Shown: positions 1-64,000 of the stretch, piece by piece
Layout of the letters: each line of letters begins with the position of its first letter
Numbering within the stretch: the first letter of the stretch is position 1
Assembly (NCBI GenBank): GCA_963777605.1
Contig: CAVZRV010000008.1
Location: 64,001-128,000 of the forward strand
Direction of reading: 5' to 3'
DNA: 64,000 nucleotides
Source of the DNA: an uncultured Acidobacteriota bacterium
GTDB taxonomy: Bacteria > Acidobacteriota > UBA6911 > RPQK01 > JAPXNP01
Program-made: the position numbers and the translations under genes
The notes under the pieces: generated by a model
What the model saw: the letters and a program-made list of their open reading frames with translations, nothing else
Told to the model about the DNA's origin: nothing
Database searches by the model: none

Positions 1-801
1 TTCATAGATAACGAGATTTCCTGGGGATCGGCCGGTACCGACCGCCAGCATTTCGGACTGGTCTATGGAACCCTCGCCGGCGATGCCAGCTCTCCCGCGA
101 AGCAGGCCTTCGTCTCGCAATTGAAACAGCACTACCGAACCGCTGAGCGGCTCGCCGAGTCCTGGGGGATTCCGGTTTCGTCGTGGGATGCGCTCCTCGC
201 CCAACCACTCGCCGTCGAGGGCCCCCTCGAAGGCCGGATGCGGGAGGATTTCAGGGAGTTTCTGTCAGCGTTTTCCTCCCAGTACTTTCGAGTGGTCCGG
301 GATGCCCAGAGGCGCCACGATCCCAACCATCTGTACCTGGGATGCCGGTTCGCGTTCCGCACTCCTGAAGCGGTCGCCGCCGCCGGTGAGTACTGTGACG
401 TCGTCAGCTTCAACATCTATCGGTCACACGTCGATCCCGGGGAGTGGGGTTTCGTGGACGCGCTTCACAAGCCCTGCATCATCGGGGAGTTTCACTTCGG
501 CGCCGTCGACCGGGGTATGTTCCACACCGGACTGGTGTCAACTCCGAACCAGACCGCCCGGGCTGAAATGTACCGGGACTACATCCACAGCGTCGTAGAC
601 AACCCCTCATTTGTGGGATGTGCCTGGTTTCAATACTTCGATGAGCCGGTCACAGGGCGAACCTACGACGGAGAGAACTACAACATCGGGTTGGTGGACG
701 TGACGGATACGCCTTACCCCGAGATGATCGCCGCCGCGAAGGAGGTCCACGCCGAGGCATACCCCCGGAGATTTGGTTCCGGTGAGACGCCCGCGAAGTA
801 G
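1..801 (+). CDS. GH50 (beta-agarase-like) glycoside hydrolase, C-terminal part, 5'-truncated by the window
   Basis: Frame is open from base 1 (FIDNEISWG). DPNHLYLGCRF, IIGEFHFG and GENYNIGLVDVTDTPY motifs are typical of GH50. Confidence 0.8.
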   Translation, partial: FIDNEISWGSAGTDRQHFGLVYGTLAGDASSPAKQAFVSQLKQHYRTAERLAESWGIPVSSWDALLAQPLAVEGPLEGRMREDFREFLSAFSSQYFRVVRDAQRRHDPNHLYLGCRFAFRTPEAVAAAGEYCDVVSFNIYRSHVDPGEWGFVDALHKPCIIGEFHFGAVDRGMFHTGLVSTPNQTARAEMYRDYIHSVVDNPSFVGCAWFQYFDEPVTGRTYDGENYNIGLVDVTDTPYPEMIAAAKEVHAEAYPRRFGSGETPAK

Positions 802-810
802 TGGCCGAGC

Positions 811-1803
811 TTAGTTGTCCCCGTCGATGAGATCTCCCAGGCCACCCAGGATTGACCCTTCTCCGACCCGTTTACCGCCGCCCTGGGGGGCCGCTTGCAG
901 CATCCGACCGGCCATGCGGGAGAACGGAAGGGACTGCAGCCAGACCTTCCCGGGGCCGACAATGCGGGCAAAGAAGAGGCCCTCACCGCCGAACAGGGCC
1001 GACTTGATGCCACCGACCTGCTGAATGTCAAAGGTCACCCCGTTCTGGAGAGCCACGACGCAGCCGGTGTCAACATGGAATTCCTCGCCCGGAGCGAGAT
1101 CCCGTTCCACCACGGTGCCTCCGGCGTGGACGAATACCCATCCATCGCCCGTCAGCCTCTCCATGATGAAGCCTTCCCCGCCGAACAACCCGGTCAGGAT
1201 CCTTTTCTGCAGGTAAATCCCGATCTGGACGCCCTTGGCGGCGCAGAGGAATGAGTCCTTCTGGCAAATGATCTCTCCGCCGATGGTGGCGAGGTTCACG
1301 GGGATGATGGTTCCGGGATAGGGGGCGCCGAACGCGACATGAGCCTTTCCCGCACCCCGCTGAGTAAAAACGGTGATGAAGAGACTCTCGCCCGTCAGCA
1401 GCCGCTTGCCGGCGCCCATGAGCTTGTCCATGAAACCGCCACCGGAACCGCTCGACGAACCATCTCCGAAGATGGTCTCCAGCTGGACGGTAGAATCCTT
1501 GTACATCATGGCACCGGCTTCAGCGATCGCGCTCTCACCCGGATCAAGCTCGATTTCGACGAACTGCATCTCGTGTCCGATGATCTTGTAATCAATCTCA
1601 TGTGCGCGCCCCGAAACTGGTGGAGGAGGAGCCGCTACCGAAGCAGAAGGAGTGAGTTCAGCCACCTTGGTAATAGGAAGCCATTCGGCAAAGCCTTCCC
1701 GCCAGGCAAATCCATTCGAATTCTGACGGGCGCGCTGAATTGCCTCATCTTTGGTTAAGGGTCCAACCTGCTGACCACCGTAGCTTAAGAACCATTCAGG
1801 CAT
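811..1803 (-). CDS. TIGR00266/AIM24 family protein with N-terminal GYF_2 (DUF4339) domain
   Basis: N-terminal WFLSYGGQQVGPL..AWREGFAEWLP (GYF_2), Pro linker, then AEAGAM, LTGESLF, FGGEG and LQSLPFSR (AIM24). Confidence 0.88.
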   Translation of the reverse strand: MPEWFLSYGGQQVGPLTKDEAIQRARQNSNGFAWREGFAEWLPITKVAELTPSASVAAPPPPVSGRAHEIDYKIIGHEMQFVEIELDPGESAIAEAGAMMYKDSTVQLETIFGDGSSSGSGGGFMDKLMGAGKRLLTGESLFITVFTQRGAGKAHVAFGAPYPGTIIPVNLATIGGEIICQKDSFLCAAKGVQIGIYLQKRILTGLFGGEGFIMERLTGDGWVFVHAGGTVVERDLAPGEEFHVDTGCVVALQNGVTFDIQQVGGIKSALFGGEGLFFARIVGPGKVWLQSLPFSRMAGRMLQAAPQGGGKRVGEGSILGGLGDLIDGDN

Positions 1804-1824
1804 TGTGATGATCTCCTCAGAGTT

Positions 1825-2520
1825 TCAGACAGCTTCGATTCCCAACTGTCTATGCACTTGTTCTGCCGTCCGCTCGTCAATGCCGAGCTGGAGGCTTAAG
1901 TAGTTGATGTAATCTCGTTCAGAGGGGGTGTCGACCTCGATGGCGAGGAGAGATACCGCATAGGCCTGCTCATTGAGATTCGCCGACCGGATCGCCGGTA
2001 TCAGTGACTCGATGTCCGGGGGTTCGGCAAGTTCCCGTTCGATAAAATTTCGATCATCGTCGCCGAGGCCGCCTTCCAGAAGACGCCCCATGATGGCCTT
2101 TCGCTCCGCCTTGTCAATCAAGCCGTCGGCATTGGCGGCAGCGATCATGGCCCGGATCAACAGTACGGCGTGCTGGCGTGTCTCCTCCACGTTCGCGGAT
2201 GCCGGAGCGGGTGTGGCCGGACCGGGAGGAGGCGGCGGAGGCGTCGCCCGTCGGACTCCAGTCGGAGCCGAAGTTGCCGGCGCCTGGGGCGGAGGAGTCA
2301 AACCGGAGGACATTCCCTGGACGGGTTGAGCCTTCTTCTCCGTGAAATGATCGAATGCGGCGATGGCGACACCGATCAGGCCCAGCCCCGCCGCCCCTTT
2401 GATCCCCGGGGTCAGCAGGCTGCCCAGACCGCTGGAACGCCGCCTGGACCTTCTCGACCGACCAGTCGATCCGATGCCCTGCCGGATTAATGCACCAAGG
2501 ATTCTCTCAGGATCTAACAT
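1825..2520 (-). CDS. DUF533 / TerB-like (YebE-type) protein
   Basis: LLIRAMIAAANADGLID..ER motif and YAVSLLAIEVDT.SERDY; N-terminal hydrophobic Gly-rich segment. Confidence 0.85.
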   Translation of the reverse strand: MLDPERILGALIRQGIGSTGRSRRSRRRSSGLGSLLTPGIKGAAGLGLIGVAIAAFDHFTEKKAQPVQGMSSGLTPPPQAPATSAPTGVRRATPPPPPPGPATPAPASANVEETRQHAVLLIRAMIAAANADGLIDKAERKAIMGRLLEGGLGDDDRNFIERELAEPPDIESLIPAIRSANLNEQAYAVSLLAIEVDTPSERDYINYLSLQLGIDERTAEQVHRQLGIEAV

Positions 2521-2719
2521 CGTCTCCCCCTGTTCGGCAGCTGGCTCAACCTATACGCATGGCAGGCCCGTCTATTCATGATAATCCATCGATCTCAGTC
2601 GGGAATGGCGATTCCCAAGCAGCCGGCGCGATTCGGGGCGGAGGCCGATCTCGATCGTCGCAGCTCCGGGAAAGAGCCCGGTCAGCCGGCGTAATCAACG
2701 GCTTCGACCCTTACCGGGA

Positions 2720-3775
2720 TCACTGCCACCGCGGACCCCACCGGACCAGGCCGGGGGTGGTCAGGCGAACACGACACAAGGCGTCGTCGGCAGTGATGTA
2801 AAGACTCGAACCATCGTCACCCCATCCGCAGTTGGCCGTTGCGACTCCCGTCTTGAATTGAGCCAGCCGCTTCCCCAGAGGAGTGATGACATGGATTCCA
2901 CCGGGCCCGGTGGTGAAAACGTTTCCCTTCATGTCAACCTTGAGCCCGTCGGGAAGCCCGGGCTGGTCACGCGCCCACGGACTGAAGTCGAAGAAGACTT
3001 CTCCATCGCCCAGTGTGCCGTCCGATTGAATCGGGAACCGCATGACGACCGGCTTTTCGGGATCTGACACGGCCACATAGAGGAGTGACTCATCGGGCGA
3101 CAGAGCAATGCCGTTGGGAAAAGTGAGGTCTCTGCTCAACAGCACCAGTTCTCCGCCGGGCGAAACCCGAAACACCCCGTTGAAGTCCAATTCCTTTTCG
3201 GGGCTGTCGTTGAGCCCCCCCAGGCCATAAGGAGGATCGGTGAAGTAAATCGCACCGGATGAATCGACGACCAGATCATTGGGGCTGTTAAAACGCTTGC
3301 CCTCGAAGTGGTCGACAACCGTTGTAAAGCGGTGATCCGGCTCGAGACGAGCAATCCGCCGGTCGCCATGCTGGCAGAGCAAGAGGCGTCCCTCCAGGTC
3401 CAGCGCCAGGCCGTTCGAACCCGGTTCCCGCTCGCGCTGCCCCGGACCGGTATAGCCGGACGGTCGGAGAAATTCGGTGACCCCTTCCCCCGGTTTCCAG
3501 CGGTAAACGACGTTCTGGGGAACATCGGAAAACAGCAGCGCTTCGTCGGAAGGGACCCAGACCGGCCCCTCCGACCAGTCAAACCCGTCGGCAAGCTTCT
3601 CAATGACAGCGTCGGGAGGCAACAGTTCATCGATGGCAGGGTCCAGGCGCTCAATCGTTCCCAGGACGGGGACCGCCTTCGAGGCCGAATCTCCCGTGCC
3701 GGTCTTGACGGAACAGCCCGCAGCCGAAAGCAGGAGAACACAACCAATTAGCTCAAGTCGACGTGATCTTCTCAC
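2720..3775 (-). CDS. SMP-30/gluconolactonase family lipoprotein
   Basis: WSEGPVW, GSNGL, NSPNDL, FTDPPYG and PDGLKVD motifs. GTG start at 3775 after a GAGGG RBS; lipobox LSAAGC. Confidence 0.9.
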   Translation of the reverse strand: MRRSRRLELIGCVLLLSAAGCSVKTGTGDSASKAVPVLGTIERLDPAIDELLPPDAVIEKLADGFDWSEGPVWVPSDEALLFSDVPQNVVYRWKPGEGVTEFLRPSGYTGPGQREREPGSNGLALDLEGRLLLCQHGDRRIARLEPDHRFTTVVDHFEGKRFNSPNDLVVDSSGAIYFTDPPYGLGGLNDSPEKELDFNGVFRVSPGGELVLLSRDLTFPNGIALSPDESLLYVAVSDPEKPVVMRFPIQSDGTLGDGEVFFDFSPWARDQPGLPDGLKVDMKGNVFTTGPGGIHVITPLGKRLAQFKTGVATANCGWGDDGSSLYITADDALCRVRLTTPGLVRWGPRWQ

Positions 3776-3783
3776 CGATCCCT

Positions 3784-5121
3784 CTAGATTTCCGGGAGTT
3801 TCCAGGGCGCCCGATAAGCACGGCCGACGTAATTCGCAGCTTCGGGGTGCCCGGTGATCTTCTCGGTCACCGGATCCCAACGAACCTGGGTGCGCAACCG
3901 GGCTGCGATATTCCCCAAGTGGCAGGCGATTACCGACTTGTGTCCGATTTCGACGTCGGCGGTCGGTCGCTGCCTCGTCCTGAGACAATCCAGGAAGTTC
4001 TTGACGTGTTCGAAATGATAGTCGCCGGAACCGCCACGCCTCGGCATTCCTTCCATTCGATAAACCCGCGGCTTCCCGTCAGAGTCAGTCTCCGAGTGAA
4101 CTTCCCAGCCCCCACGATCGACCACGAGGATGCCGTTTTGCCCGTGGAACTCGACCCCGTGTTCACGCTGCCAGGGCCCAACACCACAACCGAGCATGTG
4201 TTCCCAGGTCAGGGAGAAACTGGGAAACTCGACAATCGACTGTTGAGTGTCGGGCGTTTCCATGATGTCGTCCGGATAGGCGTACTTGCCGCCCATGGCC
4301 ATGGCGCCAACCGGGTCTTCCTTCATCGCCCACATCGCCACATCGACCATGTGTGCACCCCAGTCGGTCATCAAACCACCCGAGTAATCCCAGAACCAGC
4401 GAAATGTGAAGTGGAAACGAGCCGGGTTGAAAGGGCGTTTCCTGGCGGGCCCAAGCCACATGTCATAGTCCACCGTCGCCGGAGGAGTTCCGTCGGGAGG
4501 GTTGCCCAGGCCCCCTTTCCAGTCAATGTAAGCCCACGCCCGGACCTGGCGGATCTTTCCGAGTCTGCCCGACTGGACGTAAGCCACGGCATCTCCGAAA
4601 TGCTGCGAACTCCGCTGCTGGGTTCCGATCTGGACGACCCGATTGTACTTCCGTGCCGCCGAGACCATCCGGCGCCCCTCCTCAATCGAGGTTGCCAGCG
4701 GCTTCTCACAGTAGACGTCTTTCCCGGACTGACAGGCCATGATGGTTGGCAGCGCGTGCCAGTGGTCGGGAGTGGCGACGATGACCGCGTCAATGTCTTT
4801 CCGGTCCAGGATTTTCCGGAAATCCTGAACGGTGTCCGGGCGAGACCCCCGCATTTCCTCGACGAGTTTCACGCCCTCGGCTGACTGGGCCGTGTCTACG
4901 TCGGCAATCGCCAGGCACTCGACCTCGGGGTTGCGGAGAAAATCGCGCAGATCTCCCCGTCCCATCCCCCCGGAGCCAATCAGCGCGACGTGAATCTTGT
5001 CGTTCGCGCTGCCCAGGGAGGTAGTTGCGGCCGAACCGGTTGACACGACGCCGAGGCCGGCAGCCACAGCAGAAGCCTTTGCCGATCTGTCCAGAAAATT
5101 GCGTCGAGTGATGTTTTCCAT
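3784..5121 (-). CDS. Tat-exported Gfo/Idh/MocA oxidoreductase
   Basis: TRRNFL twin-Arg motif, ALIGSGGMG, ATPDHWH, YCEKP, GTQQRS, DWGAH. Confidence 0.92.
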   Translation of the reverse strand: MENITRRNFLDRSAKASAVAAGLGVVSTGSAATTSLGSANDKIHVALIGSGGMGRGDLRDFLRNPEVECLAIADVDTAQSAEGVKLVEEMRGSRPDTVQDFRKILDRKDIDAVIVATPDHWHALPTIMACQSGKDVYCEKPLATSIEEGRRMVSAARKYNRVVQIGTQQRSSQHFGDAVAYVQSGRLGKIRQVRAWAYIDWKGGLGNPPDGTPPATVDYDMWLGPARKRPFNPARFHFTFRWFWDYSGGLMTDWGAHMVDVAMWAMKEDPVGAMAMGGKYAYPDDIMETPDTQQSIVEFPSFSLTWEHMLGCGVGPWQREHGVEFHGQNGILVVDRGGWEVHSETDSDGKPRVYRMEGMPRRGGSGDYHFEHVKNFLDCLRTRQRPTADVEIGHKSVIACHLGNIAARLRTQVRWDPVTEKITGHPEAANYVGRAYRAPWKLPEI

Positions 5122-5272
5122 ATCAGCGAGAATCCTCCGTTTTGATCGACCCGGGCGGGCCAAGAGCATTTTCGATTATCCTCAATGGAATGGCAACCCT
5201 TTAATCCGGGCGGCTTGCGGGGCAGCCTATTTGACACCGGAACGGGCGAGGACGGACAATCTGGCTTACCAA

Positions 5273-5689
5273 ATGGCGAAGGTAACGATCTGCAGGAAAG
5301 TTTCATTCAGCAGCGGACACCGGTACTTCATTCCGGACCATGGAGAAGAGGCAAATCGGGAAATATACGGTTCCCGGTTCTCGAGTGCCGGCTTCGGACA
5401 CAATTTCATCCTCCAGGTATACCTCGAAGGGGAAGTTGACCCGCTGACCGGGATGGTGGTCAACCTGAAGGATGTCGATGCGCTGGTCAAGAAAGTCGTA
5501 GAACCGCTCGACCATCATTATCTCAACGCCGACATACCCTACTTCCAGGAAGTAGTCCCGACCGCGGAGAACATCACGCTTTACTGTTTCCGGCAGATCC
5601 GGAAACGGCTGGAGTCTGATTCGGTGCGGCTGAAACAGGTCCGGCTGTACGAGGGTGACGATCTCTGGGTCGATTGTAGAGAGGACTGA
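5273..5689 (+). CDS. 6-pyruvoyl-tetrahydropterin synthase (QueD/PTPS fold), degenerate active site
   Basis: FSSGHRY, GHNF, GEVDPLTGMVVNL, LDH, PTAEN and LYE motifs; lacks the usual Cys and has FGH instead of HGH. Confidence 0.8.
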   Translation: MAKVTICRKVSFSSGHRYFIPDHGEEANREIYGSRFSSAGFGHNFILQVYLEGEVDPLTGMVVNLKDVDALVKKVVEPLDHHYLNADIPYFQEVVPTAENITLYCFRQIRKRLESDSVRLKQVRLYEGDDLWVDCRED

Positions 5690-5697
5690 TTCCGCTC

Positions 5698-6093
5698 ATG
5701 GGTGAACACGTCTCCGTCACGCGTCGATACCGGCTTCCTGCTCTCCACACTCTTTCCGGGGCGGGATTGTCGGCCACCGAGAACGAATCCGTTTTCGGCG
5801 CCTGCAGCCGGTTGCACGGTCACGAATACCTGGTGGACGTTACCCTGGAAGGTCCGGTCGAGGGCGTGTCCGGGGTCGTCTTCAGCGTGGATGAACTCGA
5901 TCGCCTGGTTTCTCTGCGGATTCTCGAACCGTTCAGAGGAGCCAACCTCAGTGATCACTTCGCGCACACCACGGGTGAAGCGCTCGCCCTCGACTTCTAT
6001 CGCATCCTCGAATCGGAGTTCCCTTCGACCGTACGGTTGCTTGCGGTGACTGTACACGAGACGTCGAAGAACTCGTTTACCGCCCGCGCGTAA
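5698..6093 (+). CDS. 6-pyruvoyl-tetrahydropterin synthase / 6-carboxytetrahydropterin synthase family
   Basis: ALHTL..FGACSRLHGHEY, TTGE and VHETSKN motifs; starts 8 bp after the paralog. Confidence 0.8.
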   Translation: MGEHVSVTRRYRLPALHTLSGAGLSATENESVFGACSRLHGHEYLVDVTLEGPVEGVSGVVFSVDELDRLVSLRILEPFRGANLSDHFAHTTGEALALDFYRILESEFPSTVRLLAVTVHETSKNSFTARA

Positions 6094-6203
6094 GCAAAGG
6101 ACTTTCCCGCTGGTCTGGGGATCGCCGCGGCCCGACCCCGGTATCAGGGCGAACCAGGTCGGGATCACGCCGGCCACGCACTCAGATTCGGCAGGAGTTG
6201 TCT

Positions 6204-7541
6204 CTAGGCGACTGTGGACTCCGCCCAGTGATGATCCTCCCGCTCGAAAAAGAACTTGGTCTTCCCAAATGCGGGCTGCAGGTCATCGAGCCAGTAGGCC
6301 TTCGGGTTGAAATCGGCAAAGAACGGACGTCCCACCCAGGCCGGATCTCTCGCCTGCAGGAACTGGAGCACAAAGACCTTGTCCATGCCGACCTGCGCGG
6401 TACCGAGAATCTGAACCTTGCCCGCGAAGGCTGACATCGATGGCCCTCGAACCGTTCTCGCCAGGCCCGAAACCTTCTGGATCGCATCGCGGTAGATCCG
6501 GTGGGCTCGTTGCAGGGGAAGCTGAAAGTACTCTTTCGGCCCGGTGTCCCGCTCGACGAACATGTAGTACGGCACCATTCCCAGTCGAACGGAATTGCGC
6601 CACATCTTCTCCCAGACGACGGGGTCGTCGTTGACGTGCTGAATCAACGGGGCTTGGACCCGAATTTCGGCGCCAGTATTGCGGATGCGCCGGATGGCCT
6701 TCTTCACCTGAGGGGGCTCGAGCTCTTTAAAGTGACTGAAATGGCCCATCAAAGCGAGGTGACGGTTGGTCGCCACGATCTCTTCGAAAAGTCGCAGGAG
6801 GTCCTCCGCATCCGCATCCGAGACGAACCGATCGGGCCAGTAGGAAAGCGACTTGGTGCCGATCCGGATCGACTGCAGGTTGGGGAGATTGGCATCCAGG
6901 ACCGGTTCGAGGAATCGTCGGAGCACTTGACTGCGCATGATCATTGGATCGCCGCCGGTCAAAAGCAGGTCGGTCACTTCCGGGTGGGACTTGAGGTAGG
7001 CGACCAACTCAGAAGCGTCCTTGGCCTGGAACTTGAGGCCGGGCATCTTCATGAACTGAGGCCAGCGGAAGCAGTACGTACAGAAAGCGTGACAGGTCTG
7101 TCCCTGGGCCGGGAAGAAGAGGACCGTCTCGCGATACTTGTGCTGAATTCCCTCGAGTCGTCGTCCCTGCACGACCGGAACGTTGTGGGTGAACTGGCCC
7201 GCGGGATGAGGATTGAGCCGCTTCTGAATCTCGCGGGCGACCGGGCCGGTTGCTGGCGTGGCCTGCCCGTCCACCAACGTCTCCCGAACCGATTCGTAAT
7301 CGTCCTCGGAGAGCATTTCGGGGTGGGGGAACACGAGACGAAAGATGGGATCGTCCGGGATGTTTGACCAATCGATCAAGTTCCTCGTGACGTAGGTGTT
7401 GGTCCGAAATGGGAGCACCTGGCCGACCACCGTTAACCCTTCCTGCAGTTGAGACGACAGCCAGTTCCATTCCGGAAAACGTCGGATGTTTGAGAGTGTC
7501 AACGCCTGATAGGCATTCTCCCTTTTGAACAAAGCTTCCAT
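6204..7541 (-). CDS. KamA-family radical SAM aminomutase (lysine 2,3-aminomutase-like)
   Basis: HKYRETVL, CHAFCTYCFR (CxxxCxxC), LLTGGDP, IRIGTK, PYYMF and GKV (PLP Lys position). Start codon uncertain. Confidence 0.88.
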   Translation of the reverse strand: MEALFKRENAYQALTLSNIRRFPEWNWLSSQLQEGLTVVGQVLPFRTNTYVTRNLIDWSNIPDDPIFRLVFPHPEMLSEDDYESVRETLVDGQATPATGPVAREIQKRLNPHPAGQFTHNVPVVQGRRLEGIQHKYRETVLFFPAQGQTCHAFCTYCFRWPQFMKMPGLKFQAKDASELVAYLKSHPEVTDLLLTGGDPMIMRSQVLRRFLEPVLDANLPNLQSIRIGTKSLSYWPDRFVSDADAEDLLRLFEEIVATNRHLALMGHFSHFKELEPPQVKKAIRRIRNTGAEIRVQAPLIQHVNDDPVVWEKMWRNSVRLGMVPYYMFVERDTGPKEYFQLPLQRAHRIYRDAIQKVSGLARTVRGPSMSAFAGKVQILGTAQVGMDKVFVLQFLQARDPAWVGRPFFADFNPKAYWLDDLQPAFGKTKFFFEREDHHWAESTVA

Positions 7542-7629
7542 TTCGGGTTTCCTTCTTCCGGGCAAACTGGTCCGCGCAGACTCATCTGGAGCGTTCGCAG
7601 TCGCATGAGCGTTTAACCCTGATTGAAGC

Positions 7630-7645
7630 TGCCAGAATTGCGCCA
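7630..7645 (-). promoter_or_regulatory. Possible sigma54 -24/-12 promoter for the KamA-like gene
   Basis: Minus strand TGGCGC-AATTC-TGGCA has correct GG/GC spacing, about 90 bp upstream of the ATG at 7541. Confidence 0.4.
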
Positions 7646-7845
7646 TTCAACCGGTGTTAGACCCGGAGAAGGCATGAATGGCTCGTCTGAGCGGTGGGTG
7701 CCTCGTCGAAGCTACCCGTCGACAGCAACATTCACAGGAACGATTTCTTACTTTTTCTTTTTACCACAGGGGCGGCGGTTTCGGCCACAGAAAATGCTCG
7801 GTCGAGGGCCTCCCTTAGCTGCTGAGCGTCCCGTTTGGCTCTGAT

Positions 7846-8316
7846 ATGATTGCCGGAATGAAGCAATCCTGGCTGGTAAAAAGCGAGCCCTCGGTATACT
7901 CGATCGATGATCTCGAACGGGAAGATCGAACCTACTGGGACGGAATCCGAAATTACCAGGCCCGGAACCTGATGCGGGATGGAATGAAGCAGGGAGACTT
8001 GGTCCTCTTCTACCACAGCAACGCGGACCCAACCGGGGTCGTGGGGGTTGCAGTAGTGGACAAGGAGGCCTATCCGGATTTTACTTCCTGGGATCCCTCC
8101 AGTTCCTACTTCGATGAGAAATCGACCCCTGAGCAGCCGCGCTGGCTGATGGTTGACATTGCCTTCCGTGAAAAGTTCGACCGCATCGTCTCGTTGGAAG
8201 AAATCAAACAGGAACCGGCCCTGCAGGACATGGTCCTGGTGAAGAACAGTCGCCTTTCGGTACAACCGGTCAAGCCGGAGGAGTTCCGGCTGATCTGCGA
8301 AATGTCGCGTCGTTAG
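7846..8316 (+). CDS. EVE domain protein
   Basis: WLVKSEP, WDGIRNYQARN, LFYHS and RLSVQPV motifs; start may be 7858. Confidence 0.92.
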   Translation: MIAGMKQSWLVKSEPSVYSIDDLEREDRTYWDGIRNYQARNLMRDGMKQGDLVLFYHSNADPTGVVGVAVVDKEAYPDFTSWDPSSSYFDEKSTPEQPRWLMVDIAFREKFDRIVSLEEIKQEPALQDMVLVKNSRLSVQPVKPEEFRLICEMSRR

Positions 8317-8337
8317 TCCGAGCATCGGAGGAGAATC

Positions 8338-9885
8338 ATGAACTTGACCGCAGACAGAGAGGAACGAGTTCGAGCACTGCTCAAAAAACTGGAAATTCAG
8401 GACGTCAACAGAGGGGCGTGCACGGGGTTTGATCAGTGGCTGGATGTAAGCGGTGGCGAACTGGTCTCGTACGACCCCACGAATGGAAAGCCCCTGGCCA
8501 GCGTGACCCAGTGCGATGCGGCCTCGTACGACTCGATCATCGACAAGGCTGTCCGGGCATTTCACTCCTGGAAGAACGTTCCCGCGCCCAAAAGAGGCCT
8601 TCTGGTTCGAGACCTTGGAAATGCCCTTCGTGAGGTCCAGGAGCCTCTCGGGGAGTTAATCGCCGTTGAAATGGGCAAGATCAGGGCCGAGGGAGTGGGT
8701 GAAGTTCAGGAGATGATCGATATCTGTGATTTTGCCGTCGGCCTGTCACGCCAGCTGTATGGGCTGACGATGCCGTCGGAACGGGCCGCTCACCGGATGT
8801 TCGAGCAGTGGCACCCTCTGGGTGCGATCGGGATCATTACCGCGTTCAATTTTCCGGCCGCGGTCTGGGCCTGGAACTCTGCGATCGCTGCGGTGTCCGG
8901 AGACACCATGCTGTGGAAGCCCTCGCATTCGACTCCGCTCGTCGCAATTGCCATCCAGAACGTGGCCAACCGGGTTTGCCGGGACCATGGTGTGGACGGC
9001 ATCTTCAACCTGATCGTCGGCAACCGGCATGAGGTGGGCGACAAGATGCTCGGGGACCCCAGAGTCTCGCTGATCAGCTTCACGGGCTCCGTTCGTGTCG
9101 GAAAGCATGTGGCCTCGACCGTCACCGGCCGCCTTGGTCGCACTATTCTCGAGTTGGGGGGGAACAACGCTGTTATCGTCACGCCTCACGCCAGGCTTGA
9201 CCTTGCGTTGCGCGCCGTGCTCTTTGGGGCGGTCGGTACCGCCGGGCAGCGTTGTACGACGACCCGCCGTCTGATCATTCACAAGAGCATTTCCGAAGAA
9301 TTCTGCCGCAAACTGGTCTTCGCCTATCAGCAGTTGACGATCGGGGATCCGGTTGAATCTTCGACCCTGATGGGCCCGCTCGTTCACGAAGGTGCGGTGG
9401 AAGACATGATGGCCGCCCTGGACGCAGTTCGGAAGCAGGGCGGCGAGATTCTCACCGGCGGGAGGAGGCTACCCGAACTCGGAGCCTGTTTCGTTGAACC
9501 GACGATCGTCAGAGTCCCCAGCCAGACACCCATGGTCTGCGAAGAGACCTTTGCCCCAATCCTTTACGTTCTCGAGTACGAAACAATCGAGGAAGCGATC
9601 GCTATCCATAATGGAGTTCCTCAGGGCCTGTCCAGTGCGATATTTACTACCAACCTCCAGGAGTCGGAGCGGTTCCTTTCGCTGGGTGGCTCGGACTGCG
9701 GAATCGCCAACGTCAACCTCGGCACCAGCGGTGCGGAGATCGGTGGAGCGTTCGGAGGCGAAAAGGACACGGGAGGCGGCCGGGAGTCGGGTTCCGACGC
9801 CTGGAAAGCGTACATGCGGCGGCAGACCAACACAGTCAACTGGTCCGACAATCTTCCACTGGCACAGGGGATCAAATTCGGCTAG
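8338..9885 (+). CDS. Aldehyde dehydrogenase family 7 (alpha-aminoadipate semialdehyde / P6C dehydrogenase-like)
   Basis: GEVQEMIDICDFAVGLSRQLYG, LELGGNNA, GTAGQRCT, GGGRESGSDAWKAYMRRQT and LPLAQGIKF. Confidence 0.92.
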   Translation: MNLTADREERVRALLKKLEIQDVNRGACTGFDQWLDVSGGELVSYDPTNGKPLASVTQCDAASYDSIIDKAVRAFHSWKNVPAPKRGLLVRDLGNALREVQEPLGELIAVEMGKIRAEGVGEVQEMIDICDFAVGLSRQLYGLTMPSERAAHRMFEQWHPLGAIGIITAFNFPAAVWAWNSAIAAVSGDTMLWKPSHSTPLVAIAIQNVANRVCRDHGVDGIFNLIVGNRHEVGDKMLGDPRVSLISFTGSVRVGKHVASTVTGRLGRTILELGGNNAVIVTPHARLDLALRAVLFGAVGTAGQRCTTTRRLIIHKSISEEFCRKLVFAYQQLTIGDPVESSTLMGPLVHEGAVEDMMAALDAVRKQGGEILTGGRRLPELGACFVEPTIVRVPSQTPMVCEETFAPILYVLEYETIEEAIAIHNGVPQGLSSAIFTTNLQESERFLSLGGSDCGIANVNLGTSGAEIGGAFGGEKDTGGGRESGSDAWKAYMRRQTNTVNWSDNLPLAQGIKFG

Positions 9886-9889
9886 GGGA

Positions 9890-9953
9890 ACAAGGAGAGG
9901 CAGGATCCTGCCTCTCCTTGTCATCTATTAAAAACCCGAGCTTTTAACTCGGG
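9890..9953. terminator. Perfect 32-bp palindrome plus second hairpin between convergent genes
   Basis: ACAAGGAGAGGCAGGA|TCCTGCCTCTCCTTGT at 9890-9921, then CCCGAG..CTCGGG at 9935-9953. Confidence 0.6.
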
Positions 9954-10018
9954 ACGAAGCCTGTTTCGCTACACCCTAATTAGACGCGGCAAGGGGGAAT
10001 AGGTTTCACTGGTATCGC

Positions 10019-10375
10019 CTACTTTGTAGCGATCGCCGCGTGTAGTGCATCGGTCGCCAGGTCAGCGCCGTGCCGCTTGTGTGGGGGAAGGCCGCCCAGG
10101 TACTCCAGGAGATCTTCCGGTCGGAGGGCAGCGCAATCGCGAACCGGAATGCCGCGGACCATTTCGGCCAAACCCGCCGCGCCGGCAAGGGCGGCGGGAC
10201 AACCTTCCGCGGTGAACCGGCAATCGGCAATCTGCCCGTTCTCGACCCGTAGAAAGAGGGTCACTCGATCGCCGCAGATCGGGTTCTCAACTGAGGCCTC
10301 ATGCGTTGCGTCTTCGAGGGTGCCCGAGTTCGGCAGTTGGCCAACCAACTCCCGGACCTTTTCACTGTAGTTCAC
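10019..10375 (-). CDS. IscU/NifU N-terminal-like Fe-S scaffold protein
   Basis: NPICGD, FTAEGC and LGGLPPHKRH motifs; overlaps the desulfurase stop codon. Confidence 0.85.
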   Translation of the reverse strand: MNYSEKVRELVGQLPNSGTLEDATHEASVENPICGDRVTLFLRVENGQIADCRFTAEGCPAALAGAAGLAEMVRGIPVRDCAALRPEDLLEYLGGLPPHKRHGADLATDALHAAIATK

Positions 10376-11547
10376 GAACGGACTGACCCCTTCCCAGCAT
10401 TCTGCATTCGCGTGATCGCCCCTCGAACGGCCTCAATTGCGTAGTCGATCTCGGCCTCAGAAGTCAGTCGGCTGAGGCTGAATCGAATGGCACTCTGGAT
10501 TCGGGGCTCCTCCAGGCCCATCGCGAGAAGAACGTGCGACGGTGAGACCGAACCGGAAGCGCAGGCGGCGCCGGTGGAGACGGCCACTCCCTGAAAATCG
10601 AGAGAGACCAGGATCGACTCTCCCTGGAGGCCAGAAAAGCTGATGTTGGTGACGTGTGGCGCACGGACAGCTCCTTCCCCGTTGACTCTCGCCGATGGGA
10701 TAGTCTCGAGGACAGACGCTTCAAGACGATCCCTCAGCGAGCGTACCGCAGAGTCCATCCGATTGAGCGCGCCGGCTGCCTCTTCACAAGCCATTCCCAG
10801 GCCTACGATCCCGGCAACATTCTCTGTCCCGCCCCGCAGTCCCCGCTCCTGGCCACCGCCGAGCATGGTCGGCTCGATTTGGGTTCCGGTGCGGACAAAG
10901 AGTGCCCCGACACCCTTCGGCCCATGAAACTTGTGCCCGGAAAGGGAAAGCAGGTCCACACCCAGGGAACTGACATCGACCGGTATCTTCCCGATCGCCT
11001 GGACAGCATCCGAGTGAACCAGGATCCCGTTCTCCCGGGCCAGTGCGGAGATTTCGGCGAGAGGTTGAACGGACCCGGTTTCGTTGTTGACGTACATTAC
11101 GGACGCCAGGATCGTGTCCTCCCGGACCGCGGACCGAAATGCTTCGGAATCGACCCTGCCGGATGCGTCCGGTTCGAGGTAGGTGACCTCGAATCCCTCC
11201 TCGGCCAGGCGTTCACAAGTTCGCAGGACGGCATGGTGTTCAATGCGGGTGGTGATGATGTGCCGGCCCCGGTCCGATAAGGCTCGTGCGACTCCCTCGA
11301 CTGCGAGATTGTCGGCCTCGGTACCGCCGCAAGTGAAGATCATTTCGCGGGGCGCGGCCCCGATCGAACGGGCGACCTGATCCCGGGCATTTTCCACCGC
11401 CGAACGGGCGTACTGCCCGAAGCCGTGAACCGAGGACGCATTTCCAAAGTGTTCTCTGAAGAACGGAGCCATGGCCTGGAAGACTTCGTCGGCTACCGGT
11501 GTCGTGGCGTTGTTGTCCAGATAGACGGAAGGTTTCTGGTAGGGCAT
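10372..11547 (-). CDS. iscS: Cysteine desulfurase (IscS/NifS type)
   Basis: YLDNNATT, GNASS, SGHKFHGPKG, RGGTEN and STGAACASG motifs. Confidence 0.93.
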   Translation of the reverse strand: MPYQKPSVYLDNNATTPVADEVFQAMAPFFREHFGNASSVHGFGQYARSAVENARDQVARSIGAAPREMIFTCGGTEADNLAVEGVARALSDRGRHIITTRIEHHAVLRTCERLAEEGFEVTYLEPDASGRVDSEAFRSAVREDTILASVMYVNNETGSVQPLAEISALARENGILVHSDAVQAIGKIPVDVSSLGVDLLSLSGHKFHGPKGVGALFVRTGTQIEPTMLGGGQERGLRGGTENVAGIVGLGMACEEAAGALNRMDSAVRSLRDRLEASVLETIPSARVNGEGAVRAPHVTNISFSGLQGESILVSLDFQGVAVSTGAACASGSVSPSHVLLAMGLEEPRIQSAIRFSLSRLTSEAEIDYAIEAVRGAITRMQNAGKGSVRS

Positions 11548-11655
11548 TACGGCATCATAACACCTGCAACCTTGACAGCCGGATTTCCCGGTCTTAAGAA
11601 ATCTTCATGCAGGAATTCGAGAGCGGTCAAGTCGGCGGAAAAAGTTTGGATCAGC

Positions 11656-11782
11656 TTGACATTGGACCGAGTCGATCTTACATAAGAGATAGTGACATTG
11701 AACAGTTTTGAGAAGTTTAAGTCACGATTGAATTGGATTTTTAGAAAGGTTTAATTAAATAGATGCTAAGGAGGCAATTGCT
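11656..11782 (+). promoter_or_regulatory. hsp20 promoter and AU-rich structured 5' UTR
   Basis: TTGACA at 11656 with a weak -10 (TACATA) 17 bp later; AT-rich leader with hairpins; AAGGAGG RBS. Confidence 0.5.
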
Positions 11783-12220
11783 ATGTTTAGCTTAGTTCCT
11801 TTTAAGAGGCCAGCACTGGTTCCTTCCAATATTGATACTATTTTTGATGACTCTTTTTTCAGTTTCTTTGAAGACTCTCCAGTTCGCCGGAACGACTGGA
11901 GTCCCGCTGTTGACATCGCCGAGACCGAAAAGGAATATCGGTTCGTATTCGAAGTCCCGGGTATGGAGCAGAAGAACCTCTCCATCAGCGTCGAGAATCG
12001 GACGCTGACGATTTCGGGTGAGAAAGTCTCCGAAACGCGCGAGAAGGAAGGGAATCTTCGGCTGGAGCGCTGGTTCGGCAAGTTCAGTCGGAGCTTCACG
12101 CTTCCCGAGACGGCTGATGCCGAGAACATCGGTGCGAGTCTTAAGAACGGTGTCCTCACGGTTACCGTAGCGAAGAAAGAGGAAGCGACACCGCGCAAGG
12201 TGGAAGTCAAAGTCAGCTGA
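11783..12220 (+). CDS. Hsp20/alpha-crystallin small heat shock protein
   Basis: WSPAVDIAET, EVPG, LTISGEK, ERWFGKFSRSFTLP and NGVLTV motifs. Confidence 0.95.
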   Translation: MFSLVPFKRPALVPSNIDTIFDDSFFSFFEDSPVRRNDWSPAVDIAETEKEYRFVFEVPGMEQKNLSISVENRTLTISGEKVSETREKEGNLRLERWFGKFSRSFTLPETADAENIGASLKNGVLTVTVAKKEEATPRKVEVKVS

Positions 12221-12271
12221 TCGCTTCAGCCCTGTCCCCGGATTTGACGGCGGACAGTTTCCATATAGATC

Positions 12272-12307
12272 GGGGTGGCGGCATTTCCCGTCACCCCTTA
12301 TTTTTTG
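12272..12307 (+). terminator. Rho-independent terminator of hsp20
   Basis: GGGGTGGCGG..CCGTCACCCC stem followed by TTATTTTTTT. Confidence 0.8.
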
Positions 12308-12312
12308 CCCAT

Positions 12313-12690
12313 CTATTCGAGAGCGATTGCCTCGATTTCCACATCGATCTTCATGGGGAGATCGGCCGCCTGAATTGTAGTCCGGGCGGGTGGCACACCT
12401 TCAAAATAGGACCCGTAGACTTCGTTCATCTTCTGGAAGTTGTTCAGGTCGCGAAGGTAGATAGTGGTCTTTACCACCTTTTCCAGAGATGAGCCGGCTG
12501 ATTCCAAAATCAGTCGGAGATTCTGCATTGTCCGGTGGACCTGGTCTTCAATCGGTCCTCGCAGCGGTTGCCCGGTTTCCAGAACCACGGGACCCTGCCC
12601 GGATACAAAAATGAACCCGTTTGCCCGAATGGCGGGGGAGTATGGCCCGGCCGGGGCTGGTCCGTCCTTGGGGAAGATTTGTTCTTTCAT
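12313..12690 (-). CDS. ridA: RidA (YjgF/YER057c/UK114) family protein
   Basis: APAPAGPYS, FVSGQ, NEVYGSYF, PPART and VEIEAIA motifs. Confidence 0.9.
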   Translation of the reverse strand: MKEQIFPKDGPAPAGPYSPAIRANGFIFVSGQGPVVLETGQPLRGPIEDQVHRTMQNLRLILESAGSSLEKVVKTTIYLRDLNNFQKMNEVYGSYFEGVPPARTTIQAADLPMKIDVEIEAIALE

Positions 12691-12770
12691 TTGCCTCCTT
12701 CATCACGTAATCTGAGAATCCTCAGGTTTTGGCGAGCATGTTACCCACCAGATCAAAGGCTGTCTACACG

Positions 12771-13427
12771 ATGAGCAACACCATTATTCAAAAATTGGAA
12801 GAAATGGGAGTATTTCCGATCATTGTGATCGACGATCCCGATGACGCGGAACCCCTGGGCGAGGCCTTGCTGAAAGCCGGGATGCCCTGTGCCGAAGTAA
12901 CCTTTCGAACCCCCGCTGCGGCCGCCGCAATCGACCGACTTGGCCGGCGCTTTCCCCAGTTGTTGCTGGGTGCCGGGACGGTGCTCAAGATCGATCAGGC
13001 AAAACAGGCAAAAGAGCTCGGAGTCCAGTTCATCCTGTCACCAGGTTTCAACCCGAAGGTCGTCGATTACTGTCTCGGGGAAGGGCTCACGGTCTTCCCC
13101 GGCGTCTGTACGCCTTCCGAGATAGAGGCCGCCATGGACCATGGATTGACCGTCCTGAAATTCTTCCCGGCAGAGGCGATGGGAGGCTTGAATTATCTGA
13201 AGGCAATCTCGGCCCCCCTGTCGATGGTTCGCTTCCTGCCTACCGGAGGAGTCAATCTGCAGAATCTCCCGGCCTACCTGGAATTCAAGCAGACCCTGGC
13301 CTGTGCGGGGACCTGGATCGCAAGGAAGGAGTGGCTGAAGCAGAAGCGTTTCGACCTGATTGCGAAGGAAGCCTCCCAGGCTTTGGAGGTGGTTCGAACA
13401 GTGAGAGAGGGAGGGCTGCATGCCTAG
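12771..13427 (+). CDS. eda: KDPG/KHG aldolase
   Basis: [27 protein letters not shown] and PTGGV motifs. Confidence 0.93.
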
Positions 13428-14448
13428 AGTGGTGACGTTCGGCGAAATCATGCTGCGATTGAAGTCTCCCGGCTTCGAACGACTGCTTCAGACGCCGGTG
13501 CTGGAGGCGACCTTCGGAGGGGGCGAGTCCAATGTTGCCCAGTCCCTGGCTCACTACGGAATTGACGTCCGCTTCGTGAGCGCGCTGCCCCAAAATGCCA
13601 TTGGAGATGCCTGCATTACCGAACTTCGGCGCTCGGGTGTTGACACCCGGCACATTCTGCGCCGCGGCGACCGGATCGGCATCTACTTCCTGGAAACCGG
13701 GGCTAATCAGCGCCCCTCCACCGTTCTGTACGATCGATCGGGATCGGCCATCGCCGAGTCGCAGCCTGGAGATTTCGACTGGGACTACATTTTCGAAGAC
13801 GTGGACTGGTTCCACTTCACCGGGATTACTCCGGCGATTAGTGCCAGTGCAGCTGCCCTGTGCCGCGAAGCCGTCTCCGCGGCCAGCGCCCGGGGGATCA
13901 CGATCTCGTGCGACTACAACTTTCGCAAGAAGCTCTGGAAGTGGGGCAAGTCTGCCCCGGAGGTTATGAGAGATCTGGTCGAGAGCGTCGATGTCGGGAT
14001 AGCCAACGAAGAAGACTGCCAGAAGTCCCTGGGGATCCGGACCGAGGCCGAGGTTGAAGGAGGCTCCCTCGACTCGGATCGCTATCGAGGGATTGCGGAG
14101 CGTGTCATGGCCGACTTTCCAAACCTGAAGAAACAGGCCATCACCCTTCGCGAGAGCCACAGTGCCGATCATAACGGCTGGTCTGCAGTCCTTCACACCG
14201 GCGACAAGTTTCTGAAGAGCCGGCGCTACTCGATCACCGACATCGTGGACCGGGTAGGTGGAGGCGACTCGTTTGCCGGAGGGTTGATTTACGGGATGCT
14301 CACCTATCAGGATGACCAGAAGGCCCTCGAGTTTGCCGCAGCCGCGTCCTGTCTGAAGCACTCGATTCCTGGTGATGCCAACCGGGTGAAGGTGTCCGAG
14401 GTCGAGGCCCTGATGAGGGGCTCAGGGAGCGGCCGGGTGCAACGTTAG
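13420..14448 (+). CDS. kdgK: 2-keto-3-deoxygluconate kinase (PfkB family)
   Basis: [25 protein letters not shown] and DRVGGGDSF motifs; overlaps eda. Confidence 0.9.
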
Positions 14449-14557
14449 CCTGTGGAAGGGCGGTTCAGCAACAGACGGTTTGCGTCGGACCAATCGGAGT
14501 CCAAGGACAGACTAAAAAAGAAGCTGGCTGCCTCCGTTGTAGCTCTCTCAACCGCGC

Positions 14558-14586
14558 TTGCGCACGGGACTCATTCCGGCTAGAAT
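14558..14586 (+). promoter_or_regulatory. Sigma70 promoter of tRNA-Phe
   Basis: TTGCGC-17 bp-TAGAAT, 15 bp upstream of the tRNA. Confidence 0.65.
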
Positions 14587-14601
14587 ACAGCCTTCATTGA
14601 T

Positions 14602-14674
14602 GCCGGGGTAGCTCAGTCGGTAGAGCAGTGGACTGAAAATCCGCGTGTCGGCGGTTCGATTCCGTCCCCCGGCA
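14602..14674 (+). tRNA. tRNA-Phe (GAA), CCA not encoded
   Basis: GCCGGGG/CCCCGGC acceptor stem, TAGCTCAGTCGGTAGAGC D-arm, CTGAAAA anticodon loop, GTTCGATTC T-arm. Confidence 0.97.
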
Positions 14675-14879
14675 TTTTTGTTTTCCCCAAGTTAATTGGA
14701 CTCCCAACTTGCCTGGGTTATCGTGTATACACGATGCCGAACCACCTGCTTGACCGAAGAGGTTTTCTTCTTGGGACTCGATCTCTCCTCCGGCTGCGCC
14801 GGAAAATCTGGCAAGGTCGGAAGTGGAGTGGCTGAAACCCTCTACGGGAGTGACGGCAGGGGGGGGAGTTGACGAAGGC

Positions 14880-15689
14880 TCAGAACTCGAATTGCCCTCG
14901 AAATTTCATCTTGTTCGGGTGGAACGTTGTCTTCAGTGACCGCTCCTTCAGCGGGATGGTGACAACGGCGTCCTTCGCGGAGGGAGTAACCGTGGGCTCG
15001 CCGTCAATCTCACGGGGGAAGATCAACAGGATCGAACGGGTCGGATGATTTGCCGTGAAGGTGTCCCGAAACTCGGGGACGACGTAAGACCAGGCCATTT
15101 TTTCGACCGCCTGCCCGCCTTCGGGATTCTGCCCGAGGTTTTCAATCGTGACCGTGGCGCCCGCCACCCCGTCCGGGCTCTTCCGATGAGTCACCCGGTT
15201 GACCTGGAAAAGAACGTTGATTGCCGGCACAACCCGGTCTCCAACCTGAAGAGAGGCCTGCTCCATTTGAGGCCCCCCTTCGGAGGCGAGCAGGTCAGGA
15301 AGAAGCCCACTGGTTACAAGGATTAGAATCGGATTCGGGACCGGAAATTCCATCTCCTGCAACATTGCGGAGAACGATCCAGATCGGGCACCACTGGCTG
15401 ATGAGTAACGAATAGAACTCCCGGGACGGACTTCCTCCCGGCGGTCAATGGCTGCCCGCAACGGCTCGGCCAGCCAGCTGAAGCGAATCCACTCGCGGCC
15501 GGACCAGACGTTGGGTGACCCGCGCGGCCGAGTCAGGACACGAACCCCTTCCGAAGTGACCCAGGGAGACTGACGCAAGACCCTTGTTGCATCCCTGGCA
15601 GTCCAATCTTCGACGGGGCGGGACTTCCAGGACGCGCACCCAACGAAACCGACCACCAGGACAACCGCAGTAAAGGCTTGCTGTCGCAT
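14880..15689 (-). CDS. Hypothetical lipoprotein
   Basis: Signal peptide with FVGC lipobox; WT....A..VL..SPW N-terminal motif; no recognisable domain. Confidence 0.65.
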   Translation of the reverse strand: MRQQAFTAVVLVVGFVGCASWKSRPVEDWTARDATRVLRQSPWVTSEGVRVLTRPRGSPNVWSGREWIRFSWLAEPLRAAIDRREEVRPGSSIRYSSASGARSGSFSAMLQEMEFPVPNPILILVTSGLLPDLLASEGGPQMEQASLQVGDRVVPAINVLFQVNRVTHRKSPDGVAGATVTIENLGQNPEGGQAVEKMAWSYVVPEFRDTFTANHPTRSILLIFPREIDGEPTVTPSAKDAVVTIPLKERSLKTTFHPNKMKFRGQFEF

Positions 15690-15788
15690 AGTTCCTGCTC
15701 GTGTAGAGGGTCTCAGAGATGAAAAGGTTCAGCTCTTGACAGACTCTATAAATTCGAGGGGCAGATGTTTGGAGATAAGGACGATCGG

Positions 15789-16904
15789 TTACCCCCGAAT
15801 CCGCCGCACGAGCCGGACTCCGGTCCGGACCAGCGGGCCGCCCCGCTCTCCGTAGCGCTCAAGGCTCCAGTCCACGATGTCTCGGGCCGGCGTTTGTTGT
15901 TCTGCAGTTGGACGCCGAACCAGGCTCAAGGCCTCCCGCTTGCAGATCGAGGTGCAGACTCCGCAACCGATGCAACGCTCGGCGACCACTTGGGCCGCCT
16001 TCCCATCGAGCCGGATGGCTCCCATCGGACACCTGTCCGCGGAACACCGGCCGCAAGCGGCGCACCGTTCCGTATTCACCGAAGCCACAAAATTGCTGCG
16101 GGCAAGCACGAAGGGTGCCTCGAAATCCCTGACTCCACGCAAGAAGCCGCAGCAACAGGAGCAGCAGTTACACACAAATACCGGGTCCTCCCGGAAGTTG
16201 TATGTCGAGTGGACGAGGCCGGCCTCTTCGGTCTGATCCAGGATCTCCAATGCCTCGCGACGTTCGATGACCCGTCCCGCGTAGGTGAACCGGTCGAAGG
16301 CACCCTCCTGACAGGAAAGCTGGAGGCAGGTTTCGAGCGGATGCGGGCAGGGTTCCCCGGCGATGCCGCGTTCCTTCCGGCAGATGCAGTCACGGACAAC
16401 GAAGGACCGGGCTTCGGCAACGCGCCGGCGAAGGTCTTCATAGGGAAGCACGGAGAGTTCGGCCCGAATGGAGGATTGGGCCGGAATGACCCGCGCCAGC
16501 GCCGGGCCCCGGTTCCAGGCGCCAGTGACGAAGAATGGGTAGTAGGCCTCGAAAAGGCGCGCCAATTCGGCGTCCAGATGATCCACCTGAAACTCGTAAA
16601 TGCCCACGACCCAGGGCGCCAAACCGTACTGCTGAGCCCCGTCCTGCAGGGTGGAGTAAATCTGGCCCCGCGACGCCATCGCTTCCAGGACTCCCCGCGT
16701 TTCCTCGACGGGGCGGCGCAGGCGGCGCGCAATTCGTGCGGGGGGTTGCGGCCAGGGGCGCAGTCGCAGAGCAACCTCCGCATCCTCGGGAGAGAAAATG
16801 CGGCGCAGGATCTTCAATTCGATCTCATCCGGAGTGGAAGGGAACCCCTGGGGGAGGCGATCCAGGCGTTTGGCAAGGCGACGATAGACATCGGGCACAG
16901 TCAT
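15789..16904 (-). CDS. 4Fe-4S binding protein (N-terminal HTH-like region plus C-terminal dicluster ferredoxin)
   Basis: CICR, GLVH, CNCCSCCC, CAACGRC..RCP and CIGCGVCTSIC motifs; RBS GAGGAG before the ATG at 16904. Confidence 0.85.
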   Translation of the reverse strand: MTVPDVYRRLAKRLDRLPQGFPSTPDEIELKILRRIFSPEDAEVALRLRPWPQPPARIARRLRRPVEETRGVLEAMASRGQIYSTLQDGAQQYGLAPWVVGIYEFQVDHLDAELARLFEAYYPFFVTGAWNRGPALARVIPAQSSIRAELSVLPYEDLRRRVAEARSFVVRDCICRKERGIAGEPCPHPLETCLQLSCQEGAFDRFTYAGRVIERREALEILDQTEEAGLVHSTYNFREDPVFVCNCCSCCCGFLRGVRDFEAPFVLARSNFVASVNTERCAACGRCSADRCPMGAIRLDGKAAQVVAERCIGCGVCTSICKREALSLVRRPTAEQQTPARDIVDWSLERYGERGGPLVRTGVRLVRRIRG

Positions 16905-17110
16905 TCTCCTCAAATCCTGTTCGGCAACCAGAAGCCCTCTCGCTCGCGTCGGTCCGCCGATGAGTCAAGTGCAGTTCCACTTCTCATCGACGACTCCAGT
17001 TGCTAAAGTTTTCAAGAGTACCCTGAGACAGACGGGAGTACCACTACGTATAAGCCACGACGGCCTTTTGTGTAACTCCACAGGGGGTCTATTCTGAAAG
17101 CTCTTACCCG

Positions 17111-17839
17111 ATGATTAGACTGGTCGAAATCGCAGAAAGACTGTCCAACCAGGTAGACGGCCTGGCGTTCAGCAAGCCGGTAGACACCGTCTACAACCCG
17201 CTCCGGTACGCGTGGGACGCCCACCTGGCCTATCTCGAGAAGTGGGGACAGCCCCCCAAAGAGGTCATTCTTATGGGAATGAACCCTGGCCCTTGGGGCA
17301 TGGTCCAGACCGGAGTGCCTTTCGGCGAGATCGGCCTGGTGCGAGATTGGCTCGGGATCGAAGAGACGATCCGACAACCCGAAAGGATCCACCCCAGAAG
17401 GCCGATTGAAGGGTTCTCGTGTGGGAGAAGCGAGGTCAGTGGAGCCCGCCTGTGGGGTTGGGCAAGGGACCGGTTCGGCAGTCCCGAGGCCTTTTTCGGG
17501 CGCTTCTTCGTATACAACTACTGCCCCCTGGCTTTCCTCGAAGAAAGCGGCCGGAACCGAACTCCCGATAAGCTCCCGCGTTTGGAAAGAGACGCCCTGT
17601 TTGCGTTTTGTGACGAGGCACTGAAAGAGACGGTGCTGACGCTCAGTCCGACGTTCGTAATCGGAGTCGGAGGATTTGCCGAAGGGAGAGCGCGTTCGGC
17701 CCTCGACGGGCTCGCCGTAAAGATCGGCCGGATTCTCCACCCAAGTCCGGCAAGCCCCCTCGCCAACCGCGGATGGAGCCCAGCAGCCGAAAAGGGCCTG
17801 GAGGCTTGTGGCGTCAGTTTGCCTTCAGTCCTCGATTAG
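17111..17839 (+). CDS. SMUG1-type (family 3) uracil-DNA glycosylase
   Basis: GMNPGPWGMVQTGVPFGE, SEVSG, NYCPL and HPSPAS motifs. Confidence 0.93.
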   Translation: MIRLVEIAERLSNQVDGLAFSKPVDTVYNPLRYAWDAHLAYLEKWGQPPKEVILMGMNPGPWGMVQTGVPFGEIGLVRDWLGIEETIRQPERIHPRRPIEGFSCGRSEVSGARLWGWARDRFGSPEAFFGRFFVYNYCPLAFLEESGRNRTPDKLPRLERDALFAFCDEALKETVLTLSPTFVIGVGGFAEGRARSALDGLAVKIGRILHPSPASPLANRGWSPAAEKGLEACGVSLPSVLD

Positions 17840-18076
17840 CGCCTTTCTGAACGACGGCTGAAACGACGCGGCAGCACCGGACGCTGGAGAACCTGAGACC
17901 AGATTGCCGGTCTCGAATCCCACAAGCATGCTCCGTCGGTTCTTCCGACGGGGATTGCTCGCGAGAAAAGCGGGAGATTGCGGACCTTCACAATCGTCTG
18001 GCGCAGCTCAAACTGTCTGTTACGGCCTTGGTTTAACCTCTTGTCGGTGCTACTGTTTCGGCAAGGAGGATCCCTC

Positions 18077-19061
18077 ATGCCACGAATCGTCACCATGACG
18101 CTCGCGCTGCTGGTCGCGGCAGGGTTGCTCGGCTGCAGCACAGCATCACAGCCTGACACCGATTCGGCTCCCCCCGAGCGGGACCGCAATGCCTGGACCG
18201 TTGGTATTCTCACCGGCTCGTCACCGTTCGAACTCTCGACGCCGGAAGGGGTGACCAATCCGGTCCTGACCGCGTCGGATGTGACCGATTTCGACGCAGA
18301 CATCGTCGCCCATCCCTTTCTATATGTTTCCGATTCCAGATATTACCTCTTCTGCACCGTCAAGTTCGGGGCAACTGACGAAGGGGGAATCGGGTTGGCC
18401 GAAAGCCCGGACGGGCTGCACTGGAAGTACCGGCAGATGGTCATCAAGGAGCCCTTTGTGCTCTCCTACCCCTACGTCTTCAAGTGGGAGAATGACTACT
18501 ACCTGATCCCTGAAGCGCACACGGAGACCTCGGTTCGCCTCTACCGCGCCACCAACTTTCCTCTCGAGTGGACCTACGAAGGGGACCTGATTTCCGGCGA
18601 TCACTTCATCAGCGCTTCGCTCGCTCACTTTCAGGATCGATGGTGGATGTTCGTTTCCCCGGAGGGAAACCGGACACTTCGCCTTTTCTACTCTCCTGAG
18701 TTGAAGGGACCATGGACCGAGCATCCGCTCAGCCCGATCGTCAAAGACGATCCCGACATCGCCCGTCCCGGTGGCCGCGTTATCGAGATCGACGGCACCC
18801 TCTACCGGATGGGCCAGGACTGCGACCCCACTTACGGGAATCAGCTCCATGCTTTCCGAATCACCGAGATCAGCCCGACCGCGTACGCGGGAAGAGATGA
18901 TCGAACCCGCACTCGTCAGGGCAACGTCCCAGGGCTGGAATTCCGATGCGATGCATCACGTCGATCTTCACCAGGTCGGCGACGAAGAATGGATCGCGGC
19001 GGTCGATGCCCTGGGCAGATCCGCTGATTCCAATCCAGACCAAACGGCCTCACTGTGTTAA
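18077..19061 (+). CDS. Beta-propeller glycoside hydrolase-like lipoprotein (GH43/GINT1 N-terminal-like), frameshifted near 18890
   Basis: LLGC lipobox; AHPF, LSYPYVF, YLIPE and HPLSP..ARPGG motifs. The C-terminus (GWNSDAMHHVD..WIAAVD) lies in the next frame after one extra G in GCGGGAA. Confidence 0.7.
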
Positions 19062-19071
19062 GAGTGTCCCG

Positions 19072-19920
19072 ATGGTGGAATCGACGAATCCCGTTTCGCG
19101 GCTGCTGCTGGGACTGAACCTGTTCAGCCTGGACGCCCCGCTGGTTGCGGTGGCGTGGCAATGGGCGATCTCCCGCGAAACCGGCGTCCTGCTCGACTGG
19201 CACTACTACTTCATTCTGGGAGGCTCGGTCTGGTGCATCTACACGGCGGACCGCCTCATCGATGCATCGCGGCTTCAACCCTCCGAGACCCCGGCATCTC
19301 GAAGACTCTTTTCGCTGCGTCACTTCACTCCACTGCTCCTCATTTGCGCCTCCGCAACCCTGGCCATGGTCCTGCTTTCGGTCGCATGGTTACCCAGTCC
19401 GGTCCTCCTCAAATGGGTAGTGCTCGGCGGGGCCGTTGCGGGCTACTTTCTGCTGGTCCACGGGGTCCTCGGCAATCCACTGGCAATACCAAAAGAGTTC
19501 CTGGTCGCGCTGCTGTTCGCCGCAGGAGCCTCCATATTTCCCTTCTCGCTCGGCCGCACTCCCTGGACGACCTTTCAGGTTCCCGTTCTGGGAGCGTTTC
19601 TCCTCCTTTTTGGCAACGCCTGGCTCATCTCGAAGTGGGAAAGCCGCCTCGACCGTGGCTCGCTCCAGAGTTCGATCGCACTGGATCATCCTCGGGCGAC
19701 TCGGCTGGTGCCCGGCTACCTGGTCTCCCTCCTGCTGGCCGGTCTTGCGGCTGCAACTTTCTCCGCTCTTTCCGTCCCCTTCGGCAGCAGCATCTCAGTC
19801 AGTGCGGGACTCCTGCTTGCCCTCGACTTCGCGTCGCCGCGTATTGGGGTGGAAGAGCGGCGTGAACTGGCCGATCTGGTCCTCTTGACGCCGCTGGTCT
19901 TCCTGGGACAGTGGGGATAG
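19072..19920 (+). CDS. Multi-pass membrane protein, UbiA-like
   Basis: SLDAPLVAVAWQ, IYTADRLID and PKE motifs; about 8 hydrophobic segments. Confidence 0.65.
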   Translation: MVESTNPVSRLLLGLNLFSLDAPLVAVAWQWAISRETGVLLDWHYYFILGGSVWCIYTADRLIDASRLQPSETPASRRLFSLRHFTPLLLICASATLAMVLLSVAWLPSPVLLKWVVLGGAVAGYFLLVHGVLGNPLAIPKEFLVALLFAAGASIFPFSLGRTPWTTFQVPVLGAFLLLFGNAWLISKWESRLDRGSLQSSIALDHPRATRLVPGYLVSLLLAGLAAATFSALSVPFGSSISVSAGLLLALDFASPRIGVEERRELADLVLLTPLVFLGQWG

Positions 19921-19980
19921 ACCGTTCAGACCACAGGGGAGCCGACGGCATCCGCGACGATGTGCAACCTACACTGAGGG

Positions 19981-22900
19981 CTATCCCCGGATCGCTCCCT
20001 CTTCCGCTCCCTTCCCGCCGTCGAACCAGCGATAGATGGCCGGCAGCACGAGCAACGTCAGCAGGGTTGAGGTGATCAGACCGCCGATCACCACGGTTGC
20101 CAGCGGGCGCTGAACCTCAGCCCCGGGACTGGTCGACAACGCCATGGGAATGAATCCCAGGCTGGCCACCAGGGCGGTCATCAAGACAGGCCGGAGCCGT
20201 GTTTCAGCGGCCTGGCGTGCAGCCTCGAACGGGTCCATTCCCTGATCCCGCAATTGACGGATGTAACTGACCAGCACCACACCGTTGAGCGTGGCGACTC
20301 CGAAAAGCGCGATGAACCCAACCGCCGCCGAGATGCTTAAAGGAATGCCACGGTAGAAGAGGGCGAAAATCCCCCCAGTGACCGCCATCGGAACGTTGAT
20401 CAGGATCAGCGCGGTCATCCGTGCGGAGTTGAACGTGTAATAGAGAAGAAGAAAGATCAGGAGGAGAGCAAGCGGCACGACGAAGGCGAGACGTCGAGTG
20501 GCCGACTGAAGTTCCTCGTATTGGCCCGACCACTTGACCCAGTAGCCAGTAGGAAGTTTGACGTCCGATTCAACCCTTCGCTGAGCTTCGCGGACAAATC
20601 CAGCGAGATCCCGGCCGCGAACGTTGGCCGCGATCATGATGACGCGCTCGTTGTCTTCGCGACTTATCTGGGCTGCTCCCGGTTCGACCCGGATTCGGGC
20701 GACCTGTTCCAGGGGAATCTGTCGTCCGCGCGCGTCGCTGACGGTCAAGTCGGGAATCGCGTTCAAGTCTCTTCGGTCTTCTTCGGCCAATCGGACCTGG
20801 AGGTCGAAACGCTCCTCGCCTTCCAGGATCTGTCCGACGGTCCGTCCGGCAATCGTCTCCAGCACGTCCAGTACCTGCCTGACCTGGATGCCGTAGCGGC
20901 CGGCTGATTCCCGGTCCACGATCACGCGAAGGAACGGCTGGCCGGCGGTCTGCTCGACGCGAACGTCGGCAGCCCCGTCGACCCCTTCGACGGCAGTTGC
21001 GACCTTCAGGGCAGTCTCGCGCAGCACTCCGAGATCGGAACCGAACAACTTGATCGCAACGTCGGACCGGGAACCGCCAATCAGTTCGTCGAAACGCTCA
21101 CTGATCGGCTGTCCGAACGAGAGGCTGCAATCTGGCACAGCTGTCTCGAGGACCTCCGACATTTTGGAGGCCAGTTCCTCCTGGGACGAGGCCTTCCGCC
21201 ATCCGGACAGGGGGGTGAGGATGACGTAGATATCGCTCATCTCGAAACCTTGCGGGTCGGTCGGAACCTCGGCCTGGCCGGTCCTGGAGACCACTGTTTC
21301 GACCTCGTCCGGGAAGCTTGCCGTGAGAACGCCCTCGACGCGTATCGTGTTCCTGACCGCTTCGGTCAGAGAGACACTGGGCAGACGAATGTCGAGAAGA
21401 GAAAACGCTCCCTCGTCGAGTCGAGGCACAAAGACTGCACCCAGGCGGGGCGCCAGGCCCAGGCTGACTCCAAAAACCAGGAAAGCGACAGCGAAAGTCA
21501 ACGCCGGGTGCCGAAGCGTGAGATCGAGGATCGGCCGGTAGATCTTTCGGGCTCCGGTGAAAATCCAGGTGTGTCGCTCCCTTACCTGCCGGCCCAGGAA
21601 GTAGTACGAAAGGACGGGAACAACGGTGAAGGAGAGCAGGAGCGAAGCCAGCAGCGCCAGCAGAACCGTCGACGCCATGGGACGGAACATCTTTCCTTCG
21701 GTTCCTTCCAATGCCAGGATCGGTACATAGACCACCATGATGATGGCCACGCCGAAAAAGATCGAGCGAGCGACCTCACGAGCGGCAGCAGTCATCTGGG
21801 CAATGCGGCCCCGCTCATCCGTTAAATCGCTCCCTGCGAGCCGACGGACCAGGTTCTCGACCATGACAACCGACCCGTCGACGATCAGTCCGAAATCAAT
21901 GGCTCCAAGGCTCATCAGGTTGCCGGCGATTCCCAGTTGAACCATGCCGGTGAACGCGAACAGCATCGATAGCGGAATCGCTGATGCCACGATGAGTCCG
22001 CCCCGAATGTTTCCCAGGATCAGAAGGAGCACCGCGACGACCAGGATTCCTCCCATGATCAGGTTGTGAGCGGCGGTTCTGATCGTGTTCTGAATCAGGT
22101 AGGTCCGATCGTAGTAGGGCTCGATTGAGATCCCCTCGGGAAGTGAAGGCTCGATCTCCTTCATGCGTTGTTTGACCCGGTTGACAACAGCCTGGGGATT
22201 CTCGCCCATCAGCATCATGACGATTCCGGAGACGATTTCGTGCCCGTCCCGGGTCACTGCGCCGTAGCGGACCTTCGGAGCGACCCGCACTCGTCCCAGT
22301 TGGCCAACCCGCACCGCGGCACCGTCGGCAGTCGTCGAAACCATCGTCTGCTCGATGTCCTGGACATTCTCCAGCAACCCTTCTCCCCGGATCGCGTAGG
22401 CTTCGCCATTGTGCTCGATGTAGCCCCCTCCGCTGTTCCGGTTGCCGTTCTCGAGGGCATCGAAGACCTCCTGCAGGGTCAGGTGGTAGGCAGTCAACCT
22501 GTCCAACTGAAGTTCGACCTGGTAGCTCTTCAACTCTCCACCCCAGCCATTGACTTCGGCCACCCCAGGAACCGTGATGAGGCGCGGGGCAATCTGCCAG
22601 TCCAGGATGGTGCGACGCTCTTCAAGGGTGTAATCATCCCCCTTGACTTCGAACTGAAAGACCTCCCCCAGTCCGGTGCTGATGGGAGCCATCTCGGGAT
22701 CGCCGTAACCTTCGGGGATCGCCTGCCTCGCCTGGGGGAGGCGTTCCATGACCAATCGGCGTGCGAAATAAAGGTCAAGGTCCTCGTCGAAAAAGAGGAA
22801 GATGTTGGACAACCCGAAGCGGGACACCGAGCGCATCCCGGTGATCCCCGGTAGACCCGAAAGAGTCCTCTCGACAGGAAAGGTCACGAACTGTTCCACT

Positions 22901-23082
22901 TCGACGGCGCTCAACCCGGGAGCCTGAGTGATGATCTGCACCATGTTGGGAGTGATATCGGGCACGGTGCCGATCTGAAGGCGGGAGAGCGAGTAGAAAC
23001 CGGCGGCTAACAGGATCGCCGTCAACACTATCACCAGGAAACGGTTCCTGAGCGAAAATGCCACCAACCGTTCCATGGTCAA
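19981..23082 (-). CDS. czcA: CzcA/CusA heavy-metal RND efflux transporter
   Basis: VPDIT, GLGEVFQF, NLMSLGAIDFGLIVDGSVVMVEN and RLRPVLMTA motifs. Confidence 0.95.
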   Translation of the reverse strand: MTMERLVAFSLRNRFLVIVLTAILLAAGFYSLSRLQIGTVPDITPNMVQIITQAPGLSAVEVEQFVTFPVERTLSGLPGITGMRSVSRFGLSNIFLFFDEDLDLYFARRLVMERLPQARQAIPEGYGDPEMAPISTGLGEVFQFEVKGDDYTLEERRTILDWQIAPRLITVPGVAEVNGWGGELKSYQVELQLDRLTAYHLTLQEVFDALENGNRNSGGGYIEHNGEAYAIRGEGLLENVQDIEQTMVSTTADGAAVRVGQLGRVRVAPKVRYGAVTRDGHEIVSGIVMMLMGENPQAVVNRVKQRMKEIEPSLPEGISIEPYYDRTYLIQNTIRTAAHNLIMGGILVVAVLLLILGNIRGGLIVASAIPLSMLFAFTGMVQLGIAGNLMSLGAIDFGLIVDGSVVMVENLVRRLAGSDLTDERGRIAQMTAAAREVARSIFFGVAIIMVVYVPILALEGTEGKMFRPMASTVLLALLASLLLSFTVVPVLSYYFLGRQVRERHTWIFTGARKIYRPILDLTLRHPALTFAVAFLVFGVSLGLAPRLGAVFVPRLDEGAFSLLDIRLPSVSLTEAVRNTIRVEGVLTASFPDEVETVVSRTGQAEVPTDPQGFEMSDIYVILTPLSGWRKASSQEELASKMSEVLETAVPDCSLSFGQPISERFDELIGGSRSDVAIKLFGSDLGVLRETALKVATAVEGVDGAADVRVEQTAGQPFLRVIVDRESAGRYGIQVRQVLDVLETIAGRTVGQILEGEERFDLQVRLAEEDRRDLNAIPDLTVSDARGRQIPLEQVARIRVEPGAAQISREDNERVIMIAANVRGRDLAGFVREAQRRVESDVKLPTGYWVKWSGQYEELQSATRRLAFVVPLALLLIFLLLYYTFNSARMTALILINVPMAVTGGIFALFYRGIPLSISAAVGFIALFGVATLNGVVLVSYIRQLRDQGMDPFEAARQAAETRLRPVLMTALVASLGFIPMALSTSPGAEVQRPLATVVIGGLITSTLLTLLVLPAIYRWFDGGKGAEEGAIRG

Positions 23083-24332
23083 TCCTCCTCCGCCAGCGAA
23101 TCACGCAGCAGAACCGACTTGAGCTGGAAACTGCCGTCAGTCGCGGCTTCTTCCCCTTCCGACAGCCCCCGGGTAATTTCAACCCAGCCGTTGCCATGCG
23201 TGCCCGTACTCACCTCTCGTACCTCGAAGTGGGTGGGCGACCGGCAGACGAAGACAACAGTGCGTCTGTCGATCTCCTGGATTGCAGCAGAAGGGACAGC
23301 CAGGACCGAATAATCGTCCAAAACCGGTATCCTGATTGTCGCGAACATGCCCAGCTTCAACTGCCACCCGGAATTGTGGACGACGCACCGAACGGGGAGA
23401 GTCCGGGAGTCGGGATCCAACAGGTCCCCGAGGTAGGTTACCCTGCCAATGAATTGCCGTTCGGGATATGCGATGACCGAGACAGCGGCAGGTGTCCCAC
23501 TGCGGACCAGGCCGATGTCCTTTTCCTGCAGGTTACCCTGGACCCAGACATCCGAAATGTCGGCGATCCGGAAAAGGATATCGGTGGACTCGACGACTTC
23601 TCCGGCCACCGCTTCGGCCTCGGTGACGACGCCACCGATGGGCGCCCTGACGGGTGTGATCATGGGGCGATCGGTTCCAGCTTCGCGGGACGGCTCGGAC
23701 GTCCTCACCTCAGCGAAGCCGAGAAGGCGGAGTTTCCGGTCGATTTGCTCGATTCCCGTCCGAGCTTCTTCAATCTGCGAATTGGCCCGGTCCAGTTCGG
23801 CTTCCCGCCGCTGCCGTTCCGCCTCGGCCATAGCCCCCACCTTGACCAGGGCATGGGCCCGATCAACCGCCTCACGGGCTAGCCTGGACTCGATCTGGGC
23901 CTGCTTCAGGGAGGCGACGGCGACAGCTCGCTGAGCGATCAGGTCACCGATTTCGATGTCGTCATATTCCGCCAGGACCTGGTTTTTCGTGACCCGGTCT
24001 CCGATCGTAGCTGTAACCGACGTCAGGCGACCGCGTGTCAGCGAGCGCACCTCGGCAACCCTGGTTGCATCCGCTTTCACAACCCCGGTGAGGCTCACGC
24101 CACGTTCGAGACGGCGCCGCTCGAGCGCGCTGCAACGGATCCCAAGTCGCCGTTGGGTTTCGATTGCCAGATCTACCGAGGAAGGCCCGGCCGACCCGGC
24201 AGCGGCCTCCGAAGTCGGTTGTTCGTCCGGCCTCTTGCCCGAACCGCATCCCGTAAAGAGAAGAGACAGCACTGCTGCGCCGAGAGCAATCGACACCTTT
24301 GTGTGACAGAACTTCATTCGCTGTAGTTTCAT
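23079..24332 (-). CDS. czcB: CzcB-type RND membrane fusion protein
   Basis: Lipoprotein-like N-terminus (FTGC); GDRVTKNQ, APIGG and LKLGMF motifs; overlaps the czcA start. Confidence 0.9.
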   Translation of the reverse strand: MKLQRMKFCHTKVSIALGAAVLSLLFTGCGSGKRPDEQPTSEAAAGSAGPSSVDLAIETQRRLGIRCSALERRRLERGVSLTGVVKADATRVAEVRSLTRGRLTSVTATIGDRVTKNQVLAEYDDIEIGDLIAQRAVAVASLKQAQIESRLAREAVDRAHALVKVGAMAEAERQRREAELDRANSQIEEARTGIEQIDRKLRLLGFAEVRTSEPSREAGTDRPMITPVRAPIGGVVTEAEAVAGEVVESTDILFRIADISDVWVQGNLQEKDIGLVRSGTPAAVSVIAYPERQFIGRVTYLGDLLDPDSRTLPVRCVVHNSGWQLKLGMFATIRIPVLDDYSVLAVPSAAIQEIDRRTVVFVCRSPTHFEVREVSTGTHGNGWVEITRGLSEGEEAATDGSFQLKSVLLRDSLAEED

Positions 24333-24342
24333 CTCCGCCTCC

Positions 24343-25725
24343 CTAGCGCGAGAGCATCGCTGCGGCATCCGCCAGCTCGACCGCCGCCGATGCATACTCT
24401 TTCATCACCTCGTTATAGGTGAGTTCATAATCGATAACGCGCCGCTGCTCAGCCAGGACCTCACTGAAGGGAAGTTCTCCCAGGCGATAGGCTTTGCCGA
24501 GTGCGTCGAGAGTGACATTGGCCTGTTCTAAAACATCGGTCTCCAGTGACTGGAGACTATCCCGGGCGGCCCGGTATCGTTCGAAGGCGGTCTCTACCTT
24601 GCGACGCACTGATGCTTCCAATGCCGAGACTCGGAACTCCTGGGAGCGGATCCGCGCGAGGGCCGCGGCAAGGTTCCCCTGGTTTCTGTTGTGAACGGGC
24701 AAGTCGAAATTGATCCCCAGACTGACACCGTGAGAACTGTCCTCGATCGGAACCAGTTGTCCCGACGCGTTGAACCCATTGACGTCGAAGGCAAATCGGT
24801 CGTAGGAATAGCGGACAAATCCGACGACGTCTGAGACACTCTCGGCCTTCAGAAGAGCCATCTCCGCCCGGTTTTGCTCGACTTCGGAGCGGGCTGCCCG
24901 CAAGTCCGGACGTAGCGTCAGCGCCTGCGAAGTCAGCTGATCGAGTGACTGGGGAAGCTCCCGAACGACAATCTCACCGACAACGTCGGGAATTGTTTTG
25001 GCAGCCAGGCCGATTGCCTCGTGCATTTCGGTAAGAAACGCGCGGCGTCGACTCTGCAGCAATCCAAGTTCGGCCGCAAGCCGGCTCTCTTCTACCCTGG
25101 CCTGATTTAGGGATAGGGCAGGATCCTCTCCCACGCGAACTCGCTCCGCCACAATCTGTTCGAACTCGGCGGCCACGTCCAGGAGACGCTGTTGAGCGGC
25201 AATCTCGCGATTGGCAACCAGCACCTGGAGGAAAAGTGAGGTCAGCCGACTGGCCAGATTTCTCCGGCCATCAGCCAGTTGAGCCGCGGAGACCTGGTAA
25301 CCGAGATCGGCGACCGCGACCCGCTCCTCGCGCTTGCCGCCCCTCTCAAAGGTGTGGGAGTAGCCGACCGCAATGCCGCGATCGGCTGTCGCCCACCGCT
25401 CGAAGTCGGTATCTAATTCGACTTCAAGTCCCGGGTTCGGGCGCAGGCCGGCTTGCACTTGCTGACCGCTCGCAATGTCCAAATCCGCTTCCTCCGCCCG
25501 AATCTCGGGATTGCTCTCCAGGGCGTTTCGAAGCAACCCGGACAGGCAATCTCTCGCGGCCTTGTTGACCGGCAACAGTTTCAGGCCGGAGAGCTGAACA
25601 GCATTGAGATCGTCAACGCCCGGACTTGGCTGGCCAAAGACGGGGCAGGGAATCATCCCTACCGTACCCAGCAATACGAAAACGAAAAAGATCGGCAAAC
25701 TCAGCGTCGAGTTCCGGAAGTACAT
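24343..25725 (-). CDS. czcC: TolC/CzcC outer membrane efflux protein
   Basis: Signal peptide; ALESNPEI, AGLRPNP, RPDL, LPVHNRNQG and AYRLGE motifs; GGAGG RBS. Confidence 0.9.
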   Translation of the reverse strand: MYFRNSTLSLPIFFVFVLLGTVGMIPCPVFGQPSPGVDDLNAVQLSGLKLLPVNKAARDCLSGLLRNALESNPEIRAEEADLDIASGQQVQAGLRPNPGLEVELDTDFERWATADRGIAVGYSHTFERGGKREERVAVADLGYQVSAAQLADGRRNLASRLTSLFLQVLVANREIAAQQRLLDVAAEFEQIVAERVRVGEDPALSLNQARVEESRLAAELGLLQSRRRAFLTEMHEAIGLAAKTIPDVVGEIVVRELPQSLDQLTSQALTLRPDLRAARSEVEQNRAEMALLKAESVSDVVGFVRYSYDRFAFDVNGFNASGQLVPIEDSSHGVSLGINFDLPVHNRNQGNLAAALARIRSQEFRVSALEASVRRKVETAFERYRAARDSLQSLETDVLEQANVTLDALGKAYRLGELPFSEVLAEQRRVIDYELTYNEVMKEYASAAVELADAAAMLSR

Positions 25726-25863
25726 AGCCTCCTCCGATAATTGGGCATTTGGAGAACACTCGAACGAAACCTCCGAAGGCCACCTTCCCGATTCTCCAGC
25801 ACGCCAGATCACCGGCCATACGGGCTAGGGATCAGCACGCCGGAGAAGGTCGAAGGCGACCCT

Positions 25864-26367
25864 TCACACAGCTGCGGCAGGCAAACCTCGAGGGGGTGAA
25901 AGGAGTCCGGCCAGCAGGATTTCCTCGGATCGGGACAGGCAATGTTCGAACGACTGCTCGAGACCCGCTCGCAGGCACCCCGCCCGCGGAGGCGGATGGA
26001 TGTCCGCCCGCCGAAAAGCTCCCTCCAGTGTCAGAACGGGGTTGCCCGAAGCGAGGGGGTAAATTTGCTCAAGGGGCCTGAACTCGGAGTTTGCAGCTCG
26101 GGTGAGGACCTTGCCGTTACAGCAGAAGCAGTCATCGTCGGAGCAGGGTTCGTCCGGTTCCCGGTTAGAAGGATCGGCTGCCGGACTGAACCGGGCGCTG
26201 CCTTCAGAGGTACGATCCTTGCCAACATCGACAAACGAGGATGCCAGGACCGCGTGATCCGGCAGTAGTCCCGCCGCTTCGAGCTTTTCGGCACAGGGGT
26301 GCGTCATGTCGATCGCGGCCGAGACGAGGAAGAACAGGGCAACAAATCTCGACACCGTCCGGTTCAC
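25864..26367 (-). CDS. CzcI/DUF2946-like exported Cys-rich leader protein
   Basis: GTG start; signal-like FVALFFLVSAA; CSDDDCFCC; C-terminal HPPPRA and SPPRG; directly upstream of czcC. Confidence 0.6.
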   Translation of the reverse strand: MNRTVSRFVALFFLVSAAIDMTHPCAEKLEAAGLLPDHAVLASSFVDVGKDRTSEGSARFSPAADPSNREPDEPCSDDDCFCCNGKVLTRAANSEFRPLEQIYPLASGNPVLTLEGAFRRADIHPPPRAGCLRAGLEQSFEHCLSRSEEILLAGLLSPPRGLPAAAV

Positions 26368-26559
26368 TTCACGCCTGAGTATATGCCGAGAGGCGGGCAG
26401 TCGCAAAAAGGTTCCGAGGTTTCGGAGTCCCGGAGTCACTGTCCCGTACGTCCTGTGGTCACAGGTCCCATACCCTCTTCTCCCCCGGGTCCTCGTCGAA
26501 ACACAACTTGCCTGGCCGGCAACGAGACAACCTGTGATGCTTGTCCTACTATATGTGCC

Positions 26560-27159
26560 ATGCGAGAACCGGCAACTCGGACGTTGGACCAGAAGATCGT
26601 GAATTGGGCCGAGCAGCGCAAACTGAACGCTCTGCTCTCCAGCAACGGCATGGCCGGGAAAGCGCTGCTGGACGTTCCCTGCGGCTACGGGCGCTTCTGG
26701 CCCATGTTGGACACGCTCAGGCCCAACCTCGTCGGAATCGACCTCGATCCCGTTTTGGTCCACAAGGCTGCCAACGTCAACGGGCGCAACGGTGGAAGCC
26801 GGGCTGCGTGCAGCAACGTGTTTCAGCTTCCGTTCGCAGCCGACTCCTTCGATGCGGTGATCTGCATCCGTATGCTTCACCTGAATTGGTCGGATGCCGA
26901 AAGAGCAGCGATCCTCAGCGAACTGGCCCGAGTGACGCGTCGCCTGGTGATCATCAGCCTGTACCGGCCGACTCCGCTTCACGCCCTCTGGCGAATGGTC
27001 AAAGGAACTCCAGGGCGACTCCGCTTCACCAGCGACGAACAATTCTCACGGCTGTTGGAGCAGGGCGATCTCCGGCTTGGTTCACTCAATCCACTTTGGC
27101 ATTATCTCCACATGCAGACCTTCGTGGTCCTGGAGAAAGCGGGACGAATCAGTTCGTAG
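26560..27159 (+). CDS. Class I SAM-dependent methyltransferase
   Basis: LLDVPCGYGRF and LPFAADSFDAVICIRMLH motifs; start uncertain. Confidence 0.82.
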   Translation: MREPATRTLDQKIVNWAEQRKLNALLSSNGMAGKALLDVPCGYGRFWPMLDTLRPNLVGIDLDPVLVHKAANVNGRNGGSRAACSNVFQLPFAADSFDAVICIRMLHLNWSDAERAAILSELARVTRRLVIISLYRPTPLHALWRMVKGTPGRLRFTSDEQFSRLLEQGDLRLGSLNPLWHYLHMQTFVVLEKAGRISS

Positions 27160-27401
27160 CCAGGCACACGACCGTGTACGACCGGGCGGACAACCTGAAT
27201 GTCGAAGACCAATACCACGCCCACGCCAGATCGAGATATACTGCAGGCAGTTCGGGTCTTACGGGCCTTCTCCGGTCGGGTTTCAAAATATTGAAGCGTC
27301 AACATCAGCGGAGTAGATAAGTAGATTCCGATGTAGGGCAGGCCGGGAAGTTGCCGTCAACGTTCGGCCTCTCCGCCCAAGGAATGAACCGGCAACCAAC
27401 C

Positions 27402-30400
27402 ATGGAACAGCGCAGGCTCTTCATTTCTCATTCCAGCCAGGACCGGGAAGCCGCGCGGAAGATTGGTGAACTGATCGACCGGATGGGCTGTACGAGTTGG
27501 CTGAGTGGGTCAATTCCGGCTCATGACGATTCCTGGCCCGCGCTCGCCGGGCGGGCCATTTCGGACAATGATGCTCTCATCCTGCTCTGGTCGAGGGCAG
27601 CGGCCGATTCCGCTTCAGTCGAATTCGAATGCAGCACGGCCAAATCGTTAAACAAGCCGATCATCGCCTGCGCGCTGGATGATACCCCGCTCAATGCCGG
27701 GTTGATCCCCATGGAGCGCCTTGGGGTCGGGGAACTGGGAGACTCTTTGCCGGGGTTGGTTGCACGCATCCCCGGAAGCGGCCGAGGGCCTGATGAAGCC
27801 ACTGAGACGGCGCTCCTCGACAGCATCGCGTCGCGGGATGGTGGCCCTGGTGCTCCGGAGGCGACGATCGTGACTTCTTCGCCCGGGATCTCGAGAACGG
27901 AATCAGACAAGAGCGACTCGCCCGAAACTTTCGCTTCCACCGGCGAGCCGATGGCTCCGACGTCGGCCTCACTTACGGCCGGAGCGCACATCGGAGCCCG
28001 ATACACGGTGAAGCGGCGCCTCGGCCAGGGAGGCATGGGAGCTGTCTATCTGGTCCTCGATTCCGAGTTGGATCGGGATGTGGCTTTGAAGGTGATCCGG
28101 CAGGAGATCGCTGGTAATCCGGAAATCCTGGAACGGTTCAAGCGCGAGATCCAACTCTCCAGCGTGGTCACTCACAAGAACGTGCTCCGGGTCTATGACC
28201 TGGGGGAGAGTGGCGGCATCAAGTTTCTGACCATGCAATACGTGGAGGGTGAGAACCTGTCCGCGCTGCTGCGCCGGGAACGGATCCCCTGTGCCCGGGT
28301 TGTCAACATCTTCCGGCAGATCTGCGAGGCTCTCCAGGCCGCCCACGAGCAGGGCGTACTCCACCGCGACCTCAAGCCGGACAACGTCATGGTTGACCAG
28401 AACGGGCGGGTCTACCTGACCGATTTCGGACTGGCGAAATCACTGCAGCAGTCGGCCTTGACCCATGCCGGACAAATCATGGGAACGCCCGACTACATGT
28501 CGCCCGAACAAGTAAAAGGGGAACCGGTTGACGAGCGCTCCGACATTTACTCGCTGGGAGCCCTCCTGTACCAGATGCTGGCCGGCGAGGTCCCGTTCCA
28601 CGGCAATTCGATCTTCGAGGTGATGATTCAGCGGGTGCAGAATCCGCCTCGGCCGGTGAAGGAACTCAACCCGGATGTCCCTCCGTTTCTCGCCGAGATC
28701 ACGGAGCGCTGCATGGCCATAGACACGGAGGCCCGCTACTCCTCCGTTGACGGCATCCTGCAGGACCTGGACCGTGGTGCCGCGACCGGTGAAACCTGTG
28801 CCGAGACGCGGCTCCAACTGGGAGAGATTCGAAAGGGGCCCGGAAAGAAGTCGCGGCGCGGCGCCCTGGCGGCTGTGGCGGGATTGCTCCTGGTTGTCGC
28901 GCTCGCTGCGATCTACTTCTTAATGCTCCCGACCGGAACACGGGCGCCCGAGAATGCCGTCCTGCCGGACCGCAAGTACGTGGCGGTGCTTCCGTTTCGT
29001 GTCCTGGGCGACAAGGAACAGTTGGGATACCTGGGAACGGGTTTAAGTGAAGCGATTTCGGCCAAGCTGTTCCAGTTGCGCGAACTCCAGGTAGCATCAA
29101 CATCGGCCGTCGAGGGAGTCGAGGCGAATACTCCACTCCAGAGTGTCGCCCGGCAACTTGGGGTCAGCCTGATCGTTCACGGCACAATTCAGGGTTCCGG
29201 AGAGCGGATTGCCGTGACCGTCAAACTAGACGACATGGAATCGGGAAAATCGCTCTGGGCGAAATCCTACTCGGGACTGATTCCCGATCTGCTGACTCTC
29301 GAGGACCAGATCTATGGTGAACTCCTGAATCAACTTCACGTCAACCCGAGTGTCGAGGAGCGCTCCCGGGCAGTGACTCACTACACCGAAGACACTGAGG
29401 CCTACGACCTCTACCTGCGTGGTCGAAACGCCCTCCGTTCCAGGCAGAACGTCGGAAGCGTGCAGCAGGCCCTGGGCTTCTTCCAGGAGGCGCTGAAACA
29501 GGATTCCAATTTTGCCCTGGCTTACGTCGGGCTCGCGGATGGGAGCCTGGCGATGTATGACGAAACCAAGGGAGGAGACTGGGCCCAACGGGCGGTAGCC
29601 GCGGGAGAGCAGGCGCAACGGTTGAACCAGGATCTTCCCGAGGTCTACTTCACCCTGGGAAGCGTTTATCGGACCATCGGCCGGCAGGCCGAGGCGATCG
29701 CCGTTCTGAACCGGGCCATCGAGCTTGCTCCCAACTCGGACGAGGGTTATCGGCGACTGGGCGCTGCTTTGGTGGGAGCCGGGCGGACCCCGGAGGCACT
29801 GGCTGCCTACCAGAAGGCCGTGGAACTCAACCCCTATTACTGGCTCAACTACAGTGCACTCGGCGGGGCCCATTTCGAGATCGGCGAATACGACGAGGCC
29901 CTCGAGGCTTACCGGAAAGTCACCGAACTGGAGCCGGAAAACGTCTGGGGATATCTCAACATCGGTGCCGTCCGGTTCAGCCAGGGGAAATACGAGGAGG
30001 CGATTCCCGCTTTCGAGAAAGCGCTGGCAATCGAGCCGTCGTGGGACACGTACTCGAACCTGGGAACAGCTTACTTCTTCCTGGGGCGCTACGAGGATTC
30101 GGTACACGCCTTCGAAAAGGCCTACGAACTGAATCCCAACCAGCACGTCGTGGCCGGGAATCTGGCCGATGCCTACCGTTGGTCGGGCCGGAAGGACAAG
30201 GCCCAGGTTCTGTATGACAGGGCGATCAAGCTGGCTTACACCGACCTCGATGTCAATCCGCGGGACGCCAAGACACTGTCGTTCCTGGCTCTCTACTTCT
30301 CGAAGAAGGGAGACTCGACCAAGGCGGCCGACTTGATGCGCCGGGCTCGGACGCTCGACCCGGACAACGTGGAATTCCTTTACCACGAGACCGTGGTCAA

Positions 30401-30587
30401 TCTCCTTGGGGGGGACAAGGCAGGGGCTCTGAATTCGCTCGAAGAGGCGATCTCAAAAGGTTACCCGGTTGAGGCAGTTGAGAGAGATCCGGAACTTGCC
30501 ACGTTGCGCGAACTGCCCCAGTACGAGGCGATTCGATCGGCGGCGGAATCTAAGGAGCCTGCTTCCAACGCAAGTACAGTCCCGTAG
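27402..30587 (+). CDS. TIR domain - Ser/Thr protein kinase - TM - TolB-like - TPR protein
   Basis: LFISHSSQD..WSRAAADS..VEFE (TIR); LGQGGMG, VALK, HRDLKPDN, DFG and GTPDYMSPEQ (kinase); TM helix; VAVLPF domain; multiple TPRs. Confidence 0.9.
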   Translation: MEQRRLFISHSSQDREAARKIGELIDRMGCTSWLSGSIPAHDDSWPALAGRAISDNDALILLWSRAAADSASVEFECSTAKSLNKPIIACALDDTPLNAGLIPMERLGVGELGDSLPGLVARIPGSGRGPDEATETALLDSIASRDGGPGAPEATIVTSSPGISRTESDKSDSPETFASTGEPMAPTSASLTAGAHIGARYTVKRRLGQGGMGAVYLVLDSELDRDVALKVIRQEIAGNPEILERFKREIQLSSVVTHKNVLRVYDLGESGGIKFLTMQYVEGENLSALLRRERIPCARVVNIFRQICEALQAAHEQGVLHRDLKPDNVMVDQNGRVYLTDFGLAKSLQQSALTHAGQIMGTPDYMSPEQVKGEPVDERSDIYSLGALLYQMLAGEVPFHGNSIFEVMIQRVQNPPRPVKELNPDVPPFLAEITERCMAIDTEARYSSVDGILQDLDRGAATGETCAETRLQLGEIRKGPGKKSRRGALAAVAGLLLVVALAAIYFLMLPTGTRAPENAVLPDRKYVAVLPFRVLGDKEQLGYLGTGLSEAISAKLFQLRELQVASTSAVEGVEANTPLQSVARQLGVSLIVHGTIQGSGERIAVTVKLDDMESGKSLWAKSYSGLIPDLLTLEDQIYGELLNQLHVNPSVEERSRAVTHYTEDTEAYDLYLRGRNALRSRQNVGSVQQALGFFQEALKQDSNFALAYVGLADGSLAMYDETKGGDWAQRAVAAGEQAQRLNQDLPEVYFTLGSVYRTIGRQAEAIAVLNRAIELAPNSDEGYRRLGAALVGAGRTPEALAAYQKAVELNPYYWLNYSALGGAHFEIGEYDEALEAYRKVTELEPENVWGYLNIGAVRFSQGKYEEAIPAFEKALAIEPSWDTYSNLGTAYFFLGRYEDSVHAFEKAYELNPNQHVVAGNLADAYRWSGRKDKAQVLYDRAIKLAYTDLDVNPRDAKTLSFLALYFSKKGDSTKAADLMRRARTLDPDNVEFLYHETVVNLLGGDKAGALNSLEEAISKGYPVEAVERDPELATLRELPQYEAIRSAAESKEPASNASTVP

Positions 30588-31283
30588 CCCCAAGCCCCAA
30601 CAGACTGAAAATGAGTGAACCGGGCTCCGGGACCGAAACCGTGCCTTCCATCCCGACAGGGAAGCCATTGAAGTCAGCTCAAAAAAGCCTTCATCATAGG
30701 TGGGGGTACAACAATCATCCCCATCGTGGTCATCATGGTCACCATCATGATGACTCGATGTTGTGGTAGCAGAATAACTCACTTGAGCTGCCGAGTTGGA
30801 TGGTGTCACCGGAGGGGACATTACCGAAAAACGTCCAGGTAACAAACCGTCCCGGGCCCCCGTTCGTTGAACTGTATCCCGAGTCAAACGGTGAGCCGTC
30901 ACAAGGTCAAACCCAAACGTCAACAATGTATCGGCCATAGCCGTTCCTACCCCAAAGAAGTCGTCATACGCGAAGCGGATAGTAAGCTGGGTTATCGGCT
31001 TGACCGGTCGACATTCTCAAAAACCAGCCGGAAAATGAGTTGTCCAACTTGTGCGGTGGTCGCCTCGTTTACAAAGAAGATCCCGAGCAGACCCGGTAAA
31101 GAAATCAGAGGTAAGTTCGAGCACTTCAACGGACTCATCAATCGGGTAAGTCCCGCGGCTTGCTCCCCGAACGATAATGCTCGGATCGATCGGATCAGCC
31201 ATCCCCGCAGGCATCAACGAAACGAACAATGCGAGCGAGGCCACAAACCCAAACAGGTTTAACGGCTTGTTTGACAGGTTCAT
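30550..31283 (-). pseudogene. PEP-CTERM sorting-domain protein, broken by several frameshifts
   Basis: Signal peptide (MNLSNK..AGMA|DPIDP) at 31283 and C-terminal VPEPGSLIFSLLGLGATGLYLRWKQAP* ending at 30550 lie in different frames. Confidence 0.75.
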
Positions 31284-31640
31284 CTTCCTTGGCTCCCCCC
31301 TCCGTCACCCGCCTCGGCAGGTCGTGACATCTGCCACTGGATACTGATCAACAGCCCTTTCATGGGCCAAAAGTGCGAAACGGGAATTGACACAACCACC
31401 AACTACCTCTCCTGATATTCTCGGCGGTACCGGCTGTTCCCTCAAAGAATCAAAATCGGGAGCGCATCAACTGCACCCTGGAACTGAAAGAATTGAGCCG
31501 AGTTTACATGACCCCCAATGTTGCTGTCTACACTATTCAAGAAACGCAACCATTGGCAGACGGCGCTCCGACGAAGAATCTCAAGGGAGCCGGCAGCAGA
31601 AACTCAGGGATTCCAGGGGTGCTCGTTGTCAGACTGACAT

Positions 31641-34124
31641 TCAAGGCTCCCGGGAGGGACTCCCCTTACCGGAGACGGTCTCCGCAACTCGCGCCTCGAA
31701 TTTCGACTGCAGCCGTTCACGGTGACTCCGGTCCCATTCGGCGACATACCGGCCGAATTCGACAGATCCCATTGCCTCGACAAGCCCGGAAAGAACCCGG
31801 TACAGATCACTCCGCTGCCCCAGATAGGTTTGGGGATCCCTGCTCCAGTGAGTCAAATCGGAGGTGATTTCCGGCGGAACCGCCAGAATGGCCTTCGCCT
31901 CGGCTACAAGGGCATCCGAGTCCGGGTCCCCCTTCTGCTCCGTTCGTTCGACAGCCCGTTGCAGCAAGAAAAGGACCTCCCAGTCTTCAATAGCGTCTCG
32001 TACGACACTCAGACGGAGACTCGCCAGGGGATGCCCGTCGCGGCCCGGATAGATCAACAGGCCGTCCCCGTTCGCCCAGTCATAGCTTCGGCTGTTCCAA
32101 GCATCCCGGTGACCAGTCGGCCAGGGTTCCGGACCCCGGCTCAGCTCCATGTTTGGTCGCCAGAAGTTGAACCACCAGTACTCGAAACCGCCGACGCCAT
32201 ATTTCCAGGCTTGCCACCAGAGTGCCCGGATCGCGGGGAGAGGATGATCATTGTAGACGTTGGCAAAGGGCGCCTTCGGACCAACACAGGTGTACCAGAA
32301 GACCTCCTCCCCCCGCTTGAGAGCCGGAGCGACCGAGTTGGGGTTGAAGTTGTAGGTCTCTCCTCCGTAGGTGATCGGATCCCAGACATCGACATATCCG
32401 ATCAATTCATCCCGGGGCTTACTTCCACCAACCATGATGCGAAGCTGGGGCCACTGCCGACGAATGGTCAGCGATTTTGCCCGAATGCCCTCAAAGTCAT
32501 CCGTTTCGTCCCCGATGTAGATGACGGTCCGTTCGATGTAACCGTTTTCGACCAGCCAGCGGTATGCCGGCTCGATCACCTCGGGATCCAGAGGATCACT
32601 GGAGAAACCGCCGATGAGGATTACCGTACCACCATCCTGCATGACCCGGGGAATGTCCGCAGGCTCCGGGGACAACCGGGCACTGTACTGGCTGGTGGGC
32701 GAAAATCGGTGCTCGAGGAGCATGCGATAGAAGTTCTTTCGAACCGGGTCGGCGTCCAGGGCAGGGTACCATTCCTCCAGACCCTTTAGATCGAGATGTC
32801 CCTGGGTGCGGAAGTGCCCGGGGGTTGGAATCTTGAAACCGTGCACGAGAAGTTCAACGGGGATTGTCTCTGCGTCGCCCTGGCTCGAGACCACCTTAAT
32901 CTGGCCAGCGTAGCTCCCCGGCAAGGTGTCGGGGGGCACGCTCAAAGTTACCCAGATCGGCTTCACTTCTCCGGCGGCCACGGCAATCGTGCCATCGACA
33001 GGAAGCAGAGCGTCCGGAAGCCAACCGACCTGTGACTGGTCGGTTCCGGGGCTCGGCTGAATGTACTGCTCGATTTCTTCAAACAAGGCGAACGAAGCTG
33101 CGTCGATTTCGACAGCCCCACCGGCCTGCTTCAGATTCGAGACGCGGAGACGCACACTCTCAACCGGCCCCCGAGGCGCCGCCAGCACAATCTGAAAGCT
33201 CTCAAACTCATTCTGCGCGGCTTCCAGCCTTAACTTGCGGTCGAGGTCGGGCAGCCCGAACTTCTCGTGTCGACCGGAAATGCGAATCAAGCTGGGAACC
33301 GACCCGACTACCAGAGCGCTGTCCGACTTTAGGCCTCGTGACCAGATCCGGCTCTTCAAAAACATCTCCTTCAGTTCGTCCTGGAGATTCCACCAGCTCA
33401 AAAGTTCGTTCCGCTCGCTTGAGGGGAGTTCACTCACTCGACGCTCGAACGATTCGACCTCAGGAGTCCAAAATGTCCGGGAAGGCGAACCGTCCGGCAG
33501 TTCCTCCAGGCGAGTTCGCAGGGACCGGGACAGGACCGCCAGGTAGTCATGCCGGGCAGCAGCCGTCAGTTCGTACCCCTTGATTTCGGCAACCTCGAAC
33601 TTCTGGCCGGCTTCCACTGGGACCGAAAGGTGAAACGCCATCCGGGCAACGCCAATCCCGGCCAAATCGTAAGGCATCTTGGAACGCGTCACCGATTCGA
33701 AAACGTCCCGGTTCAGGCTGATGACGTGCTCCTGCGCCGCTCCGGGCTGCAAATCAACGACAACCCGAAAGTCGTAGAGCCGGTTCGGATTGGCCCAGTC
33801 CTCGGCGGGTATGACCTGCTTCAGTTTCTCGGGGAGTGTGGCCGGCTGGAAGTGAATCGTCAGGCGCCCTTTTCGGGTCGCCCGTGTCGTAATGCAGAGA
33901 AACGCTGGTCCGTGCGTCGGAACTTCGAATTCGAGAGGGAAGACCTTCGCACGATGATCCCGGTCGACCTGGATCTCGCCGGAAGGGGAGACTCCTTCGA
34001 GTTCACGATCGAAGAACTTGAGAGCGGCCTCCCTGGTTGATGGGTCGAGGCGCCACTTTGCCCCGAAGGCAGGCTGAACAAATAGAAGGAGCAGCGAAAG
34101 AAATCCCAGGGACACTCGTACCAT
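31641..34124 (-). CDS. Secreted DUF4091 / GH123-like glycoside hydrolase domain protein
   Basis: Signal peptide; AAQNEFESFQ, PDAL, DE, WYTC, GFEYW and NGDGLLIYPG..SLRL..RDAIEDWE motifs. Confidence 0.8.
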   Translation of the reverse strand: MVRVSLGFLSLLLLFVQPAFGAKWRLDPSTREAALKFFDRELEGVSPSGEIQVDRDHRAKVFPLEFEVPTHGPAFLCITTRATRKGRLTIHFQPATLPEKLKQVIPAEDWANPNRLYDFRVVVDLQPGAAQEHVISLNRDVFESVTRSKMPYDLAGIGVARMAFHLSVPVEAGQKFEVAEIKGYELTAAARHDYLAVLSRSLRTRLEELPDGSPSRTFWTPEVESFERRVSELPSSERNELLSWWNLQDELKEMFLKSRIWSRGLKSDSALVVGSVPSLIRISGRHEKFGLPDLDRKLRLEAAQNEFESFQIVLAAPRGPVESVRLRVSNLKQAGGAVEIDAASFALFEEIEQYIQPSPGTDQSQVGWLPDALLPVDGTIAVAAGEVKPIWVTLSVPPDTLPGSYAGQIKVVSSQGDAETIPVELLVHGFKIPTPGHFRTQGHLDLKGLEEWYPALDADPVRKNFYRMLLEHRFSPTSQYSARLSPEPADIPRVMQDGGTVILIGGFSSDPLDPEVIEPAYRWLVENGYIERTVIYIGDETDDFEGIRAKSLTIRRQWPQLRIMVGGSKPRDELIGYVDVWDPITYGGETYNFNPNSVAPALKRGEEVFWYTCVGPKAPFANVYNDHPLPAIRALWWQAWKYGVGGFEYWWFNFWRPNMELSRGPEPWPTGHRDAWNSRSYDWANGDGLLIYPGRDGHPLASLRLSVVRDAIEDWEVLFLLQRAVERTEQKGDPDSDALVAEAKAILAVPPEITSDLTHWSRDPQTYLGQRSDLYRVLSGLVEAMGSVEFGRYVAEWDRSHRERLQSKFEARVAETVSGKGSPSREP

Positions 34125-34197
34125 AGTTCCTCCCGAACACGCTCTTACCAACCCGCTCCCGATCACCGAGCGCCCACTGGTACTCGGCCGCGCGTTC

Positions 34198-37100
34198 CTA
34201 CGGGAACGGTCCTTCCTTGAGGATCAGAATTCGCCCGCGACCCGGCTCAATCATGAAAGAGCCTCCCGGTCGCAGTTCCGCAGCCGCCTGGAATTCCTGG
34301 ATGTCGGGTGCCGTGATGACGGCCTTGTCCGGATCGATCCCAAGTCGATTCCAATCGACCTCGAGACGGCATTCGACAGGGCCCGGCGCCCAACTGGCGA
34401 CGGCAATCATGGCTTCTCCCGGCTTTGTATAGGTCGTGGCCAGAACGTCCCTACGATCGGTCTTGACCGGATTGTTCCCGACCCAGTAGCCGATCATTTC
34501 CGAATCCTCCAGGCCAAAAGCATCCCAGATCGCCCATATCGGCCGGGGATTACCCGCCCAGGGCAGTCTGCCGGTCATTCCGTAAACCATTCCCCGCCAG
34601 GGATTCCCCCCATCCTGAAGCATTTCGCCCATCAGCCCGAACGGGATCCCGGAAACCTCGACCATCCAGAAATCGGGCGAGGATCCGTAGTCGAAATACT
34701 CCCCGAACCAGAGGCGATCGATATAGGGAAAGTGTTCGAGATAGAGGTTGGCGCTGTTGGCAAAGCCGTCCCGGACGTTGAACTGGTTGGCGGAGTGCAG
34801 GTCGATCAGGCCCGGGCGGTCCCCCTGATTGAGGATTCGTCTCACTCGCTGCATGATGGTTCGATCGAATGCCACATCGTCGATATAGATCCCGTCGATC
34901 CCGACGTTCCGGACCAGCCAGTTGAGTCCCTCGAGGTAGTAGTTGTGCCAGCGGGAAGTCCCGCTGTTGATCACCGCTTCGTCCTTCAGGGCGGGCACGT
35001 ACCATCCCGGGATGTAACCCGACTCGACGTGCTCACTCAGCCAGGGAGTGCCGCCTCCCTTACCGTCCGAGATCACCTCGTCTCCCAGGCTGAACAGGGC
35101 GAACAGCTCCGGAGCCCGGTTGGAGAGTTCGCGGACCGTGTAGTAGATCTTGACCCTCAGGTCGCGGGCGTGGGCGGCCTGGATGTAGTTTCGCAGCTCT
35201 TCCGTCCGCAGAAAGGGGTAGTTGATGTAGGGGTTTACCTCGGTCGCGTGGTGAACGTTGATCGTGTTGGCCCCGGCCTTAACCACCTCGCCGAGGTCCG
35301 CGTAGCGATGGTAGTAGCGGGTTTTCCACTGGGAACGGGTGGCGATCGTCTTGAACGGGGTAATCAGCAACCGGATATTGAAATGGAGCTGGTCGCCGGC
35401 CTGAATAACGCGTTTCCCGCTGTAGGCTTTGACGAGGAATTCGCCCGATCCCCGATCGACGAGGCTGATCCCTCCCCTCCCGCCGTTATACCAGGACGGC
35501 GGGAGGTTGAGCGGCTTGAGCAGGTAGAAGTTCGTGTTGAGCGGCCGTGAATAGTTGCGATCCTTGAGGCTCACCTGCAGGCCGGCATTGACATCGCCGA
35601 GCCAGACCGAGTCCTGGTTCTTTGTCTGGTCCCAGTGCCACTCAAACTCGTCCGGTCGAAATCCGCCCTTTCGCCCCAATCCCATCATGTATCGGGCCGC
35701 ATCGGACCGGAGGGGGACTTCCAGCGAAACGTCTTCCAACAGCGTCGGCTCTTCGGCCTCAAGGGTGACCTGCAGTTCGATACTGCCGTCAAACTCGAGT
35801 TCTCCGTCGACGTTCAGGGAAAGGCTCCCCGAGCGACTCTGACTGCTCCAGCGGGTGCGCGCGGGAGTGCTTGCGCCAAACTGGAAGCGCTCGATCTTCC
35901 ACCGGACCGGCTCTCCGTCCGTGCCGGCCACCACCAGGCGGGCGGGGCTCGCCAGCACCTCGCGGCCTGCCTCCTGCAGCCGGGTCATCTCGGGAGCGAA
36001 GAAACTCGTGATCGCCGCCGGCAGGCCGTTCATACCGATCCGAATGGTCCTCCCGAGGATGCGCAGGGAATCTCCGTCCAACTCAACCGGAGTGTACGGA
36101 CGGACCACCGTTTCATCCGCGCCGATTTGGGAGTCCAACCAGCGAAGTCGGGACAATCGATAGGGATCACTGTCCCCGGCGTCTGGCAGTCGCTGGTCCA
36201 GCACTGTCAGATCGAGATCGACCTCCGACTCGCCGGCGTTCCGGGACGAAATGGCGATCCGGCCCCGATAGTCTCCCGGTGCGGCGGCGTCCGGCAGGTC
36301 GATTCCAATCCAGAGCGGCTGCACGTTCCCGACCGGGACAGTGATCCGTTTCTCGAAGGGTTTTCCTTCCCAGTCGGTCCCGCCCAAATTGAAACAACGC
36401 ATGCGGGAGGCTGAGACCCTGGCTGTTTGCGCTCCCGAGTTGAGGTCCTCAAACCGGACCTGGATGTCGCGGACTTCCTCTGTTGCGGCATACAATCCGA
36501 TCTGAAAAACAAAGAACTCACCCTGCCTGGCCTCGGCCTGGAAGATTTGTTGCGGGCCTTCCCGGACCCAATTCCAGGGTAACTGGGATTTCATTCGGAT
36601 CGAATGGTCCCGACTTTCCGGAAAGAGGAGAAACGGAGGCGACCCGGTTCGTTCGATCAAGTCGGCGACTTCGGAATCACTCGCAGTTACCTCCATCGGG
36701 TAGAAGCTGTTGAACCCGTCGATGGACTCCATGCGCAGGACCTCTCCGACAGGCAGCGTCCGACTGACGGTCGTCGGATCGCTCGAATCCAGCCCGTTTC
36801 TCGCCAGCCATCGCCCATCCGGCCGGGTCTCGGCGGGATCCCGATAGCTGGTTGACGGGTAGTTCGTGCGGCCTTCGAGGGTGTAGGGCAGGTAGTAGAG
36901 ATAGTAATCGGAGGGCACGGTCGGGGGCTGAAAGACAAACTCCCCGAACTCCCGGTTCACGGCGATTCGCAGCAGGTTCGGCACCGGTTGCCCTGTCGAG
37001 GCATCGATCAGGATGACTCCGTTCGCTTCCGGGTCGGAGTCCCGCCGCCTCCAGGGCACGTGGACCTGGACGGCATCGGCCACTGCCTCGACCCTCAGGA

Positions 37101-37239
37101 CCGCGCGGTGATTGCCCAGTACATCGGAATCCCAGCGGCCGATACCGTCCCGCGAAAGCTCGACCGAAGGGGCGGACAAGAGAGGCCCGGAACTTGTCAA
37201 GAATAGGAAAATGACCAGCAGGACACCGTGCAGTTTCAT
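34198..37239 (-). CDS. Secreted DUF6067-type glycoside hydrolase domain protein
   Basis: Signal peptide; GNHRAV, PWRRRD, RLRWLDS, NPYINYPF, YYTVRELSN, DGIYIDD and LWFGE motifs. Confidence 0.78.
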   Translation of the reverse strand: MKLHGVLLVIFLFLTSSGPLLSAPSVELSRDGIGRWDSDVLGNHRAVLRVEAVADAVQVHVPWRRRDSDPEANGVILIDASTGQPVPNLLRIAVNREFGEFVFQPPTVPSDYYLYYLPYTLEGRTNYPSTSYRDPAETRPDGRWLARNGLDSSDPTTVSRTLPVGEVLRMESIDGFNSFYPMEVTASDSEVADLIERTGSPPFLLFPESRDHSIRMKSQLPWNWVREGPQQIFQAEARQGEFFVFQIGLYAATEEVRDIQVRFEDLNSGAQTARVSASRMRCFNLGGTDWEGKPFEKRITVPVGNVQPLWIGIDLPDAAAPGDYRGRIAISSRNAGESEVDLDLTVLDQRLPDAGDSDPYRLSRLRWLDSQIGADETVVRPYTPVELDGDSLRILGRTIRIGMNGLPAAITSFFAPEMTRLQEAGREVLASPARLVVAGTDGEPVRWKIERFQFGASTPARTRWSSQSRSGSLSLNVDGELEFDGSIELQVTLEAEEPTLLEDVSLEVPLRSDAARYMMGLGRKGGFRPDEFEWHWDQTKNQDSVWLGDVNAGLQVSLKDRNYSRPLNTNFYLLKPLNLPPSWYNGGRGGISLVDRGSGEFLVKAYSGKRVIQAGDQLHFNIRLLITPFKTIATRSQWKTRYYHRYADLGEVVKAGANTINVHHATEVNPYINYPFLRTEELRNYIQAAHARDLRVKIYYTVRELSNRAPELFALFSLGDEVISDGKGGGTPWLSEHVESGYIPGWYVPALKDEAVINSGTSRWHNYYLEGLNWLVRNVGIDGIYIDDVAFDRTIMQRVRRILNQGDRPGLIDLHSANQFNVRDGFANSANLYLEHFPYIDRLWFGEYFDYGSSPDFWMVEVSGIPFGLMGEMLQDGGNPWRGMVYGMTGRLPWAGNPRPIWAIWDAFGLEDSEMIGYWVGNNPVKTDRRDVLATTYTKPGEAMIAVASWAPGPVECRLEVDWNRLGIDPDKAVITAPDIQEFQAAAELRPGGSFMIEPGRGRILILKEGPFP

Positions 37240-37366
37240 CTCATCCCTTCTCTGTTTGCTCAAGGGCGGCCCCCCATTGACCGAGTCTCGCTCGAACACC
37301 CGTGTTCGAAGCATACATGCCAAAACGAAATCAGCAAACTCCTGAGAGGACTGCGGAATCACTCAG

Positions 37367-37436
37367 TGCCCGAACCCCGGGTGGGGGAGGCATGAAGTAG
37401 CCCGGGGTGGAGCAAGTGGAATCCCGTGTAGCCCGG
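37367..37436. repeat. REP-like palindromic element
   Basis: ACCCCGGG..CCCGGGGT inverted repeat and two GTAGCCCGG units in the intergenic region. Confidence 0.4.
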
Positions 37437-37579
37437 AACGACGTCGAATCGAATCCCGCCCGACGGGACGACATGGCCCTTCAGTCAGGAATCAGGGGCC
37501 AAGGTCAAAGGGTTCCCGGATTCGCCGAACCGCTCCTCCGGACTTCCGAATTCTGAACGGCGGCGTAGAATAACAAAGC

Positions 37580-38920
37580 ATGGTGGAAACGGGGGCAGAG
37601 CCTCGACAGACTATCCGGACAGCCAACCTCCTGGGCGGGGCAGGTGCCTTTTTCCGCCCCATTGAGTTCGATACCTTCGTCCGGCAGGAGTCGATCCTGA
37701 TCTTGCTCAACCTCGGGGTTCTGGCACTGATCGTTGTGGCCCACATCGTTTTTGGCCCGACTCTCGGGGCGCCTCCGCCACTCCTGTTCATGCTGATCGC
37801 CAGCCGGTTCCTGATGCAGTCAATCGAGCTGATCTGGCTGACGACCCGCAGCGAACCGCTGCCTCCGTTCTGGGTCACGGCTTACGCGAATTTCTCGATC
37901 TGGATGAACATCGCGTTCGCCTTTACCTTGGCACTGCTTGGCGGCTACTTTGGACTTCCCGACAGCCACTACAGCGAACTCATGGCAATTCCTCTGGTCG
38001 CGGCAGCATTCCGTTACTCGCTGGCGGGCATCATCCCGGTGTTCTTCACGGTCGCCGCCCTCACGTTCGCGGAAGTCTACTACTACTTCACCCGGAATCC
38101 CCCCCTTCAGCCGATGGAGTTCTTTGAGGCGGCGAACACGGTCCTGATCTACCTGGTCGTCCTGCTGGTGACCTTCGTGCTGGTCCGCCAACTGCGGCGG
38201 GACCAGCACAGGCTCGAGGACAGCCTCGAGGTTCTCGAGCGGACGCGCGACCAGTTGGTCCAGGAAGAGAAACTGGCCGCGATCGGCAGGCTCAGCAGCA
38301 GTATCGCCCATGAAATCAGGAACCCGGTCGCGATGATCATGAGTTCGGTTTCGCTGGCCGGACGCCCGAACGCCCAACTCGCCGATCGTGAAGAGTTGTG
38401 CGAAATCGTCTTCCGGGAAGCGGGTCGGCTGGAGAAGCTTACGGAAGACTTTCTGACCTACGCCCGGATGAAGAAGCCGCAAGCGAAGCAGACCTCCATT
38501 CGCACGACCCTCGACTACGTTGCCAGCGTGGTACGGGCCAAGGCGGAAGAGCGCGCCGTGACCGTGACGGTGGAATGCGCCGACGATCTAACGGCACGGG
38601 TTGACGAATTCCAATTCCATCAGGCGCTGCTCAACCTGGTCCTGAATGCGCTCGACGCCTCGCAGACAGGTGGAAAGATCCATTTGAGGGGTGCGGGCAA
38701 GGGCGGTATGCTGCAACTCGATGTCGAGAACGCAGGCGAGCCGATTCCCCCAGAGATCGCCACTCGACTGTACGAGCCGTTCTTCACGACGAAGCCCCAT
38801 GGAACCGGCCTGGGCCTGGCGATTACCCGAAACATCCTGATTGCGCACAGGGGAGAGATACAGCTGCGCGAGAACGAACCGGGCAAGATCTGTTTTCGCA
38901 TCACGGTTCCCTTAGACTGA
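37580..38920 (+). CDS. Membrane sensor histidine kinase
   Basis: About 6 TM segments; EKLAAIGRL..IAHEIRNP; NLVLNA; FFTTKPHGTGLGL. Confidence 0.93.
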   Translation: MVETGAEPRQTIRTANLLGGAGAFFRPIEFDTFVRQESILILLNLGVLALIVVAHIVFGPTLGAPPPLLFMLIASRFLMQSIELIWLTTRSEPLPPFWVTAYANFSIWMNIAFAFTLALLGGYFGLPDSHYSELMAIPLVAAAFRYSLAGIIPVFFTVAALTFAEVYYYFTRNPPLQPMEFFEAANTVLIYLVVLLVTFVLVRQLRRDQHRLEDSLEVLERTRDQLVQEEKLAAIGRLSSSIAHEIRNPVAMIMSSVSLAGRPNAQLADREELCEIVFREAGRLEKLTEDFLTYARMKKPQAKQTSIRTTLDYVASVVRAKAEERAVTVTVECADDLTARVDEFQFHQALLNLVLNALDASQTGGKIHLRGAGKGGMLQLDVENAGEPIPPEIATRLYEPFFTTKPHGTGLGLAITRNILIAHRGEIQLRENEPGKICFRITVPLD

Positions 38921-38939
38921 CTCTGAAAGGCTGGACATC

Positions 38940-40346
38940 ATGGCCCGAATCCTTGTCGTAGACGACGAACCCCATATGCGGAGGATTCTGCATACGATTC
39001 TGAAGCCTCTCGGCCATGAAGTGACTGAGGCATCTGGAATCAAACCGGCCCAGGAGTTCCTTGAGCAATCGCACTTCGACCTCCTCATCACCGATCAGCG
39101 AATGCCGGACGGAGAAGGACTCGACCTATTGAGCTTCGCGCGGGAACTGGATCCGACGCTGCCGGTCGTCTTCATCACCGCCTTCGCCACTGTAGAACTG
39201 GCGGTGGATGCCATGCGCCTCGGTGCATTCGACGTGATCCCCAAACCCTTCGTCCCTGAAACCGTAGAAGCGGTTACAGCCAGGGCGCTGGAACGAACCC
39301 TGCTGGTCCGGGAAAACGAGGAACTGAAGCGAACGATCGAGACGCTCACATCGGCTGGTCGTTTGCTCGGTGAAAGTCGAGCCATGCGGGAGATCCTTGG
39401 AATGATTGAAAGGGTTGCCCCTACGCCGGCGACCGTCCTGATCACGGGAGAGACAGGAACCGGCAAGGAACTGGTCGCCCGAGCGATCCATGAAAACAGC
39501 CCTCGCGCCAACAAGCCATTCGTCGCGGTGAATTGCGCGGCATTCACCGAGACACTGCTCGAAAGCGAACTTTTCGGCGCCGAGCGGGGAGCCTACACGG
39601 GGGCCGACAGGGCTCGGCGAGGACTTTTCGAGGCCGCCCACACGGGCACGCTCTTCCTGGACGAAGCGGGGGAGATGTCGCTTCCCCTTCAGGCACGGCT
39701 CCTGCGCGTACTGATGAACGGTGAAATCGTTCGGGTTGGATCCACCACCCCGCGTTCGGTTGATGTCCGAATCCTGGCGGCAACTCACCGCAACCTCGAA
39801 AGACGCGTCAGCGAGGGGCTCTTTCGAGAAGATCTTTACTATCGCCTGGCCGTCGTGCCACTCCACATTCCCCCGCTGCGGGAGCGCCGCGAGGACATTC
39901 CCCTGCTGGTCGACCATTTCCTGAAGCAGGTGTCCACCGACCTCAAAATGCCGCTCAAACGGCTCGATCCTGAAGCGCTTCAAAGGCTTTCCAACTACCC
40001 GTTCCCCGGCAACATCCGGGAACTTCGCAATCTCATTGAACGGGGATACATCTTGTCTCGAGGTGACGAGATCCGGGCCGAAGAACTGCCTCTCGGCCAG
40101 GGAGGCACCGGGTCCTTCCGATCCCCCCACCCGGATACTCCCATAACACCGGAAGCCCTCCGACAGCAGTGGATGGACAGTCTTCCCGAGCAACTGAACC
40201 TCAGGTCTGTCCTCGAGGAAAACGAACGGGACCTCATCATTCGAGCCCTGAAGCTGTCCGATGATGTTCAAGCCGAAGCCGCCCGCAAGCTGGAAATCTC
40301 CCGCAGCGATCTTTCCTACAAGCTCCGGAAACACAAGAGCATTTGA
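38940..40346 (+). CDS. Sigma54-dependent response regulator (NtrC family)
   Basis: Receiver domain (VVDDE, TDQRMP), GETGTGKE, ESELFG..GAYTGA, FREDLYYRL and a C-terminal Fis HTH. Confidence 0.95.
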   Translation: MARILVVDDEPHMRRILHTILKPLGHEVTEASGIKPAQEFLEQSHFDLLITDQRMPDGEGLDLLSFARELDPTLPVVFITAFATVELAVDAMRLGAFDVIPKPFVPETVEAVTARALERTLLVRENEELKRTIETLTSAGRLLGESRAMREILGMIERVAPTPATVLITGETGTGKELVARAIHENSPRANKPFVAVNCAAFTETLLESELFGAERGAYTGADRARRGLFEAAHTGTLFLDEAGEMSLPLQARLLRVLMNGEIVRVGSTTPRSVDVRILAATHRNLERRVSEGLFREDLYYRLAVVPLHIPPLRERREDIPLLVDHFLKQVSTDLKMPLKRLDPEALQRLSNYPFPGNIRELRNLIERGYILSRGDEIRAEELPLGQGGTGSFRSPHPDTPITPEALRQQWMDSLPEQLNLRSVLEENERDLIIRALKLSDDVQAEAARKLEISRSDLSYKLRKHKSI

Positions 40347-40370
40347 GTCCTGCGAGTCTCTGGGGCCGAT

Positions 40371-40515
40371 TGCCGGAATCGCCATCAGGACCAAATCTGA
40401 CACATCTCCGCGCACACAATCCGGCGGCGGGCGCACGAGGCCCCCGGGCAAAGCCGCCGGCGGCGGCTAAACCCCAAACCCCACTTACTAATTACGAACG
40501 TGCGCGAAAAAGTGC
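40371..40515 (+). repeat. Dispersed structured repeat, copy A
   Basis: Shares CCAAATCTGA..GGCGGGCGCACGA.GCCCCCGGGCAAAGCC..AAACCCCAAACCCCACTTACTAAT.ACGAACGTG with copies B and C. Confidence 0.9.
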
Positions 40516-40692
40516 GGGGAGACAGTGGGACGGCATGATTTTGGGCTGGAGATGGATCCGGGAGTGCTGAGCCGCGCTTCAGGGCTGGTGGCGACGGAAG
40601 CTTTCGCTTCCTGCGGTTGGTTGCGCCGTCCAAGGTTGGGCAAAAGCGGAACCTCTCGATTCCGCACTTCCACTTAGTGCCAGGTAGTTGAA

Positions 40693-40744
40693 GCGTGTTC
40701 GAATTTTTGAACACGCACCCGCCTTTTGCTTGAATTCTTGAACA
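40693..40744 (+). promoter_or_regulatory. Tandem palindromic enhancer sites for a sigma54 activator
   Basis: TGTTCGAATTTTTGAACA (40696) and TGCTTGAATTCTTGAACA (40727) are 31 bp apart and about 80-125 bp upstream of the -24 box. Confidence 0.65.
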
Positions 40745-40820
40745 TCACCAGGCTCCATAACCTTTCCACCCATCGAGGGAAACTCAATCATTTTAAAGAC
40801 TTAGGTTTAAATTTCAATAT

Positions 40821-40836
40821 TGGCACACCTATTGCA
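40821..40836 (+). promoter_or_regulatory. Sigma54 -24/-12 promoter
   Basis: TGGCAC-ACCTA-TTGCA is an exact consensus match, preceded by an AT-rich tract and next to an NtrC-type gene. Confidence 0.88.
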
Positions 40837-40902
40837 ATCCAGATAGACAGTCGCACGGTGCGACGATTTGGATAACGCATTCATTGATCAGGAGTATTCG
40901 AA

Positions 40903-41556
40903 ATGCAGCATAGATCCGCCCTTTCACGCAGCCGCAACCTGTTACCCACCCTTCTCTTTGCGTTCGCCGTCCTGTCGGCTTCACTCTGGTCGGCCCCACC
41001 AACCCAAACGTCGGGCAAAACCCTGGGAAACCTGATGGCGGCATTCAACGGAGAGAGCAACGCCCACGCACGCTACCTGAGCTTCGCCAAGAAAGCCGAC
41101 GAAGAGGGATACGGTGAAGTCGCCAGCCTCTTCCGGGCAGCGGCCCGCGCAGAAGAGATCCACGCTGGCAACCACGCAGCCGTGATTCGAACGATGGGAG
41201 GCGAGCCCAAGGCGGACATCCAGCAACCAGACGTCAAAACGACGGCAGAGAACCTGAAGGCGGCCATCAAGGGTGAATCGTACGAGCGAGACACCATGTA
41301 CCCCGAGTTTATCGGTCAGGCGCGAGCAGAGAGAAATCGCGGGGCGCTGAAGTCGTTCAATTTTGCCATCTCAGCGGAAACCGAGCACGCCAAACTCTAT
41401 TCCGCGGCACTCGACAAGCTGGACACACTCAAGGGTTCCCAGGCGCGCGACTACTACGTCTGCACCGTCTGCGGCTACACCACTCAGAAAGTCGATTTTT
41501 CCAAGTGCCCGTCCTGCTTCAATCCGGCGGACGAAGTTTACGTCAAGGTCAGTTGA
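40903..41556 (+). CDS. Rubrerythrin with N-terminal signal peptide
   Basis: NLMAAFNGES, EEIHA, GESYE..MYP, ETEH, CTVCGY and CPSC motifs; hydrophobic leader LLPTLLFAFAVLSASLWSA. Confidence 0.9.
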   Translation: MQHRSALSRSRNLLPTLLFAFAVLSASLWSAPPTQTSGKTLGNLMAAFNGESNAHARYLSFAKKADEEGYGEVASLFRAAARAEEIHAGNHAAVIRTMGGEPKADIQQPDVKTTAENLKAAIKGESYERDTMYPEFIGQARAERNRGALKSFNFAISAETEHAKLYSAALDKLDTLKGSQARDYYVCTVCGYTTQKVDFSKCPSCFNPADEVYVKVS

Positions 41557-41755
41557 TCCTGGCAAAGCGTCGAACATGCGGCAGCAATCAGGCCGGGAGA
41601 CTTTTACCCCGGGGGGCGGGTCACGCCCCCATCTCCTTCACCACATTGTTATTGCTGCCGCGGTTCATCGGAAAATCCTGGTCACTCGCAAGCGGTTTTG
41701 AGATTCCCGGTGGGCCCTCGACACCACCCGCGACAACCATGAAGGGAGTTCAATC

Positions 41756-42331
41756 ATGATCGAGTTTCCACCAATTCCAACCTGGGACGGTCTGCACCCG
41801 CTGATCGTTCATTTCCCCATCGCGATGCTGCTCGTTGCCCCGATCTTCGTTGTCCTTGGCGCCCTGCTTCCACGGGCCGGTCGGACCTTTTCAATCGCCG
41901 CTCTCCTGCTCATGTTCATGGGAACAACTGCGACCTTCGTGGCCATCGAAACGGGGGAAGCGGCTGGAGAACTGGCCGAACGGACGCCTCAGGTGATGGA
42001 GGTTCTCGAGCACCACGAAGAACTGGCCGAGCAGACGCGCACCGTTTTCGTGGCCCTGACCACCATCTTCCTGGTAATCCTGGTACTGCCCAGGCTCCTT
42101 TCCAAGGAACTTGGCAGGGGAACTGCACTGGCCTTGAACGGAGTCTTCCTGCTCTTCTACTTGGCCGGAGCCGTCGTTCTGATCAACACGGCACACAACG
42201 GTGGAAGGCTGGTCCATGAACTGGGCGTACGGGCATTCGTCGCTGCCCCGACGGGTCAACCCGGGAGCATAGCCAAGGCAGGGATCGCAGAAGCAATCCC
42301 TGATCGAACCAACTCCGACTTTGACGACTGA
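41756..42331 (+). CDS. DUF2231 membrane protein
   Basis: LHPLIVHFPIA, TGEAA..HHE and TAHNGGRLVH motifs; 4 TM segments. Confidence 0.85.
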   Translation: MIEFPPIPTWDGLHPLIVHFPIAMLLVAPIFVVLGALLPRAGRTFSIAALLLMFMGTTATFVAIETGEAAGELAERTPQVMEVLEHHEELAEQTRTVFVALTTIFLVILVLPRLLSKELGRGTALALNGVFLLFYLAGAVVLINTAHNGGRLVHELGVRAFVAAPTGQPGSIAKAGIAEAIPDRTNSDFDD

Positions 42332-42339
42332 ACGGGAGG

Positions 42340-44001
42340 TTACTTGCTGGCCTCCTGCAGCAGCCAGCGGTGAGCCTCCCTGAAGGCGTCCACCTTGGCA
42401 TCGTAATCGGTGAAACTGCGCACCAGTCGGGCACAGATTTCATCAGCCAGTCCGGGATCCCGTTCGCCGACGAGCCGGAGCAGTTCGTAGTCTTCGATTC
42501 CGGATCCCATCGCCTCAAAGCGGACACTCGACCAGGGACCGTCCTTACCCGGATAGACAATGTGGGAGTCACCAGGAGGCAGGTGAAAAGCTTTGTAGGG
42601 TCCGTGCGGCGGACAGGTGTCCTCGAACGGGTCCTGCTCTTCGATGACCTGGTTGAGCCCCCAGTGGAGGAATCCGTCGAGCCGGTAGCGCCAGTTTGCC
42701 CAGTGGAGCAGGCGGGTGCGCAGCAACTCAGTGTCGATGAGTCGGTTGAGGTAAAAGCCGGTGGGATTGCAACAGGTGTAGAACCAGAGGGTGTCACCCC
42801 TGCGGCGGTGCGCCTCGAACCCGTCTCGATGCTCTTCATAGCTCTTGCTGACCGGGACCCAGATGTCGACGGCGCCGTCCAATTCAGGGTCGCCGAGGGC
42901 GTCGATCAGCGGGACTCCGGGGAGGAACTTCCGCACGGTGCCCGCCATGATCCGGTAATCGTCAAAATCTTCCGGGTTGGGCTCGTCAACAACGTGCTGG
43001 ATGGCCAGGTCGTACCATCCGTTGCGACGCAACATCTCCCTCCAGGCCGGGAGGTACTGGGAAAGGAATACGTAGGCTTCGTGGGACGTTCCGGACGTCA
43101 GGACCCCGTCGATGTTGACTACGAATGGGGCCACCCGTTCTTTCCTGCGGTCGTGGCTGGCGATGTGGGGAAGTTCGATATGGGTGAACCCCTCCTCGAG
43201 GAACATGCGGATCATCCGCTCAGTCCGGGAGAAATCGAATTCCCAGGTTCCTTCGCCCGTTTTGGTCCGCTCGGGCCCGACCGGGATAAAGTCGGTCTGG
43301 CGGCCACGCCGCATCAGGGCCGCATATTTCCGCAGCATGGCCCAGTGGGCTTCCGACCAGGGCTCGAGACCATGTAGCCGGGCCATCCTCGCTGTGCTGA
43401 ACCAGTTCGTCACTCTTAAATGTCCCTGGACGGGAACCTGGGCCGCGTACACCGTGACCGTCACCTTGACATCGGCTTCTCCGATCGGTGTGCGCACGCG
43501 CAGCCGCCCCTCGTGCCGTCCCGGTTGGACGTCACGGGGTATGACGAACGACACGTAGAGGGCGTCGGTTTCTCCCCGGGCAGGATCACCACTCTTCATT
43601 GGGCGCAGTGCCTCGAACACCCGGTAGGGAGCCTTTCGGATCACGTAGTCCGGAGTTGGTTGGTCGGGGGGAATGGCGCTGCAGGGAGGACCCGAGTTTT
43701 CCGGGACTCGCACGTCCACCATTTGATAGATTTCCGGAGACAAGTCCCCGTCAATTCGGTACTTGAGAGGGGCGCCCTCCTTCATCCCGCGGAGCAGCAA
43801 CTGGAACCCGGCTCGCCCCCCTCGGGGAGCGTCCAACTCGATCTGTCGAACCGGAGAGTCCGGGATCGGGGTATCCGGGTACAACCACTCATTGGCGGTG
43901 ACAACATGGTACTGAAGATCCTGTGCCAGAACTGCTCCGCCCACGAAACAAGCGACGCAGCCCGCCAGCAACCCCACCGACACCCAACTGAAACTCCTCA
44001 T
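42340..44001 (-). CDS. Secreted DUF4091 / GH123-like protein
   Basis: Signal peptide; VTNWF, HVVDEP, WFYTCC, GFLHWG and PPGDSHIVYP..SSVRFE..EDYELL motifs. Confidence 0.82.
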   Translation of the reverse strand: MRSFSWVSVGLLAGCVACFVGGAVLAQDLQYHVVTANEWLYPDTPIPDSPVRQIELDAPRGGRAGFQLLLRGMKEGAPLKYRIDGDLSPEIYQMVDVRVPENSGPPCSAIPPDQPTPDYVIRKAPYRVFEALRPMKSGDPARGETDALYVSFVIPRDVQPGRHEGRLRVRTPIGEADVKVTVTVYAAQVPVQGHLRVTNWFSTARMARLHGLEPWSEAHWAMLRKYAALMRRGRQTDFIPVGPERTKTGEGTWEFDFSRTERMIRMFLEEGFTHIELPHIASHDRRKERVAPFVVNIDGVLTSGTSHEAYVFLSQYLPAWREMLRRNGWYDLAIQHVVDEPNPEDFDDYRIMAGTVRKFLPGVPLIDALGDPELDGAVDIWVPVSKSYEEHRDGFEAHRRRGDTLWFYTCCNPTGFYLNRLIDTELLRTRLLHWANWRYRLDGFLHWGLNQVIEEQDPFEDTCPPHGPYKAFHLPPGDSHIVYPGKDGPWSSVRFEAMGSGIEDYELLRLVGERDPGLADEICARLVRSFTDYDAKVDAFREAHRWLLQEASK

Positions 44002-44028
44002 CTTCTCCCCCCATTTCCGTCCGACTGG

Positions 44029-44418
44029 TTATCCAGGCCCACCGCGAGGAGGAGGGCCGGCCGATTCGAGCTCAGCCAGCTCTTCCTCGCTGAAAACCCG
44101 GGAACGCACCAGGAAACGCACACCTTCAGGGGCTTCCAGAGAGAAACCTCCTCCCCGACCCTTGACGACATCGATCGTCAGATGGGTGTGTTTCCAGAAC
44201 TCGAACTGGGCGGCACTCATGTAAAAGGGGCAGCCGTCGATCTCTCCCAGGAAGACATCCTGTTGCCCCACCCTGAACTCCCCCTTCGGATAACACATGG
44301 GAGAACTTCCGTCACAACATCCGCCGGACTGATGGAACATCAGGTCCCCGTGAAGGCTGCGGAGCTTGCGAATCAGTTCCAGGGCCTTTTCAGTCGCCGC
44401 CACTCGCAATACCGGCAT
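44029..44418 (-). CDS. DUF779 protein
   Basis: FHQSGGCCDGSSPMCYP and GRGGGFSLEAPEG motifs; coupled to the aldehyde dehydrogenase. Confidence 0.92.
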   Translation of the reverse strand: MPVLRVAATEKALELIRKLRSLHGDLMFHQSGGCCDGSSPMCYPKGEFRVGQQDVFLGEIDGCPFYMSAAQFEFWKHTHLTIDVVKGRGGGFSLEAPEGVRFLVRSRVFSEEELAELESAGPPPRGGPG

Positions 44419-45938
44419 CAGAAGAATCCTAACGCTTTCGGGCTGTAACTCACGAGCAGATTCTTGGTCTGCTGGTAGTGATCCAGCATCATCTTGTGAG
44501 TCTCCCGGCCAATCCCCGACTGCTTGTAACCGCCGAATGCCGCATGGGCCGGGTAAAGGTGATAGCAGTTGGTCCAGACTCTTCCGGCCTTGATTTCGCG
44601 ACCCATCCGGTAGGCGGTGCTCCCGTCGCGGGACCAGACGCCGGCGCCGAGCCCGTACAAGGTCTCGTTGGCGATCTTCAGGGCATCGTTATAATCCTCG
44701 AATGAAGTCACCGAAAGGACGGGACCGAAAATCTCCTCCTGGAAAATCCTCATCCGGTTGTTCCCAACGAAAATTGTGGGGGCCACGTAGTATCCCCCCG
44801 CCAATTCTCCGTCGAGTTGACACTGCTCCCCTCCCAGAACCAGGTCGGCACCTTCCTTCTTGCCAATGTCGATATAAGAGAGAATCTTTTCCAACTGGTC
44901 GGTCGAAGCCTGGGCACCAATCATGGTCGTCGTGTCCAGGGGATTGCCCTGCTTGATGCGCCGCGTCCGCTCGATGGCTCGTTCCATGAACTTGTCGAAA
45001 ATCGACTTTTGGACAAGCGCTCGAGACGGGCAGGTGCAGACTTCCCCCTGATTGAGCGCGAACATCGCAAAGCCCTCCATGGCCTTGTCCGCGAAATCGT
45101 CATCCTGGTCGAGGACGTCGGCAAAGAATACGTTGGGGGACTTGCCACCAAGTTCCAGGGTTACCGGGATGATGTTCTCCGAGGCGTACTGCATGATCAG
45201 GCGCCCCGTGGTCGTCTCACCGGTAAATGCAACCTTGGCGATGCGATTGCTGCTCGCCAGCGGTTTCCCGGCCTCGATTCCGAAACCGTTGACCACGTTC
45301 AGAACCCCGGCCGGAAGAAGGTCGCCGATCAGTTCCATCAAGACGAGAATTGCCACCGGAGTCTGCTCCGCCGGCTTGAGCACGATTGCATTACCTGCGG
45401 CCAGGGCCGGGGCCATCTTCCAGACTGCCATTAAGATAGGGAAATTCCAGGGAATGATCTGTCCGACCACTCCCAACGGTTCGTGGAAGTGGTAAGCCAC
45501 GGTGTCGGCATCGATCTCGGACAGGGATCCTTCCTGCGCCCGGATACAGCCAGCAAAGTAGCGGAAGTGGTCGACAGCGAGAGGGAGGTCGGCGGCCAGG
45601 CTCTCCCGAATCGGTTTCCCATTGTCCCAGGTCTCGACCAGGGCGAGCGTTTCCAGGTTCTGTTCGATCCGGTCGGCAATGGCGTTGAGCACCTGGGCTC
45701 GACTGGCCGGGGGTGTCTTCCCCCACCTGGGTGCCGCCTTGTGGGCGGCATCGAGAGCTAACTCGATGTCTTCTGCCGTCGAACGGGGCACTTCGCAGAA
45801 CGTTTTGCCGTTGACCGGACTGGGGTTCTCAAAATACATCCCCTTGACCGGAGCAACCCATTTGCCACCGATGAAATTCTCGTACCGTGATTTAAGATTA
45901 ATCTTGCTGTCTGGCTGGTTGGGCGCCTTGTAGATCAT
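44418..45938 (-). CDS. aldB: Aldehyde dehydrogenase, AldB/AcoD type
   Basis: [43 protein letters not shown] and [12 protein letters not shown] motifs. Confidence 0.9.
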
Positions 45939-46214
45939 GATCAGGCCTCCGTTTCTCCGGGTCAGTGATTATCAGGCGGAGGAGGACCCGGGCGGGCGAA
46001 TCGGCAGAATCGTTCGTCGAGTTCGCACTCGCAAAGTCAAACCGGAAACACGTCAAACAGCTCAAGACCGGATCCCTTCCGCAAAACAATTTGGGAATAC
46101 GCTTTGCAAAGCAGAATATGTCGTCCAGACGGAGGGCGTCAAGCCGCCACCAAGATGAGGGCGACAGGACACCAGGCCTTTCCTTTGGCTTCCGATCGTG
46201 CTATCTGTTCGCCC

Positions 46215-47462
46215 ATGGACCTTTCCATCCAGCGCCCCCAGTTTCGGCCTCGCATCGGTTTGTTCTCAACCCTGACAGTTGCCCTGACTCTTTCAGCGAT
46301 CCCCAGTCCGTTGAATGCCCAGGCTCAGTCCCCGGATTCTGTGAAGTGGACAATTCGGGCACTGACGGTGGATTCCAACGAGGGTATCGATCTCGCCGAC
46401 ATCAACCGTGACGGCAGGCTCGATGTCGTCGCCGGACGCAACTGGTATGCGGCGCCCGATTTCATCCCCCGGCCGGTGCGGCTGATCGACGACTGGTCGG
46501 GATATGTCCTCAGCAACGGCGACTTTGCCTATGACGTGAACCGCGACGGGTGGGTAGACGTCATCGCAGGGGCTTTCAATCTCCCGGAAGTCCACTGGTA
46601 CGAGAACCCCGGAGCGAAGGATCTCGCGATGGGCAAGCTCTGGCCGAAGCACCTTCTTGCCGATACCGGGGCGACGACGAATGAGGGGCAGTTGCTCTAC
46701 GACATCGACGGTGACGGCACGCCGGAGTGGGTGGTCAACAGCTGGACGCCGGAAACCCCTTTTGTTGCCTGGAGGTTTCGTCGCCAGGCGGACCCAGAAG
46801 ATGGAAAAGGAACCGACTCTTCCTCCCCGGCAGTCATTCTCGAGAAAGCAGTCATCGGCCGGGACCTCAACGGCCACGGCTTGGGCTTTGGTGACCTCAA
46901 CGGTGACGGACGTGCCGATCTTCTCTTCGAGTCGGGCTGGTACGAAGCACCGGCGACCGGTTCACTGTCGGAACCCTGGACGCTTCACCGGGACTGGAAC
47001 TTTCATGCCTCGATCCCGATTCTGGTCCGCGACCTCAACGGAGACGGTCGCAACGATGTCGTCATTGGCCGGGGACACGACTACGGCCTTTATTGGTGGG
47101 AACAGGGTCAACCCCGCTCCGACGGTACCTTGACCTGGACCGAGCATGTCATCGACGACTCCTTTTCCCAGGTCCATGCCCTCCACTTCGCCGACCTGGA
47201 TGGTGACGGGCAGGACGAACTGATCGCCGGAAAGCGGGTACTCGCCCACAATGGTCAGGATCCCGGTTCGGCTGACCCTCCCTGCATCGCCTACTACGCT
47301 TGGGACGCCCGGTTGAAGTCGTTCCAAAAGCACGTCATCGACGAAGGAAGAGTCGGCGGCGGCCTTCAGATTCGGACCGGAGACCTCAACGGAGACGGCC
47401 GCCTCGACATCGCCGTGGCGGGCAAGAGCGGGACGTACATTCTCTTCAACGAGGGGGACTGA
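46215..47462 (+). CDS. Secreted FG-GAP/VCBS repeat protein
   Basis: Repeated D(I/L/V)N(R/G)DGxxD motifs; signal peptide ending LNA-Q; start uncertain. Confidence 0.85.
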   Translation: MDLSIQRPQFRPRIGLFSTLTVALTLSAIPSPLNAQAQSPDSVKWTIRALTVDSNEGIDLADINRDGRLDVVAGRNWYAAPDFIPRPVRLIDDWSGYVLSNGDFAYDVNRDGWVDVIAGAFNLPEVHWYENPGAKDLAMGKLWPKHLLADTGATTNEGQLLYDIDGDGTPEWVVNSWTPETPFVAWRFRRQADPEDGKGTDSSSPAVILEKAVIGRDLNGHGLGFGDLNGDGRADLLFESGWYEAPATGSLSEPWTLHRDWNFHASIPILVRDLNGDGRNDVVIGRGHDYGLYWWEQGQPRSDGTLTWTEHVIDDSFSQVHALHFADLDGDGQDELIAGKRVLAHNGQDPGSADPPCIAYYAWDARLKSFQKHVIDEGRVGGGLQIRTGDLNGDGRLDIAVAGKSGTYILFNEGD

Positions 47463-47504
47463 TTCGAAGTCCGAAGTCCGAAGTTCGAAGTTCGAAGTTC
47501 AAAG
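47463..47504 (+). repeat. Heptamer tandem repeat (TTCGAAG-like x6)
   Basis: TTCGAAG TCCGAAG TCCGAAG TTCGAAG TTCGAAG TTCAAAG directly after a stop codon. Confidence 0.9.
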
Positions 47505-47543
47505 CGGGAAGCGAACGATTGTGCCGATTTCCGGCGTCGGCCC

Positions 47544-48626
47544 TCAAATTTTGAACGTCGAACGGAAGTTTGAGTAAATTTTCCCCGGTTGCATGGCATG
47601 TCCCCAGCTCAGCGTGTTGGCATCGGGGATGTCGGTGCGGGCCCCCGGGATTTTCCCGGCCTGGATCAGCGATCCGAACTGGAAGTAGACGGCATCCATA
47701 TCCGAATGCCAGCCCGGAAAATGGCCGAATCCGCCGTCATCGTTGCGGCAACCCACTACCCATTCCGCGGCCTTGTCCATGGCCGTGCGGCAGGCCGGGG
47801 CGTCACCGCCCAACTGATGAAGAATGAAGAGGGCGTCAAAGCAGGCGTGGACGTCCCAGTCCGGCTCCTTGATATTCCACCCTCCTTCGTTGGTCTGGTC
47901 TGCGAGGGTCCGTGTCACCATGGCATCGGCACGTGGGGTGGGTTCCCCGATCATGCGGAAGAAATGCGCCATGTGAAAGGTCGCTGCGACATGGTCCTGA
48001 AGGTAGCCATCCGCACCTTGCGAAGCAATCATGAAATCTTTGACGGCCTGCTTGTAGCCCGGCGGGAACTCGGTCCCGAGCGCAGCATAGAAGAGCGGAA
48101 AGAAACTGGTGGTATAGAGTGGCAACTGGGCGAACCTGTCGTTCTCGAAAAACGGGTCGAGGACAGCTGTCGGATCATAATCGGGAAGAGCGCCGAGAGC
48201 TCGAAGGGCCACAACCCCCTGCGTGGTGTTGTAAAGAACCGCCAACTCGCTCTCGGGATCGAACTCTCCCGCGAGGTTCCGGAACCGGCCATCCGGCTGT
48301 TGGTGCATCGCCACGAAGGCGATGCTGTTGGCCAGACTCGGCAATTCCCATCCCATCGTCTTGGCCAGGACCGCGGCATAGGTTACGGCGGCCAGGTCGC
48401 TTGCATTGGTATCGGAATTGCCCGGATAGTTGAGGTCGGGAGAGGCTGAATAACCTCCGTCGTCCCGACGGCATTGCTCGATAAACTTCCGGCATGCGTC
48501 GGAAATCGCTTCGAAGTCCACCCCCGGCTCCGGCGAGGCTTCCTGCCGCCTGCCGAAGGCGAGGGCGCCGGCCAGCGGGCCTGCCGAAAGCACTTTCAAC
48601 ACCGTTCGTCGATCCAGTGGCTTCAT
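47544..48626 (-). CDS. Tat-exported prenyltransferase/squalene oxidase repeat protein
   Basis: DRRTVLK twin-Arg motif; repeated QxxDGG(F/Y/W)-type motifs (RDDGGY, QQPDGRF, QTNEGGW, RNDDGGFG). Confidence 0.8.
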   Translation of the reverse strand: MKPLDRRTVLKVLSAGPLAGALAFGRRQEASPEPGVDFEAISDACRKFIEQCRRDDGGYSASPDLNYPGNSDTNASDLAAVTYAAVLAKTMGWELPSLANSIAFVAMHQQPDGRFRNLAGEFDPESELAVLYNTTQGVVALRALGALPDYDPTAVLDPFFENDRFAQLPLYTTSFFPLFYAALGTEFPPGYKQAVKDFMIASQGADGYLQDHVAATFHMAHFFRMIGEPTPRADAMVTRTLADQTNEGGWNIKEPDWDVHACFDALFILHQLGGDAPACRTAMDKAAEWVVGCRNDDGGFGHFPGWHSDMDAVYFQFGSLIQAGKIPGARTDIPDANTLSWGHAMQPGKIYSNFRSTFKI

Positions 48627-48671
48627 GACTCATCTCCTCCTTCTCCGGTCAGAATGACCGTTTCTTTCGAG

Positions 48672-50006
48672 TCAGTCCAGCCCGTGCGGAGACTCCTCTT
48701 GCAGATCTCCCGGAACGCTGGCCGAGCCAGTCGTCAGCGAGCGGTGGGCCAGGTGGCCGATCAACTCCGCATGTTCCATCGCCTCGTGGATGACTCCCGT
48801 CCGTCCGGAACGGATAGATTCAAAAAAGCCGGTCAAGTGAAGCCGGGTCCCATCCGCCTCAACCTTGATCTCCTCGACGGGCGCCTGGTTCGCCTCAACA
48901 CCGGGTGAGATATCCTCCGTTTCCCCTCCGAGCTCTTTCGCGTATGCGGACCGGTAACGGTTCGGCCAGGCCAGGGCCGGTTCCACATACCGGCCGGCGC
49001 GGAACCGTCTAACCGACGCCGGAGAGAACTCGATCCTGCCCTCGGAGCCCTGCAGGGTCACCAGGAACCGGGGAGGGCCTTCCTGCTCGACAGCCGATAG
49101 GTAGATAGCGGGACCCTCGGCGAACTCAACGCGGGAAAAAACACGATCGGGAAGGTCCCAACGCGAGTCCTGCCGCTCGATGCCCCCGAGACTGGTCACT
49201 TTTACCGGCTTTGCGAGGGGGCGAACCGTGTGGATGGCGGCAAGGAGATGCTGAAAATGACGCATAGTGATCCCGGCCGAGTAGTCGGAGTATCCTCCCC
49301 ACGTGAAGAAGCGATGGGCATCGAACTCTCGCTCGGGACCTTCGTTGAGAAACCAGTCCCAGTTGCGCTTCTGAAGCGTTGCGCCGGGCGGGATCGGAGA
49401 AAAACCGCCCCAGTAGCCGCTTGCCTCTCCTTCGATGGAAAGCAGCTCTCCGATTTTGTCGTTGGCCAGCCACTGGGCGGCCGTGCGGGCCGTCGCGCTG
49501 CTCAACTGTTGCGCCCCCCAATACAGTGACGACGTCGGGCGATCAGTGGATTTGGTCTTGATGTTTGCCCATTCCTCCCACCGGTAGGTTCCCGGAGGCT
49601 CGACGTAAACCCGCTTCCCGCGGTGGAGTGCTTCTTCGACGACCTGGGCCGACAGGTGATCAGGAAGAGCCACGATCACTCCGTCGAGGTGCTCGGCCAG
49701 GAGCACTTTGATCCACATCGGAGTGAAGAACGATCGTCTCATCCCGAGTTCGCGCAGGCGATCGAAGTGGGGAGTCCAGAGGTCACCGCAGGAGACCACG
49801 TTGATGCCCGGATCATCTGCGACGAGACGCAGCAACTGAAATCCCCGGTTTCCCATCCCGATGAAGCCGATCCCCAGGGGGGCCTCACTTCCCGACTGGG
49901 AGAACTGTCCGATCAGCGGGGCGGTTATGAAGGGAGCAACGGCCGTATTCTGGAGAAAGCGACGTCGAGTGGGGCGATCGAATTGGGACAGCGGGCGACT
50001 CTTCAC
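48672..50006 (-). CDS. Tat-exported Gfo/Idh/MocA-like protein (divergent)
   Basis: TRRRFL motif, GFIGMGNRG and ALPDHL, but EPP replaces EKP. Confidence 0.78.
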   Translation of the reverse strand: MKSRPLSQFDRPTRRRFLQNTAVAPFITAPLIGQFSQSGSEAPLGIGFIGMGNRGFQLLRLVADDPGINVVSCGDLWTPHFDRLRELGMRRSFFTPMWIKVLLAEHLDGVIVALPDHLSAQVVEEALHRGKRVYVEPPGTYRWEEWANIKTKSTDRPTSSLYWGAQQLSSATARTAAQWLANDKIGELLSIEGEASGYWGGFSPIPPGATLQKRNWDWFLNEGPEREFDAHRFFTWGGYSDYSAGITMRHFQHLLAAIHTVRPLAKPVKVTSLGGIERQDSRWDLPDRVFSRVEFAEGPAIYLSAVEQEGPPRFLVTLQGSEGRIEFSPASVRRFRAGRYVEPALAWPNRYRSAYAKELGGETEDISPGVEANQAPVEEIKVEADGTRLHLTGFFESIRSGRTGVIHEAMEHAELIGHLAHRSLTTGSASVPGDLQEESPHGLD

Positions 50007-50053
50007 GGGAAGAATATAGCCGCAGGAACCCGCACTGGCAACCAGGGTGCTTC

Positions 50054-51859
50054 TTAGTCCTCACCGATCACCAGTTTCAGCTGGCGGATCCGGTTATTGA
50101 CCTCTGTAAGGCTCAACTCCCGATAGCGAGGCGGGAGGAATCGGTTGTCCGTGCACTCCTTGACAGCAAGAAGATCCATCAACTCCAGGCGATCCACGTG
50201 CGCCGACGGGCGAAAGTCGGCAATCACCTCGGAAATGATTTCCGGGAGCGACCGGGGAGCTGCATCCTCCGCCTGGGTCTCGAATCGCCGCAGGCTCCGG
50301 ATCAGAATCCCCTCCATTTCGTTCCCACCGATCCGGTTGTCGTCGGGCAGCCGGGGCAACTCCTCCGCCGATATCGTCAGCCCGACTTTCCGGGCCATGG
50401 CGTAGAAGAGGGCGTGACGGCTTTCCTCGTCCTGAGGGGGAAACAGGGGAATGTGCACATCGAGCCTTCCCTGCCGCTTGAGATCGACTTCGAGCAGGTC
50501 GGGGCGGCTCGTGGCGAAGATCCAGACGATCTTACCCCGATTCCGGGTGTCGCTCATTTCGCGGGCCAGCATGCCGTACACGCGGCCGCTGAGGCCCGAG
50601 TCTCCCGATCCACTGTCGCGCCTTCCGGTCATCTGGTCGGCTTCGTCAACGAACACGATGACCTGTCCCAAGGCGTGCAAAATGTTGAACACCCGCTCCA
50701 GGTTGCCCTCGGTTGCACCTACCCACTTGTCCCGGAAATTCTTGATCTCGACGACCGGTATGCCGACCTCTCCGGCGAGGCATTCAACCAGGTAGGTCTT
50801 GCCCGTCCCGATGCGGCCGCACAACAGGTACCCCATTGGAATCGCCCGAAGCCGGCCGCGTCTCAGGAGGGCTGCGTCCTCTTTCAGCCAGCGCTTGGCC
50901 TCATTGTGCCCCGCCACATCATCGAGCCGGCGGGTCGTTTCGATGAACTCGATTCGACCGAAAGCCTCCTTCTCAATCGTCTCCTTCTTCACCCTGGTCA
51001 GATAGTCCATGGTGATCCGGAGATTGCCCACCCTGGCGCGCAACAGGAGTCCGCGGATATTGACCCGCGAGAGGCCGACAAGTTTCTCGGCCAGCTGATC
51101 GCGACCGACCTCGCAGTTCTCTTCGAAGGACTCATCCTGGGGAACTGCCTCGGCAACAAACTCGGCGATCTCGGCCGCGTTGGGAAGGTCGATCTTGATC
51201 TTCGCGGAATACGGGTTCTCTACCAGGTTTTGATTCAGGTCCGAGAGGTTCTCGGCGACGAGAACGGTTGCCACCGACGCCCCGGAAATCGCAGGGTCAC
51301 TCGACCAGTCGAGCAACTGGATCAGGTTCTGGCTCAACTGTCCGGAGAGATGGACCGGCTCACCCCGGGGGGCAATGAACTCCACGTAGTCGATTACAAT
51401 AGCGACCTTGAGGGGGTCGGGCACTCGCACTCCGCCGCCGTCAGTCCGGGTTCTGTGCTGGCTCCCCCGAAGGAACCGGGTAATCAGCTCGAGGGCCCGC
51501 TGCGGGTCCCTCGGAAGAAGATTGCTCAGGTCGAGTGCCGACATCCGGTCCGGTCCGGTGTCGGGCAACTCTGCCCAGGCGGTTCCCCGAAACGAGTCGA
51601 ATGACTTGAGAAACTGGTGGAACAGGTCGCCACCCTTGGGCACCCGGATCCCCCGCCCGCGGTCGTAGTCGATGATCACGTCGAATGGATCGAACATGAC
51701 CTGGGTCAGGAACTGCGTCAGGGAGGTGTACTGCATCCTGCCTTCAGACGCCGGAGCGCCCACCAGGTCGAACACGTCGCCGTAAAGAATGAACTGGCTG
51801 TTCGATCCGGACCGGTAGAGCTGACGCATCTCCTCGGCCCAGGCGGGAAGGTCGGCCAT
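50054..51859 (-). CDS. AAA+ ATPase (degenerate N-terminal AAA-like domain plus active classical AAA domain)
   Basis: Walker A GRIGTGKT, pore loop KWVG, Walker B IVFVDEAD, ATSRPDLL and Arg finger KRQGRLD. Confidence 0.9.
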   Translation of the reverse strand: MADLPAWAEEMRQLYRSGSNSQFILYGDVFDLVGAPASEGRMQYTSLTQFLTQVMFDPFDVIIDYDRGRGIRVPKGGDLFHQFLKSFDSFRGTAWAELPDTGPDRMSALDLSNLLPRDPQRALELITRFLRGSQHRTRTDGGGVRVPDPLKVAIVIDYVEFIAPRGEPVHLSGQLSQNLIQLLDWSSDPAISGASVATVLVAENLSDLNQNLVENPYSAKIKIDLPNAAEIAEFVAEAVPQDESFEENCEVGRDQLAEKLVGLSRVNIRGLLLRARVGNLRITMDYLTRVKKETIEKEAFGRIEFIETTRRLDDVAGHNEAKRWLKEDAALLRRGRLRAIPMGYLLCGRIGTGKTYLVECLAGEVGIPVVEIKNFRDKWVGATEGNLERVFNILHALGQVIVFVDEADQMTGRRDSGSGDSGLSGRVYGMLAREMSDTRNRGKIVWIFATSRPDLLEVDLKRQGRLDVHIPLFPPQDEESRHALFYAMARKVGLTISAEELPRLPDDNRIGGNEMEGILIRSLRRFETQAEDAAPRSLPEIISEVIADFRPSAHVDRLELMDLLAVKECTDNRFLPPRYRELSLTEVNNRIRQLKLVIGED

Positions 51860-51862
51860 GGT

Positions 51863-52741
51863 CTACTCCTTCTCCATCTCAGGTGGCAAATCCGGGAGTT
51901 CCGCAACTGAGCCGATCGTCTCGTCTCCGCTCAGCGAACTGAAAAACTCGGAGTGATCATCCATCCAACGGTTGGTTTCACTCATGGTGGACGTGACCGC
52001 ATCGAGCCGGCTCGTCATCAATTCCGGATTTCCACTCACTGCAGTCTCCTCCCGTATGAGCTCAACCTGTTTCTCGATCCGTTCCAACTCGGCGTCGATG
52101 ACCCGCAGGCTTTCCTGGGCACGCTCCAGGTTTTCCAGCCGTCGCCGGTTGATTTCCAGCGTACCCTGCAGCGACCGCTTCAGCGCAGTCTCTTCCGGCA
52201 TCGCGGCAATCCGCTTCTCGACCGTGGCGGCCTCTTTCTTCAACTCGGCGGCGTCGGCCGTGGGAAGGTTCGCCTCGATCAGTTCCTTAGAGCCGAGAAG
52301 TCGCAGGAAGATCGCCAGCAACTGGTTGAGGTTTCGGGTGCGCAGGTCCCGGAACTGACCAAGGCTGTCGGAATCAAGGCTCTCCGAATCCCCCAGGATT
52401 CGCCGGCACTCGGTCAGAAGTGCCCGGTATCGTTCCCGGTTGGAAATCGTCAACCGGGCAACGGCCCGCTCGACTTTTTCTTTCCAGGAGACCTGGGCCT
52501 CCATGAGCCGACTCGCCTCGACCAGATTCTGGAACCGCCTGCTGCTGGCCAGTCCGAACAGCAGCGAGATCTCAAACGCCGCTCCGAGCAGCCAGAAGCC
52601 GGGATTTGCCAGGCCCGCGACTACGAATGCACCCAAGCCCATCTTGTTGATCGGCATCGAACCCAACAGCGGCAATGCGGACTTCCAGTGAAAAGCCTCG
52701 CCCACGTAATCCCAGAAACTGAGGTTATCGGGTGGTTTCAT
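51863..52741 (-). CDS. Hypothetical 2-TM coiled-coil protein
   Basis: N-terminal hydrophobic hairpin and long heptad-rich helical region; ATGA overlap with the ABC ATPase. Confidence 0.8.
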   Translation of the reverse strand: MKPPDNLSFWDYVGEAFHWKSALPLLGSMPINKMGLGAFVVAGLANPGFWLLGAAFEISLLFGLASSRRFQNLVEASRLMEAQVSWKEKVERAVARLTISNRERYRALLTECRRILGDSESLDSDSLGQFRDLRTRNLNQLLAIFLRLLGSKELIEANLPTADAAELKKEAATVEKRIAAMPEETALKRSLQGTLEINRRRLENLERAQESLRVIDAELERIEKQVELIREETAVSGNPELMTSRLDAVTSTMSETNRWMDDHSEFFSSLSGDETIGSVAELPDLPPEMEKE

Positions 52742-53607
52742 TCCCTGCCTGTTTCAATACTCCGAAACGCTCGTGTTACCGAGGCCACCGCCTCCTTGAA
52801 TGCCGTTTCTTCCTGCACGAGCATCGGATCACTGTTGCGGGTCGGAGGGATTACATCATCGAAGACCCGGGCAATGCGGCCTGGCCCGTGATTCATCAAC
52901 CAGACCCGGTCGCCGAGGTAGACGGCCTCGGCAATCGAATGGGTGACCAGGAAAACTGTCGCCTCGACTTCGTGCCAGAGGTTGGTGATCAAGCGCTGCA
53001 TGTCGTAACGGGTGGGTTCGTCCAGCGCCGAGAAGGGCTCGTCCATGAGAATGATGTGGGGCTTCAGTGCCAGGGTCCGAGCCAGGGCGACCCGCTGCTG
53101 CTGTCCTCCCGACAACTGGTGTGGATACTTCTGCTCATGGCCGGTCAAACCAACCCGCTCGATCCACTGCATGGCCCGGTCCTTGATTTCCGACCGGCTC
53201 AGTCCCATTTCCAAGCGATTGAGTTCCAGGCCGAAAGAAACATTGCGCAGTACCGTCAAGTGGGGGAATGAACTGTACTTTTGGAATACCATTCCCCGGT
53301 CCCGGCCCGGTCCGGTCACGATTCTTCCGCGTACTCGCACCTCACCCAGTGTCGGAGGGTAAACATCGGGGAAGCCCTGAATAAGGTTCAAGATGGTCGA
53401 CTTCCCGCAGCCGGAAGGACCGATGATCGAGATGAACTCGCCCGTTCCCGGTTTGTCTTCGACCAGAAAGGAGACTCCTTTGATCGCAGTGAAGGCATTC
53501 GGCGTTCCGGCATCAAAGGTCTTTTCCACGTCGCGGAATTCCACAATCGGTGGAGCCCCGTTTCCGGACGAGACAGAGTCCTTGCTCTTACTCCCCTGAA
53601 ATCTCAT
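52738..53607 (-). CDS. ABC transporter ATP-binding protein (NitT/TauT type)
   Basis: GPSGCGKST, LSGGQQQR, LMDEPFSALD and VTHS motifs; ATGA overlap with the permease. Confidence 0.93.
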   Translation of the reverse strand: MRFQGSKSKDSVSSGNGAPPIVEFRDVEKTFDAGTPNAFTAIKGVSFLVEDKPGTGEFISIIGPSGCGKSTILNLIQGFPDVYPPTLGEVRVRGRIVTGPGRDRGMVFQKYSSFPHLTVLRNVSFGLELNRLEMGLSRSEIKDRAMQWIERVGLTGHEQKYPHQLSGGQQQRVALARTLALKPHIILMDEPFSALDEPTRYDMQRLITNLWHEVEATVFLVTHSIAEAVYLGDRVWLMNHGPGRIARVFDDVIPPTRNSDPMLVQEETAFKEAVASVTRAFRSIETGRE

Positions 53608-54461
53608 GAATGCTGCTCCCGGTACGGGAACAGGTACCGCCCCAGCACGGCCCAGATCCGATCCGTAACAAAGGCCAGGGCGACGATCACCAGGAGGACC
53701 AGGTAGATGTGTTCCCGGGGGCCGCGCCGCTGCGAAATGATGATGATCCCGCCCAGTCCTTTGCCGATATCGACCATTTCGGCCAGGATGATGTAGCTCC
53801 ACCCAATTCCGAACCCGAGGCGCATGGCACTGTAGATGTCGACCCAGGCCACTCCGAGAAGGACCTTGAGGACCACCTGCAACTTGCTTGCCCCGAGAGT
53901 GAATGCGGTTTTGAGATAAATCTCGTCGACGCCGTCCACGGCCTGGACGATCAGGGGCAAGAGGTAGATGACAAAGGCAAGGGCAAGGAATGCCACCTTC
54001 TGGGTTTCCCCGGTCCCGAACAAGCTCAGCGTCAGGGGGACCAGGGCAGGAATCGGCAGGTAGGCACCGAACACCGAAAGGGGAGTGAAGAGGGCTTTGA
54101 CCTTTCCGAAAGCCCCCATCGCAACACCCAGCGGAAAGGCGATCAGGGCCCCGACCGCAAAACCGGTCACCACCCGCCCCAGAGAAATCACGGCATTTCT
54201 GGTCAGGGCCCGGTCGAACCAGAGGCTACCGAACGAATTGGCCACCTCCATCGGGTTTGGCAGGATCGCGGGAGTGATGATCCGATCCTCGGGGCGGGCC
54301 CCGCTGGTAATGAACCACCAGACTCCCACCAGGAGGATGATGGGGACCAGCCCGAGAACCCACCTTTGCCACCCGGGAAGATCTTCCCGAATCTTCAAAA
54401 GATCAGACAACCAGTTCCGGGCAGCGGGCGTTTCCAATTGTGCACTGGAGTCTGCGTTCAC
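53604..54461 (-). CDS. ABC transporter permease (SsuC/TauC type)
   Basis: LPNP, SLGRV, FGTGE, TAFTLGAS and W.YIILAEM motifs. Confidence 0.9.
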   Translation of the reverse strand: MNADSSAQLETPAARNWLSDLLKIREDLPGWQRWVLGLVPIILLVGVWWFITSGARPEDRIITPAILPNPMEVANSFGSLWFDRALTRNAVISLGRVVTGFAVGALIAFPLGVAMGAFGKVKALFTPLSVFGAYLPIPALVPLTLSLFGTGETQKVAFLALAFVIYLLPLIVQAVDGVDEIYLKTAFTLGASKLQVVLKVLLGVAWVDIYSAMRLGFGIGWSYIILAEMVDIGKGLGGIIIISQRRGPREHIYLVLLVIVALAFVTDRIWAVLGRYLFPYREQHS

Positions 54462-54516
54462 CAGCCTTCCTCCCTCTGCTCCAATCCTTGCTCCCGGTAC
54501 TCCCAGTCAAGAGTCT

Positions 54517-56244
54517 TCATTGCTGCTCCGGAGGATAGACCGATACCTCTACCCTGCGGTTGAGCGCGTGATTGTCGGGATCTTCCATGTCTGCTGGTTC
54601 ATCCCAACCTTTCCCTTCCACAATGAACTTGTTCGGATCAAATTTGAACTTCTTTACCAGTGCCGCCTTTACGGCATCGGCACGATCGAGGGAGAGCTTT
54701 CGCACGTCCTCGTCCCTGACGCCTTTCCCGCGCATCGAGGCATCGGTGTGCCCTACAACCGCAATGGTTGCCCTTTCGTATTGCCCCGCCAACCGTCCCA
54801 CCTTCTCGATAGTGGCGTCCGCGGTCGGGTCGTAGAGGGTGTTGGCGATAGGCCGGCCCAGGTCGTCGTGGGTCGGCTCATAGATGTTGGCCGAGTTCGG
54901 GTAGAAGTTGATTCGGATGGTCTGCGTCAGGATCGGGGCTTCCGCCTGAACTCTGGAATAGGACGTCGGGACGAACTGGGTCCGGTACTCATCCTTCTGT
55001 GACGCAAACGCTCCTTCCTTCTCCAGTTGCTGGATTACGCTGAAATCCATCACCTCGTCAAAGCGGACCGGGGTGCCGACCATGCCCAACTCCCGGTAAA
55101 CAAAGGTGATGTTTTTCCAGGTGCGTTCAAAGTTCGCCGCCTCGTTCTGATTCAGGAAGAAGGACTTGTTCTCGGCAAAGTTGGTTGAGTGGGCGTCCGC
55201 GGCCATCCCCTGGACCTCATCAACCGGCATGCCATAACCTTCGGCCATCCACTGGAACGCCTTCGCCTTGAAGGTGTCGTTCTTGAGTTCGTCCATTGCC
55301 TTGAACACGCCGGCAACCAGTCCCTTGATGATCTCCGGATGGTCCTTGGCAAAGTCGGCTCGGGCCGCCCATACGTCGGCAATCAGCTTGTTGGCCTCCG
55401 ACGTCGTGGTCAGGATCCGGGTCCCCGGAACCTTCTCCGGAATGTTGTAGATGTCCGGGGCCCAGGAGACACAGGCATCGATCGATTTGTCGGCGACGAA
55501 GGCGGCAGCCGCCTCAAAGGCCGTTGCCGTGTAGCGATGGTTCACTTCGCTCGGCTGGATACCCGCGTTCAGAAGCAGATTGTTGATGAAGTACTGGGAC
55601 GGGCTGTTCTGGGCGTAGACGACGGTTTTGCCCTTCAAGTCACGAGCCGTTGCGACCGCTCCGCGCACGACGATCCCGTCTCCGCCATTCGACCAGTCGA
55701 CCTGCTGAAAGATCCGGGGCGCCGTCCGGGAATCCCGCATCAGTTCAGGGGCGAACATGACCATCATGTCCAGAGTTCCCCAGAGGATGTGACTCTCACC
55801 CGAAACAAAAGCGTCCCTCGCCACGACCGGGTCGTCGATCAGCTTCAGATTGACCTTGAAACCGTATTCCTTGGCAAAAATGCTGTCGGCGTTCGGGCTA
55901 AACCCGTGGTTGGCCGCCACGATCGGGAGCCAGCCGATCCAGACGTTGATCGGAAACTCAACGATCTTCTCGTTGGCATCCCACTTGTAATTGCTGACCC
56001 CTTGAACGGGGGGCAGCTTCTCTGCCGGCCGATAGGTGTACTCGCTGACCGTGGTGATTCCCACGGTATCGGGAGCTTCGTACTTTCCCATCTGGTTGAA
56101 CTTCGCGAGATCGACATCGCCGGGTCCTGCACCTCCCGGCGCGATGAAGTCCCAGAAGTAATAACCGGCCCCTGAAAAAAGGACGATCACGAACAGAATG
56201 ATGACTATTTTGCCGAGCAGGGTCGGCCCTACTTTCTCCGCCAT
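54517..56244 (-). CDS. Membrane-anchored ABC substrate-binding protein fused to a C-terminal OmpA-like domain
   Basis: N-terminal TM helix; WIGW, DWSNGGDGIV, LKGK and LIAD (type II SBP); GHTD..LSLDRA..NRRVE (OmpA_C). Confidence 0.88.
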   Translation of the reverse strand: MAEKVGPTLLGKIVIILFVIVLFSGAGYYFWDFIAPGGAGPGDVDLAKFNQMGKYEAPDTVGITTVSEYTYRPAEKLPPVQGVSNYKWDANEKIVEFPINVWIGWLPIVAANHGFSPNADSIFAKEYGFKVNLKLIDDPVVARDAFVSGESHILWGTLDMMVMFAPELMRDSRTAPRIFQQVDWSNGGDGIVVRGAVATARDLKGKTVVYAQNSPSQYFINNLLLNAGIQPSEVNHRYTATAFEAAAAFVADKSIDACVSWAPDIYNIPEKVPGTRILTTTSEANKLIADVWAARADFAKDHPEIIKGLVAGVFKAMDELKNDTFKAKAFQWMAEGYGMPVDEVQGMAADAHSTNFAENKSFFLNQNEAANFERTWKNITFVYRELGMVGTPVRFDEVMDFSVIQQLEKEGAFASQKDEYRTQFVPTSYSRVQAEAPILTQTIRINFYPNSANIYEPTHDDLGRPIANTLYDPTADATIEKVGRLAGQYERATIAVVGHTDASMRGKGVRDEDVRKLSLDRADAVKAALVKKFKFDPNKFIVEGKGWDEPADMEDPDNHALNRRVEVSVYPPEQQ

Positions 56245-56328
56245 GGTCCTACTCCTTTGTGACGTTCTCAACTGCGGCGAATCGCAATTTCCTGGCTGCT
56301 TCCACGATAGGCTCCAACTCCAAAGAGC

Positions 56329-57093
56329 CTAGCTCTCGGGCGTCTTAAGACCCATCTCCCGAACGGGAGGCTCGGCAGCGGACTCAGATTCCTGAGGTGG
56401 TGCCTCCGTCGGGCCAAGGTCGAGCCCGTAGGCAGACGCAAACTCGGCCAGGGCCTGGTCGGCCATCGCCTCCTGCTCCGCCTCCTTCAGCTGCACCTCG
56501 CTCATATCAATGGAGGAAGAGGCGACCCGGGCCCGCCCGGCAGCCTTGTCTCTGCGCTCCGTGAGGTATTCCTCGACGCGTGAAATGGTGTCGCCGGTGC
56601 CGCCGATCGAACTGATCATGCCCTGGGCCATTTCCTGAAGTTCGGCCTGGGCCTCCATCAGCTCGGTCTCCGAGATCATCCGCTTCAGGGATTCGATCTT
56701 CGCCCGGGCCTCGGTAACCGCTACTTCCCGCGTCTTCACCAGTTGCTGGTAGGTCTGCTCCTGGGCCTCCAACTGCTGCCGGTTTTCCTCGAGCTGCTCC
56801 TTGACCGTTCGCAACTGGAGCGCGTACTGCCCCGCCGCCGTGCGGTTGCCCGCCTTCAGGTGTGCAGCCGCCTTTCCGGCCAACTCCCGTTCCTGTGTTT
56901 CGAGGTTCTTGACCTGGCGCATCAAGCGCTCGATGAACCCGGCGTGGTTTGCCAGGTTGTCGTTGAACCGGGCAATCTGCCCCCGCAGGTTCTCCTTCTC
57001 CGCTTCGATCAATGCCTGCGGGTTGGCGCGTTCGATGCCCGAAATGAAAAGGCTGAGAAAGCCTTTGAACAGGTTACTGACTCGTCTCCACAT
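56329..57093 (-). CDS. pspA: PspA/IM30 family protein
   Basis: Amphipathic N-terminus MWRRVSNLFKGFL, IERANPQALIE, long coiled coil and acidic tail. Confidence 0.82.
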   Translation of the reverse strand: MWRRVSNLFKGFLSLFISGIERANPQALIEAEKENLRGQIARFNDNLANHAGFIERLMRQVKNLETQERELAGKAAAHLKAGNRTAAGQYALQLRTVKEQLEENRQQLEAQEQTYQQLVKTREVAVTEARAKIESLKRMISETELMEAQAELQEMAQGMISSIGGTGDTISRVEEYLTERRDKAAGRARVASSSIDMSEVQLKEAEQEAMADQALAEFASAYGLDLGPTEAPPQESESAAEPPVREMGLKTPES

Positions 57094-57474
57094 GCCCCCT
57101 CCTTCAGCCTGAGTCCAGACAGACTTCGGTCACACTCGTTCGTCGTAGAGCATGATCTTCCTTCCGGGGTTATCGCTCATGCTCGCCGTTGCTCGAAGGC
57201 GAATCTGGTTCAGACCGGCGCAAGCCCCTGAATCTGCGGAAGAACATATCATCGTTGCCCGAAAAAAAGATACTGGTGGCGGCGGAGTTTTATTCAAGAT
57301 TGTTCCTCGCCATGCTCTGGAAACCGATCAAGGCGGACAGGCCGGGTTAGTTGACACAATCCGCCACCTGCAGCCCGATTAGTGGCACAATTCAGTCTGC
57401 TTCCATCGGACGGAGAGCGACGCCGGGCAAAGTGAGGGTGGCCGGCTGATGGATTGAAGCGGAGGCCTGATGCC

Positions 57475-58428
57475 ATGAGCGAAACCATCGTCTTCCTGAC
57501 TGATCACGGTTACCTGGTGGTGTTTCTCTGGGTTCTTGCCGAACAACTCGGCCTTCCTCTCCCGTCCTCGGTCGTCCTGCTGGTGGCCGGGGCGGCCGCC
57601 GCATTTGGACAACTCTCGCTCGGAACCGTGGTACTGGTGGCCCTGGTTGCCTCCACGATCAGTGACGTCATCTGGTACGAAATCGGCAGGAGACGGGGGA
57701 TGGCGGTCCTGGGACTGCTTTGCAGGATCTCTCTGGAACCGGACTCCTGTGTGCGCCGTACAGAAGAGCGGTTTGCCCGTCACGGAGTCCGCTCCCTCCT
57801 CATTGCCAAGTTTGTGCCCGGCCTCAACACTGCGGCGCCGCCACTGGCCGGCATGTTCCAGATGGGTTTCTGGCGATTTCTACTCTTCGACGTTCTCGGC
57901 GGCCTTTTCTGGATCGGGACCTCCACCATTCTGGGCTACCTCTTCTCCCGCCAACTGGAGGACCTGGTCGGATGGGCGCGCCAGTTCGGGCTCGGAGTAG
58001 GGATCTTGTTGGGGCTTTGCGCGCTCTTGTACGTCGGATGGAAATTCATGCAGCGTCAGCGTTTCATTCGTGAGATCAGCGTTTCGGCGATTGCTCCGGA
58101 TGAACTCAAGCAAATGCTCGACTCCGGCGAGTCTCCGTTGATCGTCGATCTCCGCCACGGCGTTGATATTGCCGCCAACCCCGTTCGACTCCCCGGAGCA
58201 CTGCAAATGTCCCCCTCGGCGATTCGGGATGGGAAGACCCGCCTTCCAGGCGATCGTGAAATCGTCCTCTACTGCACCTGACCGAACGAGGCCTCCAGCG
58301 CCCGGGTGGCGCTGCAACTGAAGCGGCTCGGAATCGAGCGCGTGCGCCCGCTGCGGGGTGGTCTGAACTCCTGGCGGGAACTGGGTTACCCACTGGAAAG
58401 TCAGGTTGAGGGGCACTTCAACCTGTAG
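57475..58428 (+). CDS. DedA (VTT)-rhodanese fusion, probable selenoprotein (Sec at TGA 58279-58281)
   Basis: EQLGLPLP and AKFVPG (DedA); IVDLR..LPGA..IVLYCT-TGA-PNEASSARVA..VRPLRGGLNSW continues in frame to TAG at 58428. Confidence 0.85.
58282..58314 (+). promoter_or_regulatory. Candidate bacterial SECIS element
   Basis: CAGCGCC-CGGGT-GGCGCTG hairpin with its G-rich loop about 21 nt 3' of the in-frame UGA. Confidence 0.65.
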
Positions 58429-58440
58429 AATGGTTCTGAA

Positions 58441-59457
58441 ATGGAAAAGAAAGTCAAAATCGGAGTCGTCGGCCTGGGCTTCATGGGCCTCACCCACCTC
58501 CAGGCTTATCGAAATATGAACAATGTGGTCCTTGCCGCCGTTTGCAGCAGCGACCCGAAAAAGCTCTCGGGCGATTTATCCGGCATCTCCGGGAATCTGG
58601 GAAACAGCGGCGAGAAAATGGACTTTGGAGACGCGGCCCGTTACGCGGAAGCGCTTTCAGTGATCGAAGATCCGCGAGTCGATGCGATTGATCTCTGTGT
58701 CCCGACCGACCTGCACGACAAACTGGCCGCGGCCGCTCTCGATGCCGGCAAACACGTCCTGGTTGAAAAACCGATGGCGCTGAATGAAGACGCCTGCCGG
58801 AGGATGATCCGTGCGGCCGACCGGTCCTCACGGGTCCTGATGGTCGGTCAGGTGCTGCGATTCTGGCCCGAATACCGGGAAGCCCAACGGCTCGTTTCAG
58901 ACGGAACGCTCGGTCAGGTCAGGTACGCGACCTTCAATCGACGCTGCGGAACCCCGAAGTGGGGCGGTTGGCTGCGCGACCCGGCCCGAAGCGGAGGAGG
59001 GGCCTTCGATCTTCTCATCCACGATTTCGACTTTGCACTCTACCTGTTCGGGCTTCCCCGCGCGATTCGAGCCGGGGGCTATTTGAGGAGCGACAATACC
59101 ATCGACCTGGTTCATGCCGATCTGGAAACATCCGATGGAGCCCGGGTCAGGGTTTCTGGCGGCTGGTACCCGGGAGAAGTGCCGTTCGGGGCGAACTTCA
59201 CGATTGCTGGAGACAAAGGGACGCTGGAGTTCACTTCGGCAGGGGGCAAACTGATCCTGTACCCGAACGAGGGGACCGAATCTGTTGTCGAGGCGGCCGG
59301 TGATCCCTTCCAGGGGGAGTTGACGGAGTTCATCCGCTGCTGTCTCGCCGGCAAGCCCAGCACAATCTGCCCGCCCGCGCAGTCGGCCCAGTCCGTAACG
59401 GTCACCAATGCCGCGCTGGTGGCCCGCGCCACCGGCGAAGCCCAAACTCTGGTCTAA
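58441..59457 (+). CDS. Gfo/Idh/MocA oxidoreductase (cytoplasmic)
   Basis: VVGLGFMG, VPTDLH, LVEKPMA, GQVLRFWPEY and DLLIHD motifs. Confidence 0.92.
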   Translation: MEKKVKIGVVGLGFMGLTHLQAYRNMNNVVLAAVCSSDPKKLSGDLSGISGNLGNSGEKMDFGDAARYAEALSVIEDPRVDAIDLCVPTDLHDKLAAAALDAGKHVLVEKPMALNEDACRRMIRAADRSSRVLMVGQVLRFWPEYREAQRLVSDGTLGQVRYATFNRRCGTPKWGGWLRDPARSGGGAFDLLIHDFDFALYLFGLPRAIRAGGYLRSDNTIDLVHADLETSDGARVRVSGGWYPGEVPFGANFTIAGDKGTLEFTSAGGKLILYPNEGTESVVEAAGDPFQGELTEFIRCCLAGKPSTICPPAQSAQSVTVTNAALVARATGEAQTLV

Positions 59458-59463
59458 AGTAGT

Positions 59464-59569
59464 CCAGGCTGCCAGCCTGAGATGTTGACCAGGGCTGCCA
59501 GCCCGGTGCCGCGCCTGAACTCCCCGCCAGGCAAGCTGCCTGGCAGACATACCTGGCAAGGCTGCCAGG
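59464..59569. repeat. Cluster of short GCTGCCAG repeats and hairpins between convergent genes
   Basis: CCAGGCTGCCAGCC, CCAGGGCTGCCAGCC, GCCAGGCA-AGC-TGCCTGGC and CCTGGCA-AGGC-TGCCAGG. Confidence 0.6.
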
Positions 59570-59607
59570 ACTACCGTGGCGCCAGGCGGACATTCCAAGT
59601 GGCGCTA

Positions 59608-60981
59608 CTACACTTCTTCGGGCACCACGTAAGGTGGTCGGTAGCGTCGCTTCAGGAATCCGTTTGCTTCGTCGTCATTGACGAACCGCTCGTTGTGGTC
59701 GTCGAAAACAACCGTCCGTCCGAGCCGGTACGAAATGTTGCCGAGGTGGCACAGGGCCGTGGACATGAACCCTTCCTGGATGTCGGCATGGAGGTCCTGC
59801 CACCGGCGTGACCGGACGCAGTCGATGAAGTTCTGAAAGTGCCGCTGCACCGAATCTTCCCGGACCCAGGGTTCCGACTGGAAGGAGCGACCGGCCGCCT
59901 CCTTGGCGCCCTCGTAGTCCATCTGGGTCCAGTTGATGCTGAAGCCGGGCTTGCCTTCCCGCCCCAGAAACGTCTTGAACTCCGAGCCGTGGAGCATGCC
60001 CCAGCCCTCGGTGCCGAAAAAGAAGTTGCCTATTTTCATCCCTTCCTCGGCTCCCGTGTACCAACCTCTGACTTCGAAATGGAGGATGGTCCCGTCCGGG
60101 TACTGGAACGTCGTGTACTGGGTATTGGGGGTCTCCTGGTCGGTTGCGCCCGGTGTCTCGTGGAGCCCGCCAACTCCGTGAATAACCCGGGGATGCTCCC
60201 GCTTTCCCATGCCCCAGCGCATTACATCCATCTGATGAATCCCCTGGTTTCCCATGTCGGTGTCACCGAAATCCCACACCCAGTGCCAATTGTAATGTAG
60301 CCGGTTTTCGTTGTACGGACGCCATTCGGCCGGTCCCAGCCAGCGGTCGTAGTGCAGTCCGGCCGGCACCGGACCCTCCTTCCCCTTCCCGATCGGGTCG
60401 CGCGGCTTGTAGCAGAGCGCCTTTGCCGCGTAGAGCTCTCCGAGCCCACCATCGCGCATGAATTCGACCGCGCGCTGGGCCACCAGGTCACTTCGGCTCT
60501 GGGTTCCCGCGGCAACCACCCGGTCGTACTTGCGTGCCGCCTCGATGGCTTTTCGTCCCTCCTGGATGTTGTGACAGGTCGGCTTCTCACAGTAGACATC
60601 CTTGCCGGCCTGGCAACCCCAGATCGTCATCAGGGCGTGCCAGTGGTCGGGTGTAGCGATGGAGATGGCGTCTACTTCCTTGTCATCCAGGACTCTCCGG
60701 AGATCGGTTTCGGTCTTTGGGTTCCCTCCGTTCTGGGCCTTCATTCTGGAGAGGTGGTCGCCGAACAGGCGCTCGTCTGCGTCTACCACGTATGCTACAC
60801 GGACGTTCCGGATTTTCTGATAGGCCTTGTAGTGATCGGCACCCCGGCTTCGGATGCCGACGATGGCGACGTTGATCGTTTCGTTCGGGCTTTGCGCCCC
60901 GTAGCTGGTCCGGGCAACTGCGGCCGAAGCGACCGTGGCAGTCACGGCGGAACTTTTCTGGATGAATTGGCGACGGTTCAT
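59608..60981 (-). CDS. Tat-exported Gfo/Idh/MocA oxidoreductase
   Basis: MNRRQF motif, ATPDHWH, YCEKP, GTQSRS and NQGIHQMD; AAGGGAGG RBS. Confidence 0.92.
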   Translation of the reverse strand: MNRRQFIQKSSAVTATVASAAVARTSYGAQSPNETINVAIVGIRSRGADHYKAYQKIRNVRVAYVVDADERLFGDHLSRMKAQNGGNPKTETDLRRVLDDKEVDAISIATPDHWHALMTIWGCQAGKDVYCEKPTCHNIQEGRKAIEAARKYDRVVAAGTQSRSDLVAQRAVEFMRDGGLGELYAAKALCYKPRDPIGKGKEGPVPAGLHYDRWLGPAEWRPYNENRLHYNWHWVWDFGDTDMGNQGIHQMDVMRWGMGKREHPRVIHGVGGLHETPGATDQETPNTQYTTFQYPDGTILHFEVRGWYTGAEEGMKIGNFFFGTEGWGMLHGSEFKTFLGREGKPGFSINWTQMDYEGAKEAAGRSFQSEPWVREDSVQRHFQNFIDCVRSRRWQDLHADIQEGFMSTALCHLGNISYRLGRTVVFDDHNERFVNDDEANGFLKRRYRPPYVVPEEV

Positions 60982-61207
60982 GTGAAATCCTCCCTTGAAG
61001 GCCACGAGCCGGATGACTGCAGAAGCGGATCCGGAGGATCACCCGGAATCGGGTCCGGCCCGAGACTTTATCCCCCCATCAGAAGGTGTCAACCGGCTTG
61101 TCTGGGCAGCATCGGCCGCCTGCAAAGCGGCAATAATCTCCTGCAAATTTGTTTGGGAGCCCGCAATTGACAACCGGGGGGAGTGAATCAAAAATCGAAG
61201 GATGTGT

Positions 61208-61480
61208 TGCCGAAATCGCCATCGGAGCCAAATCTGACTCCCCTCTCCCTGCCCAACGCGGCGGCGGGCGCACGAAGCCCCCGGGCAAAGCCTCTGGCGG
61301 GGGCCAAACCCCAAACCCCACTTACTAATAACGAACGTGTTGGAAAAAGTGGGAAAAGACCGCATTAAGAAAGTTTAAAAGGCGCCGTTTGGAGGGAGGG
61401 CGAAGCGAAAGGACCGTCGGAGAGCAAGGATGCAGAGACAATCCAGGAAGAGACGGTGCTCCATCCAGGTTTGCGCAACA
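61208..61480 (+). repeat. Dispersed structured repeat, copy B (long form)
   Basis: Matches copy A over about 145 bp and copy C (inverted) over about 270 bp. Confidence 0.9.
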
Positions 61481-61547
61481 CACCCCGGGGATCAAGGTTC
61501 CGGAATCGAAATTCGAAATTCGTAAATCGTAACTGTTCCGAAGACCG

Positions 61548-61556
61548 TGCTAAAAT
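61548..61556 (+). promoter_or_regulatory. Extended -10 element upstream of tRNA-Ala
   Basis: TGCTAAAAT about 50 bp upstream of the tRNA. Confidence 0.45.
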
Positions 61557-61608
61557 GGCAGCTTCCCGGCCAATCCCTCGATCGGGACGGCCAGATTCCA
61601 TTCAGGGT

Positions 61609-61684
61609 GGGGGTATAGCTCAGATGGAAGAGCACCTGCTTTGCACGCAGGGGGTCGTCGGTTCGAGTCCGATTACCTCCACCA
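61609..61684 (+). tRNA. tRNA-Ala (TGC)
   Basis: GGGGGTA/TACCTCC acceptor stem with G3:U70, CCTGC-TTTGCAC-GCAGG anticodon arm, GTTCGAGTC T-arm, encoded CCA. Confidence 0.97.
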
Positions 61685-61779
61685 ATTCAAATTGCAAATT
61701 TCGAGGTTCGAAGTGCGAAATCTCGGAGGTGGCACTTCGGTTTCGGGCATTGTAATCAATCTTCGAATTCGAATGGCAG

Positions 61780-62048
61780 GTTGCACAAATTCGAATAGAG
61801 AGACACCTCTCCCCTGGATGGTCTCGGTATTCGTTCTCCGACGGTCCTTTTGCTTCGACTCCCTTCCAAACGGCGCCTTTTCCACCGTTTTTCGCCAATC
61901 TTTCGCACTTTTTCCTGCACGTTCGTTATTACTAGGTGGGGTTAGGGGTTTGGCCCCCGCCGGAGGCTTTGCCCGGGGGCTTCGTGCGCCCGCTGCGCGG
62001 ACTGGGCACGAAGAGACGAGTCGGATTTGGCTCGGATGCGATTCCGGA
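61780..62048 (-). repeat. Dispersed structured repeat, copy C (inverted relative to B)
   Basis: Reverse complement contains GGGCGCACGAAGCCCCCGGGCAAAGCC..AATAACGAACGTG..AAAAGGCGCCGTTTGGA..AAAGGACCGTCGGAGA as in copy B. Confidence 0.9.
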
Positions 62049-62207
62049 AACACACCCCGAATTTCGGCATTCGCCCTAAGACTTCTCTCCCGACCTCACC
62101 GAAAAAGGGTTGCGGAAGTCTTCGATTTTCATAAAGATGGGGGTGCTGGGGGCGGCGATCAGCCCCCCGATTGTGGAGATACGCTTCTAATAAGGCGAGG
62201 TGGTGCC

Positions 62208-63806
62208 ATGAGACGAGCTCTTGGAGCTTGTTTTGCGTTCCCTGTTCTTGAGCCTTCTTTCAGTCGGGTGTGAAAGCACTCAGACTGGCGACCAGAGTGA
62301 AATTCGGCGGCCGAACGTTCTTTTCATCATGTGCGATGATCTGAACGACTATTCCGGGACGTTCGGCGGGCATCCCCAGGTTCGAACGCCCAATATCGAC
62401 CGGCTGGCCGCCTCGGGTGTTACGTTTGTGAACAACCAGAGTAATTCACCGATCTGTTCTCCTTCCCGAAACAGCCTATTTACCGGCGTCTACACCCACG
62501 TTTCCAGGGATTTCGGATGGACGCCCTACCACAAGCAACCCGTTCTGATGCACAACAAGGTGCTGATGGAGATGTTTCGGGAGAACGGATATGTGGTCGC
62601 GGGAAGCGGAAAGCTCCTGCACATCAACCGGAAAGAGCTGTGGGACGATCCCGGAATCGACATCAACAATTACGGCCCCTTCGCCTATGACGGGAAGAAA
62701 ATGGTGGGCCACCCGTCGGTTCCGGAACCGTACCGAAGCATCGGTGAGGTCGACGGCTCGTTCGCCCCGCTGTCCGACGTTCCGGCTGTTCGCAGCAGCG
62801 AGGAAGGAGCCGGCGAACCGGGCTGGGTCTATTCCGACGAAGGGAAACACCTGAACTACGTCGATGAAAACAACCGGGACCTCACCCCGGACGAGATGCA
62901 CGCTCAATGGGCTGCGCACAAAGATCGCGGAGTGGGACCAGCAGGGACTGGACAAGCCCTTTTTCCTGGGAGTGGGCTTCGTTCGCCCCCACACGCCCCT
63001 CTACGCACCCAAGCGGTTCTTCGAGATGTTCCCCATCGACGAACTGGAACTCTCGCCGATCAAGGAGGGCGACACCGACGACACCTACTACACCGCCAAT
63101 TTTACTCCCGACCGGAAAGGGCCCCGTTACTACCGGACGTTGAAAGAGTCCTATCCCGACATCGAAACCGGCCTGAAGCATTTCCTGCAGGCCTACCTGG
63201 CCTGTATCGCCTTCGCCGACGAGCAGGTCGGAGTCGTTCTCGACGCACTGGAGCAGAGCCAGTTCCGAGACAACACGATCGTCGTCTTCACCAGCGACAA
63301 CGGCTGGAACATGGGGGAGAAGGAATACCTCTTCAAGAACTCGCCCTGGGAGGAAAGCACCCGGGTTCCGCTGATCATCAGAGACCCCGGCGAAGCAGCC
63401 CCCGGCTCGAAAGTTGAACATCCGGTCTCTCTGATCGACATCTTTCCGACTCTCGTGGACCTTTGTGACCTTCAGGGCAGCAACCGGAAGGACGATCAAG
63501 GCTCCCGGTTGAACGGGTTCAGCGTGCGCCCCTTCTTGAAAGACCCCGAATCCCAGGACTGGCAAGGCCCTGAAGGAGCCTTCTCCGTGCTCGGAGTGGG
63601 CATGGACAAGGAGGAACTCTCCCAGCAGACCTTCAGCTATCGAACCCGCGATTGGAGGTACGTGCTCTATCGGGGCGGCCAGGAGGAACTCTACGACCAG
63701 CGCAACGATCCGTTCGAGTGGGACAACCTCGCTGATGACCCGGCGCTCGCCGACGAGAAGCAGCAACTGCGGGACCCAGATGATGGCAATCGTGAATCTG
63801 GATTGA
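62208..63806 (+). CDS. Sulfatase (lipoprotein), with about three apparent +1 frameshifts
   Basis: RPNVLFIMCDDL, CSPSR (FGly motif) and GKLLH. After an extra A near 62920 the next frame gives PFFLGVGFVRPHTP, YLACIAFAD and FTSDNG. Further shifts near 62240 and 63775. Confidence 0.8.
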
Positions 63807-64000
63807 GCCACCTGCCCAACCAGTCCCCGGATTACTCACCGCCGGCCGCTGGTCGAAGTGAGACCGGGCTGAGTATCGACTTGCCACCCGGTCCCTGTGA
63901 ACGGATTTCATGGCATCCACAAGATCGGCAGGGTTGCCGATTCGATTGGCGTTCTCGCGTATTCCCGGCCGCTTCGGTATTCTGCTTCCCATGGCGGCAG

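Follow-up and report, generated by a model that had tools for sequence, protein, structure and literature searches.

The window, the whole 64,000-nucleotide stretch of DNA analysed here, carries six genes at 50054–57093 that, as read from the sequence's open reading frames, all run in one direction on the minus strand. From upstream to downstream, with their flanking regions, the features are:

57094..57453, no strand: spacer that separates pspA from a divergently oriented VTT/DedA-family gene, the presumed promoter region (from the sequence)
56329..57093, minus strand: pspA, 254 amino acids, a divergent PspA/IM30 protein of the ESCRT-III superfamily (PF04012)
54517..56271, minus strand: predicted signal-anchored, periplasmic solute-binding protein (SBP; NitT/TauT, SsuA/TauA-like) with a C-terminal OmpA-like domain (PF00691, NMT1), hereafter SBP-OmpA
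53604..54461, minus strand: ABC importer permease (BPD_transp_1)
52738..53607, minus strand: ABC importer ATPase (ABC_tran)
51863..52741, minus strand: helical protein of an unnamed family, 292 amino acids (AF2 model, hydrophobicity)
50054..51859, minus strand: tandem AAA ATPase, 601 amino acids (PF00004, fold search)
50007..50053, minus strand: 47-bp gap 3' of the AAA stop codon, with a tentatively called terminator-like hairpin and promoter-like site

The initial annotation of this region had described six co-directional genes with tight junctions, and this description holds in full: ATGA overlaps join the permease stop to the ABC ATPase start (53604–53607) and the ABC ATPase stop to the helical-protein start (52738–52741), and a 3-bp gap (TAG-acc-ATG) separates the helical-protein stop from the AAA start. 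The pspA start codon is preceded by a GGAGG-type ribosome-binding site. The intergenic region ahead of it, 57094–57453, has one short block and nothing more in common with the closest orthologous locus, and a promoter scan called no sigma-70-like site there. The scanned region contained a single promoter-like site, located in 50007–50053, against 1.4 expected by chance; this 47-bp gap is likely the 3' end of the operon. The annotation was also right that pspB, pspC and pspF are not nearby. Profile searches returned no match to PspB (PF06667) anywhere in this 96.7%-complete genome, and the single match to the PspC domain (PF04024) lies on another contig than the cluster. Among 38 genome-wide matches to the sigma-54-activator domain (PF00158), the nearest is at window positions 39363–39863, approximately 10 kb away.

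The first gene product matches PF04012 with 38.6 bits (cut-off 33.9; E 1e-9) over residues 2–220 of 254, and its 57-row profile matches solved Vipp1/PspA chains over positions 1–211 (E 3e-9). It is the sole PF04012 match in the genome. PspAs of the cluster type score 32–42 bits against this family, versus 134–149 bits for the canonical PspAs of related genomes. A C-terminal K-x-[ML]-G motif occurs in 60 of 61 tails of cluster-type PspAs; however, we rejected it as a dedicated AAA-recruitment motif, because canonical PspAs of relatives without the cluster end likewise (K-K-M-G in five of six), and the motif is therefore not specific to AAA-linked PspAs.

In SBP-OmpA, residues 110–342 match the NMT1, Phosphonate-bd and NMT1_2 families of Pfam (NMT1 E 6e-7), and residues 481–567 match the OmpA domain (PF00691; 42.5 bits, cut-off 27.2, E 8e-11), which by profile is of the peptidoglycan-binding type and is predicted to bind peptidoglycan. 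Among solved structures, TauA (6ssy, E 3e-10) and Acinetobacter baumannii Omp38 (3td3) are closest, and in NCBIfam the SsuA_fam and putative urea SBP models were both matched under cut-off. Near its N-terminus the protein has a single strong hydrophobic segment (residues 14–32). Orthologues align from residues 6–11, which makes the ATG at 56244 the more probable start codon. The permease, which has multiple hydrophobic segments, matches BPD_transp_1 (E 6e-13) and is SaoP/TauC-like under the equivalog cut-offs of NCBIfam, while the ABC ATPase matches ABC_tran (E 2e-28), its best NCBIfam matches being PhnT2, TauB, NtrCD and SaoA, all under cut-off. By these profiles, SBP, permease and ATPase make up a NitT/TauT-type ABC importer, with no substrate-specific equivalog cut-off reached.

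The helical protein is predicted to begin with an amphipathic helix, followed by a hydrophobic hairpin (approximately residues 33–66) and an all-helical cytoplasmic domain, and its AF2 model is helical throughout (pLDDT 75). The hairpin agrees with the earlier description of a two-TM coiled-coil protein; however, its Kyte-Doolittle maximum in the window copy, 1.58 in a 19-residue span, falls slightly short of the customary threshold of 1.6, so that membrane anchoring is only probable, even though 49 of 58 family members reach 1.6. The family has 2210 representatives among 1.84 billion proteins (E<=0.001), and scans with Pfam, NCBIfam and PADLOC gave no family above cut-off. A relationship to ESCRT-III/Snf7 was not detectable by sequence or by comparison of predicted folds: hhalign against the cluster PspA gave a probability of 0.2% (8 rows) or 0.55% (58 versus 57 rows), the best Foldseek match had E 0.04 and TM 0.15, the best Z of 8.3 in a VIA-wide fold search was within the noise for helical proteins, and no ESCRT-III chain came up in a profile search of the PDB. 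In a language-model Atlas look-up, the nearest named cluster was Rv2743c (PspM; 0.87, 184 of 256 features), which we treat as a lead only; Rv2743c (PF25587) did not figure among the matches listed when the 58 members were scanned against Pfam at E<=10.

The AAA protein begins directly at a first AAA domain, D1 (approximately residues 5–295), which is degenerate, with neither Walker A nor Walker B, and continues into a second, D2, that matches PF00004 over residues 345–471 (E 9e-26). D2 carries the sequences GRIGTGKT (348–355), D405-E406 and K378-W-V-G381 together with arginines R452, R462 and R465, which we take to be Walker A, Walker B, aromatic pore loop 1 and the SRH/arginine-finger region. 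In 57 of 57 AAA sequences G348, G351-T-G-K354, D405-E406, G381, R452, R462 and R465 are invariant, and the Walker A lysine of D1 is missing in all 57; an 8-row alignment adds W379 of the pore loop and, in D1, Y65-D66-R67-G68 and E214-N215-P216 as invariant. Residues 5–295 of the model superpose on p97 D1 (9mpu_A; Z 13.0, rmsd 3.5, 200 residues) and residues 5–468 on the D1-D2 pairs of p97, NSF and Cdc48 (Z ~13, 340–370 residues), and the best solved matches of the profile are VAT, Afg2 and p97 D2. The fold search found no MIT or other recognisable substrate-recruiting N-domain, the hydrophobicity scan no hydrophobic segment, and Pfam no protease domain. By its motifs, this is a classical-clade AAA with all tested unfoldase motifs present in D2, and protein unfolding is predicted for it.

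The neighbourhood survey proposed in the initial annotation supported a conserved six-gene synteny. The six genes occur in the same order in seven of eight relatives with an AAA orthologue, at AAA identities down to 40% and PspA identities of 23–27%, while the genes flanking the cluster are not conserved in those relatives. We then considered the best 80 of 421 loci found in species-representative genomes of several phyla. The canonical order was present in 44 of these 80; in three the full set was rearranged, and one more locus, L099, has that same layout but is cut off; seven end at a contig edge and are compatible with the canonical order. PspA and AAA occurred alone in 14 loci and with just the helical protein between them in three. 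Four loci had no usable flank, and four had the AAA gene without PspA in 10 kb of upstream flank (three also in 10 kb downstream). L043 is the only one of the 80 in which AAA and the helical protein occur but PspA does not. PspA thus adjoins AAA in 65 of the 69 informative loci among these best 80. The helical-protein gene always adjoins the ABC ATPase gene where both are present, and in rearranged loci the transporter block and the helical protein shift as a unit. The operon is modular and hierarchical, with the PspA–AAA pair as its invariant core, and because of these counts among relatives and wider loci the six-gene arrangement is far beyond chance. By record names, the hosts belong to Acidobacteriota, Gemmatimonadota, Planctomycetota, Verrucomicrobiota, Armatimonadota, Eisenbacteria, Fibrobacter, Myxococcales and Desulfuromonadales.

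SBP-OmpA, in turn, hardly ever occurs without the AAA gene. Among 40 relatives, SBP-OmpA is present in exactly the seven with the full cluster and in none of the other 33, and of 20 carriers in a 301-genome sample of the phylum 18 also have the AAA gene, that of a 19th being cut at a contig end. One carrier in this sample (G236) lacks both AAA and PspA but retains SBP-OmpA, permease, ABC ATPase and a helical protein that is truncated, and in another genome (G282) the AAA gene is on a separate contig from the other five genes. In the genomes searched, the ABC module thus does not stand alone as a nutrient importer, which is what the initial annotation had predicted.

A complex prediction for PspA and AAA, also proposed at the outset, was run on the full AAA protein (as a monomer) with PspA residues 185–254, in three runs and with three controls. 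It passed weakly, scoring 0.46 (median of 0.43, 0.46 and 0.46) against 0.01 for the best control, a strength at which, by the tool's own guidance, a pass is wrong in the majority of cases if the prior was not already good. Among solved complexes the passing mark was cleared in 116 of 157 cases, among mismatched pairs in 2 of 215, and passing scores <=0.60 included 18 of those 157 complexes and both passing mismatches; for the PspA tail–AAA run these counts hold only roughly, because our own alignments were used. The runs share at least 55% of contacts, and the partner pLDDT is at least 45 and below 50 in at least one run. The prediction lends weak support to a contact between the PspA tail and AAA.

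We consider it about an even bet (roughly 50%) that the operon encodes a self-contained envelope-stress or membrane-remodelling module built on a dedicated PspA–AAA pair. In this model, the divergent PspA would polymerise on the inner membrane, at its cytoplasmic face, and the tandem AAA would be a hexameric unfoldase in which the D2 ring alone is active and acts through its aromatic pore loop. AAA would engage PspA subunits as its substrate and, by analogy with Vps4, take apart, recycle or reshape the polymer at the expense of ATP, so that a Vps4-like job would be done by a non-orthologous, Cdc48-like enzyme. In this genome the model adds two accessory layers: the membrane-hairpin helical protein, probably a membrane receptor or coupler, and the NitT/TauT-class importer, whose SBP would be membrane-anchored and pinned to peptidoglycan by its OmpA-like domain, and which probably ties the PspA cycle to wall state or to a solute in the periplasm, possibly by physical coupling. 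That AAA recycles PspA polymers had been suggested from the gene set. The two genes stay together through every rearrangement; recycling itself is something we infer, and the complex prediction, the only direct test, is weak. The further suggestion that the coiled-coil protein recruits AAA cannot apply as an obligatory step, because 14 loci carry PspA and AAA without it.

A rather unlikely alternative is that the genes form a co-regulated stress regulon and no physical machine, the importer taking up a compatible solute or an organosulfur/nitrogen compound under envelope or osmotic stress while PspA–AAA maintains the membrane on its own, with the operon shared for co-expression only. The transporter parts are of an ordinary NitT/TauT type, the 14 and three loci described above have PspA–AAA without a transporter, G236 has kept the transporter without PspA–AAA, and a passage of Makarova et al. 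places a ProX-type SBP in one archaeal ESCRT locus, evidence of a recurrent but loose association. On the other hand, SBP-OmpA is almost never away from AAA (0 of 33 relatives and, in the 301-genome sample, 1 of 20 carriers), translational coupling through the ATGA overlaps and the 3-bp gap joins the permease, ATPase, helical-protein and AAA genes, and the transporter block moves with the helical protein in rearranged loci. We regard it as quite improbable that AAA is instead a quality-control extractase for membrane proteins in the manner of FtsH or Msp1, with the helical hairpin protein or the transporter as substrate and PspA only sealing the membrane: D2 is about equally FtsH- and Cdc48-like (72 versus 78 bits) and the helical-protein gene lies directly upstream of AAA, yet 14 loci have AAA and PspA without any membrane protein of the set, only L043 pairs AAA with the helical protein in the absence of PspA, and the scans of AAA showed neither a hydrophobic segment nor a protease domain. 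There is similarly little to recommend AAA as a regulator or holdase that binds PspA and either prevents its assembly or delivers it to the membrane, with no processive unfolding (the logic of PspF–PspA, not its homology), since D2 retains every hallmark of a threading motor, aromatic pore loop included, even though the dead D1 with its invariant residues could be a binding platform and the weakly predicted contact was obtained with AAA as a monomer.

Taken at its fullest, the PspA–AAA module might be, in half a dozen or more phyla, a working, non-orthologous counterpart of ESCRT-III/Vps4, in which a Cdc48-like, dead-D1 tandem AAA threads PspA and so drives turnover of the polymer, a PspM-like hairpin serves as membrane receptor and a peptidoglycan-pinned importer reports periplasmic solute or wall status to the remodelling cycle; we put this forward tentatively and consider it doubtful as a whole. 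If it were true, ATP-driven ESCRT-III dynamics would extend beyond archaea and eukaryotes, and the tandem enzyme would be similar to the Cdc48-like state regarded as the ancestor of Vps4. The operon family offers a direct test of how bacterial PspA/Vipp1 polymers come apart, given an obligate-looking pair that includes the genome's only PspA, and its minimal two-gene form suits reconstitution. The wall-tethered importer, in turn, is a possible link from solute uptake to membrane remodelling.

Compared with classical Psp systems (PspFABC of Escherichia coli, ClgR-PspA-PspM-PspN of Mycobacterium tuberculosis and LiaIH of Bacillus subtilis), the operon shares a PspA effector co-encoded with a small membrane partner but differs in that PspB was not found in this genome, neither PspC nor PspF is adjacent, and the membrane partner comes from an unnamed family. 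A proteobacterial PspF–PspABC system was rejected because PspB was not found, PspC is off-contig and the nearest sigma-54-activator domain is approximately 10 kb away.

With ESCRT-III/Vps4 (CdvB/CdvC) the operon has in common a polymer former of the ESCRT-III superfamily encoded beside a classical-clade AAA with a predicted aromatic pore loop. Such ESCRT-III plus Vps4 systems are, in the passage concerned of Makarova et al., restricted to archaea and to eukaryotes, and in the corresponding part of a 2025 review (PMC7619361) a Vps4-like ATPase appears absent in bacteria. In contrast to those systems, the polymer former here is PspA-type and not Snf7-type, and the AAA has no MIT and two AAA domains instead of one. 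The Vps4-type AAA implied by the initial annotation was accordingly not borne out, and a Vps4/CdvC assignment was rejected on the missing MIT, the tandem architecture with a dead D1 and a score of 45.4 bits against the CdvC model NF041006 (cut-off 650). The tandem D1-D2 fold and the best profile match of D2 are instead shared with the type II classical AAAs Cdc48/p97/VAT and NSF, but this AAA lacks a double-psi-barrel or other N domain and its D1 lacks nucleotide-binding motifs; on these grounds, and with 78 bits against TIGR01243 (Cdc48 type; cut-off 802.65), membership in Cdc48/p97/VAT was rejected as well.

The closest counterpart is in a genomic survey, Ravi et al. 2024 (PMC11237479), whose section 18 describes the same neighbourhood, in keeping with the earlier guess that a comparative survey had noted it, and independently proposes from neighbourhoods an ATP-dependent membrane remodelling linked to solute transport. 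Because the idea is thus already published, the value of the present locus is that of a quantified, dissected example and not of a discovery. The operons of that section include 'Snf7 homologs with a TM segment', whereas the hairpin protein here, which is perhaps not the same one, gives no ESCRT-III signal. The cluster fits the PspA-AAA+-ABC-PBPB/OmpA operon type set out there (PspA, an AAA+ whose N-terminal copy is inactive, ABC ATPase, permease and SBP-OmpA in one co-directional cluster), and to that section's account our analysis adds the locus counts, the modular hierarchy and the co-occurrence among relatives.

Six consecutive open reading frames occupy the minus strand of the window at 50054-57093, and five of them could be assigned to Pfam families.

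Genes of the cluster at 50054-57093
56329-57093, minus strand: PspA; PspA_IM30 at 38.6 bits against a cut-off of 33.9, residues 2-220 (Pfam)
54517-56271, minus strand: SBP-OmpA; OmpA domain at residues 481-567 and an NMT1/SsuA-type solute-binding region at 110-342 (Pfam)
53604-54461, minus strand: permease; BPD_transp_1 (Pfam)
52738-53607, minus strand: ABC ATPase; ABC_tran (Pfam)
51863-52741, minus strand: helical protein of 292 residues; no Pfam family over cut-off
50054-51859, minus strand: AAA ATPase of 601 residues; PF00004 at residues 345-471 (Pfam)

The junctions between these genes, all read off the sequence, include two ATGA overlaps and one TAG-acc-ATG, and together with the reading frames and the Pfam assignments they bear out the six co-directional genes and the junctions described in the initial annotation. 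The same annotation had placed no pspB, pspC or pspF nearby, which agrees with our searches: no PspB was found in the window's genome (96.7% complete), its sole PspC domain is on a different contig, and the closest of 38 sigma-54 activator domain matches genome-wide is about 10 kb from the cluster. In the region upstream of pspA the promoter scan gave no sigma-70-like site, and the region has just a short block in common with one close orthologue. A look-up of public sequencing runs listed none from RNA and two from DNA, with small shares of 0.09 and 0.07.

Divergent from pspA, we observed a gene for a VTT/DedA-family membrane protein (57454-58281, plus strand; PF09335, E 2e-15). DedA proteins are tied to membrane homeostasis; the DedA-pspA adjacency is absent from all eight related loci. 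Three further minus-strand genes encode products with N-termini resembling twin-arginine signal peptides, namely a prenyltransferase/terpene-cyclase-like alpha-alpha toroid protein (47544-48626), a Gfo/Idh/MocA-type oxidoreductase assigned by Pfam (48672-50006) and what looks like another oxidoreductase of this type (59608-61005). A defence system was also considered and rejected, the PADLOC matches (IetA, JetC and LmuB) reflecting generic AAA or coiled-coil similarity.

The cluster is real and strongly conserved. Among 40 relatives of the window's genome, eight contain a full-length match to the AAA ATPase (three at 70-75% identity, four at 41-43% and one broken by a TGA codon), and in seven of these eight tblastn recovered the complete cluster with its gene order unchanged. 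The exception, genome G029, carries the broken AAA gene alone (locus L020, G029:C9, about 3001-4627), with the other five genes not nearby and a canonical PspA elsewhere in the genome, and is probably a decaying orphan. When SBP-OmpA was searched alone at E<=1e-10, exactly the same seven relatives were recovered and none of the 33 others, tallies in which one unpublished genome (G018) counts as negative. By tblastn, none of the window's genes on either side of the cluster was matched at any of the eight related loci.

Beyond these relatives, a pattern-based scan in which each prokaryotic species was represented by one genome located AAA relatives at 421 loci, the best 80 of which, sorted by thresholded tblastn, were classified by gene arrangement.

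Gene arrangements in the best 80 of 421 AAA loci
Canonical PspA-SBPOmpA-permease-ABC-helical-AAA: 44 loci
Six genes reordered (PspA-AAA-SBPOmpA-permease-ABC-helical or permease-ABC-helical-AAA-PspA-SBPOmpA): 3 loci
Reordered layout, cluster cut by a contig end: 1 locus
PspA-AAA pair alone, as at L054 and L067: 14 loci
PspA-helical-AAA: 3 loci
Upstream part cut, canonical order still compatible: 7 loci
Usable flank absent: 4 loci
PspA not found despite 10 kb of upstream flank (10 kb downstream too in three), neighbours checked with Pfam: 4 loci

The synteny anticipated by the initial annotation is thus conserved both in the relatives and in these loci. The arrangements also reveal a modular hierarchy among the best 80 of the 421 loci: PspA adjoins the AAA gene in 65 of 69 informative loci, and the helical protein is present at some loci that lack the transporter, but every transporter is accompanied by a helical protein. 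According to record titles, carriers belong to Acidobacteriota (several classes), Gemmatimonadota, Planctomycetota, Verrucomicrobiota, Armatimonadota, Eisenbacteria, Fibrobacter, Myxococcales, Desulfuromonadales and some 'Proteobacteria' bins.

Within the window's phylum, sampled evenly at 301 genomes, 49 genomes matched the AAA ATPase (E<=1e-50) and 20 matched SBP-OmpA; 18 of the 20 are also AAA carriers, the two others being G236 and G114. The one case found of a transporter persisting alone is genome G236 (locus L114, G236:C11, 5226-8805), with the order permease-ABC-shortened helical gene-SBPOmpA; neither AAA nor PspA was found within 19 kb of its transporter genes, and the locus looks like a deletion derivative of a rearranged layout of the type seen at locus L047. 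A reading in which the importer is merely co-regulated with PspA and AAA has the pair-only loci and G236 in its favour and the shared occurrence of SBP-OmpA and AAA against it, and we regard it as doubtful.

Genome G114 of the phylum sample has the whole cluster, its AAA gene ending after about 50 residues at a contig end. In G282 the cluster is split between two contigs (L116, L117): one bears the first five genes, the other the AAA gene, just upstream of which lie pieces of a further AAA copy (query residues 44-334). At the acidobacterial locus L041, a co-directional Ser/Thr protein kinase-TPR gene (7143-9905, plus strand; Pkinase, E 2e-39) separates the genes for the helical protein and AAA, and about 2 kb of unassigned DNA occupies the same place at locus L038. 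Long open frames in three genomes (1202, 988 and 957 codons) had the appearance of AAA gene fusions; these were discarded, since their upstream parts are neighbouring genes read out of frame in GC-rich DNA.

The AAA ATPase combines an intact motor with a dead partner domain. In its C-terminal domain (D2), 57 sequences retain the Walker A residues G348 and G351-T-G-K354, the Walker B pair D405-E406, G381 as part of a K-W-V-G pore loop, and R452, R462 and R465, and these motifs are present in full in an eight-row alignment. The N-terminal domain (D1) has neither GKT nor a conserved acidic Walker B, the consensus there reading F-V-L-H-G-N-x-x-D-L-V. An AF2 model (pLDDT 71) superposes as a D1-D2 tandem on p97, NSF and Cdc48, residues 5-295 matching p97 D1 (9mpu_A, Z 13.0, rmsd 3.5, 200 residues) and residues 5-468 the D1-D2 of many entries (Z about 13), and so modelled the protein leaves no space for an N-domain, whether MIT or another.

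To evaluate the PspA-AAA interaction proposed by the initial annotation, full-length AAA was co-predicted with PspA residues 185-254, giving scores of 0.43, 0.46 and 0.46 compared with 0.01 for the best of three controls. The runs share at least 55% of contacts, and the partner's pLDDT never drops under 45, with one or more runs below 50. In calibration, 116 of 157 solved complexes and 2 of 215 mismatches passed the mark, counts that apply only roughly to our inputs of two 57-row custom alignments; just 18 of the 157 solved complexes passed at 0.60 or below, and so did both of the passing mismatches. The prediction lends weak support to a contact between the PspA tail and AAA and, because the genomic prior is strong, nudges the odds of binding upwards, short of establishing it. 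Two other roles for AAA, as an extractase acting on membrane proteins or as a PspA regulator that does not thread its partner, were considered beside the pore loop and the constancy of the PspA neighbour, and both appear improbable.

Matches to the Pfam PspA model were found in 20 of 41 genomes, the window's own included, where the cluster PspA is the sole match. Cluster-linked PspAs score 32-42 bits, compared with 134-149 bits for canonical PspAs in six relatives lacking the full cluster, and we therefore regard the cluster PspA as a divergent lineage of its own within the family. Its 57-row profile aligns end to end with solved Vipp1/PspA chains (E 3e-9).

The tails of AAA-linked PspAs comprise an amphipathic stretch up to G-L, a variable linker and then K-x-[ML]-G-P, the form [KRQ]x[MLIV]G being found in 60 of 61 tails (57 with GP). 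A candidate function of this C-terminal motif as an AAA-specific 'MIM' was ruled out, since five of six canonical PspAs from relatives without the cluster (L102, L104-L107) end in L-K-K-K-M-G-I, which resembles the K-x-M-G-P of the cluster PspAs; we therefore take the motif as a trait of the family and not as a mark of AAA partnership. Several relatives additionally encode a second, short PspA-like protein (L108-L113; about 195-200 aa), whose match is limited to the first 130-147 positions of PF04012 and which has a conserved end, E-E-E-I-E-L-E-W; [KRQ]x[MLIV]G occurs in none of six such proteins.

The helical protein, modelled by AF2 as all-helical (pLDDT 75, pTM 0.67), is predicted to consist of a short amphipathic helix, a hydrophobic hairpin and about 200 residues of long helices. 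The hairpin (about residues 33-66) is borderline in the window's copy at 1.58, and the usual threshold (Kyte-Doolittle 1.6 over 19 residues) is reached in 49 of 58 family members. Compared by hhalign with the PspA of the cluster, it showed no similarity (probability 0.2% and 0.55%). Foldseek returned no PDB match at E<=0.001 (best the APPL1 BAR domain, E 0.04, TM 0.15), and the best VIA-align wide match, an F-BAR domain, reached Z 8.3, with no ESCRT-III chain among the 50 matches listed; none of these fold matches rises above noise. PDB profile searches yielded no relevant solved sequence. No family was found for it in PADLOC or NCBIfam, and across the 58 members the most widespread Pfam family appears in at most 12, as coiled-coil noise at E>=0.02. 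Among 1.84 billion representatives, the family is large, numbering 2210 at E<=0.001, 1488 at 1e-10 and 597 at 1e-30.

The nearest named cluster in a language-model look-up is the Rv2743c (PspM) family (0.87), which is not among the Pfam matches of the 58 members; the 150 matches listed by our profile search are all close (E<=5e-60), placing distant relatives such as Rv2743c outside its reach. We treat relatedness to PspM as a lead only, of low weight; if true, the link would be new, the available text of Ravi et al. 2024 (PMC11237479) reporting no PspM homologues outside Actinobacteria.

For the transporter, the best solved relatives of the solute-binding protein are TauA (E 3e-10) and SsuA, and in NCBIfam the three parts fall among taurine, sulfonate, nitrate, urea-like and SaoP/SaoA models, always far under cut-offs. 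SBP-OmpA has a single strong hydrophobic segment, which is N-terminal, and the permease has several. The OmpA-like domain contains the stretches G-H-T-D and N-R-R-V-E, read from sequence, which we take to be typical of such domains.

Taken together, we give a probability of about one half to a combined reading in which PspA would polymerise at the inner membrane and an AAA hexamer would thread PspA subunits, disassembling or remodelling the polymer, with the hairpin protein possibly acting as a membrane receptor or coupler beside the ABC ATPase and the wall-pinned importer providing a solute or signal.

The operon type is already in print at the gene-neighbourhood level and the idea is not new: Ravi et al. 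2024 (PMC11237479) describe this neighbourhood, with OGG56892.1 and AEY64321.1 among their examples, speak of a 'Snf7 homolog with a TM segment' and propose ATP-dependent membrane remodelling coupled to solute transport, while the excerpted text of Popp et al. 2022 (PMC9239133) leaves the neighbourhood unmentioned. No experimental work on PspA-AAA-ABC-SBPOmpA operons was found in the literature searched. Makarova et al. 2024 (PMC11188069) limit systems that combine vps4 with ESCRT-III to archaea and eukaryotes and trace Vps4 to a Cdc48-like ancestor that lost one of its ATPase domains, and a 2025 review (PMC7619361) states that bacteria appear to be without a Vps4-like ATPase. The AAA profile of the cluster finds its best solved matches in VAT, Afg2 and p97 D2, and profile scores for D2, all far under family cut-offs, are highest for Cdc48 (78 bits), followed by FtsH (72), PAN (57) and CdvC (45).

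Follow-up and report, generated by a model that had tools for sequence, protein, structure and literature searches.

A TGA codon within a DedA-rhodanese gene of an uncultured Acidobacteriota bacterium almost certainly encodes selenocysteine

We have studied a gene on the forward strand of a 64,000-nucleotide stretch of DNA (the window) from an uncultured Acidobacteriota bacterium. The table-11 open reading frame called at this place runs over 57454..58281 and ends with ...IVLYCT at a TGA codon. As the original prediction had stated, the frame continues past this codon for 48 sense codons (PNEASSARVALQLKRLGIERVRPLRGGLNSW...), up to a TAG. The features are collected in Table 1. Started at the ATG at 57475, the whole is a single frame in which the TGA is the sole interruption, falling within the motif LYC-T-U-PNE and giving a protein of 317 residues with U as residue 269. 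The gene had been described as hidden, and aptly so; the gene call of the window breaks off at the TGA, as do four relatives from the protein collection.

Table 1. Features of the DedA-rhodanese gene, with positions in the window.
Feature	Position	Strand	Basis
Shine-Dalgarno-like GGAGG, 9 nt upstream of the ATG	57461..57465	+	direct reading; with the ATG as start, alignments with relatives begin at residue 1
Complete gene (317 codons and the TAG), including the putative UGA-Sec at codon 269	57475..58428	+	homologues of full length have 310-335 aa
DedA/VTT membrane domain, aa 29-155	57559..57939	+	PF09335, 57.5 bits (cut-off 33.9)
Pair of conserved Cys residues within the DedA half, C83-x8-C92 (LCRISLEPDSC)	57721..57750	+	invariant in 55/55 alignment rows
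Rhodanese domain, aa 208-302, with the UGA inside it	58096..58380	+	PF00581, 39.5 bits (cut-off 22.2)
TGC codon of Cys267, which opens the C-x-U motif	58273..58275	+	invariant in 121/121 aligned sequences
UGA, almost certainly read as selenocysteine (U269)	58279..58281	+	TGA/Cys-codon pairing in relatives; Sec machinery in the genome
Putative bSECIS hairpin: stem CAGCGCC 58296-58302 / GGCGCUG 58308-58314, loop CGGGU 58303-58307	58296..58314	+	-12.5 kcal/mol (26-nt piece)
True stop codon TAG	58426..58428	+	direct reading

The DedA half shares PF09335 with the COG0586-type DedA/UptA undecaprenyl-phosphate (UndP) flippases, which have neither a rhodanese domain nor the CX8C pair. Its NCBIfam scores were 67 bits with the DedA model PRK10847 and 56 bits with UptA, both below the cut-offs. 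With the UptA UndP-flippase equivalogs the scores were 56.1 bits for NF052604 (cut-off 250) and 50.4 bits for NF052605 (cut-off 300), so far short that membership was rejected. The C-x8-C pair was found in all 148 relatives that cover that stretch, and was not found in the three other DedA paralogues of the source genome.

The PF00581 match spans residue 269, and therefore the stretch beyond the TGA completes the rhodanese domain, as had been predicted. The best NCBIfam match of the protein is NF041203 (rhodanese_LYCAU), with 81.4 bits over residues 199-309 (77.1 bits in the genome search). Since this lies below the curated cut-off of 115, membership of the family was rejected; its L-Y-C-x-U motif is present as LYCTU at residues 265-269. 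An AF2 model of the protein has a pLDDT of 83.1, and Foldseek matched it to the solved rhodaneses 3tp9, 6mxv, 3nhv, 3gk5 and 3iwh. Among the matches listed none was titled DedA, all being rhodanese-type or related small-domain entries aligned over about 96-139 columns. The residue that falls on the catalytic Cys differs between alignments, being residue 269 in the gapless HMMER alignments (both domains of 6mxv, and 3iwh) and C267 in the gapped ones (3tp9, 6pfz and 5ve3). In the AF2 model a strand ends at residue 266 and a helix begins at 270.

What do relatives carry at the position of the TGA? At exactly this codon 92 distinct relatives have TGA and 57 have TGC or TGT. The TGA-bearing (Sec) forms were drawn from a sample of the phylum (45/45 of the matches with one TGA) and from a scan of species genomes (48 of 80 loci), with the TGA at the C-x-U codon in each case, and the TGA is kept in relatives down to 36% identity. 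Cys occupies this column in 115 of the 120 best homologues from the database, within the YCxCPNE motif that had been expected of them, and the other five end ...LYCT. The TGA aligns with the second Cys of YC-x-C-PNE, and the proposal that Sec replaces this Cys is almost certainly correct.

The sequence beyond the TGA was examined for signs of coding. No stop occurs within 32 codons after the UGA in any of 90 Sec forms. Over codons +11 to +31 the column entropies of the Sec forms at codon positions 1, 2 and 3 are 0.79, 0.68 and 1.61 bits, compared with 0.61, 0.38 and 1.33 bits in the upstream region and 0.78, 0.54 and 1.50 bits in the Cys forms. The frame after the TGA thus evolves like coding sequence, in a manner similar to the upstream region and the Cys forms.

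The 7-bp hairpin with loop CGGGU noticed at the outset is indeed present, its stem starting 17 nt after the TGA and its apical loop 21 nt after the UGA. The bSECIS model given in PMC13188914 (section 5, legend of Fig. 2) has a loop of 3-9 nt with a G in the first two loop positions, an upper stem of 4-16 bp, a UGA-to-loop distance of 16-37 nt and a minimum free energy of -7.5 kcal/mol or below. The window copy agrees with all of these, having a 5-nt loop with G at position 2 followed by a further G, a stem of 7 bp, the 21-nt spacing and an energy of -12.5 kcal/mol. The first and last loop bases cannot pair, unlike those of the commonest bSECIS pattern. The fold of an 81-nt stretch is no better than chance in this DNA of 60% G+C (z = 0.60, with 139 of 200 shuffles folding at least as well), and for that reason the hairpin energy alone was not used as evidence. 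The significance of the hairpin comes only from comparison with relatives.

That comparison reveals a clear difference between the two forms. The core GCC-CGKGY-GGC is shared by 89 of the 92 Sec forms and is absent from all 57 Cys forms. Over codons +6 to +10 the third position has an entropy of 0.47 bits in the Sec forms as against 1.37 bits in the Cys forms. At +7 the Sec forms encode Ala by GCC in 91/92 cases, and at +8 their Arg codon is only ever CGT or CGG, while CGC is the commonest in the Cys forms; the same A-R-[V/A]-A is present in five Cys forms, spelled there with other codons. Mean hairpin energies are -10.3 kcal/mol for the Sec forms and -4.8 kcal/mol for the Cys forms, and -7.5 kcal/mol is reached by 36 of 44 Sec-form hairpins in a 26-nt window, the other eight being weaker.

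In an alignment of 44 sequences the pairs 22-32, 23-31 and 24-30 are standard throughout (44/44), two of them invariant and one with a single U-G, and the pair 21-33 is maintained through two-sided changes in six. Compensatory changes thus occur in only one of the four consensus pairs, so that covariation is thin. The covariation score of 0.094 was matched when the alignment was slid (0.095 at +1 and 0.141 at +3), and we therefore rely on the percentage of paired cells (82.6%, compared with at most 62.1% in the slid controls), on the invariance of synonymous sites and on the contrast between Sec and Cys forms.

The source genome contains selA, selB, selC and selD, with scores of 430 bits for SelA, 354 bits for SelB (cut-off 242) and 363 bits for SelD, and a tRNA-SeC(tca); selD itself has an in-frame TGA. 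The assembly comprises 53 contigs with an estimated contamination of 5.68%, and none of the sel genes is on the contig that holds the window. In the phylum sample of 401 genomes 45 have the Sec form and 26 more have only the Cys form; there are TGA forms, too, in genomes whose labels assign them to other soil phyla. SelA is present in all 45 Sec-form genomes and in four of the 26 Cys-only genomes, against a background of 301/401, a co-occurrence that lacks statistical power because it includes only two phylogenetically independent contrasts. The best explanation is that genomes without Sec machinery use the same protein with Cys in place of Sec. The Cys forms do well in genomes that lack SelA, so the protein is not bound to selenium metabolism in itself.

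The conclusion that emerges from these comparisons is that the apparent early stop almost certainly encodes selenocysteine, and that a real selenoprotein has been shortened by gene finders. Those of the refuting conditions named at the outset that could be applied all turned out in favor of this reading. Taken as a whole, the best explanation is very probably that of a 317-residue inner-membrane selenoprotein with hairpin-guided insertion of Sec at position 269, to which we attach a looser functional proposal. The protein would begin with a DedA/VTT domain of the transporter type; after a final membrane helix and a stretch of basic residues would come the rhodanese domain, at the C terminus and probably cytoplasmic. 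SelB carrying Sec-tRNA(Sec) would decode UGA269, guided by the small hairpin. The active-site stretch would then read C267-T-U269-P-N-E. The selenolate of U269, helped by C267, might serve as an acceptor of sulfane sulfur (or selenium) or as a redox center, in which case the two residues could close into a selenenylsulfide. The membrane tether may couple this rhodanese chemistry to a transporter driven by the proton-motive force (PMF), such that sulfur or selenium species are handled at the cytoplasmic face, or that the cytoplasmic redox or sulfane-sulfur state gates the transporter.

The selenium-bearing module is found on other proteins. A C-x-U rhodanese with the same hairpin core lies at the C terminus of Na_H_Exchanger (PF00999) transporters in four genomes of the phylum, and stand-alone versions bearing a signal peptide also occur in the phylum. 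Members and near-members of NF041203 in the phylum share the hairpin core, again 21 nt after the UGA. A wider proposal is that the C-x-U rhodanese and its SECIS form a portable selenium-dependent cassette, carried at the cytoplasmic end of at least two unrelated PMF-driven transporter families of soil bacteria, DedA and the Na+/H+-exchanger-type CPA, and that in the DedA fusion it makes, together with the CX8C pair, a thiol/selenol relay that traps an imported sulfur or selenium species or switches the transporter in response to the sulfane-sulfur or redox state of the cytoplasm. Taken as a whole, we regard this as unlikely. If the relay did trap imported species, it would be a candidate for a dedicated selenium/sulfur uptake route, of a kind described as not identified in the main text of the 2026 review PMC13188914.

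Could the C-x-U rhodanese be a sensor of redox state or sulfane sulfur that gates its transporter, in the manner of the cytoplasmic regulatory domains of cation/proton antiporters, rather than a sulfurtransferase acting catalytically on a transported substrate? Its presence on two unrelated PMF-dependent transporter families, DedA and PF00999, is consistent with such a function, and motifs of the C-x-C type are able to alternate between the thiol and disulfide states. Furthermore, no conserved neighbor emerged when the flanking open reading frames of 30 loci were clustered, the largest cluster containing six of the 30, all close kin; a lack of conserved partner genes would suit a sensor. The stand-alone, signal-peptide-bearing versions, on the other hand, fit an enzyme better than a gate. 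By this analogy a sensor is possible, if somewhat unlikely.

A different function would follow if C83, C92, C267 and U269 together formed a metal or metalloid site, the protein then handling a soft metal(loid) and not sulfur. All four thiol or selenol residues are conserved throughout the family, and arsenate reductases share the rhodanese fold. The neighbors in the window are PspA/IM30, two Gfo/Idh/MocA oxidoreductases, an OmpA/NMT1-like protein, an ABC transporter and a sulfatase; none of these is specific to sulfur or selenium, and no metal-resistance genes adjoin. While the main text of PMC13188914 implicates most predicted transporter-associated selenoproteins in metal or metalloid resistance, this neighborhood argues against a metal site, which we consider improbable.

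Returning to the codon itself, the UGA might be read through without selenocysteine, by a near-cognate Trp, Cys or Arg tRNA aided by the hairpin and a leaky UGA-C context. A C does directly follow the UGA in 40 of the 45 Sec forms of the phylum sample. Against this, SelA is present in every one of the 45 TGA-form genomes, the spacing and loop of the hairpin fit the rules for SelB-type bSECIS elements, relatives invariably have Cys, the usual partner of Sec, in its place, and the nearest curated family, NF041203, is a selenoprotein family. Readthrough of this kind is thus very improbable. Still less likely is that the TGA is a true stop, leaving a decayed or truncated DedA protein of 268 residues followed by 48 codons of untranslated remnant. 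Gene callers do agree on LYCT as the end, in the window and in the four relatives, and no stop codon of the window is commoner than TGA, which ends 27 of 49 long frames; this ordinary use of TGA as a stop counts in favor of the selenoprotein reading as well. Yet the same TGA is kept in the 92 relatives, the tail is coding-like and free of stops in 90/90 forms, and a protein ending here would have its rhodanese fold broken off midway along the active-site stretch.

A sequencing or assembly error in place of TGC or TGT, conceivable only as a general possibility in a metagenome-type assembly, has a negligible chance of being correct, given that TGA stands at this codon in 92 independent assemblies and that metagenome contigs of four independent runs covering 58279-58281 show no other letter. 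These contigs cover mainly 58131-58409, and one of 151 nt is identical to the window over 58131-58281. None of the public runs contains half or more of the sampled words of the stretch (best share 0.14), and among the public runs listed there is no RNA run containing the gene.

We have compared the selenoprotein reading with systems already described. NF041203 is a family of rhodanese-related (seleno)proteins with the same domain type and L-Y-C-x-U motif. It models a stand-alone domain over about 126 positions, to which the window protein adds a DedA domain of 200 residues in front, together with the CX8C pair. Versions of the NF041203 type in the phylum often have a signal-peptide-like N terminus, unlike the window protein. 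Closest in architecture are the Cys-type DedA-rhodanese fusions, which have the same two domains at 45-55% identity, with YC-x-C-PNE in place of YC-T-U-PNE and thus Cys instead of Sec, and which lack the hairpin core (0/57). Their source names include 'membrane protein DedA with SNARE-associated domain/rhodanese-related sulfurtransferase' and 'DedA family protein/thiosulfate sulfurtransferase GlpE'. PA1209 of P. aeruginosa is such a fusion, according to a passage of PMC12893004, and a passage of PMC10127716 that notes the DedA-rhodanese fusion calls its link to UndP flipping 'unclear'.

TsoB (NF045694), a rhodanese/DsbD fusion-like selenoprotein, likewise joins a rhodanese to a membrane redox protein. 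The match is faint (E 0.0012, 17 bits, far below the cut-off of 805), and TsoB differs in its membrane partner and in having two Sec residues in a UxxxxU motif. E. coli YgaP (5hbo/5hbl) is a rhodanese tethered to the inner membrane, matched to the rhodanese half at Foldseek rank 45 (E 2.5e-3); it has a short anchor instead of DedA, a single catalytic Cys and no Sec.

The words DedA, VTT, SNARE, PF09335, antiporter and exchanger are absent from the main text of the 2026 catalogue and review PMC13188914, a statement confined to that text, as the supplements, including those of the catalogues it cites, may list such proteins. Our literature search, in which papers were partly judged by title or abstract, found among the papers listed no work on a DedA- or SNARE-associated rhodanese selenoprotein, on DedA with a SECIS or on DedA with selenocysteine. 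The selenium-bearing domain type is already known, while its fusion to DedA is absent from the main text of the current catalogue. What is new is the presence of the Sec-rhodanese cassette also on transporters of the Na+/H+-exchanger family, and the conserved CX8C pair in the DedA half.

The protein is common, yet both the call in the window and the relatives inspected are cut at the UGA. Correct annotation adds a membrane selenoprotein to the soil Acidobacteriota-like selenoproteome, and recovers the active site of the rhodanese domain, the role of which on DedA is the one termed unclear in that passage of PMC10127716. The presence of Sec at the C-x-C site marks this site as the chemically important one, and the Sec and Cys forms provide a natural pair for experiments on the role of the DedA-rhodanese. 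The frozen 11-nt core of the hairpin offers a simple search key with which such genes can be found and corrected in metagenomes.

The DedA-rhodanese gene is a single frame interrupted only by a TGA at codon 269. The table-11 list of open reading frames ends it at ...IVLYCT, after which 48 sense codons follow in frame. Since the rhodanese domain recognized by Pfam covers residues 208-302 (the DedA/VTT domain covering residues 29-155), the TGA splits the active-site stretch, and the tail beyond it completes the domain. The original prediction had read the gene in this way, as a frame that passes YCT-TGA to complete a rhodanese domain, and both the sequence and the Pfam range agree with it. The flanking genes, for PspA/IM30 and Gfo/Idh/MocA proteins, are unrelated; their adjacency is not kept in relatives, and no conserved neighbor was found for DedA-rhodanese loci.

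Coordinates of the DedA-rhodanese gene, its elements and related features (L and G numbers denote fetched loci and genomes; G000 is the window's genome)
Feature	Location	Strand	Remarks
PspA/IM30-family gene	window 56329-57093	-	immediate neighbor, divergently oriented
Shine-Dalgarno-like GGAGG	9 nt upstream of ATG	+	read from sequence
DedA-rhodanese frame	window 57475-58428	+	317 codons; TAG stop 58426-58428
C83-x8-C92 (LCRISLEPDSC)	window 57721-57750	+	helix-loop-helix of DedA half, invariant
Conserved piece	window 58259-58320		50-60 nt, UGA and hairpin
In-frame TGA	window 58279-58281	+	sole interruption
Hairpin	stem CAGCGCC 58296-58302, loop CGGGU 58303-58307, stem GGCGCUG 58308-58314	+	seen in sequence
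Gfo/Idh/MocA oxidoreductase gene	window 58441-59457	+	starts 12 nt past TAG
selD	G000:C7:931111-932034	-	one in-frame TGA of its own
tRNA-Sec gene	C7 942798-942896	complement	ARAGORN; ~11 kb from selD
Na_H_Exchanger-rhodanese fusions	L176 (G092), L177 (G350), L178 (G121), L183 (G114)		
L177 fusion	L177:1495-3216	-	

We compared the TGA codon with its counterpart in relatives. Cys occupies this column in 115 of the 120 best database homologues, all 115 full-length; the other five (268-284 residues), the window's own gene call among them, end at ...LYCT. A stop-readthrough search of whole genomes found the protein in four of 61 close relatives (including the window's genome), each with one in-frame TGA. 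Even sampling of the phylum found it in 71 of 401 genomes; of the 80 matches, 45 contain one TGA and 35 lack any, and we fetched all of the former and 25 of the latter. The TGA directly follows [YF]C[TAS] in 45/45 loci (44/44 without L044, from genome G083, flagged unpublished), and is followed by P-[NS]-E in 38 and by [LAI]-[RNK]-[ED] in seven; all 25 TGA-free loci carry TGC or TGT at this codon. Scanning one genome from each species gave 80 further loci, 48 with TGA and 32 with TGC or TGT, a sample biased toward Cys by the C-x-C in one of its search patterns. After dropping one duplicate there were 92 distinct TGA (Sec) forms and 57 distinct TGC/TGT (Cys) forms. The proposed pairing of Cys with UGA among homologues, with Sec replacing the second Cys of C-x-C, is thus borne out at the same codon.

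The named loci are, by record title, mostly Acidobacteriota-type metagenome-assembled genomes, and TGA forms are also deposited under labels such as Nitrospirota, Rokubacteria/Methylomirabilis, 'delta proteobacterium', Chloroflexota, Planctomycetota and Dormiibacterota. A FastTree tree of 149 sequences, with the Sec/Cys column masked, requires at least eight changes of state, seven of them forced by well-supported branches, versus 37-54 with shuffled labels. Cys clades are nested within Sec rows, and Sec lies on both sides of the midpoint root; this nesting would fit repeated replacement of Sec by Cys, on a tree that is unrooted and so does not support a direction.

Contigs of four independent soil, rhizosphere and sediment metagenome runs list no other letter at the codon, and one 151-nt contig is identical across 58131-58281. 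The search of public runs returned none with most of the gene and listed no RNA run. Most metagenome contigs match the gene only over the stretch holding the UGA and hairpin and differ on either side; at the nucleotide level, this is where the gene family is most conserved.

Might the sequence beyond the UGA be a remnant? No stop occurs within 32 codons after the UGA in any of 90 Sec forms, and column entropy over codons +11 to +31 is 0.79, 0.68 and 1.61 bits at codon positions 1, 2 and 3. The same pattern is seen upstream of the UGA (0.61, 0.38 and 1.33 bits) and in the Cys forms (0.78, 0.54 and 1.50 bits). The absence of stops and this coding-type pattern speak against a remnant, and indicate that the tail is translated, selected sequence.

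The 7-bp hairpin first noticed 3' of the UGA is present, with loop CGGGU. Its energy alone is ordinary in DNA of 60% G+C (z = 0.60 for an 81-nt stretch), so that the case for a SECIS element must rest on comparison with relatives. The Sec forms share an 11-nt core, GCC-CGKGY-GGC, starting 18 nt past the UGA (nt 22-32, where U = 1). The exact core is found in 89/92 Sec forms versus 0/57 Cys forms, and the three Sec forms departing from it (GCCAGTCTGGC twice, GTCCGTGTGGC once) retain pairing. Synonymous sites are frozen by the core: at the third positions of codons +6 to +10, entropy is 0.47 bits in Sec forms versus 1.37 in Cys forms. Codon +7, for Ala, is GCC in 91/92 Sec forms, and in Cys forms GCC (29), GCG (23), GCA (2), GCT (2) or GGC (1). 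Arg codon +8 is CGT in 55 Sec forms, CGG in 35 and never CGC, the commonest in Cys forms (14/23). Five Cys forms also encode A-R-[V/A]-A, using other codons, and none has the core.

In the consensus structure of a 44-sequence alignment, columns 21-24 pair with 30-33 to form a 4-bp stem around a 5-nt loop. Of these four pairs, three are standard in 44/44 sequences, two of them never varying and one showing a single U-G; the fourth, 21-33, is C-G in 33, G-C in four, U-A in two, U-G in one and broken in four. The form of the lower stem depends on the clade: unbroken in the window's group, interrupted by a one-base bulge in a second, and almost lacking in a third. Given this variation by clade and the mostly invariant pairs, covariation is thin, slid controls equaling the hairpin's score; 82.6% of cells are paired, versus at most 62.1% in slid structures. 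In a 26-nt window the mean energy is -10.3 kcal/mol for Sec forms (36/44 at or below -7.5) and -4.8 kcal/mol for Cys forms (3/25). The bacterial SECIS model described in PMC13188914 has a loop of 3-9 nt, a stem of 4-16 bp, a distance of 16-37 nt from the UGA, an MFE of -7.5 or below, and a G at loop position 1 or 2, most often with G or U next. The window's hairpin lies within every one of these ranges (5-nt loop, 7 bp, 21 nt, -12.5 kcal/mol), K at loop position 3 of the core corresponding to the G[G/U] of the model. This agreement, with the restriction of the core to Sec forms, upholds its description as SECIS-like.

A few Nitrospirota-labelled Cys forms still have a hairpin where the SECIS would lie, with AGCGCC-CGGAC-GGCGCU in L166 (TGT) and AGCGCC-CGCAU-GGCGCU in L091, as would be expected soon after a Sec-to-Cys change.

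The machinery that the prediction called for, selA, selB, selC and selD, is encoded in the window's genome: profiles match SelA (430 bits), SelB (354 bits, cut-off 242) and SelD (363 bits), and ARAGORN finds one tRNA-SeC(tca). As selD has an in-frame TGA, SelD is probably itself a selenoprotein. TGA terminates 27 of the 49 long frames in the window, so there is no global change of the genetic code. Of the 401 phylum-sample genomes, 301 have a SelA match, a tally that takes in G018, G202 and G083 (flagged unpublished). SelA was found in 45/45 Sec-form genomes versus 4/26 Cys-only genomes, a seemingly strong contrast among kin that are not independent: a 70-row tree holds only two Sec/Cys changes, and with two independent contrasts the co-occurrence test is powerless. 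What holds is the necessary condition, no TGA form being seen in a phylum-sample genome without detected SelA. SelB-dependent insertion of Sec at codon 269 would be the mechanism to which the comparative evidence strongly points. We are highly confident that this is a genuine selenoprotein gene, wrongly called as a truncated DedA gene.

An AlphaFold model (55-sequence alignment; mean pLDDT 83.1, pTM 0.69) places nine helices in residues 2-204 and a small alpha/beta domain after them. K190, R194, R196 and R199 come after the last long helix and, by the positive-inside rule, would place the rhodanese domain in the cytoplasm. The listed Foldseek matches are all short (~96-139 aligned columns), to rhodanese-type or related small-domain entries (3tp9, 6mxv, 3nhv, 3gk5, 3iwh, the persulfide-dioxygenase fusion 5ve3, CoADR-RHD and, at rank 45, YgaP), with no DedA-titled entry among them. 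In the model, Y266 is the last residue of the central strand and P270 the first of the following helix, so that the connecting segment is wholly C267, T268 and U269. C267 and residue 269 are both invariant in the family. Which is the nucleophile? Gapped HMMER alignments (3tp9, 6pfz, 5ve3) put C267 on the catalytic Cys; in gapless ones (3iwh and the two 6mxv domains) residue 269 falls there, with C-x5-[S/T] spacing kept. Known rhodanese selenoproteins have Sec at the catalytic position. Because of this, and because the length of loop plus helix matches without gaps, we favor U269, as the likelier of the two by a reasonable degree. The C83-x8-C92 pair is present in 148/148 relatives covering the site and in 0/3 other DedA paralogues of the window's genome, where only the rhodanese-fused type has it; the pair may work together with the C-x-U site.

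C-x-U rhodanese selenoproteins are already known ('form 3' in the catalogue table of PMC13188914), and those of the NCBIfam model NF041203 'rhodanese_LYCAU' are near relatives of the window's domain, which at 81.4 bits falls short of the cut-off of 115 and so is not a member as NCBI defines the family. Fusions of DedA to a Cys-type rhodanese are likewise a known architecture, the link being called 'unclear' in PMC10127716 and PA1209 being named in PMC12893004; the architecture is the same, and Sec at the active site distinguishes the window's protein. A Sec-containing DedA-rhodanese is absent from the main text and table of the 2026 review PMC13188914, and no report was found in the literature searched. 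The gene adds a new architectural variant to a known family of selenoprotein domains.

Four genomes of the phylum also carry this C-x-U rhodanese (motif [YF]CAUPNEATSARVAQ), its UGA again followed at 21 nt by the hairpin core, at the C-terminus of Na_H_Exchanger (PF00999) transporters of ~565-575 residues. The terms 'antiporter', 'exchanger' and 'PF00999' are absent from the main text of PMC13188914; the fusions would add a second architecture of transporter-linked selenoprotein. Stand-alone C-x-U rhodaneses of ~120-175 residues, likewise with the hairpin core, also occur in the phylum (L169 in G199, L170 in G312, L185 in G107, L179 and L184), several with a signal-peptide-like N-terminus. L169 (118.5 bits) and L170 (116 bits) pass the NF041203 cut-off, and L169 lies ~6 kb from the SelA gene of its genome, on the same contig.

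Rhodanese domains hold sulfane sulfur as a persulfide on the active-site Cys. From what is known of the family, Sec there would be a better nucleophile and leaving group, and a Cys two residues away could resolve the adduct to a selenenylsulfide. The domain might gate the transporter by redox or sulfane-sulfur state, or might handle a substrate at the transporter mouth. Its occurrence on unrelated PMF-driven transporters favors general sensing or an accessory function rather than action on one specific substrate, and the exported stand-alone forms favor an enzyme role. PMC11422209 connects a DedA protein with selenite uptake in Ralstonia metallidurans; the primary paper, Ledgham et al. (2005), is cited in PMC10127716. 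Cys forms are common where SelA was not found, which argues that the job of the protein is not selenium metabolism as such.
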